Shown here: positions 1-61,473 of the stretch, one piece after another | How positions within the stretch are numbered: position 1 is the first letter of the stretch | Layout of the letters: the number at the start of each line of letters is the position of its first letter | IMG/VR virus record: IMGVR_UViG_3300035534_000060 | DNA length: 61,473 bases | Strand: one strand, 5' to 3' | Source of the DNA: a virus | The notes under the pieces: generated by a model | Told to the model about the DNA's origin: nothing | The model's database searches: none | What the model saw: only the letters and a program-made list of their open reading frames with translations | Program-made: the position numbers and the translations under genes

Positions 1-294
1 GCCAATGAAAAAGTATAGTGATGAAGATTTGATCGATATTATGGCACAGGTAGCCATAGAATTGGGAAGAACACCAAGGATGCAGGATATGCTAAATAGG
101 AAAGGTGGGCCATATCCATCACTTTAGCTACTAACAGCACTGGTTAACGTCTGGAAATTTAGAAAAGTTGCCGGACAATGCACTGAATGCGCATTTTTTG
201 ATAGTGCAAAGGGTGTGTGTATATATTACGATGATGGAGAATGTAAAGAAGATTGTGATAATTTCAAAATGTTAAAACGAGGAGGAGAAAATTA
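1..294 (+). repeat. Duplicated terminal mosaic: 1-127 copies 300-426; 128-294 is a slightly diverged copy of 61245-61411
   Basis: Direct comparison by eye; the second part differs at about 5 positions yet keeps an open frame (F->V, I->V, Y->D relative to the 61127..61411 protein). Confidence 0.85.
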
Positions 295-660
295 ATGCCG
301 CCAATGAAAAAGTATAGTGATGAAGATTTGATCGATATTATGGCACAGGTAGCCATAGAATTGGGAAGAACACCAAGGATGCAGGATATGCTAAATAGGA
401 AAGGTGGGCCATATCCATCACTTTATCAGAAGCGTTTTGCATCTAAGAAAGGTGTTGAGGATGGATGGAACAATGCAGTCAAACTTGCTGGATTGGATTA
501 CAACAGGAAAAAACCTGATCAAGAAGGTGAATGTGGTGATTGTGGAGTAAACGGATACACTACAAATGGTCGCCTCATTAGATGGAGAGGTGGAAAAGAA
601 ATAGTGTGTTTAGCATGTTATGCTAAACGATATTATCGACAGTTTAGAAAAGATACATAA
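295..660 (+). CDS. Protein with HNH/homing-endonuclease-associated HTH-like repeat and C-terminal Cys-rich zinc ribbon
   Basis: GGAGG SD upstream; motif DLIDIMAQVAIELGRTPRMQDM...YQKRFAS; C-terminal CGDCG...CLAC; paralog of 1644..1949. Confidence 0.5.
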   Translation: MPPMKKYSDEDLIDIMAQVAIELGRTPRMQDMLNRKGGPYPSLYQKRFASKKGVEDGWNNAVKLAGLDYNRKKPDQEGECGDCGVNGYTTNGRLIRWRGGKEIVCLACYAKRYYRQFRKDT

Positions 661-682
661 AGTATTTTTTTTATACCCATTC

Positions 683-702
683 AAAATAGTAACCTTTATA
701 TA
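683..702 (+). promoter_or_regulatory. Archaeal BRE/TATA promoter (AAAATAGTAACCTTTATATA) for 748..1182
   Basis: A-rich BRE-like stretch followed by TTTATATA about 45 nt upstream of SD+ATG; part of an 85-bp cassette repeated at 2806 and 50612. Confidence 0.55.
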
Positions 703-747
703 ATATAGGTGTGTACTAAGAGTATCAAGTAAATAAGGAGGAATAAT

Positions 748-1182
748 ATGGATTTACAAGAAAATGTGTACAGAGCAAGACATATAGTGGCAGATTGTAT
801 CACTGATGCCATCAATATTAGAATGACTGATAAACCATTCACTATTGATTTTGATGAGTTGAAGATGCACATCAATGATAGAGTGCCTGAATATCGTATC
901 TATGTTGCATTGGGCGCACTCGAAAGAATTGGTGTGATAGAATTTGATGAAGAGAATTTACTTATCAGAGTTAATTACAATTTCATCTATGGGTATAGAG
1001 ATAGTGTTAAAAGGCGCTGGTATGATGAATATGAAGGAAAACCGATAATGGAGAAACTTGATGATATAAAATCGGTACAAGATAAAAATGATTTCAATGT
1101 AATGGATGATTTCACCTGCCAACAATACATGTATATTATAGGCAGGCTTGATCAACAATTATTTTCGGCGGGGTATCTATGA
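748..1182 (+). CDS. Hypothetical protein
   Basis: 144-aa ORF with AAGGAGG SD and upstream promoter cassette; no recognisable motif. Confidence 0.5.
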   Translation: MDLQENVYRARHIVADCITDAINIRMTDKPFTIDFDELKMHINDRVPEYRIYVALGALERIGVIEFDEENLLIRVNYNFIYGYRDSVKRRWYDEYEGKPIMEKLDDIKSVQDKNDFNVMDDFTCQQYMYIIGRLDQQLFSAGYL

Positions 1183-1457
1183 AACAGAGAAATTTGGAAT
1201 TTATGAAAATGTGTAATGCCGCAGATGAATTGAAAGATGACCTTGGGGCTGGCCCATGGTCATTTGATGAAATGGAATTGTATGCATCTACAAAAGGATT
1301 TAATAGATGTCATTTAGAGAACCTTTTGTTCAACATGCAAACTCTTTTGGGGCAGACATACCCAGAGATTAATACGGGGCGCAAATTGCTTCTATGTTTT
1401 ATCATGAAAGAGCAGTATGGAAAAACATGGAATGGCCATATGTGGATACAGGAGTAA
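1179..1457 (+). CDS. Hypothetical protein
   Basis: 92-aa ORF overlapping the previous stop by 4 nt (ATGA). Confidence 0.4.
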   Translation: MKQRNLEFMKMCNAADELKDDLGAGPWSFDEMELYASTKGFNRCHLENLLFNMQTLLGQTYPEINTGRKLLLCFIMKEQYGKTWNGHMWIQE

Positions 1458-1462
1458 AAATA

Positions 1463-1618
1463 ATGGCATGGTATGAAGCGAAATATGAATTAACTGCTAC
1501 ATTTGAATCTGAGTCTATGGATGACGCACTCGAATATGCAGATGATATACCCATACCTTTAGATGGTGAATATACTGTACAAGAAATGACATTAGTACAT
1601 GTATTAGAAATGGATTAA
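1463..1618 (+). CDS. Small acidic hypothetical protein
   Basis: ATG at 1463 just after the previous stop; the track ORF 1394..1618 uses an internal overlapping start. Confidence 0.3.
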   Translation: MAWYEAKYELTATFESESMDDALEYADDIPIPLDGEYTVQEMTLVHVLEMD

Positions 1619-1643
1619 TCCAATAAATAAAAGGAGTGATTAT

Positions 1644-1949
1644 ATGATTAATGATTATACATATACTGATAGAGAACTGATCGATGCTATGGTAGAGTTT
1701 AGGAATGAAAATGGGAGATGGCCAAAACTCAGGGATATGAGAGGCCCCGAATGGCCCGGGCGTACAACATATGCTACCAGATTTGCCACTGAGGAAGGTA
1801 AACAGGATGGATTTGGTGTTGCCCTGACATTGGCACAAAGTGTCTATGAAATGGAGCAGCGTATTGCTGAGGCTGAACAGATGCGTAAAGAAAGTAAACT
1901 TCTTTATCGTGCTGTAAAATTTGTAAAGAAGATTTTTGGGGTGGCATAA
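1644..1949 (+). CDS. HNH-associated HTH-like repeat protein (paralog of 295..660)
   Basis: AAGGAG SD; motif ELIDAMVEFRNENGRWPKLRDM...YATRFATEEG parallels 295..660. Confidence 0.5.
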   Translation: MINDYTYTDRELIDAMVEFRNENGRWPKLRDMRGPEWPGRTTYATRFATEEGKQDGFGVALTLAQSVYEMEQRIAEAEQMRKESKLLYRAVKFVKKIFGVA

Positions 1950-2158
1950 TGCTGCCCATTTATTCTTGCGCTATATGCGGCATCCCAGTGAAAAGTGGTA
2001 AAGTAATTGATTACTATAATAAAAATCTTGAATCTGTGAAAGGTACAGCATATGTTCACTATGATTGTATGAGTAGATTTGAAGATTATATGACCGGGAT
2101 GGGTATGATACCAGAAAATATTGCAGATTTTAACTCCATTTATAATAAGGGGGTATGA
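1949..2158 (+). CDS. Small Cys/His-containing protein
   Basis: 69-aa ORF overlapping the previous stop; CAICG...HYDC possible metal-binding pairs. Confidence 0.35.
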   Translation: MLPIYSCAICGIPVKSGKVIDYYNKNLESVKGTAYVHYDCMSRFEDYMTGMGMIPENIADFNSIYNKGV

Positions 2159-2219
2159 TTCAAACATACAACCAAAAAATATAATACACATTAAATAAAT
2201 ATTAGAGAGTGGTGAGAAT

Positions 2220-2786
2220 ATGGGCTATAAACGTACCCGTGATGATTTTATCGCAGAATTGGACATTATACATAACCAAAGAAGGCATGAAGTGCCGCCC
2301 CTTAGATTTGTAGAGGGTAATGAAGGGCTCGATGTAGAAATTCTTAGGAATGATATATGGAATGCATGGCTTGAAAAAATTCCGGTGAGGCAAATTGCTA
2401 ATGCAGCAGAAGTAGAACCATCCACAGTAAATAGGCATCTTAATAAATGTAAGAAGATGTATGATAAATGGGTCACTGAAAATGGGCTTGATCTTCATGG
2501 CGACCCTGCAAATAGGCTTGAGGATGCCATATCAGACATTCAGAAAGAGATGGATGAATTGGAAGAGCAAGCACAGGAATGTAAAGCAGAAGGCGATGTC
2601 CGAGGCTACAAGGAATTAAAAAAACTTAAACATGAATTGCGTAAGGAAATGACCAAGTTTATGGGTGTAGAACCTGAGAAGAAACTTAATGTAGAAGTCA
2701 CTAGTGCCGAGGAAACCAGAAGGAAGATGGCTGAATTATTCCCATCGGATGAAGTAATTGACCCGGAGGAAGAAGATGAGGGCTAA
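2220..2786 (+). CDS. Putative HTH DNA-binding protein with acidic coiled-coil C-terminus
   Basis: VRQIANAAEVEPSTVNRHLNK helix-turn-helix-like segment; charged heptad-like C-terminal half. Confidence 0.45.
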   Translation: MGYKRTRDDFIAELDIIHNQRRHEVPPLRFVEGNEGLDVEILRNDIWNAWLEKIPVRQIANAAEVEPSTVNRHLNKCKKMYDKWVTENGLDLHGDPANRLEDAISDIQKEMDELEEQAQECKAEGDVRGYKELKKLKHELRKEMTKFMGVEPEKKLNVEVTSAEETRRKMAELFPSDEVIDPEEEDEG

Positions 2787-2823
2787 ACGTAGAGGTGGCC
2801 CTTAATTTTTTTTACCCTAATTC

Positions 2824-2843
2824 AAAATAGAAACGTATATATA
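2824..2843 (+). promoter_or_regulatory. Archaeal BRE/TATA promoter (AAAATAGAAACGTATATATA)
   Basis: Second copy of the T-tract/promoter/leader cassette, ending in AATAAGGAGGAATATT-ATG at 2879. Confidence 0.5.
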
Positions 2844-3065
2844 AGATGCCTGCATAGTAGGTGTATCGAATAAATAAGGAGGAATATTATGATAGGAAGA
2901 AAAATAAGAATAGTATTGGTTCACATTAGAATGGCATTACACCCAAGTTGGGTGAGTTATGGTATTGAAGATGTCGCATATATTGAAGGTTATGTAACAT
3001 TCTTGCAATGGCTGGGTTTGAGGTGATTATGTGAGGATGTGGAATATTAATCGGAGGGAGATTAA

Positions 3066-3308
3066 ATGAATAAGAAAAATGTAATTATGGATTCAATACC
3101 ATTGGAGTTTATTAAGGATTTTAATTTCCTTACTCCGACACAAGCAATAATCGTATACTTGCATGATGAGCAGGATCTAGATTTTAATGATATTGCAAGT
3201 GTGCTAGGTAGGTATGGTCATAATATAAGAGCACAATATGATATAGCATCGGATAAGATCGATAGTCAGTTTAAAGAATTAGTTAAGGAATTAGAAGGTA
3301 AAGTGTAA
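3066..3308 (+). CDS. Small HTH protein (sigma-70 region-4-like)
   Basis: GGAGGGAG SD; LTPTQAIIVYLHDEQDLDFNDIASVLG resembles region-4 HTH. Confidence 0.4.
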   Translation: MNKKNVIMDSIPLEFIKDFNFLTPTQAIIVYLHDEQDLDFNDIASVLGRYGHNIRAQYDIASDKIDSQFKELVKELEGKV

Positions 3309-3432
3309 ATAGTATTAACACATATACTATATTGAGGTATGAAGTATGCATTTTAACTCAACAGGCGAGAAGTAATCCCAAAGAAGAATGGTATTCTATA
3401 GAGGGTAAAATGAAACATTATTGTAAAAATGG

Positions 3433-3639
3433 GTGTGGGAAGGTGAAGTGGAAATGAGGATGTGGAATATCAATCCAAGGTACATGTGCCGTAAGCATCT
3501 GTTGGGCGAGCATGTTGAAACACATATGCTTGTCGGCAGCCTAAGAAAAGAAAAAAGTGTGCAAGGTATCAATGAAGTGGAGGAATGGTTTGATTCGCTG
3601 GATGAAGATGAGAAGGTAGAAGTTGTTGAATATGCGTAG
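3433..3639 (+). CDS. T4 endonuclease V-like (pyrimidine-dimer DNA glycosylase family) N-terminal region, apparently truncated; ends in TAG
   Basis: MRMWNINPRYMCRKHLLGEHVE matches the MRLWSLHPKYL...LW.E N-terminal pattern of this family as recalled; only about 61 aa; one of two TAG-terminated ORFs. Confidence 0.35.
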   Translation: MWEGEVEMRMWNINPRYMCRKHLLGEHVETHMLVGSLRKEKSVQGINEVEEWFDSLDEDEKVEVVEYA

Positions 3640-3812
3640 AATATGAAACCATTTATAGAAATGATAATAAAGAAACATAAGGAGGAAATTGAATGAAAGG
3701 ACAAAAATTTTATCTGTTAAAGCAGAAGACTCCTTCCGTAAGGGAGGAGATGAATGCGTCAATGGGTGTTTAACACAATGTTTAAATAGTATTAAAACTA
3801 ATATATTTTCTG

Positions 3813-4925
3813 ATGTTAAAGGCTTACAAGTATAGAATGTATCCTGATGAAAAACAAATTGAAATGTTCCATAAACATTTTGGGGCATGTAGATACATCT
3901 ATAATTGGGCGTTGGAAAATAAAATTAAATCTTATGAACAAGAAGGCAAATCGATTTCAAGATTTGAATTAAATGGGAAAATTCGGATGTTGAAAATGGA
4001 GTTCGAATGGTTGAAAGAAATTAATTCTCAATCATTGCAAGGTGCTACTCTTAATCTGGATAATGCTTTTACCAAGTTTTTCCGTGAGAAAAAGGGTTTT
4101 CCTAAATTTAAATCAAAGAAAAATCCGGTACAATCATTTTCTGTTCCACAACATTATGAGGTGGATTTTGATGGTAACAAAGTGAAACTTCCCAAAATTG
4201 GTTGGATTAAGACAAAGTTACATAGACGTTTTGAAGGTAATTTGAAAACTGCAACAATATCAAAAACACCATCTGGTAAATATTTCATTAGTATTCTTGT
4301 AGATGACGAAAAAGATTTGCCTGCCAAACAAAAGTTTAATGAAAACAATACGGTTGGTATTGATGTGGGAATTAAGGATTTTGCCATTACTTCTAATGGT
4401 GAAAAAATAGATAATCCCAAGCATCTTAATAATTCAATAAAACGTTTGAAAGTATTGCAAAAGCGTCTCTCACGAAAACAAAAAGGTTCAAAAAACAGAG
4501 AAAAAGCAAGACAGGAGATAGCAAAACTTCATGAGAAAATCGCAAATCAGAGAAATGATTTCCAGCACAAGTTGACAAGTCGACTCATAAGCGAAAACCA
4601 AGCGATTGCACTGGAAACATTAAACATATCTGGAATGTTGAAAAATCATTGTCTTGCACAATCCATTAATGATGTATCATGGAGTTCTTTTGTAACCAAA
4701 TTGGAATATAAAGCAGAATGGTACGGAAAAACAATTCTCCGTATCGGACAGTTCGAGCCATCTACTAAAATATGCAATATCTGTGGGTATCATAACAAAA
4801 AGATTACACTTGCAGACCGTAAATGGCAATGTCCTGATTGTGGTGAAACTCATGACAGAGATGTCAATGCTGCAATTAACATTAAGAAGTTTGCCTTAAA
4901 TAAACAGAATTTGATAGGTATTTGA
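3813..4925 (+). CDS. tnpB: TnpB (OrfB) RNA-guided endonuclease-like protein
   Basis: N-terminal LKAYKYRMYPDEKQ; RuvC-like GIDVGIKD, ALETLN, HDRDVNAA; zinc finger CNICGYH...CPDCGETH. Confidence 0.85.
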   Translation: MLKAYKYRMYPDEKQIEMFHKHFGACRYIYNWALENKIKSYEQEGKSISRFELNGKIRMLKMEFEWLKEINSQSLQGATLNLDNAFTKFFREKKGFPKFKSKKNPVQSFSVPQHYEVDFDGNKVKLPKIGWIKTKLHRRFEGNLKTATISKTPSGKYFISILVDDEKDLPAKQKFNENNTVGIDVGIKDFAITSNGEKIDNPKHLNNSIKRLKVLQKRLSRKQKGSKNREKARQEIAKLHEKIANQRNDFQHKLTSRLISENQAIALETLNISGMLKNHCLAQSINDVSWSSFVTKLEYKAEWYGKTILRIGQFEPSTKICNICGYHNKKITLADRKWQCPDCGETHDRDVNAAINIKKFALNKQNLIGI

Positions 4926-5045
4926 AGCACCGTAGGAACTACGGGGAGAGCCTGTGGACTTGTTTCCGTTGGGAAAAGGAATGAAGCAGGAAGCACCATG
5001 CGTAAGCGTGGTGTAGTTCACGGGAAGGGTACAGTAGCACATGTG
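4926..5045 (+). ncRNA. Candidate TnpB guide (omega/right-end) RNA scaffold
   Basis: Locally GC-rich, hairpin-prone stretch (e.g. CCGTAGGAACTACGG) directly 3' of tnpB in an AT-rich genome; exact ends unknown. Confidence 0.3.
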
Positions 5046-5293
5046 CAAGATGCTATGTCAAGTTATGTAGTAGATGCATTCATAGATAATCCTGAAAAGG
5101 ATTGTGTAGTGACTGATATATGTAAAAGGCTGCCCATAGGCACAAAAGTTAGCATTACTGTAGAGGTACTGGAATGAATTATGACCCGAATGCTGCCGTT
5201 TGGGGATTAATTGTAGGTGCTGTATATATTGGAGTAAATGTATTTGCAGCAAAATTGGCCGAAAGGAAAAAGAATAAAGATAGGAGTGATTGA

Positions 5294-5638
5294 ATGAGAG
5301 AACTTAAATTCCGTATATGGTGCGAAGAATGGAATAAATTTTTGTATTGGGGATATGTAGATGATATGCTTGTACCTGCCCAATTGCCTGATCATTCTTT
5401 GTTATATATTGAAGAGCATTCTGAGCAACGTCTCAACATATTTGATATAAATGGGTATGCGCCATATGAGAAAGATATAATTAGGAATTATAGGCCAGAT
5501 GGTACTTACACAGTTGAAGTAATTCATGATATGGAAGAATGGCTTCAAAATTTTGGGTATGCTGAAGAAGAATTTGCCGAATATGATGAAATTGAAATTA
5601 TTGGTAATATTCATGAGCACCCAAAACTAATACCTTAA
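5294..5638 (+). CDS. YopX-family protein
   Basis: N-terminal MRELKFRIW and C-terminal IIGNIHEHPKL match YopX hallmarks. Confidence 0.6.
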   Translation: MRELKFRIWCEEWNKFLYWGYVDDMLVPAQLPDHSLLYIEEHSEQRLNIFDINGYAPYEKDIIRNYRPDGTYTVEVIHDMEEWLQNFGYAEEEFAEYDEIEIIGNIHEHPKLIP

Positions 5639-6170
5639 TTTTTTTTATTCTTTTTAATAAAGTAAAGTTGTTTTGTAGTTCATATTATCGGATTTCTGTT
5701 TACTTTAATATTATAGTATATTACTATTATTTACCTATGTGAAACTATTTGTTCACCTATATAAATGTAATTATACTCTGATGTATATATTAAATTTCGA
5801 TAGGTGGGCTGATAGTATTTAATATAAAAACTTGCATCAAAATTTTGAAAAATTATTTTTTTTCTGTGTACTTTAATATTATAGTAATAAGTATTCTATA
5901 TTGTATTATGATATATCACATGTAATAATAATTTATACTGTAAATACAAGGGGCCCAATTTTTCAACCGAAAAAGGGCCAATTTTTTAGGCCCCTTGACT
6001 TAAAGTACACAGAAATAAAGTAGTACATGTCCTAATAATTAAAAACTAATAACAAAAAACATTATCAGGAGAACGATTAGGAAATAAAAACCTTTAATCG
6101 TTATAGGTTTAAACGTTTAAGGTTTTTCATTTATTTTCCCATTAATGTTGAAACCAAACCTATTTATAGA

Positions 6171-6416
6171 ATGGGTGTGTATTTAGAATCGGTGATTAAT
6201 GTGAATATAGAAAGAAATGTAACATTTGATTTGAATGGCCTAAGTATGGAAGAACTGAGCATCCTCAGAGATTCCTTGGAAGAGTCTATTGAAAAATTGG
6301 ATGAATTGTATCAGGATGTCTATAATTTTGAGGCACAACAGAAAAGAGATCGCTATAGTAAAGTCTATAATGTGATTACTGGCGCAATAGATGCTGAATG
6401 GGAAATGTCGAGGTGA
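6171..6416 (+). CDS. Hypothetical protein
   Basis: 81-aa ORF starting about 25 nt after an AAACCTATTTATA promoter (leaderless-like). Confidence 0.4.
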   Translation: MGVYLESVINVNIERNVTFDLNGLSMEELSILRDSLEESIEKLDELYQDVYNFEAQQKRDRYSKVYNVITGAIDAEWEMSR

Positions 6417-6420
6417 TGAT

Positions 6421-6585
6421 ATGGAAGAAATAATTGAAGGGTTCGCTGTAATCATAGTAGCATTTGTGGTGATTATGATACAAGCGGCCATATATGCTCT
6501 ATTAATTTATGGTGTGCTATGGTTCTTAGGCTTGCTATTGGGTGTAGATGTGACTGATGTGATTGTAAATTATATGCAGAGGTGA
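6421..6585 (+). CDS. Small membrane protein
   Basis: Hydrophobic core AVIIVAFVVIMIQAAIYALLIYGVLWFLGLLLG; start context AGGTGATGAT-ATGGAAGAAAT repeated at 6590. Confidence 0.4.
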   Translation: MEEIIEGFAVIIVAFVVIMIQAAIYALLIYGVLWFLGLLLGVDVTDVIVNYMQR

Positions 6586-6589
6586 TGAT

Positions 6590-6931
6590 ATGGAAGAAAT
6601 GACTGAAAAATTTGCGGAAGAGATGGAAGAGTATTTGGCCGATAGAGATATTTCCCTTGATGGTGTTAGTGATCGTTATTTGAAATATACTTTGCAGAAG
6701 ATGCTCAAGGAAGAGGCTGACCCTGCTGAAATGGCGGGCATATGCCTGTTGATGTATCAGCGTAAGAATAATGAAATAGAAAAGTTGGCCAAATTCTTGT
6801 ATATGGATGCCAATGAAGGTAGTTCATGGAATAATATCGATCATTTTGTTAAAGTTGCGTGGAGAATGGAGGCGCAATCTATGCTTAGAAAAGTCGCTCT
6901 ATATGAAAAATTTAAGGAGTCGTGCAAATGA
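6590..6931 (+). CDS. Hypothetical protein
   Basis: 113-aa ORF with the same 22-nt start context as the 6421 ORF. Confidence 0.45.
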   Translation: MEEMTEKFAEEMEEYLADRDISLDGVSDRYLKYTLQKMLKEEADPAEMAGICLLMYQRKNNEIEKLAKFLYMDANEGSSWNNIDHFVKVAWRMEAQSMLRKVALYEKFKESCK

Positions 6932-7092
6932 ATAAGGAAGATGTGCGCATATTTGGGTACGCCTGCATCCTTGTGGGTGTGCCCTATGGCTTCCTTGTGT
7001 GGGCTGATGCCATTAATTATAGTTTGATGGGGCCTGCGTATGCCATTGGAATAACTTTGGGCGGCCTGTTGATTGCGCTGTTGGCGAGGTGA
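6928..7092 (+). CDS. Small membrane protein
   Basis: 54-aa hydrophobic ORF overlapping the previous stop (ATGA). Confidence 0.3.
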   Translation: MNKEDVRIFGYACILVGVPYGFLVWADAINYSLMGPAYAIGITLGGLLIALLAR

Positions 7093-7096
7093 CCCA

Positions 7097-7353
7097 TGGG
7101 GGTAATTGGTCTATAATTATATTTTCTATTTTTAAGGGGTCTTCGGATGGGGGTATCTTTTTTATACTGGTCGGCTGATTGCGATTTTATTTTTGGGCTG
7201 ACCGAAAATTTTTTGTAGGATGACAAATTGCATATGTAACCGATTTGTTACGCATTGGCTGATAGCGATTTTGACCAGTGGGGGTAAAATGCCAATGGGG
7301 GTATTTTTGTGGAAAGGGGTATTTTGAATGGGGGTCAAATTTGAGATGGGGTA
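7097..7353 (+). repeat. Array of about 7 TGGGGGTA-type motifs plus two GGCTGAT(T/A)GCGATTTT repeats
   Basis: Motif copies at about 7097, 7148, 7279, 7296, 7315, 7329, 7347; direct repeats at 7173-7188 and 7257-7272. Confidence 0.7.
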
Positions 7354-7684
7354 TAATGTGGATAAATTTGCCGTTTTTTGGCCTTCAGATTATATCCAGA
7401 TAAGCCTGAGAACGAACAGAGATAGCCATGACAAGCATTTTGACCCTCTACACGACCTATGACCCTCGTAGAGAATTTAAACGCCACACAGACGCTCTCA
7501 CAGCCCCAAAATAGGCCATTCTATCGCCCGCTATCGAAAGCAATATCACAAATATTATTGATGCCCACTGATTTTCGCTATCGGTAGGCACATTTCCTCG
7601 GCCTAATGCCACAAAATTCACTCAATTTTATAACAATTCATACGATCACAATTAAATTCGGACATAAAAATAAAAACTTAATTT

Positions 7685-7813
7685 AAAAATCGTGACAATT
7701 TTGGGCAAAACAATTACTATCAAATAAATTTTTAAAAATCGTGACAAACATTTTAAAAATCGTGATAAAGTTTAAAAATCGTGATTAAAAATCGTGATTA
7801 AAAATCGTGACAA
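7685..7813 (+). repeat. Iteron array: 6 copies of AAAAATCGTGA(C/T)(A/T), last three tandem with 14-bp period
   Basis: Copies at about 7685, 7734, 7755, 7774, 7787, 7800 in an ORF-free region. Confidence 0.8.
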
Positions 7814-7841
7814 AGGTTGGGCCCTTTTAGACTGTAACGGC

Positions 7842-8100
7842 GTTAACATTCGAAAAAATTTTTGAATGTACACATCTGTACATTGATGTACATATCTGTA
7901 CATTGGTGTACACATATGTACAATAGAAGGTTTTTTAGATTGTTAGCCCCGTTAACATTGGCCGATTCTTTTAACTGTAACACTGTTAACAATTTATAGA
8001 GTTAACGGCGTAACGGCCAAATTTAATTTAGGTTGTTCATACTGTTAACTTTATAAATTATTAACGGCGTTAACATCATAAAAAAGCCCCGATTGTTAAC
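7842..8100 (+). repeat. Cluster of 7 GTTAAC palindromes, several within TTAACGGCGTTAAC
   Basis: GTTAAC at 7842, 7951, 7985, 8001, 8044, 8069, 8095. Confidence 0.7.
7867..7922 (+). repeat. Six tandem 10-bp repeats, each beginning with palindromic TGTACA
   Basis: TGTACA at 7867, 7877, 7887, 7897, 7907, 7917 (one helical turn spacing). Confidence 0.8.
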
Positions 8101-8313
8101 GGCATGAACTGTTATAGCGTGTGCCGGCTCTCTCACCTGTCCGGCCTATAGGGCGCCCCGGATACCCTGTGTCTAATTTACTACATGCTTTAAACCTATA
8201 TAAAGGTTTTTATTTATTACAAATAGAAACCTATATATACCATTAGCCCCTATAGAATGTTGCCCTTAGGGGCGGGATGTATGAATGGATGCAATTGAAG
8301 AATTGTATGGTAT

Positions 8314-8390
8314 AAATAGAAACCTATATATACCATTAGCACCTATAGTAGATTGTGGCCAGGGGCGGCCCTAATAAGCCTCAATAATAA
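8314..8390 (+). promoter_or_regulatory. Promoter-leader cassette (AAATAGAAACCTATATATA ... GTGGCCAGGGGCGGCCCTAATAAGCCTCAATAA) for 8407..8595
   Basis: Near-identical 75-bp copy at 8972-9050; partial copy at 8221-8275. Confidence 0.55.
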
Positions 8391-8406
8391 ACAGGAGTTG
8401 TAAGAA

Positions 8407-8595
8407 ATGAGCACAGTATTTTCCGAAGAGAACGGTTACACAAACGGATACTGTCCGGCTTGTGGGTACAATCCGGTAGAACCAGAATTCCCAATCTTCC
8501 AATTATTTGGAGATGGGGAGTATATAAGGGGGCATCAAATATGCCCTAATTGTAGGGAACTGCACCCAATTAATGAAAATATGGACGCAATCTAA
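8407..8595 (+). CDS. Small zinc-ribbon protein
   Basis: CPACG...CPNC pairs; driven by repeated promoter-leader cassette. Confidence 0.45.
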   Translation: MSTVFSEENGYTNGYCPACGYNPVEPEFPIFQLFGDGEYIRGHQICPNCRELHPINENMDAI

Positions 8596-8622
8596 TTCTT
8601 TTTTTTTTGGAGGTTAAGGCAA

Positions 8623-8871
8623 ATGGAATTTGATATTAACGAAAAAATAGCAACGATTCAAGAATGGCCTATAATAATAGAAATCTATTCCATTGATCAT
8701 GGAATAGATGAGAAGATTACATTTAAAAGCTTCGATATTAACGGGCGGCCTATGTCAGCCCGTAAATGCACAAATACAATATACACCAGCCCTAGAGACG
8801 GACGGGCCTATTTCAAACATTTTGGGGCCCGTTACTATCTAGATAAAGCTATTATGGCGGGGGCGGTTTAA
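8623..8871 (+). CDS. Hypothetical protein
   Basis: 82-aa ORF with GGAGG SD. Confidence 0.4.
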   Translation: MEFDINEKIATIQEWPIIIEIYSIDHGIDEKITFKSFDINGRPMSARKCTNTIYTSPRDGRAYFKHFGARYYLDKAIMAGAV

Positions 8872-8971
8872 ATGGATGCTGCAATGATAGGCCTAATAGG
8901 CCTAATCCTTTTAATGGTATTGGGCCTATTCTTAGGCTGTTTGGTTATGATCAAATACTGGATGAGGACAT

Positions 8972-9050
8972 AAAAATAGAAACCTATTTATAGGATAAGC
9001 ACCTATTACTAATTGTGGCCCGGGGCGGCCCTAATAAGCCTCAATAAAAT
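8972..9050 (+). promoter_or_regulatory. Second copy of promoter-leader cassette, for 9068..9622
   Basis: AAAAATAGAAACCTATTTATA plus the same GGCC-rich leader as 8314-8390. Confidence 0.55.
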
Positions 9051-9067
9051 AGAAGGAATGAATAAAC

Positions 9068-9622
9068 ATGAATAAATGTGAAAATAGGATAGATGAAGAG
9101 TACAATAAAACAATTGAAGCCTTCAATAATATGGAGATAGGCAGCGAGGAATTTAACGAATATGGCCTCGATTTTAGCCTAGTCGAGGCGGGCACGTTCG
9201 ATGATCAGCCCGAACCTTATTATAGGTACCAGTTGTCATGGGGCGGCCCTTCGGAGGAAATAAGAATTTTCGAAGGCGGCCGGGCTGAATATTGGTTTAT
9301 GGACTGGTTTGACGGGGCTAGCCGTGAATGCAGCGATGAACCAATTATTAAAGAAATAATAAACTTTTTTGATGAAGTCGGCCTTATAGATTGGACCGCC
9401 CTCATCCCAGAGCGCTGCGAGAATTGCAGCGAGATTATAAGCCCCGAGACAGGCCTATATTGCAATGAATGCCGCCCGTATAACGTGGAAATATCCTTAA
9501 ATGACTTATCACGGGATGAAGTTATAGAGGCCCTCGAAGGAATTATAGAGGCCGTTAAGGATGAATCTGAAAATTTGATAAATGTAGATGATGATTATAC
9601 ATTCATAGAGGAGGCTGAATAA
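9068..9622 (+). CDS. Highly acidic hypothetical protein
   Basis: 184-aa ORF rich in D/E with scattered Cys pairs (CENCSE...CNEC). Confidence 0.45.
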   Translation: MNKCENRIDEEYNKTIEAFNNMEIGSEEFNEYGLDFSLVEAGTFDDQPEPYYRYQLSWGGPSEEIRIFEGGRAEYWFMDWFDGASRECSDEPIIKEIINFFDEVGLIDWTALIPERCENCSEIISPETGLYCNECRPYNVEISLNDLSRDEVIEALEGIIEAVKDESENLINVDDDYTFIEEAE

Positions 9623-9783
9623 ATGCATAACTATAAAGGCATCAAATACTATATTAAAAGGGGCATGAGCGGCCCCCTTTTAATTATTCCGGCGTTTAAT
9701 GTATGCGCCCCGGTCAGTGACGAATTCAAAAAAGAAGACATAATAAAATATGTATGATAAAGTATGTATAAGGAGGAATAAAT

Positions 9784-9930
9784 ATGTTTAATCCGTGCGA
9801 TGATTGTAAGATCAATCCGAAGAACGGCGGGGACGGATGGGCCCTATTCGATGATCTGCCCTGTTATTATAGATGTGCGCCCCGGGATGAGTATCTTAAT
9901 ATGAAAGGTGAAGAGTATCACAAAAAATAA
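9784..9930 (+). CDS. Small Cys-rich protein (48 aa)
   Basis: AAGGAGG SD; CDDC...CYYRC; below the ORF-track size cut-off. Confidence 0.3.
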   Translation: MFNPCDDCKINPKNGGDGWALFDDLPCYYRCAPRDEYLNMKGEEYHKK

Positions 9931-10001
9931 TACTAAAAGATTTTTAAAGCAGGCACTAAAAACTTTAGTCACTGGTAAAAAGAAGAGAGGTCCTAAATTT
10001 A

Positions 10002-10051
10002 AAAGGGGCGGGGCCTCATAAAATACGCCCCTTTATTTTTTACTCTTTTTT
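10002..10051 (+). terminator. Hairpin plus T-tract terminator
   Basis: AAAGGGGCG ... CGCCCCTTT 9-bp stem followed by ATTTTTTACTCTTTTTT. Confidence 0.5.
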
Positions 10052-10256
10052 GCATCACCAATACAATATAGACATATGCTTATTAGGGCATTGAATGGGG
10101 TATATTAAAGACTTTATGCCAAATAGGTACTATGACATAGGTAGAATATTTTAAAGCCTTATATGGGCTTGTATGGATTAATCTATCAAAAACAAAAACC
10201 TTATATATTTTGGGCGCATATAGAGTGTTGCCCCTAATGGGTAGGATTGATAAAAC

Positions 10257-10502
10257 ATGATTGATAAAAAAGAACTATATATAAACGATGATCGGGATGA
10301 GAAATTTATTTCTATATGGGTGAATGAATACCCTATTCATAGCATCAATGGAGATAAAATAAAGATCACTGCAACCTATATACATTTGTATAAGTCCGGC
10401 GAGATTATAACATCATTCCCCCGCCCGGACTATGATGATATATATTATAGTAATATAGAGGCCGGGCTTATAATGGATGCAGTACCTACGGAGGGCCAAT
10501 AA
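10257..10502 (+). CDS. Hypothetical protein
   Basis: 81-aa ORF downstream of an AAAAACCTTATATA promoter. Confidence 0.4.
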   Translation: MIDKKELYINDDRDEKFISIWVNEYPIHSINGDKIKITATYIHLYKSGEIITSFPRPDYDDIYYSNIEAGLIMDAVPTEGQ

Positions 10503-10687
10503 TGGCCCGTTTAACTCTTCAGTATGTGCCCGGGACTAATGGCCCGGGGTTTTATACTATCACTCGTGATGAGGCCACATTCCAATTATTAGAGGATGAT
10601 GATGAGCACCCACATATAAACATATGTGCCCGGATATATATTATAATTAAGGCTATATGTTTAGGCCCATTAAGAAAATTCTTATAA
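10502..10687 (+). CDS. Hypothetical protein
   Basis: 61-aa ORF whose start overlaps the previous stop. Confidence 0.3.
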   Translation: MARLTLQYVPGTNGPGFYTITRDEATFQLLEDDDEHPHINICARIYIIIKAICLGPLRKFL

Positions 10688-10769
10688 ATAAAAACCTTTA
10701 TATAGGATAAACACCTTCTAGTATATGGGGCGAGATAAGCCCCTTAAACAGTAAGGAGAATAAGAAAAT

Positions 10770-10949
10770 ATGCAGAAAAGATATAACAATATGATAAGTA
10801 GGAATGTGGCTATTAAAGCATTGAGCGCCCATTTTGCGCCCGATGTAGGCTATGAGGTAGCTCATGAAATAGTATGTAATATGCGCCCGTGGATTAGGGA
10901 TATGCTTTATTTACAACACATTATGGTACATTGCGAGGAATGTAAATAA
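10770..10949 (+). CDS. Small hypothetical protein (59 aa)
   Basis: AAGGAG SD; followed by GAGGAATG...CATTCCTC hairpin plus TTTT. Confidence 0.3.
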   Translation: MQKRYNNMISRNVAIKALSAHFAPDVGYEVAHEIVCNMRPWIRDMLYLQHIMVHCEECK

Positions 10950-11051
10950 ACATTCCTCTTTTATAAGGGGGCCCATATACAATAACGGGTTTGTGTATAT
11001 GGGGGGTATTTATTATATGTGGGATATTAAATTAAAACTGGAGTTTTATAA

Positions 11052-11270
11052 ATGAGGATTAATATAAGTGGCCCAATATTAAAAGGCCCGGCCGATGATC
11101 AAATAATAGAACTGTTTAAAGAATATGGGTTAACTATTAAAGATGCTGATGATTATTATAAATTAGGTGGCCCTAATTTTTGCAGTCCATATAAATTTAT
11201 AGATTTAAGAAAAAAGTTTACTATCAATGAAATCTATAACATGAAGAATAAATTTTATGTAAAGTATTAA
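11052..11270 (+). CDS. Hypothetical protein
   Basis: 72-aa ORF. Confidence 0.35.
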   Translation: MRINISGPILKGPADDQIIELFKEYGLTIKDADDYYKLGGPNFCSPYKFIDLRKKFTINEIYNMKNKFYVKY

Positions 11271-11777
11271 GAGTTTTTTAACTGTTTAATTCCTTTATAT
11301 TTTTTATATTTTATATAAATTACTAGTATAGGTACTGACCCCCACAGGCTAAAAAAGTTTAGGGGGTGGGGGGATATTTTTTCTGCGGGATACCCCAAAT
11401 ATAATATGAAATAAAATTTTTCAAAGTAATTGGTTTTAATTTTTAATACCCCAAAATTATAATTATATCAAAAATTAAAAAGTAAAAGGTTTTTAATTTT
11501 AAAACTACCCCATCACTTCACCCAATCAGAAATCCTTTTCTCACTCTCAGGCCTCTCCCTTTCCCAAGGCCTAACCCTACACACAGGCAAATATTCCTAA
11601 ACCGCATCACGCCTCTCCTCAGCATCTTCCCACGCATCCTCAATATTATCCTTCTCAACCACCAAATCCTCAATCTCATCCACAATTTCCTCAGTCCGAT
11701 GCTTATAATAGCGAATCTGATCGGCCAATTCCTCATACTCGCCACGCAACTCCCTAAGTTTCCTTCGATTCATATAA

Positions 11778-12035
11778 TCACCTCATAAAGCAGCGTTCCC
11801 AAATATCTTTCGGCAGACAATGCAGCACACCATACATACTAAATATGACATCTCCCTCCCGCACATGATCATTATACACTTCACCATTCGGGTTTTTCAG
11901 CATCAAGCAACCCAATGTATCAATTTCATCAACAACCCTATAGTCGCCAATCGTAAATTCATATGGCACATCTTCATTAAAATTTACATACCAATAAGGA
12001 ATTTCTGTAATAGGAAAATTAATTTTCCTTATCAT
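11778..12035 (-). CDS. Hypothetical protein (minus-strand island)
   Basis: 85-aa ORF, stop TGA; 4-nt overlap with the upstream gene. Confidence 0.4.
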   Translation of the reverse strand: MIRKINFPITEIPYWYVNFNEDVPYEFTIGDYRVVDEIDTLGCLMLKNPNGEVYNDHVREGDVIFSMYGVLHCLPKDIWERCFMR

Positions 12036-12292
12036 AATCCCGCCTCCTCTAAAATATCAGCGAGGTCTTCTATTGTCATAATACCTGTACTACATCTCCA
12101 TATAGGAATGCTACTCTTAAGTTTAAGAGCATCGAAACATTTATCGGACTCAATCATGAGAAACTTTTTTCTCTCCCTACCTTCCATAATCTTATCATTG
12201 AGCGCATTCAATATATCTATTTCAGTATCAGTGAGCGATTCTCTAATTTCATCTCTGTCCAGAACCATATATTTATTCCTCATATTCAACAC
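12032..12292 (-). CDS. Hypothetical protein (minus-strand island)
   Basis: 86-aa ORF chained by overlaps to its neighbours. Confidence 0.4.
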   Translation of the reverse strand: MLNMRNKYMVLDRDEIRESLTDTEIDILNALNDKIMEGRERKKFLMIESDKCFDALKLKSSIPIWRCSTGIMTIEDLADILEEAGL

Positions 12293-12651
12293 TCCTTTTC
12301 TTCAAATTCAACGCCAAATGTGGGCAGCAATTCGCTCATAGACATGTCAATATGCCTATGTTGATCTCTCATATCGTCCAAATTCTTAGCATTCGTCCAC
12401 TCAATCACCTTCTCAATGGCATCCTGCAAATCTTTCAGAACCACATGCGGCTCATCCATATACCCAGCCCGCACAGAAATATCATACACGCCATTCGAAG
12501 TACACAATATCAGCGATCTATACCAACTTTCAAAAGATTCTTCAAATGCCCCATCTTGTTCAACCAGCCGGGCATCCCTTATCAGCACATATGGGCAGCA
12601 AAACCGCCCATTCTCTTCATCATAGCCACACTTATAATATTCTATTTTCAT
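12286..12651 (-). CDS. Hypothetical Cys-containing protein (minus-strand island)
   Basis: 121-aa ORF; N-terminal CGYDEENGRFCC. Confidence 0.4.
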   Translation of the reverse strand: MKIEYYKCGYDEENGRFCCPYVLIRDARLVEQDGAFEESFESWYRSLILCTSNGVYDISVRAGYMDEPHVVLKDLQDAIEKVIEWTNAKNLDDMRDQHRHIDMSMSELLPTFGVEFEEKEC

Positions 12652-12663
12652 TCTGTCAACACC

Positions 12664-13260
12664 TCACATTACCGCCATAAGATAACCCAAACCAGCACCA
12701 CATAAGAAGAATACAATCATAACCAATATGACCATTCTATTATCTTCACACTCATCGAGTTGTATCCTAAATTCACGATTCGCATCCTTTAGGCGGCTAA
12801 TTTCATTCTCATATGATTCTTTCTTATAGTCACAAAAGACCAATTCTCTCCTAAGACGATTATTAATATCCCGCTCTTTGTGCAAATCGTGCATCAACTT
12901 GTTATCACTCTGCTTTTCCTTCTCAATAGTTTCCCGCATAGTGCATTCAATGCCATGTACCTTATTCTCAAGTTCTTCAATCCGATCTTTTTTATTTTCA
13001 GCAGTGAAGTTTTTATACAAATCTTCCATTGCTTCATCTATAGTATCTCCAAATCCAGCCACAGACTCTTGCAGATTTTTGAAATCTGGCAACTTCACAC
13101 AAAAACTGTCACCATCTTTTTCAAGTTTCACATTTTTAAATCCATACTTTTCAACAAGGTCATCATCCAGTTCTATTATACCACAAACTATTCTCTCTAT
13201 CATATTATCCTCTCGATTAAATTTATCCAGTAAATCTTCCAATGCTTCCACCCTCCTCAT
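12664..13260 (-). CDS. HicB/UPF0150-like domain protein with coiled coil and C-terminal transmembrane anchor
   Basis: LEKDGDSFCVKLPDF...GDTIDEAMEDL resembles the HicB antitoxin fold motif; C-terminal MVILVMIVFFLCGAGLGYLMAVM. Confidence 0.4.
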   Translation of the reverse strand: MRRVEALEDLLDKFNREDNMIERIVCGIIELDDDLVEKYGFKNVKLEKDGDSFCVKLPDFKNLQESVAGFGDTIDEAMEDLYKNFTAENKKDRIEELENKVHGIECTMRETIEKEKQSDNKLMHDLHKERDINNRLRRELVFCDYKKESYENEISRLKDANREFRIQLDECEDNRMVILVMIVFFLCGAGLGYLMAVM

Positions 13261-13404
13261 TTACTTATCCCAGACTTCTTAATCAGCCTATTCTTTAGGC
13301 GTTTTTCTTTACCTCGTTGTTCAGATTCTTTCAACATTTTACCTACATTCATAGTATTTACCTCCTACTCTGAATAGGAGGCAAACCTATATAAATCTGC
13401 TGGT

Positions 13405-14133
13405 TTAAATTTTTAATTTGTCCACAGCAATCTCATATGGCACTTTAAAACTATGTGCGCTCCATGTATATTCACCATCATCACATTCAAAAACAAGGTA
13501 GCCGCAGTCATTTCCATAGGTGACTTTGCCTTTCCTCATAAATCCATCTTTCCATTTCCATGCAGGCGCAATAACACCAAGCATATCTTCCCAGCCAATG
13601 AAATGCAAATAATGTGCGTGACCCCTCAGAGCAACATCTACATTACCATATGTTTCAGGATACATCTTCATGGCCTCAAGATCGCCATTCAGACTCGTTC
13701 CACGGCCTTTCAGCGTTGAACTAGTGCCCACAGCATGCTTCAAATGGAAATCTACACCATCGACCTCAACATGTTTATCAATGTCAAATGTACCGCCGAT
13801 TAAATCCATAACATTTCTATCGGCACTACCATTTGACCCAACATGATAATCAGAACCTTGAACACCAACAAACACATCAGCATCAATCATGCGCAACATA
13901 CCCGCAGCATGCTCTATTTGCAAATCAATATCATTAGTCCAATTGCCAACTCCATCAGATTTTTTATTCTTACCATTAACTGAATCGCCAAGAACAAAAA
14001 CCACATCATAATGCTCGTTACACATATTACGCCATTGTTCCCAGAACATTTTCTGCACTTTATTTTGTCCAACAGCGCAACCATACATATTAGCCCAACT
14101 CGGCATGACAGATGCCATGCAGCCAACATGCAT
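13405..14133 (-). CDS. Calcineurin-like metallophosphoesterase (start uncertain)
   Basis: Motifs SDMHVG (read through the annotated Met), VFVLGDSVNG, RGHAHY; no canonical start between the upstream stop and the ATG. Confidence 0.55.
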   Translation of the reverse strand: MHVGCMASVMPSWANMYGCAVGQNKVQKMFWEQWRNMCNEHYDVVFVLGDSVNGKNKKSDGVGNWTNDIDLQIEHAAGMLRMIDADVFVGVQGSDYHVGSNGSADRNVMDLIGGTFDIDKHVEVDGVDFHLKHAVGTSSTLKGRGTSLNGDLEAMKMYPETYGNVDVALRGHAHYLHFIGWEDMLGVIAPAWKWKDGFMRKGKVTYGNDCGYLVFECDDGEYTWSAHSFKVPYEIAVDKLKI

Positions 14134-14337
14134 ATCAGAAACTACTAAAACTTTCTTCAGACTTTCACTCTCCTTATTGACATACGGTGTTCGTACTTCT
14201 TCAAACCTTTACGGCGCTTAAAAAATTCTAAAATTTTTGACAGCATCATAAATAAATAAAACCCAAAAGGATAAAAGGTTATTGGTATAGCAAAACTTAA
14301 ATAATTTAAGAACCATTATATAAGTGGTGATAATAAC

Positions 14338-15000
14338 ATGCATGTTATACCTAAAGAAAATTATACACTCGATGCCACGGCAGGCACAATAACTTTGTCG
14401 TCTCCATATGATGACCTTGATTTAGAACAGTTTATCACTGTTGTTGATTTGGATACAAACGATGTTATTTATGATGTACACCTTAAACGTGATGGTGTAA
14501 CATTTGCAAACGGCGTACTCACATACACGGCAGATAACAACATAACCAATGATGATGATGATATACGAATAGTAATAAATGATACATCAGGAACTACGCA
14601 GGCAATTGGTGGGTATAGCACTACACTGGATGCACTTAAAATAGTGGAACAAGCGCCAGTAGACCAGCAAGGACTTGATGAGAAAGTTTTGAATGCTGTA
14701 ACAGCAGCAGGTGCAAGCACTGCTGTGAATGTATTAGATAAATCACGTATCATATTCATAGTAGATGCTACCAATGTGACCACTGGGTTTGATATATCAA
14801 TCGAAGGTAGTCCAAATGGTGACGATTGGGGAGAAGTTGGTATTGAAGATAAACAGGGTGTAGAAGCAGGTAGTATCAACATAAATTCAAATGGTATATA
14901 TCTATATAGAGTAGTTGATGCACCTAAATACATACGTGCAAATATAACCAGTTATACTGATGGAACAGCATCAGCATGGATTCAGGGTGGGGCTATCTAA
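14338..15000 (+). CDS. Hypothetical virion-associated protein
   Basis: 220-aa ORF, Thr/Asp-rich, first plus-strand gene after the island. Confidence 0.4.
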   Translation: MHVIPKENYTLDATAGTITLSSPYDDLDLEQFITVVDLDTNDVIYDVHLKRDGVTFANGVLTYTADNNITNDDDDIRIVINDTSGTTQAIGGYSTTLDALKIVEQAPVDQQGLDEKVLNAVTAAGASTAVNVLDKSRIIFIVDATNVTTGFDISIEGSPNGDDWGEVGIEDKQGVEAGSININSNGIYLYRVVDAPKYIRANITSYTDGTASAWIQGGAI

Positions 15001-15380
15001 TGACATTAGACATAATTAAACCAAAACCAGTCGAAGAACAGAACGATTTGAGTAACGTAGATCTACCAGCAATTGTTGCAGCCGGAATTAATCAGGGCGA
15101 TATTGTAGATTTACATTCATGCGTAGAATTTGTAAATACGCAGATTGAACCTGATATTTCAGGTGATGATGTTGAAGGTACATTCAAATCAATCGTGAAA
15201 GAAGCCAAGCGTATGAGTTCAGATGCCGATAAACTTGCAAGAGAAGGTAAATCTGTTACTGAAATTGAAGCAGAACTTACCGGTAACAACTTCACGTATT
15301 CCGATATTGAAGCAATGAAAATTGAAGTTTATGGAACTGTAACTGAATGGAAGAATGCAATGACAGCAGATGAGGTATGA
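14976..15380 (+). CDS. Hypothetical protein
   Basis: 134-aa ORF. Confidence 0.4.
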   Translation: MDSGWGYLMTLDIIKPKPVEEQNDLSNVDLPAIVAAGINQGDIVDLHSCVEFVNTQIEPDISGDDVEGTFKSIVKEAKRMSSDADKLAREGKSVTEIEAELTGNNFTYSDIEAMKIEVYGTVTEWKNAMTADEV

Positions 15381-15386
15381 TATTCC

Positions 15387-15815
15387 ATGCCTCGTCTTAC
15401 GCTTCCAAGTGAAAGTTGTTGTTTTAGATTAGATTCAGACTACGGCTATCGGCAGCAGTTTCCGATGACGTTCAATGATGTTGGATTAAGTGATGATGGG
15501 TTTGAGACTGGAAGTGTGACTGCACCATTCTTTGAAGAACCTGTTTTCATGTATATTGAATATGATGATACTTATCTGGCTGAAGAATACCCGGATTCAC
15601 AAAGTATTGTGACATATACAGATGGTGAAATTACTATTGATTGTTCTGTAAATGTTATTAAGTGTGTGGATATTTACAGTAGGATACTTACTGCTCACGA
15701 AATTGCTGATAGAAATAATAATGTGACTTTCCAGTTTTTGAATGATGTGCCTACTCCTACACAGCAGAAATATTTGGATTGGCAGAATAGTAGAGTAATC
15801 GGGAGGTCACGATAA
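15387..15815 (+). CDS. Hypothetical protein
   Basis: 142-aa ORF. Confidence 0.4.
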   Translation: MPRLTLPSESCCFRLDSDYGYRQQFPMTFNDVGLSDDGFETGSVTAPFFEEPVFMYIEYDDTYLAEEYPDSQSIVTYTDGEITIDCSVNVIKCVDIYSRILTAHEIADRNNNVTFQFLNDVPTPTQQKYLDWQNSRVIGRSR

Positions 15816-17518
15816 TGACACGGACACTTGAAGAATTACGAGAATATCTTGTTGGCGAATGGCTCTTCGATAATGACTTCCTTGATACATCTGGAAATGG
15901 CAATCATGGTACTCCTACTGATATAGAATGGAAACCTACTGCAAGAGGACTGAAACCGTATTTTAATGGTAGTAGTTCTTATATTGATTGTCAAAACCAA
16001 TTAACAGAATCAAATAATATCACTGTTTCTGCATGGGTATATCCAAACATAAATGAAGATGGGGATAAAACGATATTGTCTCAATTTTCAGATGATATAT
16101 ACTCGGGTGCATATACACTTCGGTATAGAGCCAAAAAAAACGGTTATCACTTTTCAGTATGGACTGATGATATATATGTAGATGCTCCAATAGCATCTGG
16201 ATTTTTAAACGGTCAATGGATTCATTTTGTCGGTACTTATGATGGCTCATATATAAAATTATATCAAAATGGTGAATTAGTTGCATCTGATACACTTACT
16301 GGAAACATAAATTATGATGATGATGATGGTGATAGATTCGTGATTGGTGCTAGGGAATATAATTTCCCAGGTACTACTTGGGATGGTAACATTGGCGAAA
16401 TTGGTGTATATTCAACCGCACTCACCGATGATGAAGTCCTTGCACTCTACGAAAGCACCAAACATGCATATGGGGTTGTTCCAGCAGAACGTTCGTTTAC
16501 CCACCGATTACAACCGGAAGTCGATGCAAATACTGTCGCTGCTTTCGATATGAGTACCAAGAACAGCGATGGTACACTCATGGATTTGTCAGGAAATAGT
16601 AATCATGGTGATATACAGGGGGCTGTCAGAGCGGGTGGATATTTCACCGATGGGATGATGTCAGGTTATGGTAATCATAATATAATACAATTCAATCATA
16701 ATAATGATATTGATTTCAGTAAAGAATTATATTTAGAACTCATTATAACTATACCTGATTGGACAAAGGTTGGTAGTTACACACCTGTAATACAAAAGAC
16801 AAATGAACCAAATAATCTAAAAAATGGGTTTAATTTGCGTAAAAATTCTGATAATAATAAATTAACATTTTCGATTGGCAATAGTACAAACACTTCATAT
16901 GAACAAACCAATGTGTTATCTGAAAATAGAAAATATTTAATACAATGTTATTATGAATCAGGTGTTGGTGGAGAAATTTGGTGTGATGGGGAATATTTAA
17001 ATTCACTATCATCTATTGGAGATATTGATCTTAATACAGAACCTATAAACATTTTTAATCGTTCTGATAGGTTGAGCGATGGTCAATATATAATTCAATA
17101 TGCTAAAATAATGAATGTAGTACCAACTGATTCACAAATAAAATCCAGATTCAACTCACTTGCTAACTTACCGCTCTACACCTTCGATGCTTCCAAGTAT
17201 CCCACAAGTAGCGGTTGGACTGCAAATGTACCATACAGCAGCATGTCGATAAGTTCCGGTGAATTCTCATTCACTGATGATGGACAATTACAATGTGATA
17301 GTGCAGGTTCATTTTCACTTCGGAATTCCCATCCCTTCGATGCTGATGAATACATCAAATTGACAATCAATGGTGTCGAATATGCAGGTACAGGTAGTGT
17401 AACTGAAGGTACTGTCACTGTATCCCTGACACAAGGCAGCAATAAGATTAGTGTCAATATGGGTACTGGTGATGTAATAGACGGTATCGATATACAGTTC
17501 AGAGAACCTGTTGAGTAA
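15815..17518 (+). CDS. LamG/concanavalin-A-like lectin domain protein (putative receptor-binding protein)
   Basis: Two LamG-like units: SGNGNHGT...ITVSAWVYP...WIHFVGTYDG...KLYQNGELV...GEIGVYSTALTDDEV and a second GNSNHGD unit. Confidence 0.55.
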   Translation: MTRTLEELREYLVGEWLFDNDFLDTSGNGNHGTPTDIEWKPTARGLKPYFNGSSSYIDCQNQLTESNNITVSAWVYPNINEDGDKTILSQFSDDIYSGAYTLRYRAKKNGYHFSVWTDDIYVDAPIASGFLNGQWIHFVGTYDGSYIKLYQNGELVASDTLTGNINYDDDDGDRFVIGAREYNFPGTTWDGNIGEIGVYSTALTDDEVLALYESTKHAYGVVPAERSFTHRLQPEVDANTVAAFDMSTKNSDGTLMDLSGNSNHGDIQGAVRAGGYFTDGMMSGYGNHNIIQFNHNNDIDFSKELYLELIITIPDWTKVGSYTPVIQKTNEPNNLKNGFNLRKNSDNNKLTFSIGNSTNTSYEQTNVLSENRKYLIQCYYESGVGGEIWCDGEYLNSLSSIGDIDLNTEPINIFNRSDRLSDGQYIIQYAKIMNVVPTDSQIKSRFNSLANLPLYTFDASKYPTSSGWTANVPYSSMSISSGEFSFTDDGQLQCDSAGSFSLRNSHPFDADEYIKLTINGVEYAGTGSVTEGTVTVSLTQGSNKISVNMGTGDVIDGIDIQFREPVE

Positions 17519-17558
17519 TCGACAGGTTTTTCATATTTTTAATACTTTTTAATATGAG

Positions 17559-17753
17559 GTGAAAACTATGGAAGATTTGATAGGTACATTTATAGGCGGA
17601 GTTATCACAGGCGCAGGAATTTTGTATGGGTATTGGAAATCTATACCAAAAAAGAAAAAAGAAGCCGCATTTGAGGAATTAATAAAATCTATGGAAGATG
17701 GAGAAATTTCTGTCTCAGAAGGTATGAATGCAGCAAAAAAGTTAATTTTTTAA
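17559..17753 (+). CDS. Small membrane protein
   Basis: GxxxG-rich hydrophobic N-terminus followed by KKKKE. Confidence 0.4.
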   Translation: MKTMEDLIGTFIGGVITGAGILYGYWKSIPKKKKEAAFEELIKSMEDGEISVSEGMNAAKKLIF

Positions 17754-17789
17754 GAAAATCTTAAATATTTAAAGCACATATTCCTATAT

Positions 17790-19292
17790 ATGAATTTAGA
17801 TCAGATAAATGAATATATGGAGGAGCAAGATTATGACAAACGCCAAAGAAATTATGTCAACTTGCTCTGTAATACTTTTAACATGAAAAATGCTAAAGGT
17901 GAATTATTTCCTTATAGGCCTGAAAAATATCAAATAAATTATCACGCTCATTGTATGCTTGCCATGAAAGACTATCCTCACCGTATTTGGCGTAAAGCAA
18001 GGGGTGTCGGGGCAACTGCTACTACAATGATGGATGCTTTGATGGTTTCACACAGATTCAGAAAACAAACAATACCAGTAGCATCTATAACAGGCGAACA
18101 GGCATCTGTACCAATAGATTGGTCAATTGAATTGGCTGATAATACACAAATAGACGGCTTTTTTAATAGGCGGCAAGATGTGACTACTCGATGTGTATTA
18201 GATAATGGAAGTACAATTTTTGTAGTTCCGGGGCAAAAACCTGACTCTTTACGTAGTTACCGTTCTGTATTTGTTGTATATGATGAATTTGCTTTCCATG
18301 AATATCCACGCAAAATAAAGATTGCTGGTGATAGATGTGTTTCTGAAGGCGGCCAATTAAATATTCTTTCAACTGTTAATGGTACAGAAAACGAGTTTTG
18401 GAGACTTCTTGAAAATGCTGAAGATTTTGGTTATAAGGAATTTTCAGTACCTATGTTTGATCCAGAAAAGTTTGATATAAAGAAGCCTATACCGTATCAA
18501 ATTGAGCAAGGTTGGATTAAACCTATCGCCCCATGGATGAATATAGATATGCTTGAACGGGATAGAAAGAGTGACCCGATAGCGTTTATGCAAGAAACCC
18601 AATGTAATCCAGAAGACGGCGCTACATCATTCATGCCTACTGCACTTCTTTACAGAGCATCTAGAGAGCCATATATGATAGAGCAGGATGCCAGAGAAGG
18701 ATTCGGCATATATGTATGTGGTATTGACTTTGCTACTGAAAAAGATATGTCTGCATTTGAAATTTTTGAAAAAGTGCCACAAGGTTGGATACATCGCAAA
18801 AGAGTTGCTGTACAAAAGCATGATACGCCTCAGCAAGTTCAACTATTAAAAAGTTTGCATAGAGCATTTAATTTCAAATATGTGACTATAGATATGACAG
18901 GCCCGGGTACAGGATTTTACCATTATGCTAAAGAGCAGCTGCAAACTGAAGTGATTGGAATAAATTTCTCTACAAGGCACATCATTGAACCAGATAATCA
19001 ATATTTATATAGAAAAGCAGATAAAAATGTTAGAAAGGATGGAAAAATTTCCATACCAATTAAAAGAGCAATGGCTACTCATATGAAGAAAGAGGCTGAT
19101 GAAGGTCGATTGCTATTTCTTAATTATCCAGAATATATTAAAGATTTGCATTCAGTACCATATGATTCGCTTGATGCAAAGCGCAATAAAAATCATCATG
19201 GTGATGAGTTCTGGGGCAGCGCATTGGCATTATGGGGATACCAGATGCATGAGAATAGAATATCCATACCGCCAGTTTCATTGAGGTATTAA
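17790..19292 (+). CDS. Terminase large subunit (putative)
   Basis: 500 aa directly upstream of portal-sized gene; RGVGATAT P-loop-like, VFVVYDEFAF Walker-B-like, acidic C-terminal nuclease-like half. Confidence 0.6.
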   Translation: MNLDQINEYMEEQDYDKRQRNYVNLLCNTFNMKNAKGELFPYRPEKYQINYHAHCMLAMKDYPHRIWRKARGVGATATTMMDALMVSHRFRKQTIPVASITGEQASVPIDWSIELADNTQIDGFFNRRQDVTTRCVLDNGSTIFVVPGQKPDSLRSYRSVFVVYDEFAFHEYPRKIKIAGDRCVSEGGQLNILSTVNGTENEFWRLLENAEDFGYKEFSVPMFDPEKFDIKKPIPYQIEQGWIKPIAPWMNIDMLERDRKSDPIAFMQETQCNPEDGATSFMPTALLYRASREPYMIEQDAREGFGIYVCGIDFATEKDMSAFEIFEKVPQGWIHRKRVAVQKHDTPQQVQLLKSLHRAFNFKYVTIDMTGPGTGFYHYAKEQLQTEVIGINFSTRHIIEPDNQYLYRKADKNVRKDGKISIPIKRAMATHMKKEADEGRLLFLNYPEYIKDLHSVPYDSLDAKRNKNHHGDEFWGSALALWGYQMHENRISIPPVSLRY

Positions 19293-19293
19293 T

Positions 19294-20877
19294 ATGACAA
19301 ATGATGATAATGAATCTAAAGAACCAGTTATGGTCACTGCCGGAGTGCGTGACCTTGTACAAGAATTTGATGATTTCTTAACTATTCCGAGCCGTGAAAA
19401 GTTTACAAATAGAAGTCATGATGTGCGCAATAAATACGACACATATCGCACTATGACTGATTTTGATAGCGAAATTTCTTCAGCACTTACAAGAATTTCA
19501 GCAGTAGTTGCTAAAGCATATGATCAGCCTGCAATTACAAAGAGCGGAAATGAAGAACTTCTTGAAGATGTTAAAGATGTACTTGGTGAGATAGGGTTTG
19601 AACACATTTTACCAAACATCGTACATGATTTATCCAGAGATGGCGATGTTGTTCAAGTACCAGCAAAATTGTACAAAAGGGCAAGCACATCTTTAAAAAA
19701 TCTTGATGAAGTCTATCCTGTACCAATAAACATTCTGACAATAATAGATAGCGGCGTACAGAAAGGAATGGTAAGCAATTATGTTATTAGAAGTAGAGAT
19801 AAATATTTGCTAAATGAATCATATACAAGACCGGGTGTGACTGAAACACAATCATACCCCGGCGATATTGTATGGCATATTTCTCTTAATAATAGAGGCA
19901 ATTGGTCAAAAGATATTATGGGGCGCAATACATTTGGTGTATGGGGCACTAGCCCATTAGAATCATTAAAGAATATGGTTCGATGGAAATATCAATCAAT
20001 TAGGGATGATATAGCATGGAGACATGAAAATGTTCCTCGTACAGACCATTCAGTACCACTTGATGCTGTATTAGACATTAATCAATACTCAGGCACAATG
20101 GAAGAGCGCATTAACGCAGCCCGTAGGAATGCTGAAGGTATTCTGGAAGACTATAGGAATGGATTAGTCAATCTCAACAAGGATGATACGTCTATTGACG
20201 TAACTCAGGGATATGTACATGATGCAAATACTAAGATTGCACAGGTTGGCGGTCAAAATACCTATGCAGATTGTATGAACATTGTGAAAAAAGTAGATAT
20301 GTCTATTGCTACAAGGTTGGGCATTCCTTTATCAGCATTAGGCTATGAGTCCAGTTCATCATATGCTATTGGTAAAGTCACTGTAACATTCATGAATACT
20401 TTTGGACTACAATTGCTATCAGCAATACAAATCGGCACTTTCGATTTTGTTAAACGTGTCCTTGAGGCAAGAGGCAAGAAGTACAGCAAAAAAGATTGGA
20501 ATGAAATTTTCCTGAATTATAATGTTACTGACTTTGCTGAACTAAAAGAACTTATTGAGGCATGGACTACAGCATATAAACATGGTCTTGCTAGACTTGG
20601 TGAAGGGCGTGAAGGCATAGGACTTAATCCAATAGCACCTGAAGATGACCCTGCTGACCCAAATAATCAGTATTATCCAAATCTTTTTCAGCAAAGCCCA
20701 TTCACTGATAAAAATGGTGATGGTGAACAGACTGATGAAAGAGGCTTGACCAAGGAAGAGGCGCAAAAAATGTCAGATGAGGGTGGTGACCCTGCCCTTT
20801 ATTCTAAAATACCTATTGAACAAAAAGTAGCAATACTTTCACAGAGAATTGGGGAACTTGAGGATGATAAACGTTAA
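19294..20877 (+). CDS. Portal protein (putative)
   Basis: 527-aa ORF adjacent to terminase; assigned by size and position. Confidence 0.5.
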   Translation: MTNDDNESKEPVMVTAGVRDLVQEFDDFLTIPSREKFTNRSHDVRNKYDTYRTMTDFDSEISSALTRISAVVAKAYDQPAITKSGNEELLEDVKDVLGEIGFEHILPNIVHDLSRDGDVVQVPAKLYKRASTSLKNLDEVYPVPINILTIIDSGVQKGMVSNYVIRSRDKYLLNESYTRPGVTETQSYPGDIVWHISLNNRGNWSKDIMGRNTFGVWGTSPLESLKNMVRWKYQSIRDDIAWRHENVPRTDHSVPLDAVLDINQYSGTMEERINAARRNAEGILEDYRNGLVNLNKDDTSIDVTQGYVHDANTKIAQVGGQNTYADCMNIVKKVDMSIATRLGIPLSALGYESSSSYAIGKVTVTFMNTFGLQLLSAIQIGTFDFVKRVLEARGKKYSKKDWNEIFLNYNVTDFAELKELIEAWTTAYKHGLARLGEGREGIGLNPIAPEDDPADPNNQYYPNLFQQSPFTDKNGDGEQTDERGLTKEEAQKMSDEGGDPALYSKIPIEQKVAILSQRIGELEDDKR

Positions 20878-21301
20878 ATTTTCAGGTACAAAGGCATTTT
20901 CTAAATTAGCCAAAACTACTGCAAGTTTAAAATTAGGAGAAGAGTTTGCAAAAGAAATGGCTGGTAAAAAATTGAAAGCAGAGATGAAACGCACTATAGA
21001 TAAAGAAATGGTTAATTGGCCTGCATTAAGTCCAGTCACCGTATCTAGAAAAGGGAATGATAAAATATTGGTTGAGACTAGTGAAATGCGTGATTCAATT
21101 GATTTTAAAGATCATGGCAAATATATAACTATAGGTGTGCATGAGGATGCTCCTAATAATAGGTCATTAATAGCACTAATTCATGAACATGGTGCGCCAG
21201 ATGCTAATATTCCTGCTCGCCCATTCATGCAACCTACATGGGATAGGGAAAAAAGAGAAACAATTAAAGTGTTTGATAGATCGCTGAAGAAGTTCTTATA
21301 A
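20849..21301 (+). CDS. Minor head or morphogenesis protein (putative)
   Basis: 150 aa overlapping portal end; HEHGAPDANIPARPFM resembles a conserved morphogenesis-protein motif. Confidence 0.3.
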   Translation: MGNLRMINVKFSGTKAFSKLAKTTASLKLGEEFAKEMAGKKLKAEMKRTIDKEMVNWPALSPVTVSRKGNDKILVETSEMRDSIDFKDHGKYITIGVHEDAPNNRSLIALIHEHGAPDANIPARPFMQPTWDREKRETIKVFDRSLKKFL

Positions 21302-21333
21302 CTCTCAGTTATATTTTCTTCTTTTTTTATTAC

Positions 21334-21390
21334 ACCCTATGCTTAAAGTACACAGAAATAAAATAATTCTGTTTACTTTAATATATAGAG
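21334..21390 (+). repeat. 57-bp element with internal imperfect palindrome AAAGTACACAGAA/TTCTGTTTACTTT
   Basis: Exact reverse complement of 44190-44246; partial copies at 5861-5876 and 5999-6015. Confidence 0.85.
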
Positions 21391-21480
21391 AATAAGGTCA
21401 ATATTAAATACAAACCTATAAAAGTTTACATAAAATAGAAAGATTAATATAGGGTTAGTTATATAAAGGGATATAGGACT

Positions 21481-22803
21481 ATGCCATTTGCAGGATACGA
21501 TAACTTTAAAAATTGTGTGAAGCAGAATCAGGATAAAGAAGACCCAGAGGCATACTGTGCTGAAATACAGGAACAGGTAGAAGGGAGTGATGATATAACT
21601 GAAGATAATAATGTGGGTAGTGTTACATCAACCATACCTATAAAAATTATCGCTACTGAAGATGAAAATATTTTTACAATAGCAGCAGCAAAGGTTGGAA
21701 GTAAATCTTTTGGTGCATCTGGTAAAAAATATGTTTTTACAGAAGAAGCACTTAAAACATATGCTGAATCATGGAATGATGGGATTATTACTCTCAATCA
21801 TAGAAGATTGGATGATGGTGTCATTGTATCTTCATGGTATGATGAAGAAACGCAAATGGTTATGATGAATATTAAAGCAGATAATGAAGAAACTGCTAAA
21901 CGTATTCGTGACGGTGAACCAACCGGTGTTTCCATTGAAGCAAATGTACTTGACAGTGATGATGATGGAAATATTCTCTCTTTTGATGGTACTGGAGTTG
22001 GGATAATTTTTTACCCTGAACAGCCAGCATGTCCAGCAAAAGATGGATGCGGTATTCTTGCCAAAGAACAGTTTGATGAAAAGATTGTTACCGCAAGCGA
22101 AAAGAGGCAAGAAAAGATCAAATCATCTGAGTACGATTTAGCCCGAACAAATGATGCAGGCGACACAATAAAAATTGCTGAAGTAGTCATTTGGGATGAT
22201 ATGGGTGAATTTGAAAAAGATGTTGAATGGCAAATTATCAATTACGTTACTTATTACGGCGAAGGCAGTTATGAACTACTTGAATATTCCGATACGAAAG
22301 TTGGGGATACTGTATCTGGTACACCAGAATATACCGTAAATATTAGCGTAAATAAATCTACTACTAATGGAGAAATCTCTATGGCAAATGATAGCGAACC
22401 CGAAGTAATTGCGAAGGCTGATTATGAAGCCCTCGAAGCAAAGATGAAAAGTCTTGAAGATACACATAAGGATGAGATTGAGGCAAAAGATTCTGAAATC
22501 AAAGAACTTAAGGATGAAATCAATAGGCGTGACAGTGAGATTGCTGCATCACTTGTTGAGGAAATTAAGGCTTGGGATACAGAATTTGAACCTGAAGAAG
22601 GAATGCCACTCTCTACTATTCAGACTATTCATGCATCTGTGAAACGTGCCATTGCTGTACAGGAAGAGGCAAAGGCAAGCGAACAGGAAGAAGAGCCTGA
22701 AGAGGAAATTGAGGCAAGTGAATTTACTGCACCTGAGGCAGGAAAGAAATCTGATGGCTTTACCATTGGCGGAATTGTCAACGGCAAATGGGTCAGCAAA
22801 TAA
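21481..22803 (+). CDS. Putative scaffolding and/or prohead-maturation protein
   Basis: 440 aa between portal and capsid; acidic coiled-coil C-terminal third. Confidence 0.35.
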   Translation: MPFAGYDNFKNCVKQNQDKEDPEAYCAEIQEQVEGSDDITEDNNVGSVTSTIPIKIIATEDENIFTIAAAKVGSKSFGASGKKYVFTEEALKTYAESWNDGIITLNHRRLDDGVIVSSWYDEETQMVMMNIKADNEETAKRIRDGEPTGVSIEANVLDSDDDGNILSFDGTGVGIIFYPEQPACPAKDGCGILAKEQFDEKIVTASEKRQEKIKSSEYDLARTNDAGDTIKIAEVVIWDDMGEFEKDVEWQIINYVTYYGEGSYELLEYSDTKVGDTVSGTPEYTVNISVNKSTTNGEISMANDSEPEVIAKADYEALEAKMKSLEDTHKDEIEAKDSEIKELKDEINRRDSEIAASLVEEIKAWDTEFEPEEGMPLSTIQTIHASVKRAIAVQEEAKASEQEEEPEEEIEASEFTAPEAGKKSDGFTIGGIVNGKWVSK

Positions 22804-22822
22804 TTACTCGGAGGAATAAATT

Positions 22823-23269
22823 ATGGGAAATTTTGTAAATCCAATTAATAAAGTTGTTGCTAGTGGTACACCTAATATTCAGGTTCTCACTGTAACTGGA
22901 ACTGTAACCGAATGTAAGCCCGGCAGACTGGTAAAAGCAGGTACAGCCGATGACGAATGTGCTATTGGTACTGCTGCTGGAGATGCTGTTGGATGGCTCG
23001 GATTCGAACAGACTTATGCAACTTACAAGCCCACAGATATTGATACAGCATACGCATTGGGAGACCTTGCCACTGTAATAAATGGCCCCGGCATTCATGT
23101 TATAGCAACTGCTGCTGGAGCAGTAGATAAAGGTGCTCGTGTAGCAGCCGCAGCAGACGGAAAAGTTGTTGCATTCGATGACGCCACTATGACACCTGAC
23201 ATGATTGTAGGTGTGGCTGAGGAGACAATTTCTTCAGCAGGCAAAATTAGAATAAGGAGTATGATTTAA
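22823..23269 (+). CDS. Putative head decoration or capsid accessory protein
   Basis: 148 aa Gly/Ala-rich ORF directly before the capsid gene. Confidence 0.3.
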   Translation: MGNFVNPINKVVASGTPNIQVLTVTGTVTECKPGRLVKAGTADDECAIGTAAGDAVGWLGFEQTYATYKPTDIDTAYALGDLATVINGPGIHVIATAAGAVDKGARVAAAADGKVVAFDDATMTPDMIVGVAEETISSAGKIRIRSMI

Positions 23270-24148
23270 ATGGCAGGACATCCACTTACTGAACAACAGT
23301 ACACAATGTATGATGACGTTGTAACAAACGTTATCAGGAAAAAGATTATAGGTCGTAATCTAATCGCTATTGCCCCGGGCTCTCCATTTGGAATCGGTGT
23401 ACAGCAGATTGATTACAACAAACTGAACGATATGTCTGAAGCTGCACTCAGTATGAAACTTACTGAGAATCAGGACAGTGTAGGATATACGAATTCCAAG
23501 ATCGACATTCCAATCATTCACAAGGAATTTGAAATTGACAGCCGTGACCTTGCATCCTCACGTAGGACTGGTCAGCCTTTGGACACATCTAATGCTGAGG
23601 CAGCCGCAGCCAAAGTTGCCGAACTTGAAGATGAACTTATCATAACTGGTAAGGGAGACTATAACGGGCTATACGATGGCGCTGGTAACGACTACAGTAC
23701 TACCATGGACTTTGGTACGGCAGGCAATGCAATCGCTGCTGTGAAGGGTGCTATGCAACTCCTCATGGCTGATAAAATCTACCCACCATACAACCTCGTA
23801 CTCAACGAAGAACAGTACAATGAGATTGTAGGGCCAAGGGCAACTACCTCTGACAAATCTGAACTTGATATTGTCCGTGAAATGATTAGAGGTGGTGCTG
23901 GTGACGGTACACCCGGTGAAGTAGGTGTTGGTGGTGGGAATGTATATGTTACCCCAACCATGACTGCTGGTACTGGACTGCTTTGTGCTACACCTGATAC
24001 TCAGTATGCTGATCTCGCAATCGCACAGGATGTAACCATGACCATGGAAACACTTGAGAAATCTGGAAATGTGTTTGGCCGTGTAATGGAAGCACTTGTG
24101 CCCCGTATCAGAAATGATGTGGCATTCTGTAAACTTTCCGACATTTAA
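23270..24148 (+). CDS. Major capsid protein, HK97-fold (encapsulin-like)
   Basis: N-terminal LTEQQYTMYDDVVTNVIRKKIIGRNL and IPIIHKEFEIDSRDL resemble encapsulin-like shell proteins; followed by strong terminator. Confidence 0.55.
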   Translation: MAGHPLTEQQYTMYDDVVTNVIRKKIIGRNLIAIAPGSPFGIGVQQIDYNKLNDMSEAALSMKLTENQDSVGYTNSKIDIPIIHKEFEIDSRDLASSRRTGQPLDTSNAEAAAAKVAELEDELIITGKGDYNGLYDGAGNDYSTTMDFGTAGNAIAAVKGAMQLLMADKIYPPYNLVLNEEQYNEIVGPRATTSDKSELDIVREMIRGGAGDGTPGEVGVGGGNVYVTPTMTAGTGLLCATPDTQYADLAIAQDVTMTMETLEKSGNVFGRVMEALVPRIRNDVAFCKLSDI

Positions 24149-24149
24149 G

Positions 24150-24180
24150 TTGCCTGCAAAGGCAACCTTTTTATATTTTT
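24150..24180 (+). terminator. Hairpin plus T-tract terminator after capsid gene
   Basis: GTTGCC-TGCAAA-GGCAAC stem-loop then CTTTTTATATTTTT. Confidence 0.55.
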
Positions 24181-24221
24181 AAATCAATTTTAAATCAATC
24201 TATAGTCGGAGGTATAATCAA

Positions 24222-24596
24222 ATGGTTAAATTTTTGAAATGCGTAGTAACTGCCAAAAAAATTATGATCGAAGAGTTTGACAAAAAGACTGGTAAACCAG
24301 TTGTCGAAACTAAGACTGATATGTATGGCAATAAATATGAAGAGACTAAACAGAAGATTTATAGAAGGGGCGAAGAAGTATCTTTCCCAGAAAAGGTTGT
24401 AAAGAAACTTAAATCATCTGTTGAAATTGTGACTGCTCCGGTATTTGAACAGCCAGTAGCCGAAGAACCTGAAAAACCTAAAGAAGGCGAAATAAAGGAT
24501 AACGATAAAGGCGAAACTGTTGCTGATATGATACCAAAGGAAGAATCTAAAACAAAATCTACAACCAAGAAGTCCACTACATCTACGAAGAAGTGA
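24222..24596 (+). CDS. Lys/Glu-rich hypothetical protein
   Basis: 124-aa ORF ending in a low-complexity K/T/S tail. Confidence 0.4.
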   Translation: MVKFLKCVVTAKKIMIEEFDKKTGKPVVETKTDMYGNKYEETKQKIYRRGEEVSFPEKVVKKLKSSVEIVTAPVFEQPVAEEPEKPKEGEIKDNDKGETVADMIPKEESKTKSTTKKSTTSTKK

Positions 24597-24600
24597 TTAA

Positions 24601-25035
24601 ATGACTGTAACAGTAGCAGATATTCGTATTTATCCGCTCAATGACATCCCTGAATCTGATATGAGTGATAATGCTATTCAGGGTGCTATTGAGCAGGCTA
24701 CTGCATACATTTCTTATATTAAACGTAGTGATGTAACTGATTCTGAAACCGAATCAGCCATTCGTGCATTAGGAGGCTATCTTGCATATCTTGCATTTTT
24801 AGATAGACCTATTCAAGATGTTGCGGGCACAATGGCTGATGGCTATTTTACTCCCGCTACTGGAACTGAAGGGATACCACAAATTCGTTCTACATCCGAT
24901 GCTAGGGCAAAGGAAAGAGCACTTTATGAAACTGCTAAAACTTTTATAAATATGGTTTCTAAAGGAAATATGGAAAGTGGTAAACTTGAAAGCCAGTATA
25001 TTCCTTTTATTGGCCTGAGTTCTAGTAAAACTTAA
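24601..25035 (+). CDS. Head-tail connector (gp6-like) protein (putative)
   Basis: Position after capsid; N-terminal VTVADIR...AIQGAIEQATAYISYI pattern. Confidence 0.4.
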   Translation: MTVTVADIRIYPLNDIPESDMSDNAIQGAIEQATAYISYIKRSDVTDSETESAIRALGGYLAYLAFLDRPIQDVAGTMADGYFTPATGTEGIPQIRSTSDARAKERALYETAKTFINMVSKGNMESGKLESQYIPFIGLSSSKT

Positions 25036-25062
25036 ATAATATCAAGTCGTATATTACTTTGA

Positions 25063-25608
25063 GTGAAGGACTCACTCAAAATTTTATTCGCTCCCATCAA
25101 GAAGGACTTGATACACATGTATATGACAGAATCTCAGAAAAAGGCTATCTATGATATAATACCTAAGACTTTTACAATTAATTCTGAAACTGTTAGTGTA
25201 TCTTGTTTTTATGAAAATCAGATGATTCCTGATGGGCGTGACTCTGAACCTTTTTATAGTAATGCTACTTATCCATTGATTACATTAAAGTATGATGATA
25301 CTGATGAGTTCATTTTGGATATGGGTCAAGTAGTTATGAAAACGGCTAGATTAAATATTAATGTGTTTTCTACTAATATCGATAATCGGGGTAGTGGTGG
25401 AAATTATATTAATGGTAAGGTCGCATTAGATTACATGACTAGAAGTATTTTAGAAACTATAGAGAATTCGTATGAATCTCTTTATAGTTCTGGTATTTTC
25501 ATAAATGATAGAATAATGGGAACTAAAGTTATGGATTTATCAACAATTGCTACTAGAAAACATGTATATAGAAACAAATTTAGACTTAATATAACCTATG
25601 AGGTGTAA
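25063..25608 (+). CDS. Hypothetical structural protein
   Basis: 181-aa ORF in morphogenesis module. Confidence 0.4.
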   Translation: MKDSLKILFAPIKKDLIHMYMTESQKKAIYDIIPKTFTINSETVSVSCFYENQMIPDGRDSEPFYSNATYPLITLKYDDTDEFILDMGQVVMKTARLNINVFSTNIDNRGSGGNYINGKVALDYMTRSILETIENSYESLYSSGIFINDRIMGTKVMDLSTIATRKHVYRNKFRLNITYEV

Positions 25609-25611
25609 TAA

Positions 25612-26514
25612 ATGACTTACGATGGTTCAACAAAGAAAGTTGTAGAGTTTGTCGAAGAATCAAGTTTTGGTACTATTCCAGCCGACCCAACTTTCGAAAA
25701 TTTTGGTGCATATATAAACAATGCATCGGTAAAGAAAACTATGGTTCCGGTCAAGATTCCATATCTAAAGGATGATAGTGAGGCTGATAGATTACAATCT
25801 ACAAAAACTCAGAAAGTATCTGAAGCATTTGCTTCTACTATAACTATGAATCCTACAGATTGGTCAATTCTGCCATATATTCTTTGTGCCCCAGATTCTA
25901 CTACCTATGAAATAGGTGACAACATTTTTGATCTTGGATTAGGCATCATTGTTGATGACCAATATGAACTACTTGGTGGGGGATGTTGGAATAAATATGA
26001 ATGCACAATTGCTTCAGAATCAGTGGCAGAAGCAACACTAGAAGGAATGTATGCTAAATCTACGGGTATTAGTGGAACTGATTATGTAACAGGGACAGGT
26101 ACACATGCATCTACTCCATCAGGTGATGCTATCAAATTCGGCGATCTTTCAAGTGTGCAGTATGATTCTGCTGATACTACTACCAATGGTATAACAATTG
26201 ATAGTATAACATTTGGTGTTGAATATTCAACTAATCCAGTAAAGGATGTAGGTTCTTCACTTGAAAGTAATACTGCTGCTTGGTCATTTGGACAGCGTAA
26301 CATTAGTCTATCACTTAATATGACTCTAGATGATATGACTGTTGCTCCAGATATTCTCGATGGTGCAGGACATGACTTTGAATTTGCTGTAGGTGGAAAG
26401 ACTCTTGCATTCTCTAACATCTTTTGGGAAGGAGATTGGGATGAAGCACTTGACCCAGATGACCTTATAGCAATGCCGCTCAGTGCCACAAATGTGGATT
26501 TGACTATAACATAA
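25612..26514 (+). CDS. Putative major tail protein
   Basis: 300-aa ORF directly upstream of chaperone-like gene; positional. Confidence 0.3.
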   Translation: MTYDGSTKKVVEFVEESSFGTIPADPTFENFGAYINNASVKKTMVPVKIPYLKDDSEADRLQSTKTQKVSEAFASTITMNPTDWSILPYILCAPDSTTYEIGDNIFDLGLGIIVDDQYELLGGGCWNKYECTIASESVAEATLEGMYAKSTGISGTDYVTGTGTHASTPSGDAIKFGDLSSVQYDSADTTTNGITIDSITFGVEYSTNPVKDVGSSLESNTAAWSFGQRNISLSLNMTLDDMTVAPDILDGAGHDFEFAVGGKTLAFSNIFWEGDWDEALDPDDLIAMPLSATNVDLTIT

Positions 26515-26534
26515 AAAATTAATGGAGGATAATT

Positions 26535-26954
26535 ATGAAACCAATGAATATAAATGGATTCGAAATAACTTTTACCGAAAGACCTAAACATAAATCTGTG
26601 GTTGCAGCAAAAGGAATCATGACTACAGAACTTCTTAATATGATGGATTTGTCAGAAGTCGACCCAACCAAAGGTATATCCGATTTCCTAAAAGATAAAA
26701 TATCTGAAGACCCAGACATGATTGTCAAACTATCAAATCTTAAATCGGATTTGTCTATTGATCAGACAATTATTCTAGCTACAGGATTAGAATATAGTAC
26801 ACTTCAGGAAATTAAAGAAGATATGTATGCGGATGAATTTATTGATCTCTTTGAAAAATCCAAAGAATCTCTAGGAGGAAAAACGGCTGAAGATTTTTTC
26901 GCTATCTATCCTACAAGTATGACCTCAAAGGAAGAGGGGCTTCTGGGACTTTAA
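26535..26954 (+). CDS. Tail assembly chaperone (G-like)
   Basis: Acidic 139-aa ORF with downstream -1 frame extension and slippery heptamer. Confidence 0.5.
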   Translation: MKPMNINGFEITFTERPKHKSVVAAKGIMTTELLNMMDLSEVDPTKGISDFLKDKISEDPDMIVKLSNLKSDLSIDQTIILATGLEYSTLQEIKEDMYADEFIDLFEKSKESLGGKTAEDFFAIYPTSMTSKEEGLLGL

Positions 26955-27190
26955 GTGACAATGATGGACTGACAATAAGCAATTTATGCCCTTCAGCAAA
27001 GGATTTTGTAAAAAGTATAAATTTAGCAATCGGTGGCAAACAGGTTACAGATAGTCGAATTGGCGAATATACTTTTTGCAAAAATCAAAAAATATCTAAG
27101 CCAGAGATGGATAGAATGGATGAAGAAGATGTATTAGCGTTTAGTTGGGTCATGCGAAGAGAGTCGAAGTATAATAATAATGATGGGTGA
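26891..27190 (+). other. -1 frame extension (T-like) of the tail assembly chaperone; slippery heptamer TTTTTTC at 26894-26900
   Basis: -1 frame is open for 100 codons without a plausible start; T TTT TTC fits X XXY YYZ in the zero frame. Confidence 0.45.
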
Positions 27191-28089
27191 ATAAAATGGG
27201 TATGTTTATAGGAGATGTATGGATTCCATATGTCTCTAATTTTAATGTTGATAATGGTGATCGCAAAGTAGAGATAGTTAGACATATTGACCATACAGTG
27301 CCTCCACATTTTGCAGAATTTCCCAACCCGATAACTTCGGCTGAAATTTCAGGCACAGTCATCAGAACATCTAATTCTCCAAAATCTGCTAATGATTACG
27401 CAGACGATATTGAATCTTTAACAGGCAAAGAATCTGCTTTCAATTATATTCATAATTATCAAAATAATAGCGGATGGCTTTCTATAACAAGAGTATCTGT
27501 TCCAAATGATGCAGATATGCCTTTATCAAGAGATTATTCTATTTCTGGATATTTTTTATCAAATAAAAAATATAAGCCAAGACTTACTACCAGTGCCAGT
27601 GTTATGACTAATGATTATAGTATAACTTTAGGTATAGATGGTGCTGATAATTATATCCCACTACCAATTGGCGCATCTTATAGTACATCCCTTACAACTA
27701 TTTCACGTTCTGCTTTAGATGGCACTATGACACTTGTTAAAAGTAATGATAATAGTGCAGTAGAATTTGATATAGATAGTGTAGAAAGTGATGTAGGTGA
27801 ATGCAAGATTTATGATACTATGACCCAAGGGGAAACAGATGAAACTTTGTGGGAACGTGTGTATAATACTACACACTCGTTTGATGGTGATGTTGTAATA
27901 GAAAACGGTATAATAAGAGCAAAATTTATTGAAAATTCAAATTATCCTGAATTTTCTTATTGGAATAATGATATTTCTGATTGGGTTACAATATCCAAAA
28001 ATTATAATATCTCTACATATGTGGGATGGGATTTTGATAATGTGTGGATTTCAGGGAATGATGACGAATATCCAAAGTTGCGTAATTAA
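27187..28089 (+). CDS. Tail or fibre-associated protein with C-terminal WDFDNVW...YPKL motif
   Basis: GTG start; C-terminal motif shared with 28355..31219 and the continuation at 37781. Confidence 0.45.
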   Translation: MNKMGMFIGDVWIPYVSNFNVDNGDRKVEIVRHIDHTVPPHFAEFPNPITSAEISGTVIRTSNSPKSANDYADDIESLTGKESAFNYIHNYQNNSGWLSITRVSVPNDADMPLSRDYSISGYFLSNKKYKPRLTTSASVMTNDYSITLGIDGADNYIPLPIGASYSTSLTTISRSALDGTMTLVKSNDNSAVEFDIDSVESDVGECKIYDTMTQGETDETLWERVYNTTHSFDGDVVIENGIIRAKFIENSNYPEFSYWNNDISDWVTISKNYNISTYVGWDFDNVWISGNDDEYPKLRN

Positions 28090-28100
28090 ATGGTGATAAT

Positions 28101-28355
28101 ATGACAATTGAAGACGAAATTTATGAGATTGATAATAACCCTACCAAAGTAGTGAATGATAAAATTGATGAATTAATTTTAGCATGTTCAAAAATTCCTA
28201 ATAGTGCTCCTAAAAAATCTGGTAATAAAACTATGTATCAGCATTTACAAGACATGAAAAGGCATCTTGAGACTGACCCTACTGATTGGCTTGCAGACGA
28301 GAAAGCAAGGTTAGAACAGGCATTGATTGATAGAGATAATGAGGTGCTTGTATAA
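28101..28355 (+). CDS. Hypothetical protein
   Basis: 84-aa ORF. Confidence 0.4.
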   Translation: MTIEDEIYEIDNNPTKVVNDKIDELILACSKIPNSAPKKSGNKTMYQHLQDMKRHLETDPTDWLADEKARLEQALIDRDNEVLV

Positions 28356-31219
28356 TGGTAGCAATTGAGATAAGTACATTAGCAGAACTTGATGCAGTTC
28401 GGAATGACCTTACTGCTGATTATGTGCTTGTGAATGATATAGATGCTTCTGATACAAGTACATGGAATAGTGGTGCAGGATTTGAGCCGATGGGCAATTT
28501 CACAGGAACATTCGATGGAAACGGACACACAATCTCAAATCTTTATATTAATAGATCAATAGAAAACTCATCTGGGTTATTTAGAGTAGTAGAAGGAACA
28601 CTATCAAACACACAAATAATCGGTGCAAATATTACTCGTGGAAAGTATGTCGGGATTCTTGCAGGTACAGTAAGAAGTGGTGGACAGGTATATCAATGTT
28701 CATCATCTGGAACTATCGGTGGCAGTCGTATTGGTGGTTTGATAGGCTATGTTTTGAATGGTTCAATTGTACGTAATTGTTCATCGAGTGCTACTGTTAT
28801 AGGAACTGGTGATTATGTAGGTGGACTTATTGGTTGGTTAGACTATCCCAATACAATTCTTGAAAATTGTTATTCAGTTGGCGAAGTATCACATACAGGT
28901 ACACCCGATTTTATAGGTGGATTAATAGGTCATACTCGTGATAACCCAATTATTATAAATTCCTACTATGATACAGAAACCTCTGGACAATCTGATACGG
29001 GTAAAGGAGAACCACGTACAACAGCAGAAATGCAGACTCAGGAAACCTTTGCTGATTGGGATTTTGATACAGTTTGGACAATGGATGGTTATCCAGCACT
29101 AAGAGTATTCTATCCAGATTTGGAGACAGATGACGAAGGTGTAATAGAGATAGGTACATTGTCTGAACTCAATGCAATCAGATATGATTTGACTGCAAGT
29201 TACAAACTTACTGCCGACATTGACGCAAGTATAACACAGGAATGGAATCTGTATGCAATGGTAGACAAAGTCAATGATGCTACCGAATGGGATTCAGGCA
29301 CAAAGACAAATACCATAGTTAATGCAGAAGATAACTTGACATTAGATACAGGACAGACATCAGGTACATGGTTACAGAAATGGAATCTTACAGACATTAG
29401 GGATTTAGCAAACAGTAAAATAAGTTTTGATGCTATCACACCTACAGATACTTCCGTAACTGTTGAAGCAGGATTAGGTGACGAAACAACCGAACCAGCA
29501 AGTTATACAGCCGTTACTTCCGGTGACAGTATTCCCGGAACTGCCGTTAATGACGACTTGAGTGCAAATTATCTGTACATTAAGGTATCATTGGGTACAA
29601 CTGGTGCAGAGATGCCGGAAGTCATACAGGTATATACAGAAGTATATAGTAACGAATACGCAGGATTTGACCCAATTTATATTTTCACAGGAACATTCGA
29701 TGGAAACGGACACACAATCTCAAATTTGTATATTAATAGACCAACAGAAGACTGGGTTGGGTTATTTAAAAGACTACGTGGAACTCTACAGAACGTAACA
29801 ATGACTGGACTAGATATTACAGCATTATCACGAGTAGGAATGGTGGGGGAAACTATCGCACAAGGATTAATAAAAAATTGTCATGTATCCGGCACAATTA
29901 CTGGATTACAAAGATATTCTGGGTTAATTTCAGGTGCTGTAAATGATAGTATAGTGGAACAATGTAGTAGTACCGGAAGTGTGAGTGGTAATAGTTCGGG
30001 TTTTACTGGTGGCGGATTAATAGGATATATGTTGGATGGTGCTGTTTTAAAAAATTCGCATTCAGATGCAGACGTTACCATGACAGATAGGGCAGGGGGT
30101 GCAGTCGGACTGGTGGAAAGAGTAGATACAACAATTCAAAATTGTTACTCTATAGGTACTGTATCTGCATCAAGTGACGTAGGTGGGTTGGTCGGACGCT
30201 TTGATGGATTAGGAACAATATCAAACTCCTATTATGATACAGAAACCTCTGGACAATCTGATACGGGTAAAGGAGAACCACGTACAACAGCAGAATTGAA
30301 ACAAAGTTACCCTATAAGTAAACCTATTATAGAATCTTTTGATTTAGATAAGATTATAGTAAGAAATAATAATCTATATGATGCTGTGTTGACTATGAAA
30401 CGGGGTAACCCACTTATAAAGAATGATTATTCAGGAGTCAATAATTTATATAGTAGTATTAATAGTCGATTTAAATACATACCTGATAATACTACACCAT
30501 TTATAGATAGCCAAATGGATGGTACAGGAAATATTTCACAAACTTTCGATAATGATAATTATGCTATTTACATCGGTGGTAATGAGACTACAGGCATAAG
30601 GTTATCTGTTTCACCTAAACAATTGACAGTCACATCTAATTTAGATGACAATGTATTATATTCCGAAGATTATAATACTACTGACACAACAGTATTTTCT
30701 GGCGGTATAGCACTCGATAATTCCAACATTTATATTGAATGTGAGGATATGACTACTGCTAATGGTGCATCATTATATTCTGGTAGTGATGCTAGCGGTG
30801 GCAGTGCTGTTAAATTCGATGCGCAGGATGAAATGTGTTACAATTATTTTGGTTTAGGTACTGATTTACCATTGGGTACATATAAATTAGTAGTTAGGGC
30901 TAAACAGGATAGTGCTGTGACTGATGACCTTACTATGAATATTAGGAATAAAACTGAAGCAAGTATTTTTGCTACAGAAAATAAAACTTTATCATTGGGA
31001 TGGGAATATTATATATTTGATGTTACATTTACAGAAGCAGTTGAAGGTGACGTATTAAGCCTTGAACTTCTTAAAAATACTACAACTTCAAATAACATTT
31101 ATGTTGACTATGTGGTGTGGTTACCAATTTCATCTCCAAATAAGAATTTCCCAAAAGATTTGGCACATCAAGCATTAGTCGAATCTAATTCATCCAGAGA
31201 ATTAATTGGGAGATTATAA
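28355..31219 (+). CDS. GLUG-motif repeat protein (putative tail fibre or adhesin) with internal module duplication
   Basis: Repeated GGLIG/GLFG units; two copies of FTGTFDGNGHTISNLYINR and SYYDTETSGQSDTGKGEPRTTAE with long identical nucleotide stretches. Confidence 0.6.
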   Translation: MVAIEISTLAELDAVRNDLTADYVLVNDIDASDTSTWNSGAGFEPMGNFTGTFDGNGHTISNLYINRSIENSSGLFRVVEGTLSNTQIIGANITRGKYVGILAGTVRSGGQVYQCSSSGTIGGSRIGGLIGYVLNGSIVRNCSSSATVIGTGDYVGGLIGWLDYPNTILENCYSVGEVSHTGTPDFIGGLIGHTRDNPIIINSYYDTETSGQSDTGKGEPRTTAEMQTQETFADWDFDTVWTMDGYPALRVFYPDLETDDEGVIEIGTLSELNAIRYDLTASYKLTADIDASITQEWNLYAMVDKVNDATEWDSGTKTNTIVNAEDNLTLDTGQTSGTWLQKWNLTDIRDLANSKISFDAITPTDTSVTVEAGLGDETTEPASYTAVTSGDSIPGTAVNDDLSANYLYIKVSLGTTGAEMPEVIQVYTEVYSNEYAGFDPIYIFTGTFDGNGHTISNLYINRPTEDWVGLFKRLRGTLQNVTMTGLDITALSRVGMVGETIAQGLIKNCHVSGTITGLQRYSGLISGAVNDSIVEQCSSTGSVSGNSSGFTGGGLIGYMLDGAVLKNSHSDADVTMTDRAGGAVGLVERVDTTIQNCYSIGTVSASSDVGGLVGRFDGLGTISNSYYDTETSGQSDTGKGEPRTTAELKQSYPISKPIIESFDLDKIIVRNNNLYDAVLTMKRGNPLIKNDYSGVNNLYSSINSRFKYIPDNTTPFIDSQMDGTGNISQTFDNDNYAIYIGGNETTGIRLSVSPKQLTVTSNLDDNVLYSEDYNTTDTTVFSGGIALDNSNIYIECEDMTTANGASLYSGSDASGGSAVKFDAQDEMCYNYFGLGTDLPLGTYKLVVRAKQDSAVTDDLTMNIRNKTEASIFATENKTLSLGWEYYIFDVTFTEAVEGDVLSLELLKNTTTSNNIYVDYVVWLPISSPNKNFPKDLAHQALVESNSSRELIGRL

Positions 31220-31221
31220 TC

Positions 31222-34092
31222 ATGGTTGGCGAAGATGCAGTAATTAAAATTGGTGCTGATATTAAAAGAGCCATTGCGGGTATAGCAGCAGTTGAGGCTG
31301 GTTTAACTACTTTAAGTGCTAAAGTTATGACAACTGCTGCTGCTGTAAGGCGTGGAAGTATGTTAATGGTGGGTGCATTTGCTACGGTAGGCTCTGCGGC
31401 TGCTGGTGTTGCTACTCTAGGGCTTGCAACATCTATAAAAACATTTCAAGAATATGAGCAAGAGGTAGCCAATGCTGCATCTGTCACAGGGACTATGGGT
31501 CAAGCTTTTGAAGATACCAAAGGTAACATTGTAGAAATTTCAAAAACGCTAGGTGCAACAACTGTATTCTCTGCTCAAGAGGCTGCTAGTGCTCTTTATG
31601 ATGTTGCGTCTATGGGTTATAATGTAACTGATATGGCGGCTGATGACCTTGAACCAATTCTTAATCTCGCTGCTGCCACACAGGAAGATTTGACTCGAAC
31701 AACAGAACATGTAACTGCCTCATTGGGCCAGTTTAGTTTAGAAATGAGTGATAGTTTAAGAGTTGCCAATGTATTTGCCGCAACTATTAGTAATTCTAAA
31801 GCAACTCTTGAAAAGATTGGTCTTTCGATGAAATACACTGGTACTATCGCTGACCAGTTTGGAGAAGATATAGAAACTGTATCTGCTGCTCTTGGTATCA
31901 TGTATAATAATGGTCTTCGTGGAGAACAGGCAGGCCGTTCTCTTCGTATGTCATTGGGTCGTCTCTCTGCCCCTACCAGAAAATCTAGAGATGTTATTGA
32001 GGAAATGGGGCTTACTGTTGGCGATTTAAATCCTGAATTAAATTCGATGACAGAAATTTTCCATAATTTAGCAGATGCCAATATTACAACAACTCAAGCA
32101 ATGGTTCTGTTTGGTAAAGAAGCAGCCCCGGGTATGATGGCAGTATTAAAGAGCATCCCTAAATTTGAAGAACTCGAAGAAAAGATAAGAGATTCTGGCG
32201 GCGCTGCTAAGGATATGGCAGAAAAGCAACTAGATACTTTACATGGTTCTTCAATTCTATTAAAATCTGCTATTGAAAATCTTAAAATTGAAATAGGAGA
32301 AAAATTTGAACCAACTTTAATAGATGTAAATATGTATCTTAGGGATATAGTTTTGACTATCAGTGATAAACTAGACCCTACATTTGCAAAAATGAACAAT
32401 GCATTGAATTATTTAATACCATCATATAAATCTTTAATATCTATCATCGGTAGTTTAAAGGGTATATTTAACGATATATTAGATATACTTCCTGATGGTG
32501 TCTCTTCATTTAGAGGATTTGCTAATAGTATAAATACTGTAACTGATGCTATGGCAGGATTTTTTGGATGGATAGATCAGCATCCAGAATTTACCAAATT
32601 CGTAGCAGTAATAATGTCTGCTGTAACAGCGTTCTCATTTTTAATTGCGGCCATAAATCCCGTTATAATGGCATTGGGTGCTTTATTAATAGCGGGAAAA
32701 TATTTTGAAGATGAGTGGGGTAGTATAAATGATAAGATAATGTCTATAACTGATAAGGTAATGGAACACATTATTGAACAATATCACAATTTAATTCCTA
32801 CTTTATTGGAAATAAGAGATGTTATCAAAGATGAAGTCATACCCTATATGATCGATTTATTTGAACAGGTAAAGCCTGCCATAGGTGATTTGATAAGCAG
32901 TATTGGGCCAGTATTAAATAAAATCAAAAATATAATTTCAGATTTGTATCCAAGTTTTGATAATCTAAAAACTATTATCGGGAGTATAGTTGGTATATTT
33001 ACAGATGTTATAGATGTATTTTCAAGTGGTGAAATAAAATCGCAAGCATTTACAGATGCTATAAATAAAACTACTGAAATAGTAGCAGAGTTTTTAAAAT
33101 TTATAGATGAACATCCAGAAATAACTAAATTCGTTGCAGTAATTGCATCTGCTGCTGCCATATTTACAACCCTTGCACCATTGATAAATCCAGTCACAGT
33201 AGCGATAGGCGCATTAGTGCTTGCAGGTAAATATGTAATGGAAAATTGGGAAGAGATTAACTCTACTATTACACCATTAGTTTCCGAAATAACTGAATTT
33301 TTAATATCCCAATTTGATAAAATAACTGAATGGTGGGATGAGAATGGAACTCTCATTATGGAAGCCGTAACAGTTATTTTTGATCATATGTGGGACAACA
33401 TGCAAAGACTTATAGGCATATTTGAATGGGTATGGCCTTATGCCGAGGAGATTATATCTAGCAGTATAAATATAATACTAGATACAATTAAACTTGCAGC
33501 ACAAATCATCACTGGTGATTGGAAAGGAGCATTTGACACTTTAATAGATATAGGTGAAAATGCTTCAAATATAATGAAACAATCTATTAAAGTGTTTGCT
33601 GATAAAATCATTGAGATATTTGTCCATATCAAAGATAGAATTATAGAAAATCTGACCCAAGCAGCAAATGATGCTAAAGAGTGGGGTGAAAATCTTATAG
33701 ATAATTTCATCGATGGAATTAAATCCAAATACAACGATTTAAAAACTAGTGTTGCTGATGCAGCATCCATTGTGAGTGATTATATAGGTTTCCAAAGCCC
33801 TACTGAAGAAGGCCCGGGTAGATATGTAATGGATTGGGGGCCAAATCTAGTTGAATCATTTGCTGATGGCATATATGACAGTATGGATATGATTAATGGG
33901 GCATTTAAAAATATGTCTGACCCTGCCGTATTAAATAAAGATAAAGGTGGCAATGGTAGTGGTTATACAAGTCAAGATGTCTATAATATCATTGTTAAGG
34001 AAAATGTTGTCAGAGATGATGCAGATATAGATAAAATTATTTCTGGCGTAGAATTCAGTATTGCTAAAAAGAGTAGGGATGTGAGACTTTAA
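31222..34092 (+). CDS. Tail tape measure protein
   Basis: 956 aa; Ala/Gly-rich N-terminus, LRGEQAGRSLR motif, duplicated hydrophobic hairpin segments. Confidence 0.75.
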   Translation: MVGEDAVIKIGADIKRAIAGIAAVEAGLTTLSAKVMTTAAAVRRGSMLMVGAFATVGSAAAGVATLGLATSIKTFQEYEQEVANAASVTGTMGQAFEDTKGNIVEISKTLGATTVFSAQEAASALYDVASMGYNVTDMAADDLEPILNLAAATQEDLTRTTEHVTASLGQFSLEMSDSLRVANVFAATISNSKATLEKIGLSMKYTGTIADQFGEDIETVSAALGIMYNNGLRGEQAGRSLRMSLGRLSAPTRKSRDVIEEMGLTVGDLNPELNSMTEIFHNLADANITTTQAMVLFGKEAAPGMMAVLKSIPKFEELEEKIRDSGGAAKDMAEKQLDTLHGSSILLKSAIENLKIEIGEKFEPTLIDVNMYLRDIVLTISDKLDPTFAKMNNALNYLIPSYKSLISIIGSLKGIFNDILDILPDGVSSFRGFANSINTVTDAMAGFFGWIDQHPEFTKFVAVIMSAVTAFSFLIAAINPVIMALGALLIAGKYFEDEWGSINDKIMSITDKVMEHIIEQYHNLIPTLLEIRDVIKDEVIPYMIDLFEQVKPAIGDLISSIGPVLNKIKNIISDLYPSFDNLKTIIGSIVGIFTDVIDVFSSGEIKSQAFTDAINKTTEIVAEFLKFIDEHPEITKFVAVIASAAAIFTTLAPLINPVTVAIGALVLAGKYVMENWEEINSTITPLVSEITEFLISQFDKITEWWDENGTLIMEAVTVIFDHMWDNMQRLIGIFEWVWPYAEEIISSSINIILDTIKLAAQIITGDWKGAFDTLIDIGENASNIMKQSIKVFADKIIEIFVHIKDRIIENLTQAANDAKEWGENLIDNFIDGIKSKYNDLKTSVADAASIVSDYIGFQSPTEEGPGRYVMDWGPNLVESFADGIYDSMDMINGAFKNMSDPAVLNKDKGGNGSGYTSQDVYNIIVKENVVRDDADIDKIISGVEFSIAKKSRDVRL

Positions 34093-35732
34093 TGCATTAT
34101 CAAGCATATTTGGGCACAGAAAAATTAGGGCTAGTTGATATAACATTCTCAAAAGAATTAAATCAGGTAACACAATTTAATGCTGTGTTTTCTAATACAG
34201 TTCAAAATAGAAATATAATTAGTGATAATATTGACAGTATTCTTTATATTTATAGGAATGATATAAAAATATTTGAAGGAAAAATAAATTATGGTAAAAT
34301 ACGCTATAATATAACCACTATAGAGATAGATGGTTATTCTAAATATATTGAACTTCATTATCAATTTTTTAGCAGAGACCAAGACCAATACGATATAAGA
34401 AGAGTCCAATTCGATAATATTGCTGCTAATACTATTTTAGGATATGTTCTAGATGGTACTAGTTATACTATTGCAGAATGCCCATCCACTCTTATTTCTT
34501 TAAGAGGGGAATATGAAACAAAACTACAATGGATTTCTGCAATAGCAAAGGCATGTAAATATACTGTTAATGAAAAGACATATTCTAATGATTTCTGGAT
34601 TGACATCTCTGATGGTGTTCATATTGCACAACAGAGAGGTAGTGATAAAGGAGTATTGAATTTTACTGAAGAGGTCGAGAGAGAAATAGATTATAGCGAG
34701 ATTCAGAACACTGCATATGGGCTAGGTTATGGTGATGGGATAAATCAAACATCATCCATAAAAACAAATGCAGATAGTGTTACTACTTATGGTGAAAGAG
34801 AAATAGTAGTAATAGATAGAAAGTTTCAGGAACAAACAGCATTAGATGATGAGATGCAAGAATATGCTGATGCTCATGCTGAACCTATCGAAGAAATCCC
34901 ATGCAAAATATCTACATGGGAATGGTATAATCTAGATTTAGAAATTGGTGACAGTGTAACACTTTACAATGAAAACACAGGTATAAATGGTTCTTATAGA
35001 ATTAAAAAATCCACTATTGGAACAATCTACACAACTTTAGATATAACTAATACAATACCTAGGTTATCAACAGAACTTCAAAATATTCGCAGAGATTTAA
35101 AAGTCAATGGTGGTTATATGCAAGGGCAAACAGTGCCCTTGAATTTCTCCAATATGGATAATGTGCAAAATGGCTTCCCATTGAAAATGAATATAGCCAT
35201 ACCCGCAAAAACCAAGGCAATAAATGCTTTCTATATCAGTTTCGATTTAGAAAGATACAGAGCATTTGTTGCTACGACCAGTGGAGAATCTAGCCACAAT
35301 CATAATGTTACTATACCCGGGCATGAACACAATCTGACTATATTTACTCCATGGGATGATACCAATAATGTGTATTTAATGGGGACTACAATTAAAGGAA
35401 GTGGACAATTAGAAGCGTTTGGTGGCGCTGGTGGTACTGCAACGAGTACTAAAGATGAAGATATAGTAGCATCTGCTTCAGGTAGTTTTCACGATCATGA
35501 GGCTGAGTTTGGTATAATGGAGGATTCTGATAATAGTCCTTCCATATCTATTGAAATCGATAGTGTAGATAAAACTGCTGAACTCGGTGGCCCTTGGACA
35601 ACTGATCAATTAGAAATAGATATAACCCCACATATCCAAACAACTGGTAAACATGTTATACAATTATTAAGTGATCAACCTGCAAGGCTTCAGGCTAATG
35701 TTTGGGGTCAAGTATTTATACAATCTGACTAA
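34092..35732 (+). CDS. Tail tip or baseplate protein (putative)
   Basis: 546-aa ORF immediately after tape measure gene; positional. Confidence 0.35.
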   Translation: MHYQAYLGTEKLGLVDITFSKELNQVTQFNAVFSNTVQNRNIISDNIDSILYIYRNDIKIFEGKINYGKIRYNITTIEIDGYSKYIELHYQFFSRDQDQYDIRRVQFDNIAANTILGYVLDGTSYTIAECPSTLISLRGEYETKLQWISAIAKACKYTVNEKTYSNDFWIDISDGVHIAQQRGSDKGVLNFTEEVEREIDYSEIQNTAYGLGYGDGINQTSSIKTNADSVTTYGEREIVVIDRKFQEQTALDDEMQEYADAHAEPIEEIPCKISTWEWYNLDLEIGDSVTLYNENTGINGSYRIKKSTIGTIYTTLDITNTIPRLSTELQNIRRDLKVNGGYMQGQTVPLNFSNMDNVQNGFPLKMNIAIPAKTKAINAFYISFDLERYRAFVATTSGESSHNHNVTIPGHEHNLTIFTPWDDTNNVYLMGTTIKGSGQLEAFGGAGGTATSTKDEDIVASASGSFHDHEAEFGIMEDSDNSPSISIEIDSVDKTAELGGPWTTDQLEIDITPHIQTTGKHVIQLLSDQPARLQANVWGQVFIQSD

Positions 35733-35752
35733 TATATGAGGTAGGTGATTAA

Positions 35753-36244
35753 ATGACGGATATAGTATTTCCAGATGGTTCAACATTACAAGATATATAT
35801 GATGCTATAAATAGCGGTAGTGGCGGTGTCACTGTTTGTACTTCTACTACTAAACCTACATCACCGTCAGAAGGTGATCTAATTTATGTCACAGATAATG
35901 CGGCAGGTAAAGAACTTGAACATTATGATGGGTCATCATGGCAAACAGTAAATGACAAAACGATCACCACGACGCTCGACATGGATGGGTATGACATTGA
36001 CAATATCGACATAGCAATGTTTGGTACAGGTGCTACCTACGGTAAGATTACTTGGAGTGATACAGACGAAAGGTTCCACGTCCTCGAACACCTCGACGGT
36101 GGTGCAGATAATCCATATTGGGGCGACATCGAAGTCAATAAGATATATTTCGGTCACGACAACTGTAGCATAGATAAGGACACCAACAACAACTTGGTGC
36201 TGACTGTTCCGACCGATGGATCGATCATTCTCAGGACGGTGTGA
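35753..36244 (+). CDS. Hypothetical tail protein
   Basis: 163-aa ORF; same frame as the next two ORFs. Confidence 0.4.
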   Translation: MTDIVFPDGSTLQDIYDAINSGSGGVTVCTSTTKPTSPSEGDLIYVTDNAAGKELEHYDGSSWQTVNDKTITTTLDMDGYDIDNIDIAMFGTGATYGKITWSDTDERFHVLEHLDGGADNPYWGDIEVNKIYFGHDNCSIDKDTNNNLVLTVPTDGSIILRTV

Positions 36245-36247
36245 TCG

Positions 36248-46497: not shown

Positions 46498-47406
46498 ATG
46501 TCTGATGATCTATTTGATGATGAGCAAGATATACTAGATATTGATGAAATGCTGAAACCTAAAAAATCTGATGATTTAAGTTCATCGATTTGTGCTATGC
46601 TAGTAGGTCAAGAAGATTCTTTAAAATCTGGGATTGCTATTGATTGTCGCAGTAAAGAACAGATTGAGAATGGGGAAGTAGTATTTGTAGTTGATCTTGA
46701 TAATGCAAATACACCCATATGGAAAGACCATTGGGATGCTTCAGAGAATATACGCCTAGTCAATCCTGCTGTAATGAAGTCTGTAACTCAGGATGACGGT
46801 TCAGAGAAACTTGAAATTGATTATGATAGAACCATTCAAAGAATAAACCAATTTATTTTCAAGGTGTCTGAAGCAGAAAAATCTGGAAGTATCAAACTTG
46901 CAGGTTTTGTATTTGATGGTGTAGATAAATTGCTTAAATCATCTGAATACACAATGCGCACACAAAAGGAACTGGATATTGATGATGGTGTATCATATCA
47001 ATACTGGAACATTAGAAATAAATTGTTCAGTGATGTAATATTCTCTGTAAAATCTCTCAAATGCCCGAAATACTTTATAACTCATACCAAAACTTATCAG
47101 AAAAAGAAAACTGATAAGAATGGGAAAGAAAAAGTTGTAAAGGAATGGGAAGACGGTATATGGGAAAAAAGCACTTTAAACGAAATGCATCAAGTCATAG
47201 ACACTCGTAAAGAAATGGGTATAGATGGTGTTACGACATATTATGCTAAAGTGCGAGAGTTTAAAGGGCGACCAGAAATAGTGGGTAAGGAATTTAAAAC
47301 AATGGTGATAGATTCTAATGACAACACACACACTTACTATGGTCTTCCACAATTGAGAGATAAGAAAAATGTCGAAGAGCCTGATTATGATGGTGAGTTA
47401 TTTTAA
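46498..47406 (+). CDS. Hypothetical protein
   Basis: 302-aa ORF with acidic N-terminus. Confidence 0.4.
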   Translation: MSDDLFDDEQDILDIDEMLKPKKSDDLSSSICAMLVGQEDSLKSGIAIDCRSKEQIENGEVVFVVDLDNANTPIWKDHWDASENIRLVNPAVMKSVTQDDGSEKLEIDYDRTIQRINQFIFKVSEAEKSGSIKLAGFVFDGVDKLLKSSEYTMRTQKELDIDDGVSYQYWNIRNKLFSDVIFSVKSLKCPKYFITHTKTYQKKKTDKNGKEKVVKEWEDGIWEKSTLNEMHQVIDTRKEMGIDGVTTYYAKVREFKGRPEIVGKEFKTMVIDSNDNTHTYYGLPQLRDKKNVEEPDYDGELF

Positions 47407-47420
47407 CTCACTTATTATAG

Positions 47421-47984
47421 GTGATACATATGCAAAAAACATGCACTCAATGTAATGATGAATTGATTATAGATGTGAATTGGACTGAAGCATTTAAGAG
47501 AAAAAGGATGTTTAAATGTAAAAGTTGCCATGCCAAAAATACTATGGAATGGAAACATCGTAATGGTACAAAATCAATGTCAGAAAATGACAAATGTTCA
47601 TCGTTCTTAGGTGTATATATCGCAGAGAGAGTTTTATCTAAAGTATTTAAAGATGTTAAAACTATGCCATATGGGCATTCTGGATATGATTTTGTGTGTA
47701 ATAAGGGTAAGAAGATTGATGTGAAAAGCGCATGTATGAAACATAGATATGATTGGAGTCCTTCATATTCATTCGTTTTAAGAAATAATCAAATTGCTGA
47801 TTATTTTCTATGCATTGCATTCGATAATAGAGAAGATTTGAACCCTCTACATTTGTGGTTATTACCAGCAGATATATTTAATCATCTGAATACTTTAAGT
47901 ATATCTGAATCTACATTAAATAAATGGGATGAATATAAATTAGATATTTCACCCACAGTAAAGCAATGTGAACAATTAAAATAA
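47421..47984 (+). CDS. Zinc-ribbon plus PD-(D/E)xK nuclease-like protein (paralog A)
   Basis: CTQC...CKSC; GYDFVCNKGKKIDVKSA fits D...DxK; long nucleotide identity with 48490..49110. Confidence 0.5.
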   Translation: MIHMQKTCTQCNDELIIDVNWTEAFKRKRMFKCKSCHAKNTMEWKHRNGTKSMSENDKCSSFLGVYIAERVLSKVFKDVKTMPYGHSGYDFVCNKGKKIDVKSACMKHRYDWSPSYSFVLRNNQIADYFLCIAFDNREDLNPLHLWLLPADIFNHLNTLSISESTLNKWDEYKLDISPTVKQCEQLK

Positions 47985-47995
47985 GGAGGTACAAT

Positions 47996-48490
47996 ATGAT
48001 AATATCAGGAAAGGAAGTAGCCGAGGCTATGATCGAAGGTGTTATAGACGAAAATGTACAGGTACAAGTCAATGGATATGATATGACTCTTAAAAAGGTC
48101 GAAGGGTATCATACAGATAGTAAGGGAATTCTAGACTTTGATAACAGTCAAAGGGAAAAGCCAAATGTTTCAGTAATACCATTTAACTTCAGAGACAGTG
48201 TATTCCTACGCAAGGGCAATTATCTTATCACACTTGACCCTAAGATGGATATACCACTTGATTGTATTGGGCGATTACTACCACGATCATCACTAGTGCG
48301 CATGGGCTGTACAATAGATGCTGGTGTGTTTGATGCCGGATTTTATGGTCGTGGGCAGGTTATGCTTACAGTACATAATTTGGCAGGCATAAAACTTTAC
48401 AAGAATGCCCGGGTTGCCCAAATGGTTTTCGATAGAATTGAAGGCGGCGAACTAGAAGAAGGGTACAACGGTATATATAATGAGGCTTAA
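47996..48490 (+). CDS. dUTPase/dCTP-deaminase-family protein
   Basis: GCTIDAGVFDAGFYGRGQV resembles the conserved dUTPase-fold motif. Confidence 0.5.
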   Translation: MIISGKEVAEAMIEGVIDENVQVQVNGYDMTLKKVEGYHTDSKGILDFDNSQREKPNVSVIPFNFRDSVFLRKGNYLITLDPKMDIPLDCIGRLLPRSSLVRMGCTIDAGVFDAGFYGRGQVMLTVHNLAGIKLYKNARVAQMVFDRIEGGELEEGYNGIYNEA

Positions 48491-49110
48491 TGATGTCTCA
48501 TTTTAAATTTTGTATTAAATGTGGTTGTGATCTAATACCATACAAAACATGGAGTCCATCATATGTGAGGAAAGGTGTCTATAAATGTAAAAAATGTGAT
48601 TATAAACACACATTAGAATGGCAGAAAAATAACAAAGAAAAGCACTTGGAACGAGCAAGAAATTATAATTATATGCGTGGTGGAAAACCCATGTCAGAAA
48701 ACAAAGAATGTTCGTCATTTCTTGGTTGTTATGTTGCTGAACGGGTGTTATCTAAGGTCTTCAAAGATGTTGAAGTAATGCCAAACAACAATCCGGGATA
48801 TGATTTTGTGTGTAATAAGGGTAAGAAGATTGATGTGAAGAGTTCGTGTGTGAGGAATATGGGTAAGAAATCTCCTATGTGGCATTTTAGTATAAGGAAA
48901 AATCTCATACCTGATTATTTTTTATGTCTGGCATTCGATAATAGAGAAGATTTGAACCCACTATATGCATGGTTATTACCTTCATATAAAATTAATTTTA
49001 AAACATTGGTAGGTATATCTGAATCTACGATTAATAAATGGGATAAATACAAGTTAGATATAGGAAAAGTAGAATTATATTGTAAGAATATGAAGGAGGA
49101 GTCACAATAA
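48490..49110 (+). CDS. Zinc-ribbon plus PD-(D/E)xK nuclease-like protein (paralog B)
   Basis: CIKCG...CKKC; same core as paralog A with near-identical nucleotide blocks (e.g. 48798-48842 vs 47688-47732). Confidence 0.5.
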   Translation: MMSHFKFCIKCGCDLIPYKTWSPSYVRKGVYKCKKCDYKHTLEWQKNNKEKHLERARNYNYMRGGKPMSENKECSSFLGCYVAERVLSKVFKDVEVMPNNNPGYDFVCNKGKKIDVKSSCVRNMGKKSPMWHFSIRKNLIPDYFLCLAFDNREDLNPLYAWLLPSYKINFKTLVGISESTINKWDKYKLDIGKVELYCKNMKEESQ

Positions 49111-49853
49111 TGGAATTTCTGGGTGCTAGGATAGTTGGCGGTCATAGATTCTATGACTTTATGTATAATGATAATAATGTAAGTTATCCATCAGTAACAA
49201 CTATGCTGAAGGTACTCCCAGAACCAGATGGCCTCAAATGGTTTAAAAATAATTATCCTGACGCAGAAAAATATACGGCTCGTAGGGCAATGATTGGCAC
49301 TACTTGTCATTATTTTTTTGAATGCCAGTGCGCATATCATTTGCCTGATCATACGCCCGAAATGGAAGAAGTAGCATTTGCAGAACATTTAGATGAAGAA
49401 GCACTGGAATCAATAGGGAATATCAATAGGAAAATAAAAAGTATCATGAGACAACATGATTTTAAACCCATTTCCCTTGAGGATACAGTGTGGTCAGATG
49501 TTCTAAAAGTGGCAGGGCGTGTTGATTATCGAGGCATGTTAAATGGTAAGAAAGTAATCTTAGATTTGAAAACTGCAAAGGCGTTTCATGATGAAACTAA
49601 GACAGAATATTTAAATCGTCTAGATTATATGCAGGATAATGATGGTAAAGCGCCACCCGGGTTTTTCAGTAAATTTGCACTACAATTAAGCACATACAAA
49701 CAGTGCTATAAAGAAAGATTTGGATGGGAAGCCGAGGAACTCTGGATTCTAAGAGTAAATGAGAATAATAAGCCAGAATTGAGACTTCAACCGGATGTAT
49801 TAGAAGATGTAAAAGATGTAAGGGAGATGTACTATGAAACATATGGAGTCTGA
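49110..49853 (+). CDS. PD-(D/E)xK-family nuclease (putative)
   Basis: GRVDYRG...KVILDLKTAK fits D...DxK. Confidence 0.35.
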   Translation: MEFLGARIVGGHRFYDFMYNDNNVSYPSVTTMLKVLPEPDGLKWFKNNYPDAEKYTARRAMIGTTCHYFFECQCAYHLPDHTPEMEEVAFAEHLDEEALESIGNINRKIKSIMRQHDFKPISLEDTVWSDVLKVAGRVDYRGMLNGKKVILDLKTAKAFHDETKTEYLNRLDYMQDNDGKAPPGFFSKFALQLSTYKQCYKERFGWEAEELWILRVNENNKPELRLQPDVLEDVKDVREMYYETYGV

Positions 49854-50610
49854 AATAACGCCAATGTATAATTTCTCAGGGGATGATATAGATCAACTCT
49901 ATAGAGATATAACAAGAACGATAGTAAGAGATGGGAAAGATATTGTTTTTGGACATGAAAAGAAGAAAGCCCGGGAAATACATGCTACAGTACAAATTTA
50001 TGGTAAAGGTATTAAGCGCCTTATGAATGGCAGTGTGCCCAGAAAATTCCCATTCCAAGGAGATAAACTTAAAGAATTTAGGAAGTTGGCAATCGCAGAT
50101 GATGTTAACCCATATGGGAATGATTATACATACCAAGAATTGATGAGAAAATTCCCAACAAATATTAATCAGTTGAATCAGATGGGGCTTATAGTTAAGG
50201 ATAGACAATCTACAGGCATGACAGATAACGGTATTGTAGGTGTATTGTATCATCCCAACATGTGGAAATGGGAAAATAAACCATGCTGGAATTGGCTACA
50301 GTTGAGATATTTGGGAAATAATGAGTATTCGTTGCGATTGCTCTTTAGATCGCATGATTATGGTATGGCTATGTGGGCAAATATGTCATTCATACTTTAC
50401 ATGATAAATTATTTTGTTATGAAGCCAAATGAATGTAAGATAACTGAAATAATTCTTACATCAACTAGCGCACACATCTATGAGAATGACCAAGACAGCG
50501 CTGTAGATGTTGGGGGGATACATTGGTCTAGGGAAGAGGATAAATCTTTACTACATCAATCTCTGGGCTTTCTCAGGGGTATATATGATTATGTTAAGGG
50601 TCAAAATTGA
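49834..50610 (+). CDS. Thymidylate-synthase-fold enzyme with variant active-site residues
   Basis: KPCWNWLQL (vs PCH), LLFRSHDYGMAMWANMSFIL (vs QRSxD...PFNIAS), TSAHIY (vs GDTHLY). Confidence 0.55.
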   Translation: MKHMESEITPMYNFSGDDIDQLYRDITRTIVRDGKDIVFGHEKKKAREIHATVQIYGKGIKRLMNGSVPRKFPFQGDKLKEFRKLAIADDVNPYGNDYTYQELMRKFPTNINQLNQMGLIVKDRQSTGMTDNGIVGVLYHPNMWKWENKPCWNWLQLRYLGNNEYSLRLLFRSHDYGMAMWANMSFILYMINYFVMKPNECKITEIILTSTSAHIYENDQDSAVDVGGIHWSREEDKSLLHQSLGFLRGIYDYVKGQN

Positions 50611-50611
50611 C

Positions 50612-50696
50612 CCATTTTTTATCTACCCATTCAAAATAACAACCTTTAAATAGAATAGAGTCATAGTAAGGTTATCGGAAAATAAGGAGGAATATT
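50612..50696 (+). promoter_or_regulatory. Third copy of the T-tract/promoter/leader cassette
   Basis: CCCATTTTTTATCTACCCATTCAAAATAACAACCTTTAAATA ... AATAAGGAGGAATATT-ATG. Confidence 0.5.
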
Positions 50697-51593
50697 ATGG
50701 AAAATTGGACAAAAGAATATGCGCCTAAAACTTTGGAAGAATATGTACAGGATGATGAAATAAAAGAAACTATCCAGAAGTACATCGATAACGATATGCG
50801 TACACCAATGATTTTTGAAGGCCCAGCAGGCACAGGCAAAACTACACTTGCCCGTATAATTGGTAATGAAATGAATGCCAATGTCTATGAACTAAATGCA
50901 TCTACTGATAATGGTGTTGATGTGGTACGTGAAAAAATTGTCACATGGGCAAGAAGTAAGCCATTTAGCGATAAAAGAACTGATGGACTTAACTTAATTT
51001 TTTGTGATGAATCTGAAAGATTTACTCCACAGGCACAAGATGCTCTCAAGCGCACAATTGATGATTATGGCAAACACACAATTTTTATTTTCTGCACAAA
51101 TAATATTCATAAGATTATTAAGCCTATTCAAAGTCGTGCTGGAAAATATTGTTTACATATTGGATATGTAGATGAATTTAGTATCAAGGATTTGATTGTG
51201 CAAACCGCAGAAAAAGCACAAATAACTATCGGAATGAGCGATATTGACAAGATAGTGGATAAGGCGGATGGTGAACCAAGGGCAGCAGTCAATATGCTAC
51301 AGTCGTATGCTATTGGAGATTTCAATGAGAGTGGTAGTAAACGTGATGACTTTAGATCATTCATGATGATGGCGCTACATGATGAAAAACCATTGGATGC
51401 AATTACCCGTGTCAGTGAAAATGATTTGCAGGAATTTGGGAGATATATAATTTCAACAGAGAAGCAACCCATTGAATTACGCAAGGAACTGTTAAAAATT
51501 ATTGCTGATACCGATAAAGCGATTCAAAACAGTGTAAATAAAGATATACATTTGCTTGATATGTATATCAAAATTGTGGAGGCGCTCAAATGA
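50697..51593 (+). CDS. Replication factor C small-subunit-like clamp loader
   Basis: FEGPAGTGKTT, ELNASTDNGVDVVREK, LIFCDESERFT, KIIKPIQSRA, GEPRAAVNMLQ parallel archaeal RFC motifs. Confidence 0.8.
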   Translation: MENWTKEYAPKTLEEYVQDDEIKETIQKYIDNDMRTPMIFEGPAGTGKTTLARIIGNEMNANVYELNASTDNGVDVVREKIVTWARSKPFSDKRTDGLNLIFCDESERFTPQAQDALKRTIDDYGKHTIFIFCTNNIHKIIKPIQSRAGKYCLHIGYVDEFSIKDLIVQTAEKAQITIGMSDIDKIVDKADGEPRAAVNMLQSYAIGDFNESGSKRDDFRSFMMMALHDEKPLDAITRVSENDLQEFGRYIISTEKQPIELRKELLKIIADTDKAIQNSVNKDIHLLDMYIKIVEALK

Positions 51594-52315
51594 ATGCAGC
51601 AACTATGAAGAAAGCCATTGAAAAAGCCATATTTGCCGAAGGTATTGATGAAATTGTTATTAAGTCTGATGGCGAGACTGGTGTAATTCCTTCCATGGGT
51701 ATAGGCAAAGATAGATTGGCATATGTGACATTCCCATTTAATTTGGAAGGTGAATGGGGTATTACTGACCCAGAGAGACTTATTAAAAGTCTCAATAAAA
51801 TTAAGGGCGACCTAAAAATTAAACATGAAAAGAATAAATTCATACTTTCAGGCGGTGGTAAGCGATATAAGTTCCCAATTGTAAACGAGGTATGTGATAT
51901 TAGGACTGTTTTGCCCTTTACCCCTACCCGTAATGAGTCAGAAATAGTGTTCAACGGACAGCATGCCGCAGATATAGAGATTGAGTTTAAGCCAAATATG
52001 AAAGAAATTAAGGCTGCCCTAAAAAGTGAGAAAGTTTACGAAAATAGGGCAAATATTTTGTTCAAAGATGAAATTATGGATATATCTGGTAAAGATGACA
52101 CAGAGTTTGAAGCCGGAGATTCTATCAATGGTGAGGTGAAAAATTCTACAAAGTCTGAAGTTCGCACTATGATCACTGGACTGCAAGAGGTAATGAAAGT
52201 GGCAAATGATTTAACTATATTCACAGCAAATAATAATATGCTGTATATGGAAGATATAGATGAAGATATACATACAGTATTTGCAATAATGCCGCACTTG
52301 GAGGAACGATGCTAA
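51590..52315 (+). CDS. PCNA-like sliding clamp (putative)
   Basis: 241 aa directly after clamp loader; C-terminal AIMPHLEE resembles archaeal PCNA ends. Confidence 0.45.
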   Translation: MNAATMKKAIEKAIFAEGIDEIVIKSDGETGVIPSMGIGKDRLAYVTFPFNLEGEWGITDPERLIKSLNKIKGDLKIKHEKNKFILSGGGKRYKFPIVNEVCDIRTVLPFTPTRNESEIVFNGQHAADIEIEFKPNMKEIKAALKSEKVYENRANILFKDEIMDISGKDDTEFEAGDSINGEVKNSTKSEVRTMITGLQEVMKVANDLTIFTANNNMLYMEDIDEDIHTVFAIMPHLEERC

Positions 52316-52896
52316 GATTTAGATTTTTGGAAGAACTTTGGACAAATGAAGTATCATCACATTTACAATCAAATGGAAATGAAAAGGTTAATCATTGTGT
52401 GGCAATAAGTCTCACAGATATGGGTGGATACCCTATCTATGATTTTCTGGCCATGGAACTTGATCATATGTTGATAGCCCTTGATGAGATGGATGTTATA
52501 GCCAATTCATCTATTATTCCGGGTCACGCATATCTATATAACAAATTGAAATATAGTGTTTTAGCCGCAACTCAAAAATCTTTAACAACAAATGTTAGCA
52601 TTGATGGAATGCTGATAAAAAATGTTCAAGTTATGGATACATATAAAGATATAAACTTTATATTTACTGTATCATATCTTGAAATGTTTCAAGGCTATCC
52701 GATAACATTGTTGGGAATATTAAGAGTTATTGAGGAGGTGTGCGAGACTCATAATGTAGCAGACGATAAGCATATAAACCTGTACATCAATATAGGGTAT
52801 TCATTCATAAACCAACGATTTAAGAATAAAGCAGAAGAATTTGTAAAAATAAAAAGGGAGGAATTTAATGGAACAACTCAAGAAACAGACATATAA
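52309..52896 (+). CDS. Hypothetical protein
   Basis: 195-aa ORF. Confidence 0.4.
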   Translation: MLRFRFLEELWTNEVSSHLQSNGNEKVNHCVAISLTDMGGYPIYDFLAMELDHMLIALDEMDVIANSSIIPGHAYLYNKLKYSVLAATQKSLTTNVSIDGMLIKNVQVMDTYKDINFIFTVSYLEMFQGYPITLLGILRVIEEVCETHNVADDKHINLYINIGYSFINQRFKNKAEEFVKIKREEFNGTTQETDI

Positions 52897-53635
52897 ATCA
52901 CCTTTAAGATACCCCGGAGGAAAAACTAGAGCAATCAAATATATTTATCCATATATCCCTGCTAATGTGACCGAATTATGCTCACCTTTTTTAGGTGGAG
53001 CATCTTTTGAACTATTTTTATCTAGTAAAGGCATAAAAATATATGGTTATGACTTATTTGAACCATTAACTAATTTTTGGAATGTTTTATTAAATAATTC
53101 ATTTCAATTATATGAAACGGTTAAAAAAATGCATCCTATAAGTAAAGAATATTTTTATAAATTGAGAAATGAATATGATAAATATAATAATATAAATAAA
53201 GCCGCAATATTTTATATGTTGAATAGATCATCATTTTCAGGTGCAACATTTTCAGGAGGTATGAGTAAAGGACATCCAAGGTTTACAGAATCTTCTATAA
53301 ACAAATTATATAATTTTAAAAATAATTTAATATCGGTAGAAAATGCTGATTTTGAAATTGCTATAAATAATCATCCTACAAGTTTTCTATATTTAGACCC
53401 ACCATATCTTATTAATGATAATCTTTATGGTGATAAGGGGAATATGCATAAATATTTTGACCATAAAAGATTATATAACATTTTATCTAAAAGAGATGAT
53501 TGGATATTATCATATAATGATTGTAAATTTATACGAGAATTATATTCTGATTATAATATAGTAGATTTGGATTGGAAATATGGTATGTCAAAAAATAAAA
53601 AGAGTAGCGAAATTTTAATAATAAACAAGGAGTGA
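52868..53635 (+). CDS. DNA N6-adenine methyltransferase (Dam-like)
   Basis: N-terminal RYPGGK and FLGGAS; DPPY catalytic motif (YLDPPYL). Confidence 0.75.
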   Translation: MEQLKKQTYKSPLRYPGGKTRAIKYIYPYIPANVTELCSPFLGGASFELFLSSKGIKIYGYDLFEPLTNFWNVLLNNSFQLYETVKKMHPISKEYFYKLRNEYDKYNNINKAAIFYMLNRSSFSGATFSGGMSKGHPRFTESSINKLYNFKNNLISVENADFEIAINNHPTSFLYLDPPYLINDNLYGDKGNMHKYFDHKRLYNILSKRDDWILSYNDCKFIRELYSDYNIVDLDWKYGMSKNKKSSEILIINKE

Positions 53636-53639
53636 TAAT

Positions 53640-55523
53640 ATGGATACTAAAACGCAGAAAATTTTGGATGAGGCTAAAGTTCTTATCCTAGACATTGAGG
53701 CAACCAGTCTTGATATAGATACAGCAGTTACTCGTGTGGTTGGTGTAAAGACTAATCAGAGTTCTAAAATTCATTGTATATGGGCAAAGGATTTTGATAA
53801 ACTTAGAAAAGCGATTAAGAAATCAGATTTTATTGTCACATATAATGGCAATAATTATGATATTCCAGTATTACTCAATGATTATAATAAATTATTCAAA
53901 TATGAAACATCATTGACTGGTAAACATATAGATTTATATGATGTTGTTACATCAAGAGAGGCAACTTTTGGCACAAATTTCTTGGATGGGTATTCTCTTG
54001 ATGCTGTTTGTAAGACTCTCGGACTTTCGAGAAAAGTTCAGGATTTTGATTATAATCTTCTAAAGAACGAATATGAGGATATGACTCAAGATGAGATTGA
54101 AGAAATTGAGTATTATCTAAGGCAGGATATAGAAATCACTAATGAACTGTATGAATTTATTGAAGAAATGTATCAGCCATTGGCATTGTTTTTGCCCAAA
54201 AATGATGTGCGCAAAAAGAATTACATAAAATCTTCTATGGGCGCAATAACATACAAAGTAATTTGCCATATGTCAGGGCTTCAACCTACTTATGATGGCG
54301 CATATGTCGATGATGGGTCAGATACCTACAAAGGCGGCCATGTATTTGAGCCTACAAAGGAAAAAGCCGTAGGTAATATTAAATGTGTAGATTATACATC
54401 TGCATATCCTCATGCGTATATGCAGGCTAATCTGTACACTAAATGTAAGCACTGTACTGAAGGAGAATGCCAATATAGGTACACTGGCGGCACTACACCT
54501 GATGGGCATACATTAGAATTACAGGGCGAGTATTGTACTCGTGGTGGCATGGGTGTACGTGAGAGAGTGATACAAAAATTATTCTTATTAAGATTAGATG
54601 CTAAGAATAAAATTAAATCTTATCAAAAACGTAAGAATAATGGTGAAATTTTATCTGAAGATGAAAAGGAAAATTTAAATTATCTAAATAAATTTCAACA
54701 GGGTCTAAAGATAATTATTAATACAATTTATGGTATTTCAGGGTCGCCCAAATTCTTGCAGACATATGATGCTGATACGGCGGCAGATTGTACAAAAATT
54801 TGTAGATTTAATTTACTTTATCTTCATCATAAATTAATTGAGTTTGAAAATGAACATCTTTATGGAGATACCGATAGTGAGTATATTATATGCCCAGATG
54901 ATCTGACTGATGATGAACTTCAAGAACAATTAAACGAAATTATCACAAATCTCAAAAGTATTTATCCATTTCCTCAAGACACATTTAAGATTGATATTGA
55001 GGATAGCATGAAGTTTATGGGATTTTTTAGTGATGGTCATGGCGAATTTAAGAAGAAGAAATACATCATGGTCATGGATGATGATAAAGTTAAAGTCAAA
55101 GGACTTTCTATAGTGCGCCGAGACAGTTCATTTCTTGCCCGTAAAATATGGAATGAAAATATTAAAGAATATATTAGCACAAATCTGTCTCATAAAATTC
55201 CATTGTCATATATAGATGGTTGGATTTCAGATGCTATTGAAACTGATATTGAAAATGCGGCAATTGAATTTAAAGTTAAGCCATTAGAAATGTATAATAG
55301 TACCACAAGCATACAGTCAAAAATTTCTGAAGAGTTAGGTGAAGGCAAGCACAAACTAATTAAGAATAGACGTGGTATAGGTATAGGCAAAGGTGTGTCA
55401 TATGCTACTCTCGATCAGGCAAAAAATTTCACTATTGCTGATATTGATTTGAGTAGAGTTTACTCAGATTTATCTGATGTAACTGATGACGCACAGAAAA
55501 CATTTACACGATTCATGGTGTAA
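53640..55523 (+). CDS. Family B DNA polymerase with 3'-5' exonuclease domain
   Basis: Exo I LILDIEA, Exo II YNGNNYDIPVL, Exo III YYLRQD; motif A VDYTSAYP, B KIIINTIYG, C YGDTDS. Confidence 0.8.
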   Translation: MDTKTQKILDEAKVLILDIEATSLDIDTAVTRVVGVKTNQSSKIHCIWAKDFDKLRKAIKKSDFIVTYNGNNYDIPVLLNDYNKLFKYETSLTGKHIDLYDVVTSREATFGTNFLDGYSLDAVCKTLGLSRKVQDFDYNLLKNEYEDMTQDEIEEIEYYLRQDIEITNELYEFIEEMYQPLALFLPKNDVRKKNYIKSSMGAITYKVICHMSGLQPTYDGAYVDDGSDTYKGGHVFEPTKEKAVGNIKCVDYTSAYPHAYMQANLYTKCKHCTEGECQYRYTGGTTPDGHTLELQGEYCTRGGMGVRERVIQKLFLLRLDAKNKIKSYQKRKNNGEILSEDEKENLNYLNKFQQGLKIIINTIYGISGSPKFLQTYDADTAADCTKICRFNLLYLHHKLIEFENEHLYGDTDSEYIICPDDLTDDELQEQLNEIITNLKSIYPFPQDTFKIDIEDSMKFMGFFSDGHGEFKKKKYIMVMDDDKVKVKGLSIVRRDSSFLARKIWNENIKEYISTNLSHKIPLSYIDGWISDAIETDIENAAIEFKVKPLEMYNSTTSIQSKISEELGEGKHKLIKNRRGIGIGKGVSYATLDQAKNFTIADIDLSRVYSDLSDVTDDAQKTFTRFMV

Positions 55524-55546
55524 ATAGAAACCTATATATAGGTTTA
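55523..55546 (+). promoter_or_regulatory. BRE/TATA promoter containing perfect palindrome AAACCTATATATAGGTTT
   Basis: AAATAGAAACCTATATATAGGTTT about 30 nt upstream of SD+ATG of 55575. Confidence 0.5.
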
Positions 55547-55574
55547 AACTATATTAGATGTAGGAGGTATAATT

Positions 55575-56072
55575 ATGTGGATTTGTTCACAAAATTTTGA
55601 AATATTGAAAGGATTTAGAAATGGGCAAACAACATTTGGAGTAGATGCTGCCGATGATGTTGAAATTAAAGTAGCATTTAATGATTTGACTGCTGCACAA
55701 AAGAAAGCCTTGCCGGACATTGATGTTGATTTTAAATTGTATGTCCATAAAGGTAAAGTGAGCCCGAAGTTGAAAGATAAAGTAGTCAAGGAAACACTAT
55801 TTGAAAAAGATGATATTGTATCATTGACTAAAAAAATAGTGAAAGATGATGACCGCAAAGATGTAATTGAAGCGATACTTGCCACAGAAATTCCACCAGT
55901 AGTCATTCAGCAATGGCTTATGCAGGGCGCATTAAATGATACAAAGGCATGGAATACTGTAGTTCTTGCTGAGTCATATACAGGTAATAAAGAGGCATAT
56001 GCATATCTAGTAGGTGGATATGAAATGCTTGGAGCGAAATTTAAATTTCCGAAGAAAATAAGAGGTGAATAA
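55575..56072 (+). CDS. Hypothetical protein
   Basis: 165-aa ORF. Confidence 0.4.
   Translation: MWICSQNFEILKGFRNGQTTFGVDAADDVEIKVAFNDLTAAQKKALPDIDVDFKLYVHKGKVSPKLKDKVVKETLFEKDDIVSLTKKIVKDDDRKDVIEAILATEIPPVVIQQWLMQGALNDTKAWNTVVLAESYTGNKEAYAYLVGGYEMLGAKFKFPKKIRGE

Positions 56073-61473: not shown

What the first reader, a model, noticed from the sequence alone, without database searches (positions are those of the whole stretch)
3813..5045. Stand-alone TnpB with a GC-rich structured 3' flank (candidate guide RNA) inside a virus genome
The 370-aa ORF has the RuvC-like D/E/D motifs and CxxC...CxxC zinc finger of TnpB, with no TnpA nearby. Immediately after the stop is a roughly 120-nt stretch that is conspicuously GC-rich and hairpin-prone relative to the AT-rich genome, which is where TnpB guide RNAs are encoded. 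A virus-borne RNA-guided nuclease could be a selfish insertion or could be used against competing elements.
Basis: partly seen in the sequence, partly recalled or inferred. Interest (0 to 1): 0.6.

Follow-up and report, generated by a model that had tools for sequence, protein, structure and literature searches.

The report
Jumping TnpB guide-RNA element in archaeal virus
A 1.3-kb mobile element that carries an RNA-guided nuclease (TnpB) and its guide RNA has recently jumped into a small gene of a tailed virus that probably infects a salt-loving methanogen, and identical copies sit at other sites in sibling viruses; this is an ordinary kind of selfish element, caught in an unusually clear and testable natural setting.

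Summary
Window 3714-5021 is a complete, tnpA-less IS200/IS605-family element:
- a 99-nt left end with a subterminal hairpin;
- tnpB (3813-4925, 370 aa; D184/E268/D350 and a CCCC zinc finger all intact);
- a 96-nt omega-RNA scaffold (4926-5021) ending in GTTCAC.

It lies directly 3' of a TTTAT motif (TAM), with no target duplication. A sibling virus (IMG/VR contig, 60,475 bp) carries the exact empty site, so the insertion splits a 58-codon viral ORF after codon 7.

The 3' flank is a real conserved RNA. It has four helices, and 17 of 24 pairs show compensatory changes. 98.8% of cells pair, against 43-59% when the partners are slid. A covariance model built from archaeal copies finds the RNA 3' of tnpB in held-out bacterial and viral relatives. 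Its layout matches the solved ISDra2 omega-RNA.

The nearest cellular copies are in Methanohalophilus (89% nt identity). Copies identical over all 1,308 nt have right-end junctions at three other TTTAT sites of this virus lineage (window 2144, 13537 and 39632, all empty here) and in an unrelated replicon. This points to a recent transposition burst that needs TnpA supplied in trans.

Most likely function: selfish retention and homing against insertion-free sibling genomes. Cleavage and RNA expression are inferred, not shown. It is a new member of a known kind, of moderate interest.

The parts
3709..3713 (+). TAM / target motif TTTAT, immediately 5' of the left end
   Evidence: Homology to cellular copies L161 and L162 starts here. 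TTTAT also precedes the element in L161, L162, L002/4, L009, L019 and L169. The empty site in L163 reads TTTAT|GGAAAGGG.
3714..3812 (+). Left end (LE), 99 nt. It contains the subterminal hairpin 3730-3737/3742-3749 (GTAA loop), 16 nt from the boundary, and the TATA-like box TTTAAATA (3781-3788), about 28 nt before the tnpB ATG.
   Evidence: The boundary comes from the empty site and from where homology between copies ends. ssDNA fold z = -2.4. A compensatory change in the hairpin is seen in L007. The TATA-like box is conserved across the family alignment; its promoter role is an inference.
3813..4925 (+). tnpB, 370 aa, an RNA-guided endonuclease of the ISDra2-like clade. Catalytic D184/E268/D350; zinc finger C321, C324, C340, C343.
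   Evidence: dN/dS is 0.14-0.20 against intact relatives (L161, L162, L009, L001, L002).
4926..5021 (+). Omega-RNA scaffold, which is also the right end (RE).
- H1: 4930-4935/4939-4944, with invariant loop GAA 4936-4938.
- H2: 4951-4955/4986-4990.
- H3: 4959-4967/4972-4979.
- H4 (also the RE subterminal DNA hairpin): 4993-5001/5006-5014, loop GTAA 5002-5005.
- Terminal GTTCAC: 5016-5021 (TEM TTCAC).
- Candidate pseudoknot: 4936-4938 with 5017-5019.
   Evidence: RNAalifold: 24 pairs, 17 of them compensatory. 98.8% of cells pair against 43-59% when slid; 0 of 500 shuffles reach the covariation score. CM R1 hit at 4913-5021: 116.4 bits, E = 4e-39, and the only strong hit in the window. MFE z = -3.9. 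The pseudoknot columns can pair in 41/41 sequences but are near-invariant.
5022..5037 (+). Predicted 16-nt guide segment (GGGAAGGGTACAGTAG). This is virus DNA abutting the RE, transcribed as the 3' tail of the omega-RNA.
   Evidence: Position follows from the ISDra2 architecture (16-nt guide after position -1; PMC10097598). Homology to the sibling virus resumes exactly at 5022. L163 has TTTAT + GGAAAGGGTACAGTAG, one mismatch at guide position 3. There is no other match in the window.
3693..3713 (+). First 7 codons (MKGQKFY) of the interrupted viral ORF, preceded by AAGGAGG at 3679-3685.
   Evidence: The intact ORF in L163 begins ATGAAAGGGCAAAAATTTTAT|GGAAAGGGT....
4998..5177 (+). Remainder of the interrupted viral ORF (5022-5177), now preceded by an in-frame ATG supplied by the RE hairpin (4998). 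It may still be translated as MRKRGVVH + GKGTVAH...
   Evidence: It is called as a 59-aa gene in the metagenome annotations. Expression is not shown.
2139..2159 (+). Empty site D: TTTAT (2139-2143) followed by the sequence that abuts the RE of identical IS copies in L173, L174 and L176.
   Evidence: The 16-nt guide of those copies matches the window 16/16.
13522..13542 (-). Empty site E: TTTAT (13542-13538 on the minus strand) followed by the sequence that abuts the RE of the identical IS copy in L175. It lies inside ORF 13405-14133(-), at codon 199 of 242.
   Evidence: There are mismatches to that guide at positions 10 and 16.
39613..39637 (-). Empty site B: TTTAT (39637-39633 on the minus strand) followed by the sequence that abuts the RE of the 98.4%-identical IS copy in L161. 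It lies just upstream of the RecU-like gene 39060-39578(-).
   Evidence: 20/20 match to the L161 flank. The site is also empty in L166 and L167.

Best explanation
Window 3714-5021 is a non-autonomous (tnpA-less) IS200/IS605-family insertion sequence of the ISDra2-like TnpB clade. It consists of a left end, tnpB and a right end that encodes the omega-RNA scaffold.

Shown:
- It inserted by the family's ssDNA 'peel-and-paste' route, directly 3' of a TTTAT motif and without target duplication, into codon 7/8 of a small gene of a roughly 61-kb tailed archaeal virus.
- Near-identical copies exist in Methanohalophilus genomes, so that genus or a close relative is the probable host and source.
- Copies identical over 1,308 nt have right-end junctions at three more TTTAT sites of this virus lineage and at one site in an unrelated replicon. 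The move is therefore recent and repeated.

Inferred mechanism:
- tnpB is transcribed from a TATA-like box in the left end, possibly as a leaderless mRNA.
- The 3' part of the transcript folds into the four-helix, pseudoknotted scaffold and runs about 16 nt into the flanking virus DNA, which becomes the guide.
- TnpB bound to this RNA cuts any DNA that has TTTAT followed by that flank. Such DNA is either the scarless donor joint left when a TnpA supplied in trans excises the element, or a co-replicating or co-infecting virus genome that lacks the insertion.
- Recombinational repair from an insertion-bearing genome then restores or copies the element (retention and homing, a gene drive in a multicopy replicon).

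No benefit to the virus is needed to explain the element.
For: - Protein family and intact active site.
- Purifying selection on tnpB, dN/dS 0.14-0.20.
- Exact ends, TAM and absence of target duplication, from the empty site in sibling virus L163.
- Cellular copies L161 and L162 are homologous only over 3709-5021/2.
- Subterminal hairpins at both ends.
- Conserved covarying RNA on the + strand, with many G-U pairs that would be C-A on the other strand.
- The model built from archaeal copies finds the RNA right after tnpB in about 70 held-out bacterial and viral loci and not in the empty-site virus.
- Point-by-point match to the ISDra2 omega-RNA (-6G, -5U, -3C, -2A; GAA partner in the stem-1 loop; tetraloop at -20 to -17; 16-nt guide).
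- Identical IS copies whose right-end junctions fall exactly 3' of a TTTAT that is present and empty in the window, at three further sites (chance about 5e-8). Their viral flanks differ by about 3% while the IS differs by 0.
- Closest cellular relatives are in Methanohalophilus.
- Virus identity and archaeal affinity.
- The retention/homing model and trans-mobilisation of tnpA-less elements are established for bacterial relatives (10.1101/2023.03.14.532601; PMC11870625).
Against: - There are no expression data for the RNA or the protein, and no cleavage assay.
- The TnpA source is unknown. None is present in the window or in any contig carrying this IS, and no sampled locus with the same end hairpins has an adjacent tnpA.
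- For sites B, D and E only the right-end junction is documented. The left flanks on those short contigs do not match the virus, probably because of assembly through a repeat.
- The only empty-site genome available for site A has one mismatch at guide position 3.
- The host assignment rests on the IS alone; the terminase has only uncultivated relatives.
- The pseudoknot has no covariation support because its columns are invariant.
Confidence: 0.85

Rival explanations
1. The element is a weapon kept by the virus: TnpB and its RNA are retained because they destroy competing viruses or other mobile elements in the same host, so the virus benefits and selection acts at the level of the virus.
For: - Guides of copies in sibling genomes match the window perfectly at its empty sites B (20/20) and D (16/16), so reciprocal cutting during co-infection is plausible.
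- tnpB is under purifying selection.
- Homing endonucleases of phages are known to give such exclusion (review PMC13565253).
Against: - At every site the guide is simply whatever lies next to the insertion; nothing is reprogrammed and there is no array.
- The insertions disrupt viral ORFs.
- The same identical element also sits in an unrelated replicon, and close copies are in host genomes.
- The sibling virus L163 does well without the element.
- Purifying selection is equally expected for a selfish element.
Confidence: 0.1
2. The element is a dead or domesticated relic: the TnpB no longer works as a nuclease (like nuclease-dead TnpB-derived regulators), or the 3' hairpins are only DNA signals for the transposase and not an RNA.
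For: - There is no tnpA in the element.
- Helix 4 is certainly also the right-end DNA hairpin.
- There are no transcript data.
Against: - The catalytic D/E/D and the zinc finger are intact, and dN/dS is about 0.15-0.2.
- Helices 1-3 lie outside the TnpA-type subterminal hairpin yet covary strongly, with strand-specific G-U pairs.
- The scaffold is conserved down to 45-55% protein identity.
- Identical copies at five or more sites show current mobility.
Confidence: 0.04
3. The insertion is an artefact: an assembly chimera or host contamination put an abundant host IS into a virus contig.
For: Short contigs in the same data sets do show implausible combinations of left and right flanks around this IS, so assemblers clearly struggle with it.
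Against: - Site A is found with 100% identical flanks on at least 7 contigs from different samples, including one of 62,043 bp.
- The insertion point is exactly 3' of TTTAT and scarless relative to an independent sibling genome, which a random chimera would not give.
Confidence: 0.01

Closest known systems
ISDra2 TnpB and its omega-RNA (reRNA) from Deinococcus radiodurans (PDB 8exa, 8bf8, 8h1j)
   Same: - Same protein architecture, aligned end to end (residues 3-362, E = 1.2e-85), with the same D/E/D and CCCC residues.
- 5-nt T-rich TAM (TTGAT there, TTTAT here).
- The RNA has four stems. Its 3' end has G at -6, U at -5, C at -3 and A at -2, and a GAA partner for a 3-bp pseudoknot in the stem-1 region.
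- Tetraloop at -20 to -17, followed by the guide.
   Different: - The protein is 370 aa, not 408; it lacks the dispensable C-terminal domain.
- As a result the whole 96-nt scaffold lies after the stop codon instead of overlapping the ORF, and it is shorter than the 116-nt ISDra2 core (short stem 3).
- ISDra2 carries tnpA; this element does not.
- The host is an archaeon or its virus. Activity is untested.
Non-autonomous tnpB-only IS200/IS605 elements (IS1341 group), and the retention/homing model shown for Geobacillus ISGst elements (Meers et al., 10.1101/2023.03.14.532601)
   Same: - Left end, tnpB and an omega-RNA-encoding right end, with no tnpA. About 75% of tnpB genes are like this.
- TAM next to the left end and a TEM at the right end.
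- Scarless donor joint made of the TAM plus the right-end flank.
- The guide is the right-end flank.
- Empty sites were identified in related genomes in exactly the way done here.
   Different: The Geobacillus elements sit in a bacterial chromosome with a demonstrated TnpA partner. Here the element sits in a virus population, the partner TnpA has not been found, and nothing has been tested experimentally.
TnpB as a gene drive in multicopy plasmids (Mears et al., PMC11870625), and the review category 'transposon non-restorative homing' against co-infecting phages or plasmids (PMC13565253)
   Same: A multicopy replicon with IS-bearing and IS-free versions in one cell, where the guide records the insertion site and targets the IS-free copies.
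   Different: That work used plasmids in bacteria in the laboratory. Here the evidence is a natural polymorphism among sibling archaeal viruses, with at least four alternative sites, and is observational only.
IS200/IS605 elements already recorded in archaeal viruses and extrachromosomal elements: ISH1.8 (tnpA + tnpB) in halovirus PhiH1 (PMC6210493), and the TnpBs of Methanoperedens viruses, Borgs and plasmids (10.1101/2023.08.02.551345). Also the sotRNAs at the tnpB 3' end in Halobacterium (PMC4615843).
   Same: A TnpB element shared between an archaeon and its viruses or extrachromosomal elements, used as a host link; and a non-coding RNA at the 3' end of archaeal tnpB.
   Different: - PhiH1's element is autonomous (it has tnpA).
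- The Methanoperedens study focused on CRISPR-adjacent TnpBs and on phylogeny.
- In the passages I read (term searches only), neither study mentions base-exact empty sites, the omega-RNA, or several sites occupied by identical copies within one virus lineage.

Membership tests
TnpB (OMEGA RNA-guided endonuclease, IS200/IS605-associated) | Full-length match to curated family models above their cut-offs | tested here: met
   NCBIfam NF038281 IS200_TnpB scores 470.7 bits (cut-off 425) over residues 3-361; NF040570 scores 362 bits (cut-off 100). All three Pfam domains are above their gathering scores.
TnpB (OMEGA RNA-guided endonuclease, IS200/IS605-associated) | RuvC catalytic triad D-E-D in canonical positions | tested here: met
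   D184, E268 and D350 align with D191, E278 and D361 of ISDra2 TnpB.
TnpB (OMEGA RNA-guided endonuclease, IS200/IS605-associated) | CCCC zinc finger (TNB domain) between RuvC-II and RuvC-III | tested here: met
   C321, C324, C340 and C343 align with the ISDra2 cysteines.
TnpB (OMEGA RNA-guided endonuclease, IS200/IS605-associated) | Structured omega-RNA encoded at the tnpB 3' end and right end, ending at the element boundary | tested here: met
   Four helices, 17/24 pairs compensatory, with controls passed. The CM generalises to held-out relatives. The RNA ends exactly at the boundary defined by the empty site.
TnpB (OMEGA RNA-guided endonuclease, IS200/IS605-associated) | Pseudoknot between the scaffold 3' end and an upstream segment (conserved from TnpB to Cas12 guide RNAs) | tested here: inconclusive
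   GAA 4936-4938 can pair with UUC 5017-5019 in 41/41 sequences, and the positions match ISDra2. The columns are near-invariant, so there is no covariation evidence.
TnpB (OMEGA RNA-guided endonuclease, IS200/IS605-associated) | TAM-dependent, RNA-guided DNA cleavage | not testable with these tools
   This needs a plasmid-interference or in vitro cleavage assay.
TnpB (OMEGA RNA-guided endonuclease, IS200/IS605-associated) | The omega-RNA is actually transcribed or processed | not testable with these tools
   No transcriptome is available. Only a conserved TATA-like box is seen in the left end.
IS200/IS605 insertion sequence | Insertion 3' of a specific 4-5-nt motif, without target-site duplication and without terminal inverted repeats | tested here: met
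   TTTAT|element|flank compared with TTTAT|flank in the sibling virus L163. TTTAT is also present at sites B, C, D and E and in cellular copies.
IS200/IS605 insertion sequence | Subterminal imperfect hairpins at both ends on the same strand | tested here: met
   LE hairpin 3730-3749, 16 nt from the end; RE hairpin 4993-5014, 7 nt from the end. Both have GTAA loops. Compensatory changes are seen between copies.
IS200/IS605 insertion sequence | Y1 (HUH) transposase TnpA in the element | tested here: not met
   No TnpA is present in the window (best E = 0.22) or in the contigs carrying this IS. 13 of 55 more distant family members have an antisense tnpA upstream. The element is therefore a non-autonomous member, as are about 75% of tnpB loci.
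IS200/IS605 insertion sequence | Evidence of mobility (several identical copies at different sites) | tested here: met
   Copies with 0 differences over 1,308 nt show right-end junctions with five different right flanks: sites A, C, D and E plus one unplaced. A copy with 21 differences has its right-end junction at site B.
Nuclease-dead TnpB derivatives (TldR-type regulators and similar) | Loss or rearrangement of RuvC catalytic residues, with loss of the transposon ends | tested here: not met
   The triad is intact and both ends are intact and in use. The element is not a member of this group.
Type V CRISPR-Cas (Cas12f and similar) | Adjacent CRISPR array and adaptation genes | tested here: not met
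   The Cas12f2 and C2c8 models score far below their cut-offs. There is no Rfam or CRISPR RNA match. The element is only 1,308 bp and has a single scaffold.

The most novel reading that the evidence does not exclude
In this virus population the TnpB/omega-RNA element acts as a gene drive between co-infecting sibling viruses. Each insertion site programs cleavage of every sibling genome that lacks that insertion, so genomes are either converted or destroyed. This, rather than repeated TnpA transposition, would explain why copies identical over 1,308 nt occupy several sites in backgrounds that differ by about 3%. The odd left-flank/right-flank combinations on short contigs would then partly be real recombinants made during repair of TnpB cuts, not assembly errors.
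Probability: 0.3. Interest if true: 0.65.

Novelty: new member of a known kind. Interest (0 to 1): 0.45.

Why it matters
TnpB elements are among the most abundant genes known. Their proposed role, biasing their own inheritance by cutting insertion-free copies, has been shown only in laboratory bacteria and plasmids.

This window offers a natural case in an archaeal virus with every component mapped to the base:
- the TAM, both element ends, the scaffold and the guide;
- the exact empty site in a sibling virus;
- three further sites that are empty here but joined to the element's right end in sibling genomes, in two cases with perfect guide matches.

That makes virus-to-virus homing directly testable. 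The element also gives a compact (370 aa, 96-nt scaffold) archaeal TnpB system with a defined TTTAT TAM, and it is the only host link for an otherwise unplaced virus group (Methanohalophilus or a close relative).

The element itself is not a new kind of system.

Tried and rejected
- Rfam: no family matched the 3' flank or anything else in the window, even at E <= 10.
- INPHARED phages: no near-identical DNA. Only weak tnpB-level DNA matches turned up, to Clostridium phage c-st and others.
- IMG/VR TnpB scan: the best match was 68% identical, so neither the window virus nor this IS subtype is in IMG/VR with the insertion.
- Metagenome scan with the neighbouring YopX-like gene: it returned only the same sibling contig plus one fragment that stops short of the site. 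Only one independent empty-site genome is therefore available for site A.
- Exact-pattern search for the unmatched left flank of L161 in viral contigs: nothing found.
- Terminase homologues: all from unnamed metagenome contigs or one unrelated MAG, giving no host information.
- Weak second CM hit at 15104-15222 (16 bits): it lacks the GTTCAC end and has no tnpB next to it, so I treated it as chance.
- Bacterial-phage reading, prompted by the RecU, YopX and strong Shine-Dalgarno motifs: not favoured, given the terminase and PolB affinities, the lack of sigma-70 enrichment and the Methanohalophilus IS copies. Not formally excluded.
- Structure prediction: skipped as unnecessary, given an E = 1e-85 end-to-end match to solved TnpB structures.
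Full report
**1. The observation**

The ORF at 3813-4925 (+) exists and encodes 370 aa.
- It carries the three Pfam domains of TnpB: HTH_OrfB_IS605, OrfB_IS605 and Cas12f1-like_TNB.
- It scores 470.7 bits on NCBIfam IS200_TnpB, above the curated cut-off of 425.
- It aligns over residues 3-362 with the solved ISDra2 TnpB (E = 1.2e-85).
- D184, E268 and D350 correspond to the catalytic D191, E278 and D361. C321, C324, C340 and C343 correspond to the zinc finger (reference residues from PMC10097598).

No tnpA is present anywhere in the window (tblastn with a family TnpA, best E = 0.22).

The stretch after the stop codon (4926-5021) has 53% G+C in a 35.8% genome, which puts it in the top 0.5% of 96-nt windows. 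It folds with z = -3.9.

**2. What the genome is**

The window encodes a large terminase, a virion protein, a helicase, a family-B DNA polymerase, a primase-like protein and a ribonucleotide reductase. Its first 58 nt equal its last 58 nt, so it looks like a complete circular assembly.

Evidence that it is a virus of archaea:
- The terminase's closest annotated relatives are two viruses assigned to Methanofastidiosa and about 50 haloarchaeal tailed viruses.
- The polymerase also points to haloarchaeal tailed viruses.
- Sigma-70-like promoters are not enriched (90 found, 95 +/- 11 expected).

I therefore treat it as a tailed virus of an archaeon. A bacterial host is not formally excluded, because some neighbouring genes (RecU-like, YopX-like) are commoner in phages of bacteria.

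**3. Element boundaries**

Of the 120 listed TnpB homologues (69-99% identical), nearly all that carry an organism name come from methanogens, mostly Methanosarcinaceae. The closest named ones are:
- 92% in Methanohalophilus sp. DAL1;
- 84-88% in M. mahii, M. euhalobius and M. sp. RSK;
- partial proteins of two further Methanohalophilus genomes, which fall in the same 90% cluster as the 99% hit.

Aligning flanks of 23 cellular copies shows that homology continues about 95 nt past the stop, to an invariant GTAGTTCAC, and then stops. On the left it starts just after a TTAT/TTAC motif. The two closest non-window copies, L161 (98.4% nt) and L162 (89% nt, between cofH-like and maf genes of Methanohalophilus sp. 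DAL1), match the window only over 3709-5021/2.

A sibling virus gives the decisive comparison. L163/L167 (IMG/VR contig of 60,475 bp) is 93-98% identical to the window on both sides. At the corresponding place it reads ATGAAAGGGCAAAAATTTTAT|GGAAAGGGTACAGTAGCACATG, and homology to the window resumes exactly at 5022.

This establishes four points:
- The element is 3714-5021 (1,308 bp).
- It lies 3' of TTTAT (3709-3713).
- There is no target duplication.
- It splits a small viral ORF (58 codons in the window once the element is removed; start ATG 3693, preceded by AAGGAGG) after codon 7.

Both ends carry subterminal hairpins with GTAA loops (3730-3749, and 4993-5014). These are the hallmarks of IS200/IS605 transposition. 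The missing tnpA makes the element non-autonomous, like about 75% of tnpB loci. In the same family, 13 of 55 more distant members carry an antisense IS200-type tnpA upstream.

**4. The 3' flank is a conserved RNA**

An alignment of the last 200 nt of 41 copies gives a consensus of four helices with 24 pairs, 17 of which keep pairing through changes on both sides.
- With the structure fixed, 98.8% of cells pair, against 43-59% when the partners are slid by 1-3 columns.
- The covariation score is 0.59 against 0.20 for shuffles (0 of 500 reach it).
- Many pairs are G-U on the + strand, which would be C-A on the other strand. The folded molecule is therefore the + strand, i.e. the transcript (or the transposed top strand, for helix 4).

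A covariance model built only from archaeal copies gives three results:
- one strong hit in the window (4913-5021, 116 bits, E = 4e-39);
- no hit in the empty-site virus;
- hits directly after tnpB in about 70 held-out bacterial and viral loci whose TnpBs are only 37-57% identical.

The layout matches the ISDra2 omega-RNA solved by cryo-EM:

| Feature | ISDra2 (PMC10097598) | Window |
|---|---|---|
| Stems | four | four |
| Scaffold 3' end | -6G, -5U, -3C, -2A | G at -6, U at -5, C at -3, A at -2 |
| Pseudoknot partner | 3 bp with GAA (-105 to -103), between the two strands of stem 1 | invariant GAA in the helix-1 loop (4936-4938) can pair with 5017-5019 |
| Tetraloop | -20 to -17 | 5002-5005, exactly -20 to -17 |
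| Core scaffold | 116 nt, overlaps the ORF | 96 nt, entirely after the stop codon |
| Protein | 408 aa | 370 aa, lacks the dispensable C-terminal domain |

The pseudoknot is compatible in 41/41 sequences but is invariant, so it stays unproven. Rfam has no matching family.

**5. Guide and target**

By analogy with ISDra2 (16-nt guide following position -1), the guide is 5022-5037, GGGAAGGGTACAGTAG. It matches nothing else in the window. It matches the empty site of the sibling virus, TTTAT + GGAAAGGGTACAGTAG, with one mismatch at position 3. This is what the retention/homing model predicts: the target is the TAM plus the right-end flank, which is the donor joint or any insertion-free copy.

**6. 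The element is active in this virus population**

The window's TnpB (from Met9) is encoded identically on 13 metagenome contigs from a series of related samples. The IS copies on the contigs retrieved are identical to the window over all 1,308 nt.

| Site | Window position | Contigs | IS differences from window | Status in window |
|---|---|---|---|---|
| A | 3713/5022 (+) | at least 7, incl. L168 (62,043 bp), L170, L171; flanks 100% identical over the 600 nt compared on each side | 0 | occupied |
| B | 39632 (-) | L161 | 21 | empty |
| C | not in this virus | L169 (10.3 kb, unrelated replicon with a Prim-Pol gene) | 0 | n/a |
| D | 2144 (+) | L173, L174, L176 | 0 | empty |
| E | 13537 (-) | L175 | 0 | empty |
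| unplaced | unknown | L172 | 0 | n/a |

At sites B, D and E the window has TTTAT immediately before the first matching base, and the site is empty. TTTAT occurs at 0.37% of positions, so three out of three by chance is about 5e-8. Site B is also empty in two other siblings.

The viral flanks at D and E differ from the window by about 3%, while the IS differs by 0. The element is therefore much younger than the split between these virus genomes. The guides implied by the copies at B and D match the window perfectly (20/20 and 16/16).

**7. What remains odd**

On the short contigs the left flank is always that of site C (94.7-100% identical between samples), whatever the right flank is. The left flank of L161 matches nothing I hold.

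The simplest reading is that assemblers cannot phase the two sides of a 1.3-kb repeat. I therefore trust only the junctions themselves. Real IS-to-IS recombinants between replicons cannot be excluded.

The TnpA that moves the element has not been found.

**8. Mechanism**

Shown:
- family membership and an intact active site;
- exact ends and the TAM;
- scarless insertion into a viral gene;
- a conserved, covarying RNA ending at the boundary;
- multiple recent insertion sites;
- close copies in Methanohalophilus.

Inferred from established work on relatives:
- transcription from a conserved TATA-like box (3781-3788, about 28 nt before the ATG);
- formation of a TnpB/omega-RNA complex;
- TAM-dependent and guide-dependent cutting of insertion-free copies;
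- repair from insertion-bearing genomes, giving retention and homing;
- mobilisation by a TnpA supplied in trans by the host.

**9. Comparison and novelty**

The element is a standard non-autonomous IS200/IS605 (IS1341-type) TnpB element of the ISDra2-like clade.
- TnpB in viruses and plasmids is recorded in the census of the family, which also notes high recent mobility in Methanosarcina (PMC10691335).
- Halovirus PhiH1 carries ISH1.8 with tnpA and tnpB.
- Methanoperedens viruses and other extrachromosomal elements share TnpBs with their host.
- RNAs at the 3' end of archaeal tnpB were described as sotRNAs.
- Homing against co-infecting phages or plasmids is already a named category in a recent review, and a plasmid gene drive has been shown experimentally.

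What is new here is the concrete natural system. It is an archaeal virus lineage with base-exact occupied and empty sites. It has right-end junctions at several alternative sites, made by identical copies, and guides that match sibling genomes.

**Verdict:** real feature, interpretation supported, a new member of a known kind, of moderate interest.

Noticed in passing
window 1-58 and 61416-61473; 127-357 and 61243-61473: The first 58 nt are identical to the last 58 nt, the usual sign of a circularly assembled, complete genome. A 231-nt segment next to the junction is also repeated at 97.8% identity.
   Followed up: partly
window 4998-5177: The right-end hairpin supplies an ATG (4998) in frame with the rest of the interrupted viral ORF. 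A 59-aa product (MRKRGVVH + original residues 8-58) could therefore still be made. Metagenome gene callers annotate it. The in-frame ATG may be chance (1 in 3).
   Followed up: partly
L172-L175 and L161 (left flanks), compared with L169: Contigs from five samples join the same type of left flank (that of site C) through the identical IS to different right flanks. The left flank of L161 matches nothing held here. These are either assembly chimeras across a repeat or real recombinants between replicons.
   Followed up: partly
window 3433-3639 compared with L163 3600-3700: A 68-aa ORF with only the N-terminal part of a pyrimidine-dimer glycosylase domain (Pyr_excise, T4 endoV-like) lies just upstream of the insertion. 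The sibling virus lacks it, so there is a second indel right next to site A.
   Followed up: no
L001 and L003 (Methanohalophilus euhalobius), about 2900-3000: In these genomes the same IS subtype sits after ATTAC inside the left end of a different family member. This is a nested insertion and shows some TAM tolerance (TTTAT, ATTAC, and TTTTT in L007).
   Followed up: no
L083-L085 (two hits each); L081 4685-4787; L082 4588-4690: Some IMG/VR loci have a second match to the omega-RNA model away from the tnpB 3' end. These may be solo right ends or gene-less PATE-like relatives.
   Followed up: no
window 39613-39637 (-), 13522-13542 (-), 2139-2159 (+): Sites A, B and E all read TTTAT|G (TTT-ATG).
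- An insertion at B would destroy the start codon of a 17-codon mini-ORF in front of the RecU-like gene.
- E lies at codon 199 of 242 in ORF 13405-14133(-).
- D lies 5 codons before the stop of ORF 1949-2158.
   Followed up: partly
L010 (Bacteroidales MAG, 78%), P0094 (Proteiniphilum MAG, 71%): Close members of this otherwise methanogen-specific TnpB group are binned in bacterial MAGs on very short contigs. This is probably a binning error, but it could be transfer.
   Followed up: no
window 15104-15222: A weak match to the omega-RNA model (16.3 bits, rough E = 0.002). It has no GTTCAC end and no adjacent tnpB, so I judged it chance.
   Followed up: yes

What the first reader, a model, noticed from the sequence alone, without database searches (positions are those of the whole stretch)
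7093..8406. 1.3-kb ORF-free region densely packed with several distinct repeat families: probable replication origin and/or packaging region
No ORF of 60 codons or more lies on either strand between 7227 and 8406. Instead there are at least four unrelated repeat families side by side (described separately below), plus a unique C-rich segment. Multiple iteron families next to each other are typical of viral and plasmid origins and of terminase recognition regions.
Basis: partly seen in the sequence, partly recalled or inferred. Interest (0 to 1): 0.65.

Follow-up and report, generated by a model that had tools for sequence, protein, structure and literature searches.

The report
Repeat-packed control region, methanogen virus
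This 1.3-kb gene-free stretch in a ~61-kb tailed virus of salt-loving methanogens is a real control region holding a promoter bank, terminator clusters and several arrays of protein-binding repeats, and it is the genome's best, still unproven, candidate for a replication origin.

Summary
Window 7227-8406 is the longest stretch without an ORF of 60 aa or more. It has the highest local repeat density in the genome, and no small ORF in it scores as coding. The window is a circularly assembled ~61.4-kb tailed virus, probably of Methanohalophilus or a related Methanosarcinaceae host.

The region splits into modules:
- 7096-7353: GGGGGTA boxes mixed with oligo-T terminators.
- 7380-7665: a unique segment.
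- 7683-7818: six AAAAATCGTGA direct repeats in AT-rich DNA.
- 7826-8116: two cruciform-capable dyads carrying six TGTACA palindromes at exact 10-bp phase and six GTTAACGSCG boxes.
- 8124-8169: a 46-nt GC-rich block identical in a relative.
- 8191-8387: four BRE/TATA promoters, three rightward and one leftward. These belong to a family of at least 14 promoters genome-wide.

Two related viruses keep the box cores but change their number and spacing.

My best reading is a virus-specific iteron-type replication origin, insulated by converging terminators and placed beside the early promoter bank (confidence 0.4). Rivals are a purely transcriptional boundary or switch (0.3) and a packaging site (0.1). 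No canonical archaeal ORB, Rfam family, structured RNA or usable GC-skew signal was found. I score it as an ordinary kind of feature in a poorly studied virus group, of moderate interest.

The parts
7096..7353 (+). G-box array. Seven to eight direct copies of (A/G)TGGGG(G)TA(T): 7096-7104, 7134-7141 (weak), 7147-7155, 7278-7286, 7295-7303, 7314-7321, 7328-7336, 7346-7353. It begins 4 nt after the stop codon of the upstream + strand operon.
   Evidence: Conserved in L008 and L120. A second cluster in the opposite orientation sits right after the 3' end of the minus-strand operon (11343-11511).
7129..7379 (+). Six oligo-T runs (T5-T6 at 7129, 7158, 7190, 7209, 7304, 7374). These are putative archaeal intrinsic terminators for the upstream operon. 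They include the hairpin GGTCGGC...GCTGACC plus T6 at 7169-7214.
   Evidence: Sense-strand T5+ runs are 2.6-fold depleted inside transcription units (89 vs 229) but reach about 24 per kb here.
7160..7272 (+). B-boxes GGCTGAT(T/A)GCGATTTT, two copies (7172-7188, 7256-7272), and the palindrome GTAAC-N6-GTTAC (7236-7251).
   Evidence: family D10. Conserved in L008 and L120.
7380..7665 (.). Unique repeat-free segment, C-rich on the + strand, bracketed by the two converging terminator clusters. The left half (to 7543) is conserved in L008; the right half is replaced there.
   Evidence: Weak minus-strand RNA fold signal (z=-2.6), not conserved in L008.
7683..7818 (+). C-box iteron array. Six direct copies of TTAAAAATCGTGA(Y), with cores at 7685, 7734, 7755, 7774, 7787, 7800 and start-to-start spacing of 49, 21, 19, 13, 13 nt. 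It lies in and beside the most AT-rich part of the region (7620-7770, GC 18-25%). Read on the minus strand, each copy is TCACGATTTTT, i.e. a T5 run.
   Evidence: The AAAAATCGTGA core is kept in all but one of the ~19 copies in three virus variants (one L120 copy reads TAAAATCGTGA), while spacers and copy arrangement differ.
7826..7965 (.). Dyad 1. Inverted GTTAACGSCG boxes (7838-7847 and 7947-7956, both scored on the - strand) and the A6/T5 near-palindrome CATTCGAAAAAATTTTTGAATG flank six TGTACA palindromes at exact 10-bp phase (7867-7922).
   Evidence: Single-strand DNA fold -25.8 kcal/mol, z=-5.8. The TGTACA array is kept in L120 but absent from L008.
7966..8116 (.). Dyad 2. E-boxes (palindrome TTAAC-N3-GTTAA / GTTAACGGCG) at 7977-7989, 8001-8010, 8060-8074 and 8095-8104, arranged as a 29-nt inverted repeat (7978-8006 / 8044-8072).
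   Evidence: (z=-4.7). GTTA(A)CGGC boxes are also present in the non-alignable counterpart of L008.
8124..8169 (.). A 46-nt GC-rich block, CCGGCTCTCTCACCTGTCCGGCCTATAGGGCGCCCCGGATACCCTG, identical in L008. It contains the overlapping palindromes CCTATAGG and GGGCGCCC. It lies about 30-85 nt downstream of the leftward promoter, so it would be transcribed as G-rich RNA.
   Evidence: No stable RNA fold on either strand (z=+0.3 and +0.5).
8199..8210 (-). Leftward BRE/TATA promoter (AAATA-AAAACCTTTATATA), forming a palindromic bidirectional promoter with the 8191-8202 site. The predicted non-coding transcript runs from about 8175 to the T6 at 8085-8080.
   Evidence: The motif is identical to the promoter at 10691. 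It is conserved in L008. No SD plus ORF follows.
8191..8330 (+). Three rightward BRE/TATA promoters: 8191-8202, 8226-8237 and 8319-8330.
   Evidence: The consensus AAATA-GAAACCTWTATATA occurs 26 times with up to 2 mismatches vs 11.3 expected. At least 14 copies lie 35-75 nt upstream of an SD plus start codon.
8218..8387 (+). Two copies of the promoter-plus-leader cassette (F-element; 8218-8275 and 8311-8387). They are separated by the remnant of a gene start (ATGGATGCAATTGAAGAATTGTATGG, about 8286-8311). A third copy lies at 8971-9047, outside the finding.
   Evidence: In L008 the same cassette precedes intact small genes at 8127, 8624, 9175, 9898 and 11355.

Best explanation
The stretch is the main non-coding control region of a ~61.4-kb circularly assembled tailed virus of Methanohalophilus-like methanogens. 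I read it as a virus-specific, iteron-type origin of replication sitting between a terminator zone and the bank of early promoters.

Proposed mechanism, with shown and inferred steps marked:
1. Transcription of the upstream operon stops in the oligo-T / G-box zone at 7129-7379. The motifs are shown; termination is inferred.
2. A virus-encoded initiator binds the six AAAAATCGTGA direct repeats and opens the adjoining AT-rich DNA at 7620-7770. My favoured candidate is the 920-aa PrimPol protein with a degenerate P-loop. This step is inferred.
3. The two ~130-bp dyads bind dimeric accessory or regulatory proteins that shape or gate the complex. The dyads carry the 10-bp-phased TGTACA palindromes and the GTTAACGSCG palindromes. 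This step is inferred.
4. The consensus leftward promoter at 8210 transcribes the invariant GC-rich block towards the arrays. This would give transcriptional activation or an RNA primer, as in phage T4 oriF/oriG or lactococcal phage c2. The transcript is then stopped by T6 runs and the T5 run in each C-box. The promoter and T-runs are shown; the role is inferred.
5. Three rightward promoters drive the small early genes. This assignment rests on sequence and position.
For: - It is the longest ORF-free stretch and the highest repeat density in the genome. No coding signal was found.
- Each repeat family is 100- to 1000-fold enriched locally.
- The C-box has classic iteron properties: direct repeats, one orientation, an 11-nt core kept in all but one of the ~19 copies of three variants, and variable spacing and copy layout. 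The array lies in and beside 18-25% GC DNA.
- The three other AAATCGTGA(T) sites in the genome all lie in or beside the PrimPol gene, in different reading frames.
- GTTAACGSCG occurs only here, three per strand, within two dyads with DNA fold z=-5.8 and -4.7.
- L008 keeps the C-boxes, E-boxes, G-boxes and the 46-nt block although 7544-8116 no longer aligns.
- Ordinary operators of this virus are single inverted pairs beside a promoter. The 6+6+6 arrays here are far more elaborate.
- Converging terminator clusters bracket the core.
- A consensus-quality leftward promoter with no ORF behind it points into the arrays.
- The virus encodes its own replisome: PolB, PrimPol, XPD-like helicase, RFC-like clamp loader, exonuclease and RecU. 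It therefore needs a cis-acting start site.
- No other intergenic region shows comparable arrays.
Against: - No initiator or recognisable DNA-binding gene is adjacent. The replication genes lie at 39-56 kb.
- The AT-rich part is only in the top 3% of least stable windows. 11230-11498 and 5698-5938 are less stable.
- GC skew gives no origin signal.
- The TGTACA array is missing in L008, and the G-box zone tolerates a 0.9-kb HNH insertion in L120. Those parts are therefore not essential in fixed geometry.
- C-boxes and G-boxes coincide with oligo-T runs, so they can be read as terminator modules.
- A T4-like replisome could rely mostly on recombination-primed replication.
- Only three closely related variants exist, so conservation of the cores is weak evidence.
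Confidence: 0.4

Rival explanations
1. Purely transcriptional boundary and switch. The region ends the upstream operon at the G-box / oligo-T zone and ends the leftward non-coding transcript at the T6 runs and the TCACGATTTTT array. It also holds operator arrays (E-boxes, TGTACA boxes, the CCTATAGG block) through which viral regulators control the early promoter bank. It has no origin function.
For: - Four consensus promoters lie at 8191-8330.
- T5+ runs are depleted in genes but clustered in converging orientation at 7129-7379 (+) and 7666-7858 (-).
- Both G-box clusters in the genome lie just downstream of an operon's 3' end in the sense orientation.
- Single G-boxes occur in other intergenic gaps: 2149, 10097, 11002.
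- Palindromic 13-mers are typical operators.
- CCTATAG recurs in the promoter cassettes and in the invariant block.
- The HF2 halovirus precedent shows promoter-bearing repeats and a complex repeat-containing bidirectional promoter region (PMC8707807).
Against: - The arrays lie 90-540 nt from the rightward TATA boxes, not over them.
- The virus's other operators are single inverted pairs 30-90 nt from a promoter.
- An invariant non-T core (TCACGA / AATCGTGA) is not needed for oligo-T termination.
- Eighteen or more binding sites for one promoter bank is excessive.
- This reading does not explain the isolated C-box cores in the PrimPol gene.
Confidence: 0.3
2. Packaging recognition region (pac site or virion DNA terminus). 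The small terminase or another packaging protein binds the phased TGTACA and GTTAAC arrays, much as P1 pacase binds clustered hexamers. The early promoters would then sit just inside the genome end, as in T7 or HF2.
For: - Phased short palindromes resemble the clustered hexamers of the P1 pac site (my own knowledge).
- A non-coding repeat zone followed by tandem strong early promoters resembles the left ends of T7 and HF1/HF2-type genomes (my own knowledge; PMC8707807).
- The characterised TerL relatives are HF2-group haloviruses at about 26% identity; the best match overall is two uncultivated Methanofastidiosa viruses at 27-28%.
Against: - terL (17790) is 9.4 kb away, and no terS was recognised anywhere.
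- Two independent full-length assemblies close as circles at different break points: a 58-nt overlap in the window, and a different break point in the 62,043-nt JGI contig.
- At least seven contigs read straight through the region.
- The TGTACA array is absent in L008 although its TerL region is 97% identical.
Confidence: 0.1
3. Centromere-like partition or plasmid-maintenance site for an episomal carrier state. Phased repeats would be bound cooperatively by a ParR/ParB-type adaptor.
For: - Six palindromes at exact 10-bp phase, and arrays of 6-7 direct repeats, resemble parC of plasmid R1 and heptad arrays of pSM19035 (my own knowledge).
- No integrase was found among the proteins scanned.
Against: - No ParA, ParB or ParM homologue was detected in any scan.
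- The TGTACA array is dispensable in L008.
- There is no evidence for lysogeny.
Confidence: 0.07
4. Host-initiator origin. The G-boxes are degenerate origin recognition boxes that recruit host Orc1/Cdc6 and MCM.
For: - The Methanomicrobia ORB consensus ends in the G-string GGGGT (Ori-Finder 2, PMC4164010).
- GACCAGTGGGGGTA at 7272-7286 equals the ORB left half (TCCAGTGG) fused directly to the G-string.
- No MCM or Orc1 gene was found in the virus.
Against: - The full ORB pattern TCCASTKGAAAYRAWGGGGT has no match with up to 3 mismatches in the region. Its only hit in the window is at chance level and inside a gene.
- The mini-ORB core CCASTKGAAA is not enriched (12 vs 14.1 expected) and is absent from the region.
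- The boxes lack the 8-nt central part that Orc1 contacts.
- All boxes are in one orientation rather than inverted around a DUE.
- A 0.9-kb insertion is tolerated among them.
Confidence: 0.05
5. The conserved unique parts encode structured non-coding RNAs.
For: - A consensus leftward promoter precedes the invariant block, with T-runs 60-100 nt downstream in both viruses.
- The minus strand of 7360-7640 folds with z=-2.6.
Against: - No Rfam family reaches its gathering score. The sub-threshold hits are hairpin-type miRNA models on the palindromes.
- The block itself folds no better than shuffles (z=+0.3 and +0.5).
- The right half of the 7360-7640 fold is not conserved in L008.
Confidence: 0.05

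Closest known systems
Iteron-type origins of plasmids and phages (lambda ori, P1 oriR, RK2 oriV, R6K gamma ori)
   Same: There is a cluster of 5-8 direct repeats with a fixed core and variable spacers next to AT-rich DNA, with extra inverted repeats and a GC-rich block. The array layout varies between close relatives while the core is fixed.
   Different: - The repeats are short (11-13 nt vs 17-22 nt) and their spacing is not helically phased (13, 13, 19, 21, 49).
- No Rep/initiator gene is adjacent or overlapping.
- The host is archaeal, and there is no sequence similarity to any known iteron.
- Function is untested.
Archaeal chromosomal origins (ORB / mini-ORB elements around an AT-rich DUE, next to orc1/cdc6)
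   Same: It is a non-coding region with an AT-rich stretch and repeated boxes. The G-boxes share the GGGGT 'G-string' and, in one copy, CCAGTGG with the Methanomicrobia ORB.
   Different: - The canonical ORB and mini-ORB are absent.
- No orc1/cdc6 gene is nearby.
- The boxes are unidirectional rather than inverted around the DUE.
Halovirus HF2 intergenic repeats (class I, 58 bp) and its repeat-containing bidirectional promoter region (Russ, Pfeiffer, Dyall-Smith 2021, PMC8707807)
   Same: A 58-78-nt cassette is repeated upstream of small genes. It has a TATA-containing block plus conserved downstream blocks, kept in position in relatives, and there is one palindromic bidirectional promoter (paper). 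This is the best match for the 8191-8387 part.
   Different: - There is no sequence similarity.
- Here two cassettes stand in tandem after loss of the intervening gene.
- The HF2 IRs have experimentally shown promoter activity; these do not.
Transcription-primed phage origins (T4 oriF/oriG; lactococcal phage c2 ori). This comparison rests on my own knowledge.
   Same: A promoter fires into a non-coding origin region and makes an untranslated transcript. The virus has a T4-like replisome set (PolB, clamp loader, primase, helicase, recombination nucleases).
   Different: T4 origins are minimal (a promoter plus a DUE) and lack iteron arrays. R-loop formation here is pure inference. The transcript region is only moderately G-rich.
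P1 pac site and R1 parC. This comparison rests on my own knowledge.
   Same: Clusters of short hexamer or 11-bp repeats are arranged on one DNA face. The TGTACA array has exact 10-bp phase.
   Different: The region is not near the terminase genes, and no Par proteins were found. The array is absent from one close relative.

Membership tests
Archaeal Orc1/Cdc6-ORB origin | Several copies of the ORB or mini-ORB consensus (Methanomicrobia: TCCA[GC]T[GT]GAAA[CT][AG]A[AT]GGGGT) | tested here: not met
   No match with up to 3 mismatches in 7093-8406. The single window hit at 60433 is at chance level. The mini-ORB core is not enriched and is absent from the region.
Archaeal Orc1/Cdc6-ORB origin | Initiator gene (orc1/cdc6 or whiP) adjacent to the origin | tested here: not met
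   Flanking genes have no such domain. The only AAA+ protein is an RFC-like clamp loader at 50697-51593.
Archaeal Orc1/Cdc6-ORB origin | AT-rich unwinding element flanked by inverted boxes | tested here: inconclusive
   7620-7770 has 18-25% GC but ranks only in the top 3% of least stable windows. The boxes beside it are direct repeats, not inverted.
Iteron-type plasmid/phage origin | Array of at least 3 direct repeats with a conserved core in one orientation | tested here: met
   Six AAAAATCGTGA copies, all on the + strand. The core is kept in all but one copy across three variants.
Iteron-type plasmid/phage origin | Cognate initiator gene encoded next to or over the iterons | tested here: not met
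   No candidate is adjacent. The PrimPol gene is about 30 kb away, although it carries the only other AAATCGTGA sites.
Iteron-type plasmid/phage origin | Supports autonomous or initiator-dependent replication | not testable with these tools
   This needs cloning into a Methanosarcinales host, or marker-frequency data.
Promoter-bearing intergenic repeats (HF2 class I type) | Repeated cassette containing BRE/TATA, placed upstream of genes at several loci and conserved in relatives | tested here: met
   AAATAGAAACCTWTATATA occurs at 14 or more gene-proximal sites. Cassettes at 8218, 8311 and 8971 recur in L008 at 8127, 8624, 9175, 9898 and 11355.
Promoter-bearing intergenic repeats (HF2 class I type) | Demonstrated promoter activity / mapped TSS | not testable with these tools
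   No transcript data are available.
pac/cos packaging site | Located in or beside the terminase genes, or at mapped virion DNA ends | tested here: not met
   terL is at 17790-19292 and no terS was recognised. Assemblies close as circles at other points and read through the region. Physical ends cannot be mapped without reads.
Archaeal intrinsic (oligo-T) terminators | T5+ run on the non-template strand downstream of a transcription unit | tested here: met
   Six + strand runs lie in 7129-7379 after the stop codon at 7092. Nine - strand runs lie in 7666-7858, plus one at 8080-8085. Sense T5+ runs are depleted 2.6-fold in genes. Actual termination was not shown.
Known structured RNA family (Rfam 15) | Covariance-model match at the gathering score | tested here: not met
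   No match in the window. Only sub-threshold miRNA-hairpin hits fall on the palindromes.

The most novel reading that the evidence does not exclude
The region is the first recognisable replication origin of a tailed virus of methanogens, and it works by a hybrid mechanism. A virus-encoded PrimPol-NTPase binds the AAAAATCGTGA iterons. Initiation is primed or activated by a G-rich non-coding transcript from the palindromic bidirectional promoter. The unidirectional GGGGGTA boxes are cut-down relatives of the host ORB G-string. They occur as two oppositely oriented clusters 4 kb apart, at 7.1-7.35 kb and 11.3-11.5 kb, and would act as polar barriers or host-factor landing pads that delimit the early and origin domain.
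Probability: 0.1. Interest if true: 0.7.

Novelty: new member of a known kind. Interest (0 to 1): 0.38.

Why it matters
Origins of replication, packaging signals and regulatory circuits of archaeal tailed viruses, and of methanogen viruses in particular, are almost unmapped. This region gives a compact, well-delimited set of cis elements: a promoter consensus, terminator clusters and four new box motifs whose cores are kept across variants. These can be tested directly by EMSA or DAP-seq with the viral proteins. If origin activity is confirmed, the region could seed shuttle vectors or copy-control tools for Methanohalophilus and other Methanosarcinaceae. If it is only a transcriptional boundary, it is still a clean example of converging oligo-T terminator arrays and HF2-like promoter cassettes outside the haloviruses.

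Tried and rejected
- **Hidden protein-coding sequence.** Rejected. Coding scores are at or below zero, and frameshifts between variants break the ORFs.
- **Known RNA families, tRNA or tmRNA.** None found. Folding of the GC-rich block is no better than shuffles. I looked for a group I intron around the HNH insertion in L120 and found none.
- **Canonical ORB or mini-ORB.** Absent.
- **GC skew as an origin test.** Raw cumulative skew only tracks gene orientation. 4-fold-site skew of + strand genes ranges from -0.01 to -0.21 with SE 0.05-0.11, so there is no significant switch.
- **Exceptional conservation of 7093-7540 (97% with L008).** Rejected as evidence, because shared modules of the two genomes are 92-98% identical throughout.
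- **GTTAAC as a restriction site avoided elsewhere.** Rejected. Outside the region there are 3 observed vs 4.1 expected under a Markov model.
- **Wider relatives.**
  - The phage database has no DNA match.
  - IMG/VR pattern scans for C-box arrays and for the invariant block return only this virus and L008.
  - The metagenome scan and the protein search with the upstream 113-aa gene give only relatives of 89% identity or more.
  - Loci L009-L016 share only one domain of the 184-aa protein and are not syntenic.
- **Rival origin at the divergent helicase/primase intergenic region (44146-44348).** It has promoters and one operator pair but no arrays.
- **terS search, to place a pac site.** No hit.
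- **Contig ends as a proxy for physical termini.** The breaks map to the TnpB element at about 4938 or to scattered positions, so they are not informative.
Full report
**What the window is.** The 61,473-nt window carries a 58-nt terminal overlap, so it is a circular assembly of about 61,415 nt.
- It encodes a large terminase subunit, an HK97-type capsid protein, tail proteins, family-B DNA polymerase, a 920-aa PrimPol protein, an XPD-like helicase, an RFC-like clamp loader, an exonuclease, RecU, ribonucleotide reductase, a Dam-class methylase and a TnpB element.
- TerL is nearest to archaeal tailed viruses, at 26-28% identity.
- TnpB is 84-88% identical to copies in Methanohalophilus genomes and 72-79% to Methanolobus. 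The host is therefore most likely Methanohalophilus or a related Methanosarcinaceae, and archaeal rules apply: BRE/TATA promoters and oligo-T terminators.
- The same virus occurs at 100% identity across the compared stretch (window 6501-9700) in contigs from several JGI and SRA samples.
- Two variants exist: L008 (IMG/VR 3300028034_000003, 60.5 kb) and the fragment L120.

**Check of the observation.** 7227-8406 is the longest stretch without an ORF of 60 aa or more. It holds the top local repeat density in the genome. No ORF of 25 aa or more in it scores as coding, and indels between variants break the two longest + strand candidates, 7220-7327 and 7328-7462.

**Anatomy, left to right.**
1. 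7096-7353 holds seven or eight unidirectional (A/G)TGGGG(G)TA(T) boxes, starting 4 nt after the upstream stop codon. They are interleaved with six T5-T6 runs and a hairpin followed by T6. A second cluster of the same boxes lies in the opposite orientation just after the 3' end of the minus-strand operon, at 11343-11511. Single boxes occur in three other intergenic gaps.
2. 7380-7665 is unique sequence, C-rich on the + strand.
3. 7683-7818 holds six direct TTAAAAATCGTGA repeats. They lie in and beside DNA of 18-25% GC (7620-7770).
4. 7826-7965 and 7966-8116 are two dyad-symmetric blocks, with DNA fold z=-5.8 and -4.7. They carry six TGTACA palindromes at exactly 10-bp spacing, and six GTTAACGSCG boxes, three per strand, that occur nowhere else in the genome.
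5. 8124-8169 is a 46-nt GC-rich block identical in L008.
6. 8191-8387 holds four promoters.

**The promoters.** The 58-nt 'repeat' is a promoter cassette. Its core, AAATA-GAAACCTWTATATA, has a BRE-like purine block directly upstream of a TATA box. It recurs at 14 or more sites, each 35-75 nt upstream of a Shine-Dalgarno sequence and start codon.
- Copies at 8226 and 8319 stand in tandem. The short sequence between them looks like the remnant of a gene start, which suggests an intervening gene was lost there. In L008 the same cassettes precede intact small genes.
- The 8191/8210 pair is a palindromic bidirectional promoter. Its leftward half is as good as bona fide promoters, being identical to the one at 10691, yet no ORF follows it. 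It would produce a non-coding transcript across the invariant block and towards the arrays.
- This part closely parallels the promoter-bearing intergenic repeats of halovirus HF2 (PMC8707807).

**Terminators.** T5+ runs are 2.6-fold depleted on the sense strand of all transcription units (89 vs 229). In the region they cluster in converging orientation: six on the + strand in 7129-7379 and nine on the - strand in 7666-7858, plus one at 8080-8085. Each C-box read on the minus strand is TCACGATTTTT. The core 7380-7665 is therefore bracketed by terminator clusters. Part of the 'iteron' signal has a transcriptional reading.

**Comparison with relatives.**
- Shared modules of the window and L008 are 92-98% identical genome-wide. 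The 97% identity of 7093-7540 is therefore unremarkable.
- 7544-8116 does not align with L008 at all. Even so, the L008 counterpart carries seven AAAAATCGTGA copies and about six GTTA(A)CGGC boxes, and it has AT-rich filler in place of the TGTACA array.
- L120 keeps the TGTACA array and re-arranges the C-box spacers. It also has a 0.9-kb HNH-endonuclease insertion among the G-boxes, flanked by TGACCAGTnnGGGT copies.
- Across all three variants the 11-nt C-box core changes in only one copy (TAAAATCGTGA in L120), while spacers and layout do change. That is the behaviour expected of protein-binding sites. With so few close relatives, however, recent duplication cannot be excluded.

**Tests of specific interpretations.**
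- Canonical host ORB: absent. The G-box shares only the GGGGT G-string, plus CCAGTGG in one copy.
- Structured RNA: no Rfam family, and no fold signal in the invariant block.
- GC skew: uninformative.
- DNA stability: the AT-rich part is in the top 3% of least stable windows but is not the minimum.
- Packaging: terL is 9.4 kb away, no terS was found, two full-length assemblies close as circles at different break points, and contigs read through the region.
- Ordinary operators: the motif TTTCTGTGTACTTTAA (7 copies vs 0.13 expected) occurs as single inverted pairs 30-90 nt upstream of the promoters at 21411 and 44290. The 6+6+6 arrays here go well beyond this virus's usual promoter control.
- The three AAATCGTGA sites outside the array all lie in or beside the PrimPol gene, in different reading frames. 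The whole-genome expectation is 0.64. This is a suggestive link to the candidate initiator, but a weak one.

**Verdict.** The region is a genuine composite cis-acting control region.
- The promoter bank and terminator clusters are well supported by sequence and position.
- The C, D and E arrays are best explained as binding sites for at least three different proteins.
- I favour an iteron-type, virus-specific replication origin that is insulated by converging terminators and possibly activated or primed by the leftward transcript (0.4).
- A purely transcriptional boundary or switch is the main rival (0.3).
- Next come a packaging site (0.1), a partition site (0.07), a host-ORB origin (0.05) and RNA genes (0.05).
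- In kind this is an ordinary feature of viral genomes. Its interest lies in the host group, where no origin or regulatory map exists.

Noticed in passing
window 3813-4925: A TnpB (IS200/IS605 family, 370 aa) sits inside the viral genome. It is 84-88% identical to copies in Methanohalophilus euhalobius and Methanohalophilus sp. RSK, and 72-79% to Methanolobus. This points to the host. Three of the SRA (Logan) contigs start just after it, at about 4938-4984.
   Followed up: partly
window 11271-11596 (boxes at 11343, 11396, 11452, 11511 on the - strand; 11362 on the +): A second cluster of GGGGTA(T) boxes lies in the convergent intergenic region. This region also contains the least stable, most AT-rich DNA of the genome (11230-11329 and 11399-11498, GC 13-14%). 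It is nearly identical in L008 (2-3 differences in ~326 nt). It could be a terminator zone or an alternative origin candidate.
   Followed up: partly
window 39600, 39834, 41896 (+ strand): The only AAATCGTGA(T) sites outside the array lie in or next to the 920-aa PrimPol gene, in different reading frames. The whole-genome expectation is 0.64.
   Followed up: partly
window 5693, 5861, 6000(-), 21343(-)/21366, 44199(-)/44222: A further motif family, TTTCTGTGTACTTTAA, has 7 copies against 0.13 expected. It forms inverted pairs just upstream of the promoters at 21411 and 44290, and has three copies in the ORF-poor AT-rich stretch 5639-6170. It is probably the operator of a viral regulator.
   Followed up: partly
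whole window outside 7093-8406: Several short palindromes are strongly avoided relative to Markov expectation: AGCT 9 vs 121, GATC 93 vs 221, CGCG 0 vs 32, CTAG 68 vs 121, GATATC 1 vs 22, CTGCAG 0 vs 14. This looks like restriction avoidance. The virus also encodes a D12-class adenine methylase at 52868-53635.
   Followed up: no
L120 2584-3490 (between window 7284 and 7315): A 0.9-kb insertion carrying an HNH endonuclease gene with its own TATA flanked by two GGGGGTAG boxes. The insertion is bounded by TGACCAGTnnGGGT copies. Extra small zinc-ribbon genes lie before the G-box zone. No group I intron was detected.
   Followed up: partly
L160-L167 (IMG/VR contigs): Arrays of TGTACA at exact 10-bp period (4-8 copies) occur in intergenic DNA of eight IMG/VR contigs (three near-duplicate pairs, so about five distinct arrays) that show no other link to this virus. 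Chance expectation is below 0.001. This looks like convergent use of the same phased palindrome.
   Followed up: no
L124-L159 (IMG/VR contigs); L011 6640-6745: Arrays of TGGGGGTAT-type boxes occur in non-coding DNA of many unrelated viral contigs, some just upstream of P4-type integrase genes. They also occur in the 1.37-kb ORF-free, multi-repeat region of L011 (6201-7565), an unrelated 66-kb virus.
   Followed up: no
window 14312-17567 vs L008 15221-17157: The block upstream of terL differs between the two viruses. In the window it encodes a 567-aa Laminin_G_3 / virion-structural-like protein and three smaller proteins. In L008 it is replaced by an unrelated 430-aa protein. This is possibly a host-range cassette.
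   Followed up: no
window 11597-14133 (- strand genes): This minus-strand block has anomalous 4-fold-site composition: coding-strand GC4 skew +0.34 and AT4 skew -0.39. Other gene sets range from -0.21 to -0.01. The cause may be foreign origin or wrong ORF choice in my crude gene set.
   Followed up: no
window 1-58 and 61416-61473: An exact 58-nt terminal direct repeat is present, which is an assembly overlap. The JGI contig of the same virus (62,043 nt) is broken at about 38.2 kb and is about 630 nt longer than the genome, which implies a terminal overlap of that size (ends not inspected). Whether that longer overlap reflects a real terminal repeat was not resolved.
   Followed up: partly

What the first reader, a model, noticed from the sequence alone, without database searches (positions are those of the whole stretch)
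7097..7353. Array of TGGGGGTA motifs with paired GGCTGAT(T/A)GCGATTTT repeats
About seven copies of (A)TGGGGGTA occur in the same orientation within 260 bp, interleaved with two copies of GGCTGATTGCGATTTT / GGCTGATAGCGATTTT and an inverted GTAAC...GTTAC. G-runs are otherwise rare in this genome.
Basis: seen in the sequence. Interest (0 to 1): 0.45.

Follow-up and report, generated by a model that had tools for sequence, protein, structure and literature searches.

The report
G-rich binding-site array, archaeal virus control region
The repeated TGGGGGTA motifs are real and far beyond chance: they are most likely docking sites for an unidentified DNA-binding protein in the main non-coding control region of a virus that probably infects salt-loving methane-producing archaea, which makes this an ordinary kind of element in a little-studied virus.

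Summary
Eight same-strand copies of W-T-GGGG(G)-T-A/C lie in 7096-7353. Dinucleotide shuffles give a mean of 0.5 and a maximum of 4. The two GGCTGAT(T/A)GCGATTTT 16-mers and the GTAAC/GTTAC palindrome are also there.

The window is a circularly assembled, roughly 61-kb archaeal tailed virus. Its TnpB is 84-88% identical to Methanohalophilus copies. The array opens the only large non-coding gap (7093-8406). That gap also holds AAAAATCGTGA iterons in AT-rich DNA, palindromes and divergent archaeal promoters.

The motif favours intergenic DNA: 15 of 35 genome-wide copies fall in about 10% of the sequence. It includes a second, inverted cluster at 11337-11513. Two close variants keep the G cores while reshuffling copies. 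Distant relatives carry pairs of the motif 16-17 nt apart, directly upstream of promoter TATA boxes.

My best reading is an array of binding sites for a sequence-specific DNA-binding protein that has not been identified, serving as a regulatory or architectural element beside the probable origin (confidence about 0.45). It is not a host origin recognition box (ORB), an RNA family or a coding sequence, and it forms a G-quadruplex only with 11-13-nt loops. It is a new member of a known kind, of moderate to low interest.

The parts
7096..7155 (+). Left cluster of three G-motif copies: ATGGGGGTA 7096-7104 (starts 4 nt after the stop codon of ORF 6922-7092), AAGGGGTC 7134-7141 and ATGGGGGTA 7147-7155. 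TATA-like and T-tract sequences lie between and after them.
   Evidence: Copy 1 with its flank is invariant in L002 and L294. Copy 3 keeps its G-run in L294 although its flanks diverge.
7166..7279 (+). Central core bracketed by the inverted 7-mers ACTGGTC (7166-7172) and GACCAGT (7273-7279). It contains the 16-mer GGCTGATTGCGATTTT (7173-7188), the hairpin arms GGTCGGC (7169-7175) and GCTGACC (7197-7203) followed by AAAATTTTTT, the palindrome GTAACcgatttGTTAC (7236-7251) and the 16-mer GGCTGATAGCGATTTT (7257-7272).
   Evidence: This is the best-conserved block across the three virus variants. In L002 the hairpin arm GCTGACC becomes GCCGACC, which turns a G.U pair into G-C. Folding z-scores are -2.0 on the + strand and -2.7 on the - strand.
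7278..7353 (+). Right cluster of five G-motif copies, 14-19 nt apart: 7278-7286, 7295-7303, 7313-7321, 7328-7336 and 7346-7353.
   Evidence: G4Hunter gives the top 60-nt window here. In L294 this cluster is remodelled, with extra copies and an HNH endonuclease gene inserted, but the G cores persist.
11337..11513 (-). Second cluster of the same motif on the opposite strand: GTGGGGGTC (11337-11345), GGGGTA (11391-11396), GGGGTA (11447-11452) and ATGGGGTA (11506-11513). It sits in very AT-rich DNA at the convergent junction after the minus-strand gene block.
   Evidence: It is 99% conserved in the L002 virus.
2148..2155 (+). Single intergenic copy AGGGGGTA, about 65 nt upstream of the HTH-protein gene (2220-2786).
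   Evidence: Conserved in L002 as GGGGGGTA while its flanks change.
10095..10102 (+). Single intergenic copy ATGGGGTA, followed by TATATTAAAG.
   Evidence: The core is conserved in L002 while the sequence just upstream differs.
11001..11008 (+). Single intergenic copy GGGGGGTA, abutting the TATA-like TATTTATTATA upstream of ORF 11052-11270.
   Evidence: Conserved in L002 with the G-run one base shorter.
7683..7818 (+). Context: six direct TTAAAAATCGTGA iterons in DNA that is about 80% A+T. This is the probable origin core of the same non-coding gap.
   Evidence: L002 and L294 have 6-7 copies in a different arrangement. Distant relatives have a different AAAATC-type iteron in the same place.
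7826..8110 (.). Context: GTTAAC(GG) repeats in both orientations and three TGTACAyATmTGTACA palindromes.
   Evidence: The TGTACA repeats recur in the relative L369.
8197..8239 (.). Context: back-to-back archaeal BRE/TATA promoters of the virus's main class, one pointing left (8220 to 8197) towards a conserved GC-rich segment (8117-8175) and the iterons, and one pointing right (8216-8239). A further rightward copy lies at 8309-8332.
   Evidence: The same layout is seen in the relative L365.

Best explanation
The array is a cluster of recognition sites for a sequence-specific DNA-binding protein. The protein is probably virus-encoded and has not been identified. The cluster sits at the left edge of the virus's main non-coding control and origin region. 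The unit is a short oriented site (W-T-GGGG(G)-T-A/C, usually followed by T/A). The basic functional form appears to be a pair of direct repeats 16-17 bp apart, as seen next to promoters in distant relatives. In this virus the pair has been amplified to 3 + 5 copies flanking a conserved core that holds two 16-mers and hairpins. Shown here: the motif is real, conserved, mostly intergenic and non-coding, and it lies next to TATA boxes. Inferred: the protein binds cooperatively to tandem sites. At single or paired sites abutting a TATA/BRE it would help or hinder TBP/TFB loading. At the 8-copy array it would build a larger protein-DNA complex that insulates or organises the neighbouring origin-like region, for example by stopping read-through from the long rightward operon that ends at 7092, or by setting the timing of early transcription.
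For: The array is far beyond chance. There is no coding potential: only short ORFs, and one is disrupted by a 1-nt G insertion in L002. No Rfam family or tRNA was found, and the + strand shows no significant fold. The motif favours intergenic DNA: 15 of 35 copies lie in about 10% of the genome (P = 8e-7; excluding the array, 7 of 27, P = 0.015). Single copies keep their core in L002 while their flanks change. L294 has reshuffled and multiplied copies (GACCAGTrGGGGT units, 21-nt spacing) but keeps the G cores. Its inserted HNH gene is driven from cGGGGGTAgTTTTATATATctTGGGGGTAg, with G-motifs on both sides of a TATA box. Distant syntenic relatives (47-55% amino-acid identity in the neighbouring HTH protein) carry pairs of the motif: AGGGGTCatttacagaTGGGGGTC directly upstream of GATTATAAG plus SD plus ATG in L365; and AGGGatttcacagaTGGGGGTC 6 nt upstream of the canonical promoter AAAACCTATATATA in L369 and L370. 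The window has the matching TGGGGGTCaaatttgagaTGGGGTA. The surrounding gap is the only large non-coding region. It has iterons in AT-rich DNA and divergent promoters. An HTH protein (2220-2786) that has a G-motif upstream of its own gene is present in all these relatives.
Against: No binding protein has been identified. The HTH protein gives only generic HTH-domain matches, and its link to the motif rests on co-occurrence in a set that was found through that same protein. Spacing within the array is irregular (13-19 nt, then a 131-nt gap) and is not in helical phase. Only three close variants and a handful of distant relatives were available, so conservation statistics are thin. The same-strand orientation could partly reflect the general G-over-C excess of the coding strand (GGGG 128 against CCCC 50). 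No canonical promoter follows the array itself. One relative (L368) has the HTH gene but no intergenic G-motif in the 10 kb seen.
Confidence: 0.45

Rival explanations
1. The G-motifs are origin iterons. The viral initiator binds the array, and perhaps also the inverted cluster 4 kb away, to open the adjacent AT-rich DNA. The initiator could be the 920-aa PrimPol-containing protein or an unknown partner. This would resemble the ori plus crr arrangement of satellite phage P4; the P4 comparison rests on my own knowledge of P4, not on a test here.
For: The array lies in the only large non-coding gap, next to iterons in DNA that is about 80% A+T, and next to palindromes and divergent promoters. A second motif cluster sits in some of the most AT-rich DNA of the genome (86-87% A+T). 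The virus encodes its own PrimPol, helicase, PolB and RFC-like protein but no Orc1 or MCM was found. In L369 a G-motif pair opens the iteron-containing gap.
Against: The AAAAATCGTGA repeats are the better iteron candidates and lie 330 bp away. G-motifs also occur singly next to ordinary promoters. L294 tolerates an insertion of about 900 bp in the middle of the array. No link between the initiator and the motif could be tested.
Confidence: 0.2
2. The copies that are followed by a T-tract are high-affinity sites for the host chromatin protein MC1. MC1 bends DNA sharply, so the array would be an architectural bending locus comparable to IHF sites in phage control regions.
For: The MC1 SELEX consensus is AAAAACACAC(A/C)CCC(C/A), with a KD of about 2 nM (PMC3928310). 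Its best match on either strand of the whole window is the reverse complement of 7148-7162 (2 mismatches). Two of the five 3-mismatch hits are 7296-7310 and 11367-11381, both at G-rich elements. MC1 is the characteristic nucleoid protein of Methanosarcina and its relatives, the inferred host group.
Against: Only 3-4 of the 15 intergenic copies have the T-tract, and the spacer between the A-tract and the C-run is shorter than in the consensus. The copies in distant relatives (GGGGTCatttacaga) do not resemble the MC1 site.
Confidence: 0.08
3. The G-runs act through nucleic-acid structure. Rightward transcription through the G-rich non-template strand would form a G-quadruplex or a stable R-loop that pauses polymerases or primes replication.
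For: The stretch 7277-7336 has the highest 60-nt and 100-nt G4Hunter scores in the genome. ViennaRNA with quadruplex energies places a G4 in the minimum-energy fold (-17.8 against -14.6 kcal/mol). A separate element at the convergent junction is G4-capable in the relatives L365 and L369.
Against: The loops are 11-13 nt, and no G4 motif exists at loop limits of 7 or 12 nt. Paired and single copies elsewhere cannot fold within one strand. Six T5-T6 tracts (archaeal termination signals, PMC8716108) lie on the same strand at 7129-7381, several of them ahead of the right-hand cluster, so read-through transcription into it should be low. The conserved TA/TC after the G-run is not explained by a G4.
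Confidence: 0.07
4. The motifs are transcript 3'-end or terminator elements: both clusters follow the end of a transcription unit in the sense orientation.
For: Copy 1 starts 4 nt after a stop codon. Both clusters lie downstream of operon ends. Several copies run straight into T-tracts, for example GGGGGTATCTTTTTT and GGGGGTATTTTT.
Against: Only 4 of 15 intergenic copies have four or more T within 10 nt. Other operon ends in this genome use plain T8 tracts without a G-run. In relatives the motif sits upstream of promoters, not after genes. Known archaeal terminators are U-tracts without a G-rich element (PMC8716108, listed).
Confidence: 0.08
5. The array is a packaging (pac) or integration (attP) site: two sets of protein-binding arm repeats flanking a core where DNA is cut or exchanged. 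The comparison with P1 pac and lambda attP rests on my own knowledge of those systems, not on a test here.
For: The layout is 3 + 5 direct repeats flanking a conserved core of about 115 bp with inverted repeats. The nearby HTH protein is predicted to have an N-terminal HTH followed by two long helices, an architecture also seen in small terminases; that resemblance is my inference.
Against: No integrase was found among the ORFs scanned, and there is no tRNA or tRNA fragment. The terminase genes are 7-10 kb away. The fold search gave no terminase match. L294 splits the two arms by about 900 bp. Motif copies elsewhere next to promoters are not explained.
Confidence: 0.05

Closest known systems
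Operator or upstream-activating-site arrays of archaeal and phage transcription regulators, such as upstream activator sites next to the BRE/TATA of archaeal promoters (comparison from my own knowledge, not tested here)
   Same: Short oriented sites sit immediately next to TATA boxes as pairs of direct repeats, are conserved across relatives and are restricted to intergenic DNA.
   Different: No regulator is known. The 8-copy array has no canonical promoter behind it. The motif sequence matches no described archaeal site that I could find.
Iteron arrays of plasmid and phage origins, including the P4 ori/crr pair bound by the alpha primase-helicase (P4 details from my own knowledge)
   Same: There are multiple direct repeats in the main non-coding region beside AT-rich DNA, a second cluster of the same motif about 4 kb away, and a virus-encoded primase.
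   Different: Spacing is irregular, a separate and more typical iteron family (AAAAATCGTGA) is present, and copies also occur at ordinary promoters.
Archaeal origin recognition boxes (ORB) with their terminal GGGGT 'G-string', which are bound by Orc1/Cdc6
   Same: The array shares the GGGGT pentamer that ends the Methanomicrobia ORB consensus TCCA[GC]T[GT]GAAA[CT][AG]A[AT]GGGGT (PMC4164010). It also lies in an origin-like region of a virus from that host group.
   Different: No array copy matches the ORB with 6 or fewer mismatches, and the dyad TCCA..GAAA is absent. All array copies point the same way rather than facing each other across an unwinding element. No orc1/cdc6 gene was found.
MC1 high-affinity site AAAAACACAC(A/C)CCC(C/A)
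   Same: It combines an A-tract with a C-run, and the best genome-wide match falls on array copy 3.
   Different: The spacer is shorter, only a minority of copies fit, and there is no experimental link.

Membership tests
Archaeal ORB (Orc1/Cdc6 origin recognition box) | A 20-nt consensus with the dyad core TCCA-N-TGGAAA followed by the GGGGT G-string (Methanomicrobia regular expression from PMC4164010) | tested here: not met
   A scan of both strands allowing up to 6 mismatches finds no hit in 7096-7353. The best hits are in coding DNA (60433, 3 mismatches) and at the single copy at 2135-2154 (4 mismatches). Only the GGGGT is shared.
Archaeal ORB (Orc1/Cdc6 origin recognition box) | [quoted passage not shown] | tested here: not met
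   All eight array copies are on the + strand. The array itself is only 48-68% A+T.
Archaeal ORB (Orc1/Cdc6 origin recognition box) | An adjacent orc1/cdc6 initiator gene | tested here: not met
   Pfam, PHROGs and NCBIfam scans of the neighbouring ORFs and the large ORFs found no Orc1/Cdc6. The only AAA+ protein is RFC-like and lies at 50697-51593.
Origin iterons | Several direct repeats of one motif in a non-coding region next to an AT-rich segment | tested here: met
   There are eight copies in 258 bp inside the 1.3-kb gap, and DNA that is about 80% A+T lies 300 bp to the right.
Origin iterons | Regular, helically phased spacing, typically about 11 or 22 bp | tested here: not met
   The spacings are 37, 14, 131, 17, 18, 15 and 17 nt, worked out from the coordinates. 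Tandem Repeats Finder does not call the array.
Origin iterons | Bound by the replicon's initiator and required for replication | not testable with these tools
   This needs binding and replication assays.
Intramolecular G-quadruplex motif | Four or more G-runs of at least 3 separated by short loops (7 nt or less, or 12 nt or less when relaxed) | tested here: not met
   There is no match at loop limits of 7 or 12 nt. A match (7280-7351) appears only at 15 nt.
Intramolecular G-quadruplex motif | High G4Hunter score | tested here: met
   The score is 1.32 over 60 nt at 7277-7336, the highest in the genome. Scores over 25 nt reach 1.48-1.64.
Transcription-factor operator or upstream site | A conserved short motif restricted to intergenic DNA and positioned next to core promoter elements | tested here: met
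   15 of 35 copies are intergenic (P = 8e-7). Pairs abut the TATA box or canonical promoter in L365, L369, L370 and L294.
Transcription-factor operator or upstream site | An identified cognate DNA-binding protein | tested here: inconclusive
   The candidate HTH protein (2220-2786) is present in all relatives seen, but the fold search gives only generic HTH-domain matches.
attP or pac site | A cognate integrase, or an adjacent terminase together with mapped DNA ends | tested here: not met
   No integrase or tRNA was found. TerL is at 17790-19292. No read data were available to map ends.
Known structured RNA | A match to an Rfam covariance model | tested here: not met
   Only chance miRNA-hairpin hits on the palindromes at 7831-7959 were found, and nothing in 7096-7353.

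The most novel reading that the evidence does not exclude
The array and its inverted partner cluster 4 kb away are a new type of origin or control element for a methanogen virus that replicates with its own PrimPol. The oriented G-runs would either recruit the initiator or form transcription-dependent G-loops that prime DNA synthesis. Alternatively, they would act as a decoy that soaks up a host G-string-reading protein such as Orc1/Cdc6 or MC1.
Probability: 0.12. Interest if true: 0.7.

Novelty: new member of a known kind. Interest (0 to 1): 0.33.

Why it matters
Almost nothing is known about how tailed viruses of methanogens control transcription and replication. This locus gives a concrete, testable set of cis elements in one 1.3-kb region: the G-motif, the paired 16-mers, the AAAAATCGTGA iterons and two promoter classes. 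It also gives a short list of candidate binding proteins. If the motif's protein were found, it would supply a regulator-operator pair for a virus of Methanohalophilus-like hosts. As it stands, this is a well-supported but ordinary kind of feature: a repeat array in a viral control region.

Tried and rejected
- **Phage database:** blastn of 6500-8500 against the phage database found nothing.
- **Array pattern in IMG/VR:** scans for the TGGGGGTA array pattern returned mostly coding tandem repeats in unrelated, often giant-virus, contigs. Only the L002 virus is related.
- **Iteron scans:** the viral and metagenome scans for repeated AAAATCGTGA first suggested a widespread iteron. Inspection showed unrelated tandem repeats, so I withdrew that idea; only L294 and L348 are true relatives.
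- **L319:** this contig has both a GGGGTCAA repeat and an AAAATCGTGA repeat, but it is low-complexity tandem DNA with no other similarity to the window. I set it aside as coincidence.
- **Structural-gene relatives:** relatives found through a structural gene (L246-L248) share only that module and lack the motif.
- **Host ORB consensus:** the scan found no match in the array.
- **RNA and small ORFs:** the Rfam and tRNA scans were negative. RNA folding of the array and of the unique stretch 7354-7660 was not significant on the + strand and only mildly so on the - strand. A small-ORF or Shine-Dalgarno-like reading (GGGGGU followed by ATG) was considered and dropped. The ATG belongs to the next repeat unit, and L002 carries a frameshifting G insertion.
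- **Candidate proteins:** the fold search of the HTH protein gave only generic HTH hits.

Full report
**What the window is**

The window is an archaeal tailed-virus genome.
- The large terminase is closest to those of Methanofastidiosa and Halorubrum tailed viruses.
- The replication genes include a PrimPol-type primase inside a 920-aa protein, an SF2 helicase, family-B polymerase, an RFC-like ATPase, Dam methylase and ribonucleotide reductase.
- A BRE/TATA-type promoter, AAATAGAAACCTWTATATA, recurs 12 times in front of gene blocks with strong GGAGG ribosome-binding sites.
- A TnpB insertion element at 3813-4925 is 84-88% identical to copies in Methanohalophilus genomes and 72-79% identical to Methanolobus copies. 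The host is therefore probably a halophilic member of the Methanosarcinaceae.
- The sequence is a circular assembly: 127-357 repeats 61243-61473, and a related contig reads straight across the join.

**The observation**

Eight same-strand copies of W-T-GGGG(G)-T-A/C lie between 7096 and 7353.
- All four exact TGGGGGTA in the window are here.
- In 5000 dinucleotide-preserving shuffles of the local 268 nt, the mean count of G{4,}T[AC] is 0.51 and the maximum is 4, against 8 observed.
- The two 16-mers GGCTGAT(T/A)GCGATTTT (7173-7188 and 7257-7272) are unique in the window, and the palindrome GTAAC..GTTAC is at 7236-7251.
- The central block is bracketed by inverted ACTGGTC/GACCAGT and contains a hairpin, GGTCGGC..GCTGACC. 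In a relative, a one-sided change turns a G.U pair of that hairpin into G-C.
- The statement that G-runs are otherwise rare is only partly true.

**Setting**

The array begins 4 nt after the stop codon of the last gene of a long rightward gene block. It opens the only large non-coding gap of the genome, 7093-8406. From left to right the gap holds:
- the G-motif array with its conserved core;
- a unique stretch (7354-7540);
- six TTAAAAATCGTGA iterons in DNA that is about 80% A+T (7683-7818);
- GTTAAC and TGTACA palindromes (7826-8110);
- a conserved GC-rich segment (8117-8175);
- back-to-back canonical promoters, one of which points left into the gap.

This is the anatomy expected of a combined origin and early control region.

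**The motif family is wider than the array**

Across both strands G{4,}T[AC] occurs 35 times.
- Fifteen copies are intergenic, although my rough gene map makes only about 10% of the genome intergenic (P = 8e-7; excluding the array, 7 of 27, P = 0.015).
- Besides the array there is a second cluster of four copies on the minus strand at 11337-11513. It sits in some of the most AT-rich DNA of the genome, at a convergent gene junction.
- Single copies lie at 2148, 10095 and 11001, two of them running straight into TATA-like sequence.

**Close relatives**

- A 60-kb IMG/VR virus (L002, L371) is 98% identical across 7093-7530, higher than in the flanking coding DNA. It keeps all eight copies, the second cluster and the singles. 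At the singles the G core is kept while the flanks change.
- A third variant (L294) is more informative. The central core is unchanged, but the flanks of the left cluster have diverged with the G-run retained.
- In L294 the right cluster has been rebuilt with extra GACCAGTrGGGGT units and about 900 bp of inserted DNA carrying an HNH endonuclease gene. That gene's own TATA box is flanked on both sides by GGGGGTA.
- The motif is therefore maintained while copy number and spacing drift, and the two clusters can be pulled apart.

**Distant relatives**

Homologues of the HTH protein encoded at 2220-2786 (47-55% identity) led to syntenic contigs. These share the canonical promoter, a different AAAATC-type iteron in the equivalent gap, the leftward promoter next to a GC-rich segment, and the TGTACA repeats. 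They carry the G-motif as pairs 16-17 nt apart:
- AGGGGTCatttacagaTGGGGGTC directly upstream of a TATA box, ribosome-binding site and start codon (L365);
- AGGGatttcacagaTGGGGGTC 6 nt upstream of a canonical promoter (L369, L370);
- a pair at the start of the iteron-containing gap (L369).

The window's TGGGGGTCaaatttgagaTGGGGTA is the same arrangement. This is the strongest evidence that the unit is a protein recognition site working next to promoters, and that the window's 8-copy array is an expanded version.

**What it is not**

- It is not coding: there are only short ORFs, and one is broken by a G insertion in L002.
- It matches no Rfam family and contains no tRNA. The + strand RNA fold is not significant.
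- It is not a host origin recognition box. The Methanomicrobia consensus TCCA[GC]T[GT]GAAA[CT][AG]A[AT]GGGGT (PMC4164010) has no match with 6 or fewer mismatches in the array. All copies point the same way, and no orc1/cdc6 gene was found (and the protein scans).
- A canonical G-quadruplex is not predicted, because the loops are 11-13 nt. The region does have the top G4Hunter score in the genome.
- Only 4 of the 15 intergenic copies are followed by a T-tract, so a terminator role does not fit most copies.
- No integrase was found, and the terminase genes are far away.

**A lead that remains open**

The SELEX consensus of MC1, the nucleoid protein characteristic of Methanosarcina-type archaea, is AAAAACACAC(A/C)CCC(C/A) (PMC3928310). 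Its best match in the whole window falls on array copy 3, and two further top matches fall on other G-rich elements. Only the copies followed by a T-tract fit, so I keep this as a minor rival.

**Verdict**

The finding is real and functional-looking. Its most probable role is a multi-site docking array for a sequence-specific DNA-binding protein at the edge of the virus's origin and early-control region (confidence about 0.45). An origin-iteron role is the main rival (about 0.2). MC1-guided bending, G4 or R-loop structure, terminator, and pac or attP roles trail behind. In kind it is a familiar feature, a repeat array in a viral control region, in an unfamiliar virus. I class it as a new member of a known kind, of moderate to low interest.

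Noticed in passing
window 3813-4925 (+): A TnpB (IS200/IS605 OrfB, Cas12f-like) gene is inserted in the virus. It is absent from the otherwise 93-98% identical relative L002. It is 84-88% identical to Methanohalophilus chromosomal copies, which gives the host inference and indicates a recent insertion.
   Followed up: partly
window 1-425 and 61243-61473: There is an assembly overlap: 127-357 repeats 61243-61473 (98%), and 1-126 is an exact copy of 300-425. The genome is circular or terminally redundant with a unit length of about 61,116 bp. The first 126 nt look like an assembly artefact.
   Followed up: partly
window 679, 2820, 8216, 8220(-), 8309, 8969, 10681, 44702, 45079, 50629, 55517, 60063: Twelve copies of an archaeal BRE/TATA promoter, AAATAGAAACCTWTATATA, are often followed by a 5' hairpin and a GGAGG ribosome-binding site. 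The motif is conserved in distant relatives (L365, L369, L370).
   Followed up: yes
window 5693, 5861, 6000(-), 21343(-)/21366, 44199(-)/44222: Seven copies of TTTCTGTGTACTTTAA(TATTATAGTA), mostly as inverted pairs, lie upstream of the 440-aa ORF at 21481 in the structural-gene block and in the divergent gap at 44.2 kb. This looks like a second promoter or operator class. It also occurs in L369 and L370.
   Followed up: partly
window 7683-7818: Six direct TTAAAAATCGTGA iterons lie in DNA that is about 80% A+T. Close relatives have 6-7 copies in a different arrangement. Distant relatives have GAAAATCC[CG]AGC iterons at the same place, suggesting that the iteron and its initiator specificity evolve together.
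   Followed up: partly
window 8117-8220 (-): A leftward canonical promoter (8220 to 8197) fires into a conserved GC-rich segment and then into the palindrome and iteron region, with no ORF. The same layout occurs in L365 at 12500-12600. It could produce an origin-activating or primer transcript.
   Followed up: no
window 11337-11382; L365 17645-17690; L369 9650-9700: A conserved element AAAAAAGTTTAGGGGG lies at the convergent gene junction. In the window it forms a CCCCCAC/GTGGGGG hairpin followed by T6. In the two distant relatives the left arm is replaced by G-runs, giving four G-runs with 1-nt outer loops, which is quadruplex-capable.
   Followed up: partly
L294 (reverse strand) about 990-1410, within the array: An HNH homing-endonuclease gene, with an N-terminal HNH-associated repeat like the window's ORF 295-660, is inserted inside the G-motif array of one variant together with a GC-rich segment of about 200 bp. 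Rfam finds nothing there.
   Followed up: partly
window 7354-7540: A unique non-coding stretch is 98% identical in L002 and about 95% in L294, and similarity to L002 stops abruptly at 7543. The minus-strand fold of 7354-7660 is mildly better than shuffles (z = -2.2). It could be a small RNA or a protein-binding region.
   Followed up: partly
window 47564-47947 vs 48678-49061; 28475-29032 vs 29660-30298: There are internal duplications: two neighbouring genes share segments at 76-87% nucleotide identity, and the 954-aa ORF at 28355-31219 in the structural-gene block contains a repeat of about 1.2 kb period, 76-96% identical.
   Followed up: no

What the first reader, a model, noticed from the sequence alone, without database searches (positions are those of the whole stretch)
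7685..7813. Six AAAAATCGTGA iterons, three in exact 14-bp tandem
The motif TTAAAAATCGTGA(C/T)(A/T) recurs six times, the last three as a perfect 14-bp tandem. Iterons of this kind are classical initiator-binding sites.
Basis: partly seen in the sequence, partly recalled or inferred. Interest (0 to 1): 0.55.

Follow-up and report, generated by a model that had tools for sequence, protein, structure and literature searches.

The report
Conserved six-copy iteron array, viral control region
Six exact copies of a 13-base motif sit in the only large non-coding stretch of a complete 61-kb genome of an uncultivated virus (probably of a methanogen-like archaeon); they are almost certainly a docking array for one DNA-binding protein, most plausibly part of the replication origin, but that role and the protein remain unproven.

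Summary
The repeat is real. AAAAATCGTGA (13-nt core TTAAAAATCGTGA) occurs six times, all on the + strand, at 7685-7810; 0.06 exact copies are expected by chance. The last three form a perfect tandem of period 13, not 14.

The window is a complete, circularly assembled virus genome of about 61.4 kb. The array lies in its largest non-coding gap (7093-8406). Every local cluster of repeated 9-mers in the genome falls in that gap.

Two diverged relatives keep six copies each (one has five exact and one a base short). In one of them the surrounding ~570 bp no longer aligns, although its flanks are 93-98% identical. The core is therefore under selection, while the array gains and loses whole units.

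The motif is absent from promoters, unlike two dispersed motifs in the same genome. It behaves as a single-locus cis element, not an operator.

An origin role fits the AT-rich setting, the neighbouring palindromes in this lineage and the virus's own replisome. However, no initiator gene lies nearby, no Rep or Orc1 was recognised, spacing is irregular (13-49 bp), and skew is uninformative.

Verdict: a genuine protein-binding iteron array, origin function about 40% likely. It is a new member of a known kind and of moderate interest.

The parts
7683..7812 (+). Iteron array: six direct copies of TTAAAAATCGTGA at 7683-7695, 7732-7744, 7753-7765, 7772-7784, 7785-7797 and 7798-7810. The last three form an exact 13-bp tandem.
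   Evidence: Identical array in independent assemblies. Six copies kept in the relatives L012 and L080.
7093..8406 (.). Non-coding control region ('hub'): the largest intergenic gap of the genome (1314 bp). It contains every local cluster of repeated 9-mers in the genome.
7096..7355 (+). Eight GGGGT(A/C) boxes, all in one orientation, several reading ATGGGGGTA. They form the left part of the hub.
   Evidence: Largely conserved in L012 and partly replaced in L080.
7366..7680 (.). Unique, relatively GC-rich segment between the G-boxes and the iterons. It is nearly identical in relatives up to 7543. Only the minus strand folds better than shuffled sequence as RNA.
7866..7922 (.). Six TGTACA palindromes at an exact 10-bp period, at the centre of a ~130-bp imperfect palindrome (7831-7959). 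Present in the window and L080, absent in L012.
7826..8110 (.). T(T)AACGGC / GTTAAC motif family in both orientations, forming two long imperfect palindromes. The core TTA(A)CGGC is retained in L012.
8192..8340 (+). Three tandem copies of the dispersed promoter-like element (A)GAAACCTATATA(TA), at 8192, 8227 and 8320. They lie upstream of the small genes that start at 8407.
   Evidence: The TATA pattern TWTATATA is described as methanogen-type in PMC2699501.
39677..42439 (-). Candidate binder, by inference only: a 920-aa PrimPol (AEP) protein with a DinG/XPD-like body. Its C-terminal tail of about 55 residues is helix-helix-helix-hairpin, which resembles a winged helix.
   Evidence: No test links it to the iterons.

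Best explanation
The six direct copies of TTAAAAATCGTGA are a cis-acting docking array for one sequence-specific DNA-binding protein, with one protomer per 13-bp core. The array sits in the single large non-coding control region of a complete ~61.4-kb head-tailed virus genome. The promoter pattern and the best homologues suggest a methanogen-like archaeal host.

Most likely the array is the initiator-binding part of the viral replication origin. Protein would load side by side on the A-tract-rich, ~78% AT, 130-bp array. This would distort or open the adjacent AT-rich DNA next to the long palindromes. It would then give entry to the virus's own replisome: PrimPol-helicase, XPD-like helicase, RPA-like SSB, family B polymerase and RFC-like loader.

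Shown: the repeats exist, far exceed chance, are confined to one non-coding locus, keep their core under selection while the array gains and loses whole units, and are not promoter or operator elements.

Inferred: that a protein binds them, that the function is replication initiation, and that the binder could be the winged-helix-like C-terminus of the 920-aa PrimPol, by analogy with phage P4 alpha and pRN1 ORF904.
For: - Statistics and uniqueness of the motif.
- Single-locus element: the array lies in the largest intergenic gap, and all repeated-9-mer clusters of the genome fall in this gap.
- Selection on the core: L012 and L080 each keep six copies (L080 has five exact plus one a base short), with different spacings.
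- In L012 the segment 7544-8116 gives no blastn alignment, while the flanks are 93-98% identical.
- The alignment shows the array changing by whole 13/14/19/21-bp units.
- Setting: the stretch is AT-rich, at the 96-97th percentile of low duplex stability.
- It is directly followed by two long palindromes; the single-strand DNA fold has z = -6.9.
- The genome encodes a self-sufficient replisome but no recognisable initiator, so an unrecognised origin-binding function must exist.
- The PrimPol ends in a helix-helix-helix-hairpin module.
- The motif is absent from the two dispersed regulatory motifs' sites.
Against: - No initiator-type gene lies next to the array. The nearest replication genes are 27-32 kb away around the circle.
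- No Rep, Orc1/Cdc6 or MCM family hit was found in any tested ORF.
- Spacing (13, 13, 19, 21, 49) is not helically phased, and the core is shorter than classical 17-22-bp iterons.
- The array is not the most AT-rich or least stable place in the genome.
- GC skew and four-fold-site skews show no origin signature.
- The flanking palindromes are weak in L012 (z = -2.1), and the TGTACA array is missing there.
- In more distant family members, no such array lies within +/-10 kb of the primase. That is not the homologous position, so the test is weak.
Confidence: 0.4

Rival explanations
1. Transcriptional control array. The iterons would be operator sites for a viral or host regulator. That regulator would control either the three tandem promoters at 8192-8330 from a distance or a leftward non-coding RNA starting beside iteron 1 (about 7680 to 7380).
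For: - The hub ends in three tandem promoter-like elements that drive small, highly variable genes.
- The minus strand of 7380-7680 folds better than shuffles (z = -3.2), whereas the plus strand does not (z = -0.6).
- Read on the minus strand, each iteron contains TTTTTAA, which is A/T-rich like a TATA element.
Against: - The motif occurs at one locus only, whereas the genome's real regulatory motifs are dispersed at several intergenic sites.
- The nearest promoter-type element is about 380 bp from the last iteron.
- The iteron does not fit the TWTATATA pattern used elsewhere in the genome.
- Copies 13 bp apart cannot all act as promoters.
- No Rfam family matches the region.
- No conserved regulator gene lies adjacent. 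The genes downstream of the hub differ between the window and L012.
Confidence: 0.2
2. Packaging or genome-end element. The array would be a recognition site for the terminase small subunit, or part of a concatemer junction. The layout would resemble the left end of T7: short repeat arrays, then tandem early promoters, then small early genes.
For: - Layout: a long co-directional operon ends at 7092. Repeat arrays follow, then three tandem promoters, then tiny variable genes.
- A-tracts in every unit would favour DNA wrapping.
- An unrelated virus from the same sample series (L216) has a comparable 1.25-kb repeat-rich gap directly upstream of a TerS-like gene.
- A 188-aa protein with an HTH, a coiled-coil-like stretch and an acidic tail (2220-2786) has a TerS-like build.
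Against: - The array is 10 kb from TerL, with a leftward operon in between.
- Several independent assemblies read straight through the hub, and none of the contigs examined starts or ends in the iteron array.
- The window's 58-nt end overlap lies inside a gene, far from the hub.
- No TerS family was recognised for any window protein.
Confidence: 0.15
3. Centromere-like partition site. Closely packed short direct repeats would be coated by an adaptor protein, as in parC/ParR or tubC/TubR, to maintain the virus as an episome.
For: Contiguous 13-14-bp direct repeats in one orientation resemble parC and tubC arrays more than the 22-bp phased replication iterons (the comparison itself is from general knowledge).
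Against: - No ParA, ParM or TubZ-type NTPase and no RHH or TubR-like adaptor was detected in the complete genome.
- The 428-aa candidate turned out to be an RPA-like OB-fold protein.
- No integrase or other lysogeny or plasmid-maintenance gene was seen.
Confidence: 0.07
4. No function: a slippage-generated minisatellite in AT-rich spacer DNA.
For: The number and spacing of units change between close relatives, as expected for slippage or unequal exchange.
Against: - The core stays exact in 17 of 18 copies across three lineages, although the surrounding ~570 bp has diverged beyond blastn recognition in L012.
- The copy number stays at six.
- Non-tandem copies 49-109 bp away carry the same core.
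Confidence: 0.06

Closest known systems
Phage P4 ori/crr type I iterons bound by the alpha protein (primase-helicase with a C-terminal winged-helix origin-binding domain). The pRN1 ORF904 prim-pol/helicase of Sulfolobus is a second example. (From general knowledge.)
   Same: Short repeats in several copies are bound by the DNA-binding end of a large multidomain primase. The origin need not abut the gene. The virus here has a 920-aa PrimPol with a helicase-like body and a winged-helix-like C-terminal module.
   Different: P4 alpha is a Toprim primase with an SF3 helicase. Here the protein is an AEP PrimPol with a DinG/XPD-like region. No binding has been shown, the sequences are unrelated, and the P4 octamers occur in both orientations.
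Archaeal mini-ORB arrays (13-bp Orc1/Cdc6 sites in oriC of Methanothermobacter and Pyrococcus; PMC1904270)
   Same: A 13-bp unit occurs as clustered multiple copies with irregular spacing. A single site binds weakly, while clusters bind cooperatively. The host domain is probably the same.
   Different: The mini-ORB core motifs TTCC and GAA (PMC1904270) are absent from TTAAAAATCGTGA. No orc1/cdc6 gene lies adjacent or anywhere in the virus. All copies are direct rather than inverted around an unwinding element.
Classical plasmid and phage replication iterons (RepA/pi/RepE plasmids, P1 oriR, lambda ori; general knowledge)
   Same: Direct repeats in one orientation, with an exact core and an AT-rich neighbourhood.
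   Different: Those iterons are 17-22 bp at spacings of about 22 bp. They lie within or beside the initiator gene. Neither holds here.
parC (R1, pSK41) and tubC centromere arrays (general knowledge)
   Same: Head-to-tail repeats of 10-14 bp are coated by an adaptor protein.
   Different: No adaptor or NTPase genes were found, and the array is not upstream of an operon that it could autoregulate.
Left end of phage T7: short repeat arrays followed by the tandem early promoters A1-A3 (general knowledge)
   Same: About 1 kb of non-coding DNA carries repeat arrays, followed by three tandem promoters and small early genes.
   Different: There is no evidence that a genome end lies here, and there is no T7-like RNA polymerase or terminal repeat.

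Membership tests
Replication-origin iterons (plasmid/phage type) | Three or more direct repeats, same orientation, conserved core | tested here: met
   Six exact copies, all on the + strand. Conserved in relatives.
Replication-origin iterons (plasmid/phage type) | Regular, helically phased spacing (about 21-23 bp) of 17-22-bp units | tested here: not met
   The core is 13 bp. Spacings are 49, 21, 19, 13, 13 in the window and 109, 21, 14, 13, 21 in L012.
Replication-origin iterons (plasmid/phage type) | Cognate initiator gene adjacent to or overlapping the iterons | tested here: not met
   The flanking ORFs are small and carry no Rep-like domain. The replication genes lie at 39-58 kb.
Replication-origin iterons (plasmid/phage type) | Adjacent AT-rich unwinding element | tested here: inconclusive
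   The array region is at the 96-97th percentile of low stability, but it is not the genome minimum.
Replication-origin iterons (plasmid/phage type) | Initiator binding and origin activity | not testable with these tools
   Needs EMSA or footprinting, and marker-frequency or replication assays.
Archaeal ORB / mini-ORB (Orc1/Cdc6 sites) | Core motifs TTCC ... GAA within a 13-bp mini-ORB (PMC1904270) | tested here: not met
   TTAAAAATCGTGA contains neither motif (one search compared).
Archaeal ORB / mini-ORB (Orc1/Cdc6 sites) | orc1/cdc6 gene next to the repeats | tested here: not met
   The only AAA+-type match among the tested ORFs is the RFC-like clamp loader (50697-51593); there was no Orc1/Cdc6 family hit.
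Archaeal ORB / mini-ORB (Orc1/Cdc6 sites) | Repeats in inverted orientation flanking the unwinding element | tested here: not met
   All six copies are direct.
Partition centromere (parC / tubC type) | Contiguous short direct repeats | tested here: inconclusive
   Three to four units are contiguous at 13-14 bp. The others are 19-109 bp apart.
Partition centromere (parC / tubC type) | Adjacent adaptor and NTPase genes | tested here: not met
   No ParA, ParM, TubZ, ParR or TubR was detected. The 428-aa protein is an OB-fold SSB.
Terminase recognition site (pac / cosB) | Location in or beside the terminase genes, or at mapped genome ends | tested here: not met
   TerL is at 17790-19292, 10 kb away. 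Assemblies read through the hub. Physical ends could not be mapped.
Dispersed transcription-factor operator | Sites at several promoters, overlapping or abutting BRE/TATA | tested here: not met
   All copies lie in one 128-bp stretch. The nearest promoter-type element is about 380 bp away. Compare the truly dispersed 15-mer.

The most novel reading that the evidence does not exclude
The 1.3-kb hub is a compound origin and control region of a previously undescribed family of archaeal head-tailed viruses. At least four different sequence-specific factors would read it: G-boxes, iterons, TGTACA decamers and TAACGGC palindromes.

The 13-bp iterons would be recognised by the winged-helix-like C-terminus of the viral PrimPol-DinG/XPD-like protein. 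That would give a P4-alpha-like 'primase as initiator' mechanism built from an AEP primase and an SF2 helicase. No such origin has been defined in an archaeal tailed virus.
Probability: 0.12. Interest if true: 0.6.

Novelty: new member of a known kind. Interest (0 to 1): 0.35.

Why it matters
To my knowledge, replication origins and their initiators have not been mapped for archaeal head-tailed viruses. This genome offers a compact, well-delimited candidate: one 1.3-kb non-coding region and one exact 13-mer in six copies, already seen in several natural variants.

That makes the question directly testable by DNA-affinity capture or EMSA, and by read-depth profiling of existing metagenomes. If the array is the origin, it would identify how a virus with its own PrimPol, helicases, RPA-like SSB and PolB chooses its start site. 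If it is not, the array is still a clean handle on an unknown sequence-specific DNA-binding protein.

Tried and rejected
- **Known RNA families.** Rfam found nothing at gathering thresholds. Below threshold there were only microRNA-precursor models and one U12 snRNA hit on the palindromes.
- **tRNA or att-like features.** None were found.
- **Bacterial promoter and terminator scan of the hub.** Counts were no higher than in shuffles.
- **Origin from composition.** GC skew follows gene orientation only. Skews at four-fold sites are noisy and show no switch at the hub.
- **Motif-pair scans of viral, metagenome and genome collections**.
  - Apart from the window's own lineage (L002/L011, L003/L012, L080), the hits are unrelated arrays.
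  - These include Nostoc 20-bp repeats, Cloacimonadota TTTGAAAAAATCGTGATATCG arrays and a 10-bp satellite in a Nanoarchaeota contig (L171).
  - They also include a GC-rich phage with 13-bp TCGTGAATG repeats (L454).
  - They share no proteins with the window except a Dam methylase.
  - A 20-residue match between the L454 wHTH protein and the PrimPol lies at residues 286-305, not in the C-terminal module. I rejected it as spurious.
- **Scans for the TGTACA decamer array and for TAACGGCGTTAACA.** Among the loci these scans brought in, no new relatives were found.
- **Reaching the hub of distant relatives through neighbouring proteins.**
  - Single-protein queries found only the same two contigs.
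  - The LamG gene proved to be part of a mobile four-gene cassette, so its contexts are not syntenic.
  - Primase contexts (+/-10 kb) contain no arrays but do not reach the homologous position.
- **The 428-aa first gene of the replication operon as initiator or TubZ-like protein.** Rejected: it is an RPA/Ten1-like OB-fold protein with an acidic tail.
- **Small minus-strand ORFs in 7335-7621.** No support beyond DNA conservation.
- **L216's repeat-rich gap.** It shares the short motifs TGATAGCGA, TGTACA-like and GGGGTnnTATAA with the hub. However, it belongs to a different virus (TerL 24% identical), so homology of the regions is unproven.

Full report
**Observation**

The motif AAAAATCGTGA occurs exactly six times in the 61,473-base window. 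The copies start at 7685, 7734, 7755, 7774, 7787 and 7800. All are on the + strand, and there are none elsewhere.

Allowing one mismatch gives 12 matches against 2.77 +/- 1.8 expected, and no shuffle reaches 12. A first-order Markov model predicts 0.058 exact copies. The motif ties for the most repeated 11-mer of the genome with a promoter-like element.

The shared core is 13 nt, TTAAAAATCGTGA. Tandem Repeats Finder reports 7772-7810 as period 13, 3.0 copies, 100% identity. The spacings are 49, 21, 19, 13 and 13.

The array and its surroundings (1,156 bases) are 100% identical in two further assemblies, L388 and L389. L011 carries the six copies at identical spacing. The array is therefore not an assembly artefact.

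**What the window is**

The first 58 bases equal the last 58. The window is therefore a circularly assembled, complete genome of about 61,415 bp.

It encodes the following recognisable functions:
- a large terminase;
- a family B polymerase-like protein;
- an RFC-like clamp loader;
- ribonucleotide reductase;
- a Dam-type methylase;
- an XPD/DinG-like helicase;
- a RecU-type resolvase;
- an IS605-type TnpB;
- a 920-aa AEP primase-polymerase.

**Which host**

Several lines point to an archaeal, methanogen-like host:
- The terminase's best matches among 50,697 phage records are archaeal tailed viruses: Methanofastidiosa viruses at 27% identity (E = 1e-49), then haloviruses.
- The polymerase's only match in the same collection is also an archaeal tailed virus, Halorubrum tailed virus 25.
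- The first large gene of the replication operon models as an RPA/Ten1-like OB-fold protein with an acidic tail.
- A dispersed intergenic element sits 50-95 bp upstream of start codons at about eight sites. It reads (A)GAAACC-TATATATA or AACC-TTTATATA.
- That element fits the TWTATATA TATA-box pattern, which PMC2699501 describes as confined to methanogens.

There is contrary evidence. Some domains are typical of bacterial phages (RecU, YopX, BppU_N in relatives). One relative's protein is labelled Omnitrophota in a binned assembly. I treat an archaeal host as probable, not settled.

**Where the array sits**

The iterons lie in the largest intergenic gap of the genome, 7093-8406 (1314 bp). The next largest gap is 532 bp. 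Every place in the genome where an identical 9-mer recurs three or more times within 300 bp lies inside this gap.

From left to right the region contains:
- eight GGGGT(A/C) boxes in one orientation (7096-7355);
- a unique, more GC-rich segment (about 7366-7680);
- the six iterons in ~78% AT DNA (7683-7812);
- six TGTACA palindromes at an exact 10-bp period (7866-7922), embedded in a ~130-bp imperfect palindrome;
- a family of T(T)AACGGC/GTTAAC motifs forming a second ~105-bp palindrome;
- three tandem promoter-like elements (8192, 8227, 8320) ahead of small genes.

As single-stranded DNA, 7815-8115 folds far better than shuffles (z = -6.9). The iteron stretch is at the 96-97th percentile for low duplex stability, but it is not the genome's minimum.

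**Conservation**

Two further lineages carry the array: L012/L003 (a 60,475-nt IMG/VR contig) and L080 (a 4.3-kb metagenome contig).
- L012 has six exact copies with spacings 109, 21, 14, 13 and 21.
- L080 has five exact copies plus one with a four-A run. By my reading, its spacings are 49, 21, 14, 21 and 19.

The window and L012 are 93-98% identical on both sides. Between 7544 and 8116, however, blastn finds no alignment at all. There the TGTACA array is absent and the palindromes are weak (z = -2.1).

The multiple alignment shows the array differing by whole units of 13, 14, 19 or 21 bp, while the core is invariant. This pattern, an exact core at a constant copy number of six in a segment that otherwise turns over, is the strongest evidence that the 13-mer is a selected recognition site.

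**What it is not**

The genome has real dispersed regulatory motifs: the promoter-like element above, and a 15-mer, TTCTGTGTACTTTAA.

The 15-mer occurs seven times (up to one mismatch), only in intergenic gaps. At two of the three sites it forms an inverted pair. One of those sites is the divergent gap beside the helicase gene. An inverted pair of a similar motif lies in the corresponding divergent gap of family member L219.

The iteron occurs at none of these places. The nearest promoter-type element is about 380 bp away. The iteron therefore does not behave as an operator of a dispersed regulon.

No Rfam family matches. No tRNA, integrase, partition NTPase or recognisable small terminase was found.

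**Mechanism**

The most economical reading is a single-locus docking array for one DNA-binding protein, and among single-locus functions an origin fits best. The virus brings a full replisome but no recognisable initiator. The array is AT-rich with an A5 tract per unit. In this lineage long palindromes adjoin it.

The 920-aa PrimPol has three parts in its model (mean pLDDT 79): a CAPP-like AEP domain, a body with weak DinG/XPD similarity, and a C-terminal helix-helix-helix-hairpin module. By analogy with P4 alpha and pRN1 ORF904 (general knowledge), it could read the iterons. That link is inference only.

Several points weigh against an origin:
- No initiator gene is adjacent.
- The spacing is unphased.
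- The core is shorter than that of classical iterons.
- Skews are uninformative.
- The TTCC/GAA signature of archaeal mini-ORBs is absent.

I put the origin reading at about 0.4. The alternatives are:
- transcriptional control, including a possible leftward structured RNA (minus-strand fold z = -3.2 against -0.6 for the plus strand): about 0.2;
- a packaging or genome-end element of T7-left-end style: about 0.15;
- a centromere-like site: about 0.07;
- a functionless minisatellite: about 0.06.

**Limits**

The family defined by the PrimPol (24 proteins, 37-99% identity) includes complete-size contigs. Only +/-10 kb around anchor genes could be read, however, and the hub lies 27-32 kb from the primase.

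**Verdict**

This is a genuine, conserved iteron array in the one control region of a novel, probably archaeal, tailed virus. It is a new member of a known kind. The origin assignment is plausible but unproven, and the 14-bp period should be corrected to 13.

Noticed in passing
window 5694, 5862, 6000(-), 21343(-), 21367, 44199(-), 44223; L219 19150-19245: A 15-bp motif, TTCTGTGTACTTTAA (up to 1 mismatch), occurs seven times, only in intergenic gaps. At two of the three sites it forms an inverted pair, and no shuffle reaches seven. An inverted pair of a similar motif lies in the corresponding divergent gap beside the helicase gene of a family member with 63% primase identity. It looks like the operator of a dispersed viral regulon, or a second promoter class.
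   Followed up: partly
window 691, 8192, 8227, 8320, 8975, 10693, 13383, 44708, 45091, 55523, 60069-60092: A dispersed promoter-like element, (A)GAAACC-TATATATA / AACC-TTTATATA, lies mostly 50-95 bp upstream of start codons. Its TATA part fits the methanogen-type TWTATATA box (PMC2699501). This hints at a methanogen-like archaeal host.
   Followed up: partly
window 1-58 and 61416-61473: The first 58 bases repeat exactly at the end, so the window is a circularly assembled complete genome of about 61,415 bp. A 62,043-nt contig of the same virus (L388) is 628 nt longer and starts near window ~38.2 kb. Its ends could not be read, so a long terminal repeat there is neither shown nor excluded.
   Followed up: partly
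window 3433-5177: An IS605-type TnpB gene (3813-4925) sits just after a 68-aa fragment of a pyrimidine-dimer glycosylase (DenV-like; 3433-3639 matches only the first 55 of 81 profile positions). The insertion is absent from this site in the close relative (L003/L213). It looks like a recent TnpB insertion that may have split the gene.
   Followed up: partly
window 7380-7680, minus strand: The minus-strand RNA folds better than shuffles (-90.2 kcal/mol, z = -3.2), while the plus strand does not (z = -0.6). The segment up to 7543 is nearly identical in relatives. It may be a leftward non-coding RNA starting beside iteron 1.
   Followed up: partly
window 7096-7355; L080 (minus strand) 760-880: Eight GGGGT(A/C) boxes lie in one orientation, several reading ATGGGGGTA. 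Some are preceded by CCAGT (gaCCAGTnGGGGTA). This is a faint resemblance to the CCAGTGG...GGGGG layout of the Pyrococcus ORB (PMC1904270). It was not tested.
   Followed up: no
window 7866-7922: Six TGTACA palindromes lie at an exact 10-bp period. They are present in two lineages but missing in the otherwise 93-98% identical relative L012, so they are dispensable or replaceable.
   Followed up: partly
[not shown]
   Followed up: yes
window 14338-17518; L215-L220: A four-gene cassette ending in a 567-aa LamG-domain protein recurs at different genome positions in several virus lineages. One gene is 91% identical in a virus whose terminase is only 24% identical. It looks like a mobile adhesin or receptor-binding module.
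   Followed up: partly
L080 ~945-2389 (minus strand), equivalent to window 7089-7315: In one relative, extra DNA that includes an HNH-type endonuclease ORF lies inside the left part of the hub. It separates the first G-boxes from the rest.
   Followed up: no
L216 4200-5427: A different virus from the same sample series has a 1.25-kb repeat-rich non-coding gap directly upstream of a TerS-like gene. It shares short motifs with the hub: TGATAGCGA x3-4, TGTACA-like runs and GGGGTnnTATAAAAA. It also has GTTCGTA...TACGAAC palindromes. Shared host factors or convergent control regions are possible.
   Followed up: partly
L454 6860-7400 (unrelated GC-rich phage contig); L001/L005/L006/L008 (Cloacimonadota-type elements): Other mobile elements carry arrays built on the same TCGTGA core. 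One has roughly a dozen 13-bp TCGTGAATG repeats, next to about ten longer (23-30 bp) repeats and a small ORF. Others have 22-23-bp TTTGAAAAAATCGTGATATCG repeats. They share no proteins with this virus beyond a Dam methylase.
   Followed up: partly

Follow-up and report, generated by a model that had tools for sequence, protein, structure and literature searches.

The genome considered here, that of a phage, carries six copies of the palindrome TGTACA in succession in a gene-free region, and the question that this locus raises is what so regular an array is for. The window (the whole stretch of DNA that was analysed, 61,473 nucleotides) ends with the same 57 nt with which it begins, implying a circular assembly of about 61.4 kb. 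The best explanation that we can offer, to which we would give slightly less than an even chance, is that the locus is a multi-site array for a dimeric protein that reads GTAC boxes, and that it forms an accessory element of an origin or early-control region.

Anatomy of the array

An earlier note on this DNA had described six TGTACA palindromes phased at exactly 10 bp, and a motif search confirms it: exact copies start at 7867, 7877, 7887, 7897, 7907 and 7917, the full read from 7867 to 7922 being TGTACAcatcTGTACAttgaTGTACAtatcTGTACAttggTGTACAcataTGTACA. Given how often the motif occurs in the background, the number of six-copy chains with a constant 10-bp step that chance would produce is ~1.3e-16 per window. 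The core is perfect in all six copies, and no two of the five spacers are alike (in order, CATC, TTGA, TATC, TTGG and CATA). Outside the array TGTACA occurs at 22 sites in the window, against 19.7 expected from shuffling the whole window, so that the motif is neither enriched nor avoided there. A scan for paired sites (TGTACA-N4-TGTACA, with at most two mismatches) found no excess over chance elsewhere in the genome, and the array is the sole locus of its kind.

By the scores of Tandem Repeats Finder, a period of 20 bp (score 93, with 2.8 copies and 89% matches) suits the sequence much better than one of 10 bp (score 51, 68% matches), and the array is therefore best described as three 20-bp units with two cores each, along which YATM and TTGR spacers alternate. 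All five differences among the three units fall at spacer positions, of which 24 are available (P about 0.01), and when the two 10-mers inside the unit are compared, all four spacer positions differ and none of the six core positions does (P about 0.005). On the left, the flank TTCGAAAAAATTTTTGAA base-pairs with the T-run of the right flank in single-strand folds; together with ATAGAAGGTTTTTT it lengthens an imperfect dyad centred at 7894/7895. The coordinates of these and the other features are collected in Table 1.

The statement that the six copies lie on one face of the helix holds approximately but not strictly, because the step is 10.0 bp and a helical turn about 10.5 bp: by simple arithmetic the sites drift by ~17 degrees at each step and by ~86 degrees over the array. 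The earlier note had also placed TGTACA-like cores inside a 57-bp palindromic element, a remark that finds no support. The AAAGTACACAGAA palindromes of that element (21345/21367 and 44201/44223; half sites start at 5694, 5862 and 6002) hold GTACAC and not TGTACA, and a link with the array was rejected, the motif being different and the element separate. The element itself, TTAAAGTACACAGAA-N8-TTCTGTTTACTTTAA, has seven matches against 0.09 expected; one copy precedes the gene at 21481 and the other lies within the divergent helicase / replication-operon region. It probably serves as an operator or as a terminator for both directions. In one IMG/VR contig of the phage there is a break at 6012.

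Table 1. Features of the array, of its surroundings and of comparable loci (window coordinates unless another locus is named)
Feature	Position	Strand or setting	Basis
Six TGTACA palindromes (GTAC boxes), exact 10-bp step	7867..7922	no strand	exact match
Three 20-bp units aTGTACAyATmTGTACAttg	7866..7925	+	Tandem Repeats Finder
Left flank TTCGAAAAAATTTTTGAA, A6T5 near-palindrome	7849..7866	no strand	sequence
Right flank ATAGAAGGTTTTTT	7923..7936	+	folding
1.3-kb gene-free region, all repeat families inside	7093..8406	no strand	gene calls
TGGGGGTA x4 and GGCTGATWGCGATTT x2-3	7060-7340	+	repeat search
Direct repeats TTAAAAATCGTGA x6 (AAAAATCGTGA array), AT-rich	7683..7815	+	repeat search
Right module, repeats of the GTTAAC / TAACGGCGTTAAC type to either side of the array	7826..8110	no strand	repeat search
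77-nt repeats, promoter-like	8218-8294, 8311-8387, 8971-9047	ahead of + strand genes	repeat search
Inverted repeat TTAAAGTACACAGAA-N8-TTCTGTTTACTTTAA	21343-21381 and 44199-44237	intergenic	repeat search
Four TGTACA cores, exact 10-bp steps, before PhdYeFM-PIN operons	L242 5951-5986; L238 3445-3480		

Variation among close relatives

The identical phage is present in IMG/VR, JGI and Logan assemblies, with six copies in every one. Variation was followed across four haplotypes, these being the window, L184 (JGI 3300036940), L252 (JGI 3300035050) and L049 (IMG/VR 3300028034_000003). L184 has six cores with all steps of 10 bp, the third core reading TGCACA. L252 has nine, the third again TGCACA, at steps of 10, 10, 10, 7, 10, 10, 17 and 10 bp, thus leaving the 10-bp phase twice (at the 7-bp and 17-bp steps); its three additional cores are perfect and come with new spacers, CCAT, TATT and TTGT. 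L049 has no cores at all. It is 93-98% identical to the window in most aligned blocks and keeps the left flank TTCGAAAAAATTTTTGAA although the array is missing; it also keeps the neighbouring AAAAATCGTGA array and a GTTAAC-type motif, and its right-hand module (window 7543-8117) has been replaced wholesale and is too diverged for alignment. The AAAAATCGTGA array occurs in all four haplotypes, in six copies in the window and in L049, nine in L184 and ten in L252.

With six, nine or no copies in close relatives, the clear conclusion is that the array is real, fast-evolving and dispensable; its absence from L049 means that it is not essential, and strict 10-bp phasing is not conserved among the relatives. 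The earlier note had named absence from related genomes, or a lack of binding activity, as what would refute its reading, and the first of these two holds for L049. Between the window and L184 the sequence around the array diverges by about 2%, and one of the 36 core positions is changed; the cores show no measurable extra conservation, in a comparison that at so low a divergence has no power.

The haplotypes also differ in a TnpB-type gene (OrfB_IS605 / Cas12f1-like) at 3813-4925, which is polymorphic among them: L049 lacks it at the site used in the window, and has matching flanks elsewhere, at L049 16908-17146.

The surrounding control region

The gene-free region of Table 1 is the phage's main non-coding control region, and five families of short repeats, the TGTACA array included, are largely restricted to it. 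The next gene downstream of the array starts at 8407, 485 bp away, and none is nearer. The region ends, just before that gene, with two of the promoter-like 77-nt repeats (at 8218 and 8311). These have a conserved start, AAATAGAAACCTAT[AT]TATA, and a GGGGCGG hairpin, and stand 60-90 nt before + strand genes; the same starting motif is also found at about 44704 and 55519, ahead of genes. The repeat looks like a phage-specific promoter plus leader.

The copies of TTAAAAATCGTGA, at successive steps of 49, 21, 19, 13 and 13, end about 50 bp upstream of the TGTACA array. Their predicted curvature is 68 degrees (99.9th percentile, the third-highest peak of the genome), as given by a wedge-model calculation. 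Because L049 keeps these repeats and has no TGTACA array, they are the better candidate for conserved origin iterons, if the phage has any. Within the right module lie seven of the window's ten GTTAAC sites, and about eight GTTAAC / TAACGGCGTTAAC-type near-palindromes surround the array. Module and array are inherited together in three haplotypes (the window, L184 and L252); L049 has a diverged version of the module (GTTACGG / GTTAACGG).

A distant relative, L052, which has the family of a 184-aa protein in common with the window, has a comparable repeat-laden non-coding region of 1.4 kb with different repeats; one motif in it, GGGGTATGGGGTATG (6720-6735), resembles TGGGGGTA and GGCTGATWGCGATTT. 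A 131-aa reading frame is called in L252 (2292-2687) and is open in L184. Its equivalent in the window (7328-7620) is broken by a 1-nt difference (ctatgaccc versus ctatggaccc), and it is either a decaying gene or non-coding.

Proteins that read TGTACA

To our knowledge, the N-terminal domain of the Phd/YefM antitoxins is the only fold shown to read TGTACA with one dimer per box. The E. coli yefM-yoeB operator consists of two TGTACA cores 12 bp apart, the paired cores being bound by YefM, and TGTACA pairs are common upstream of yefM genes (PMC1802561). In the crystal structure of the S. aureus YoeB-YefM-DNA complex, two YefM dimers occupy adjacent major grooves with one GTAC box each; Arg10 and Gln11 read GTAC, the flanking T and A are required, and the DNA bends by 40 degrees (PMC7544224). 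Phd/Doc uses GTAC boxes 9 bp apart (PMC7544224). Neighbouring GTAC boxes are bound cooperatively, with bending of the DNA (PMC1802561, PMC7544224).

A scan of 185,579 genomes, by pattern only, found 22 loci with at least four TGTACA at 10-bp steps. In two of them, L242 and L238, which are bacterial, the array is followed after 9 nt and 45 nt by a gene that matches PF02604 PhdYeFM_antitox (at 41.1 and 30.6 bits, against a cut-off of 29.8), with a PIN toxin gene next in each. One of the 22 is near an integrase gene.

Among viral sequences, five IMG/VR contigs (L006, L012, L016, L020 and L023) carry three to five TGTACA cores at 10-bp steps with unrelated spacers; the phages are very divergent, with only about 25% identity between their large terminase subunits. 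The array ends on a gene start, its final core overlapping the ATG for a conserved protein of 87-112 aa, and this gene sits upstream of the genes for the small and large terminase subunits and the portal. The protein and the TGTACA array look like an undescribed regulator-operator pair. The protein has a Cys-rich C-terminus and the N-terminus xFRxxLKxxFxxALxGExVxIERGG, in which a resemblance to Phd/YefM can be seen by eye; hhalign gives a weak match (P 0.002, 13% probability) and neither Pfam nor PDB a match, so membership of the Phd/YefM family was rejected and the resemblance is kept as a lead.

Phased arrays of at least three copies are found 35 times in IMG/VR for TGTACA, 20 times for TGATCA and 14 times for TCATGA. 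Arrays of this kind are generic, those of TGTACA being only about 2-fold more frequent. In 2.9 million viral contigs, the array in the window is the sole one of at least six copies of these three palindromic hexamers that has non-uniform spacers, the others being near-uniform tandem repeats. A metagenome scan with the loose pattern AAATCGTGA returned no locus that aligned to the window, and further conserved DNA patterns searched in viral contigs recovered only two contigs that were already known.

Candidate binders in the phage

Megablast and blastn searches with positions 7000-9000 found no match among 50,697 phage records, nor did the whole phage have a DNA match among them, and Rfam and tRNA searches gave no matches. 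The phage encodes a large terminase subunit, tail proteins, a family B DNA polymerase, a primase-polymerase, an XPD-like helicase, a clamp-loader-like ATPase, RecU, ribonucleotide reductase, enzymes of nucleotide metabolism and a TnpB-type insertion element. No integrase or repressor gene was found in it, and the genes of the lineage are almost all unannotated.

A six-frame profile search of the window and its relatives found no Phd/YefM-like frame (best E about 1-2), PF02604 has no match on their called genes in precomputed Pfam results, and no toxin gene alongside Phd/YefM is detectable in the phage. Pfam also finds no ribbon-helix-helix, ParM, ParA or TubZ genes among the called genes. Among about 70 phage proteins, Pfam and PHROGs identify no transcription factor, the sole hint of one being a sub-threshold helix-turn-helix match in the protein at 2220-2786. 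Given that Phd/YefM is the only fold so shown and that the phage has no recognisable gene for it, a binder would be either a host protein of the Phd/YefM type or an unrecognised phage protein.

Two genes just downstream, one for a 62-aa zinc-ribbon protein (8407-8595) and one for an 82-aa protein (8623-8871), are candidates by linkage only. They are present together with the array in the window and L252 and absent from L049, and this co-occurrence may be simple linkage. The 82-aa protein is modelled as all-beta (pLDDT 82), with no fold match in the PDB at E <= 0.001; the model of the 62-aa protein (pLDDT 47) is unusable. Two other proteins were rejected as coincidental: the 184-aa protein (9068-9622) has a homologue near an array in L008, and L049 has a homologue and no array; the 242-aa protein (13405-14133) has a homologue near an array in L018, and its gene is 5.5 kb from the array in the window.

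The phage also has a D12-class adenine methyltransferase gene (52868-53635), and genes resembling dCTP deaminase, thymidylate synthase and nucleoside 2-deoxyribosyltransferase lie, with the D12 gene, within 47996-50610, 52868-53635 and 58552-58938. GATC occurs 95 times in the window, against about 199 expected from base composition; the nucleotide genes and the low GATC count may point to modified DNA or to restriction avoidance. A link between the D12 methyltransferase and the array was rejected, since the array has no GATC and TGTACA is not avoided elsewhere.

A binding array as the preferred reading

From the anatomy of the array, its non-random character, its variation and the recurrence of the same core and spacing at Phd/YefM genes, which are all observed, we infer binding, the kind of binder and the role. 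Every palindromic GTAC box would take one dimer, which would contact it through the major groove. Adjacent dimers, separated by a turn of the helix, would touch each other and bind in a cooperative manner, and a short filament of protein would form along roughly one side of about 56 bp of DNA. Lying in the main non-coding control region, beside other repeats and upstream of promoter-like elements, the array could then serve as an accessory, strain-variable cis element, for example by modulating the initiation of replication or early transcription.

Cooperative binding by a dimeric protein, as first suggested in the earlier note, is, on indirect evidence, still the best reading. In its favour, the cores are perfect while the spacers all differ, including in the extra cores of L252; the same core and 10-bp step are found directly upstream of PhdYeFM antitoxin genes in two bacterial genomes; in published structures a YefM dimer reads one GTAC box per major groove; TGTACA arrays with unrelated spacers recur at the start of a small gene in five divergent viral contigs; and there is a single such locus in the genome, in a repeat-dense, gene-free setting that is similar in L052. 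Against it, the phage has no Phd/YefM-like frame or other binder that we could find, and, in contrast to all antitoxin operators, no gene start within 485 bp downstream; the centres are 10 bp apart, where the YefM and Phd operators so far characterised have 12-13 bp; L049 has no array, that of L252 is broken in phase, and one core reads TGCACA in both L184 and L252; the cores show no measurable conservation, and arrays of other hexamers are only about 2-fold rarer; and the 82-aa candidate has no DNA-binding fold match, the model of the 62-aa candidate being unreliable.

A special case of such an array is an iteron-type origin element, in which the 20-bp units would be bound by a phage initiator (for example the 920-aa primase-polymerase (AEP) protein) that would help to melt the AT-rich AAAAATCGTGA region, for which curvature is predicted. 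We consider this unlikely. Tandem 20-bp units, equal to two helical turns, have the classic geometry of iterons; the AT-rich repeat array, with its strong predicted curvature, lies 50 bp upstream; the phage has its own replication genes and no mapped origin; and two of the 22 loci, both in bacterial mobile elements, have phased TGTACA 300-400 bp from DUF3987 and DUF5906 genes of primase/helicase type. A Carnobacterium plasmid carries 22-bp iterons containing TGTGTACA, and SaPI origins use 6-12 penta- or hexanucleotide iterons, which are read by the winged-helix domain of a primase-helicase (PMC9371898). However, L049 has the AAAAATCGTGA array without the TGTACA array, the primase-polymerase gene (39677-42439) is 32 kb off and no Rep-type gene is adjacent, GC skew tracks the direction of transcription and marks no origin, and the cores are palindromic and unoriented, unlike most iterons.

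The main rival of the binding array is a functionless hypervariable minisatellite, in which a 20-bp unit with two TGTACA was amplified by slippage and its copy number drifts, an account that we also think improbable. It would fit the range of 0, 6 or 9 copies among relatives more than 90% identical in the flanks, and the adjacent AAAAATCGTGA array varies too (6, 6, 9, 10); 10-bp tandem arrays of other hexamers are common in viral contigs; and the phase breaks and one core mutation are tolerated, no binder having been found. Slippage gives identical units, though, whereas here the spacers vary and the cores are perfect, the extra units of L252 included; it leaves two identical palindromes exactly 10 bp apart in each unit unexplained; and this combination of core and phase is met again in toxin-antitoxin operons and, in unrelated phages, where genes start.

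Curvature, folding and weaker alternatives

The idea that the array is a DNA-bending element finds no support as regards static curvature. In the same wedge model the array has a predicted curvature of 15 degrees, against a genome mean of 21 degrees, and is thus straighter than average. Bendability is possible, from pyrimidine-purine steps phased at 10 bp. A promoter composed of TGTACA, 16 nt and TACAAT (7897-7924), with nine of 12 consensus positions, was rejected, as such sites are below shuffle expectation.

Folding of the array with its flanks gives -30.3 kcal/mol as RNA (z -5.5) and -16.1 kcal/mol as single-stranded DNA (z -4.2). A long RNA hairpin or hairpins in single-stranded DNA, acting as a terminator, attenuator or single-strand initiation signal, would draw on these energies, on the A-run before the array and the TTTTTT after it, and on the lack of any other terminator-like site between the gene end at 7092 and the promoter-like repeats. 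We think this very unlikely: such a folding energy is automatic for a repeated palindrome, a terminator scan calls no intrinsic terminator at the array, and instead of a GC-rich hairpin directly before a T-run there is an AT-rich stem (AU/GU-rich as RNA), with mismatched spacers and the T-run 8 nt past the last core. In addition, L049 has no hairpin at this place, and the insertion in L252 breaks the overall dyad.

By analogy with RNA, the array could act as a decoy, mimicking on replicating phage DNA the operator of a host toxin-antitoxin system of the Phd/YefM type. It would sequester the antitoxin, or the repressor complex of toxin and antitoxin, so that the antitoxin would be derepressed or stabilised and toxin-mediated abortive infection blunted. 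The phage phiTE reportedly expands pseudo-ToxI RNA repeats and so escapes ToxIN, which would be the RNA-level parallel. This would fit a host-specific counter-defence, in that there is no cognate phage gene, the array is dispensable and its copies vary between strains (0, 6, 9); we nevertheless regard it as a long shot. Least probable is a packaging (pac-type) site with repeated hexamers bound by the small terminase subunit, which by analogy might be suggested by the single locus per genome and by the five viral contigs with phased TGTACA just upstream of the module of small gene, terminase subunits and portal, since the large terminase gene (17790-19292) follows the array only after some 10 kb, since the array lies among the early genes with no terminase adjacent, and since L049, which is without the array, must still package its DNA.

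If the preferred reading is right and the array binds a protein, it offers an entry point into the control region of a largely unannotated phage lineage. Should a host antitoxin turn out to bind it, the array would represent a type of counter-defence new for phages; as no more than a minisatellite it would be an ordinary find.

Comparison with known systems

The phage P1 pac site contains seven TGATCA/G hexamers, irregularly spaced, each with a Dam methylation site, within the pacase gene. Like the array in the window it has several copies of a 6-bp palindrome (TGATCA) at a single locus of the genome; the present array differs in its exact 10-bp step, in having no GATC and in lying far from the terminase genes. 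Intrinsically curved elements are not a match, the curvature here being below the genome mean. For a partition centromere (parC, parS or tubC), no partition NTPase or centromere-binding families are found among the called genes.

MetJ met-boxes, the CopG operator, omega heptads and the ParR-parC centromeres are all made of tandem short units bound by ribbon-helix-helix proteins, one dimer per unit, with contacts between dimers along the DNA. The units of MetJ are palindromic, and those that ParR of plasmid pSK41 binds are repeats of 20 bp. In unit length and sequence the array in the window differs from these systems, and no ribbon-helix-helix gene was detected in the phage.

Iteron origins, of which the ori/crr octamers of P4 are an example of the array type, resemble the locus in several respects: they are tandem short repeats in helical register, non-coding, beside an AT-rich segment (which in the window is predicted to be curved), and their copy number varies between relatives. 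With a 20-bp period (2.8 copies, 89%) the array falls within the tandem direct repeats of about 17-22 bp that define them; no initiator gene is adjacent, and the array, which as a set of iterons would be expected to persist in close relatives, is absent from L049. The SaPI origin has two oppositely oriented sets of iterons around an AT-rich centre, immediately downstream of rep (PMC9371898). In contrast, the array is one uninterrupted set of unoriented palindromes, with no rep adjacent, and is absent from a close relative.

The Phd/YefM operators (yefM-yoeB of E. coli and S. aureus, and phd-doc of P1) have two boxes at 12-13 bp from centre to centre, where the window has six at 10 bp. They lie across the promoter, no more than about 80 bp ahead of the antitoxin gene, whereas the array is 485 bp from a gene, and their cognate protein is encoded on the same element, whereas the phage has no detectable Phd/YefM or toxin gene. 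As it does not lie beside a cognate gene, the array falls outside the antitoxin-operator family in its defined sense. The core is nevertheless identical, TGTACA with its GTAC box and flanking T and A, and in L242 and L238 four-copy arrays at 10 bp stand ahead of PF02604 genes. The phasing of TGTACA boxes at 10 bp is, as the scans by pattern show, a recurring operator layout, found before Phd/YefM-PIN operons and before the small gene that precedes terminase genes, and this layout extends the published two-box model of 12-13 bp.
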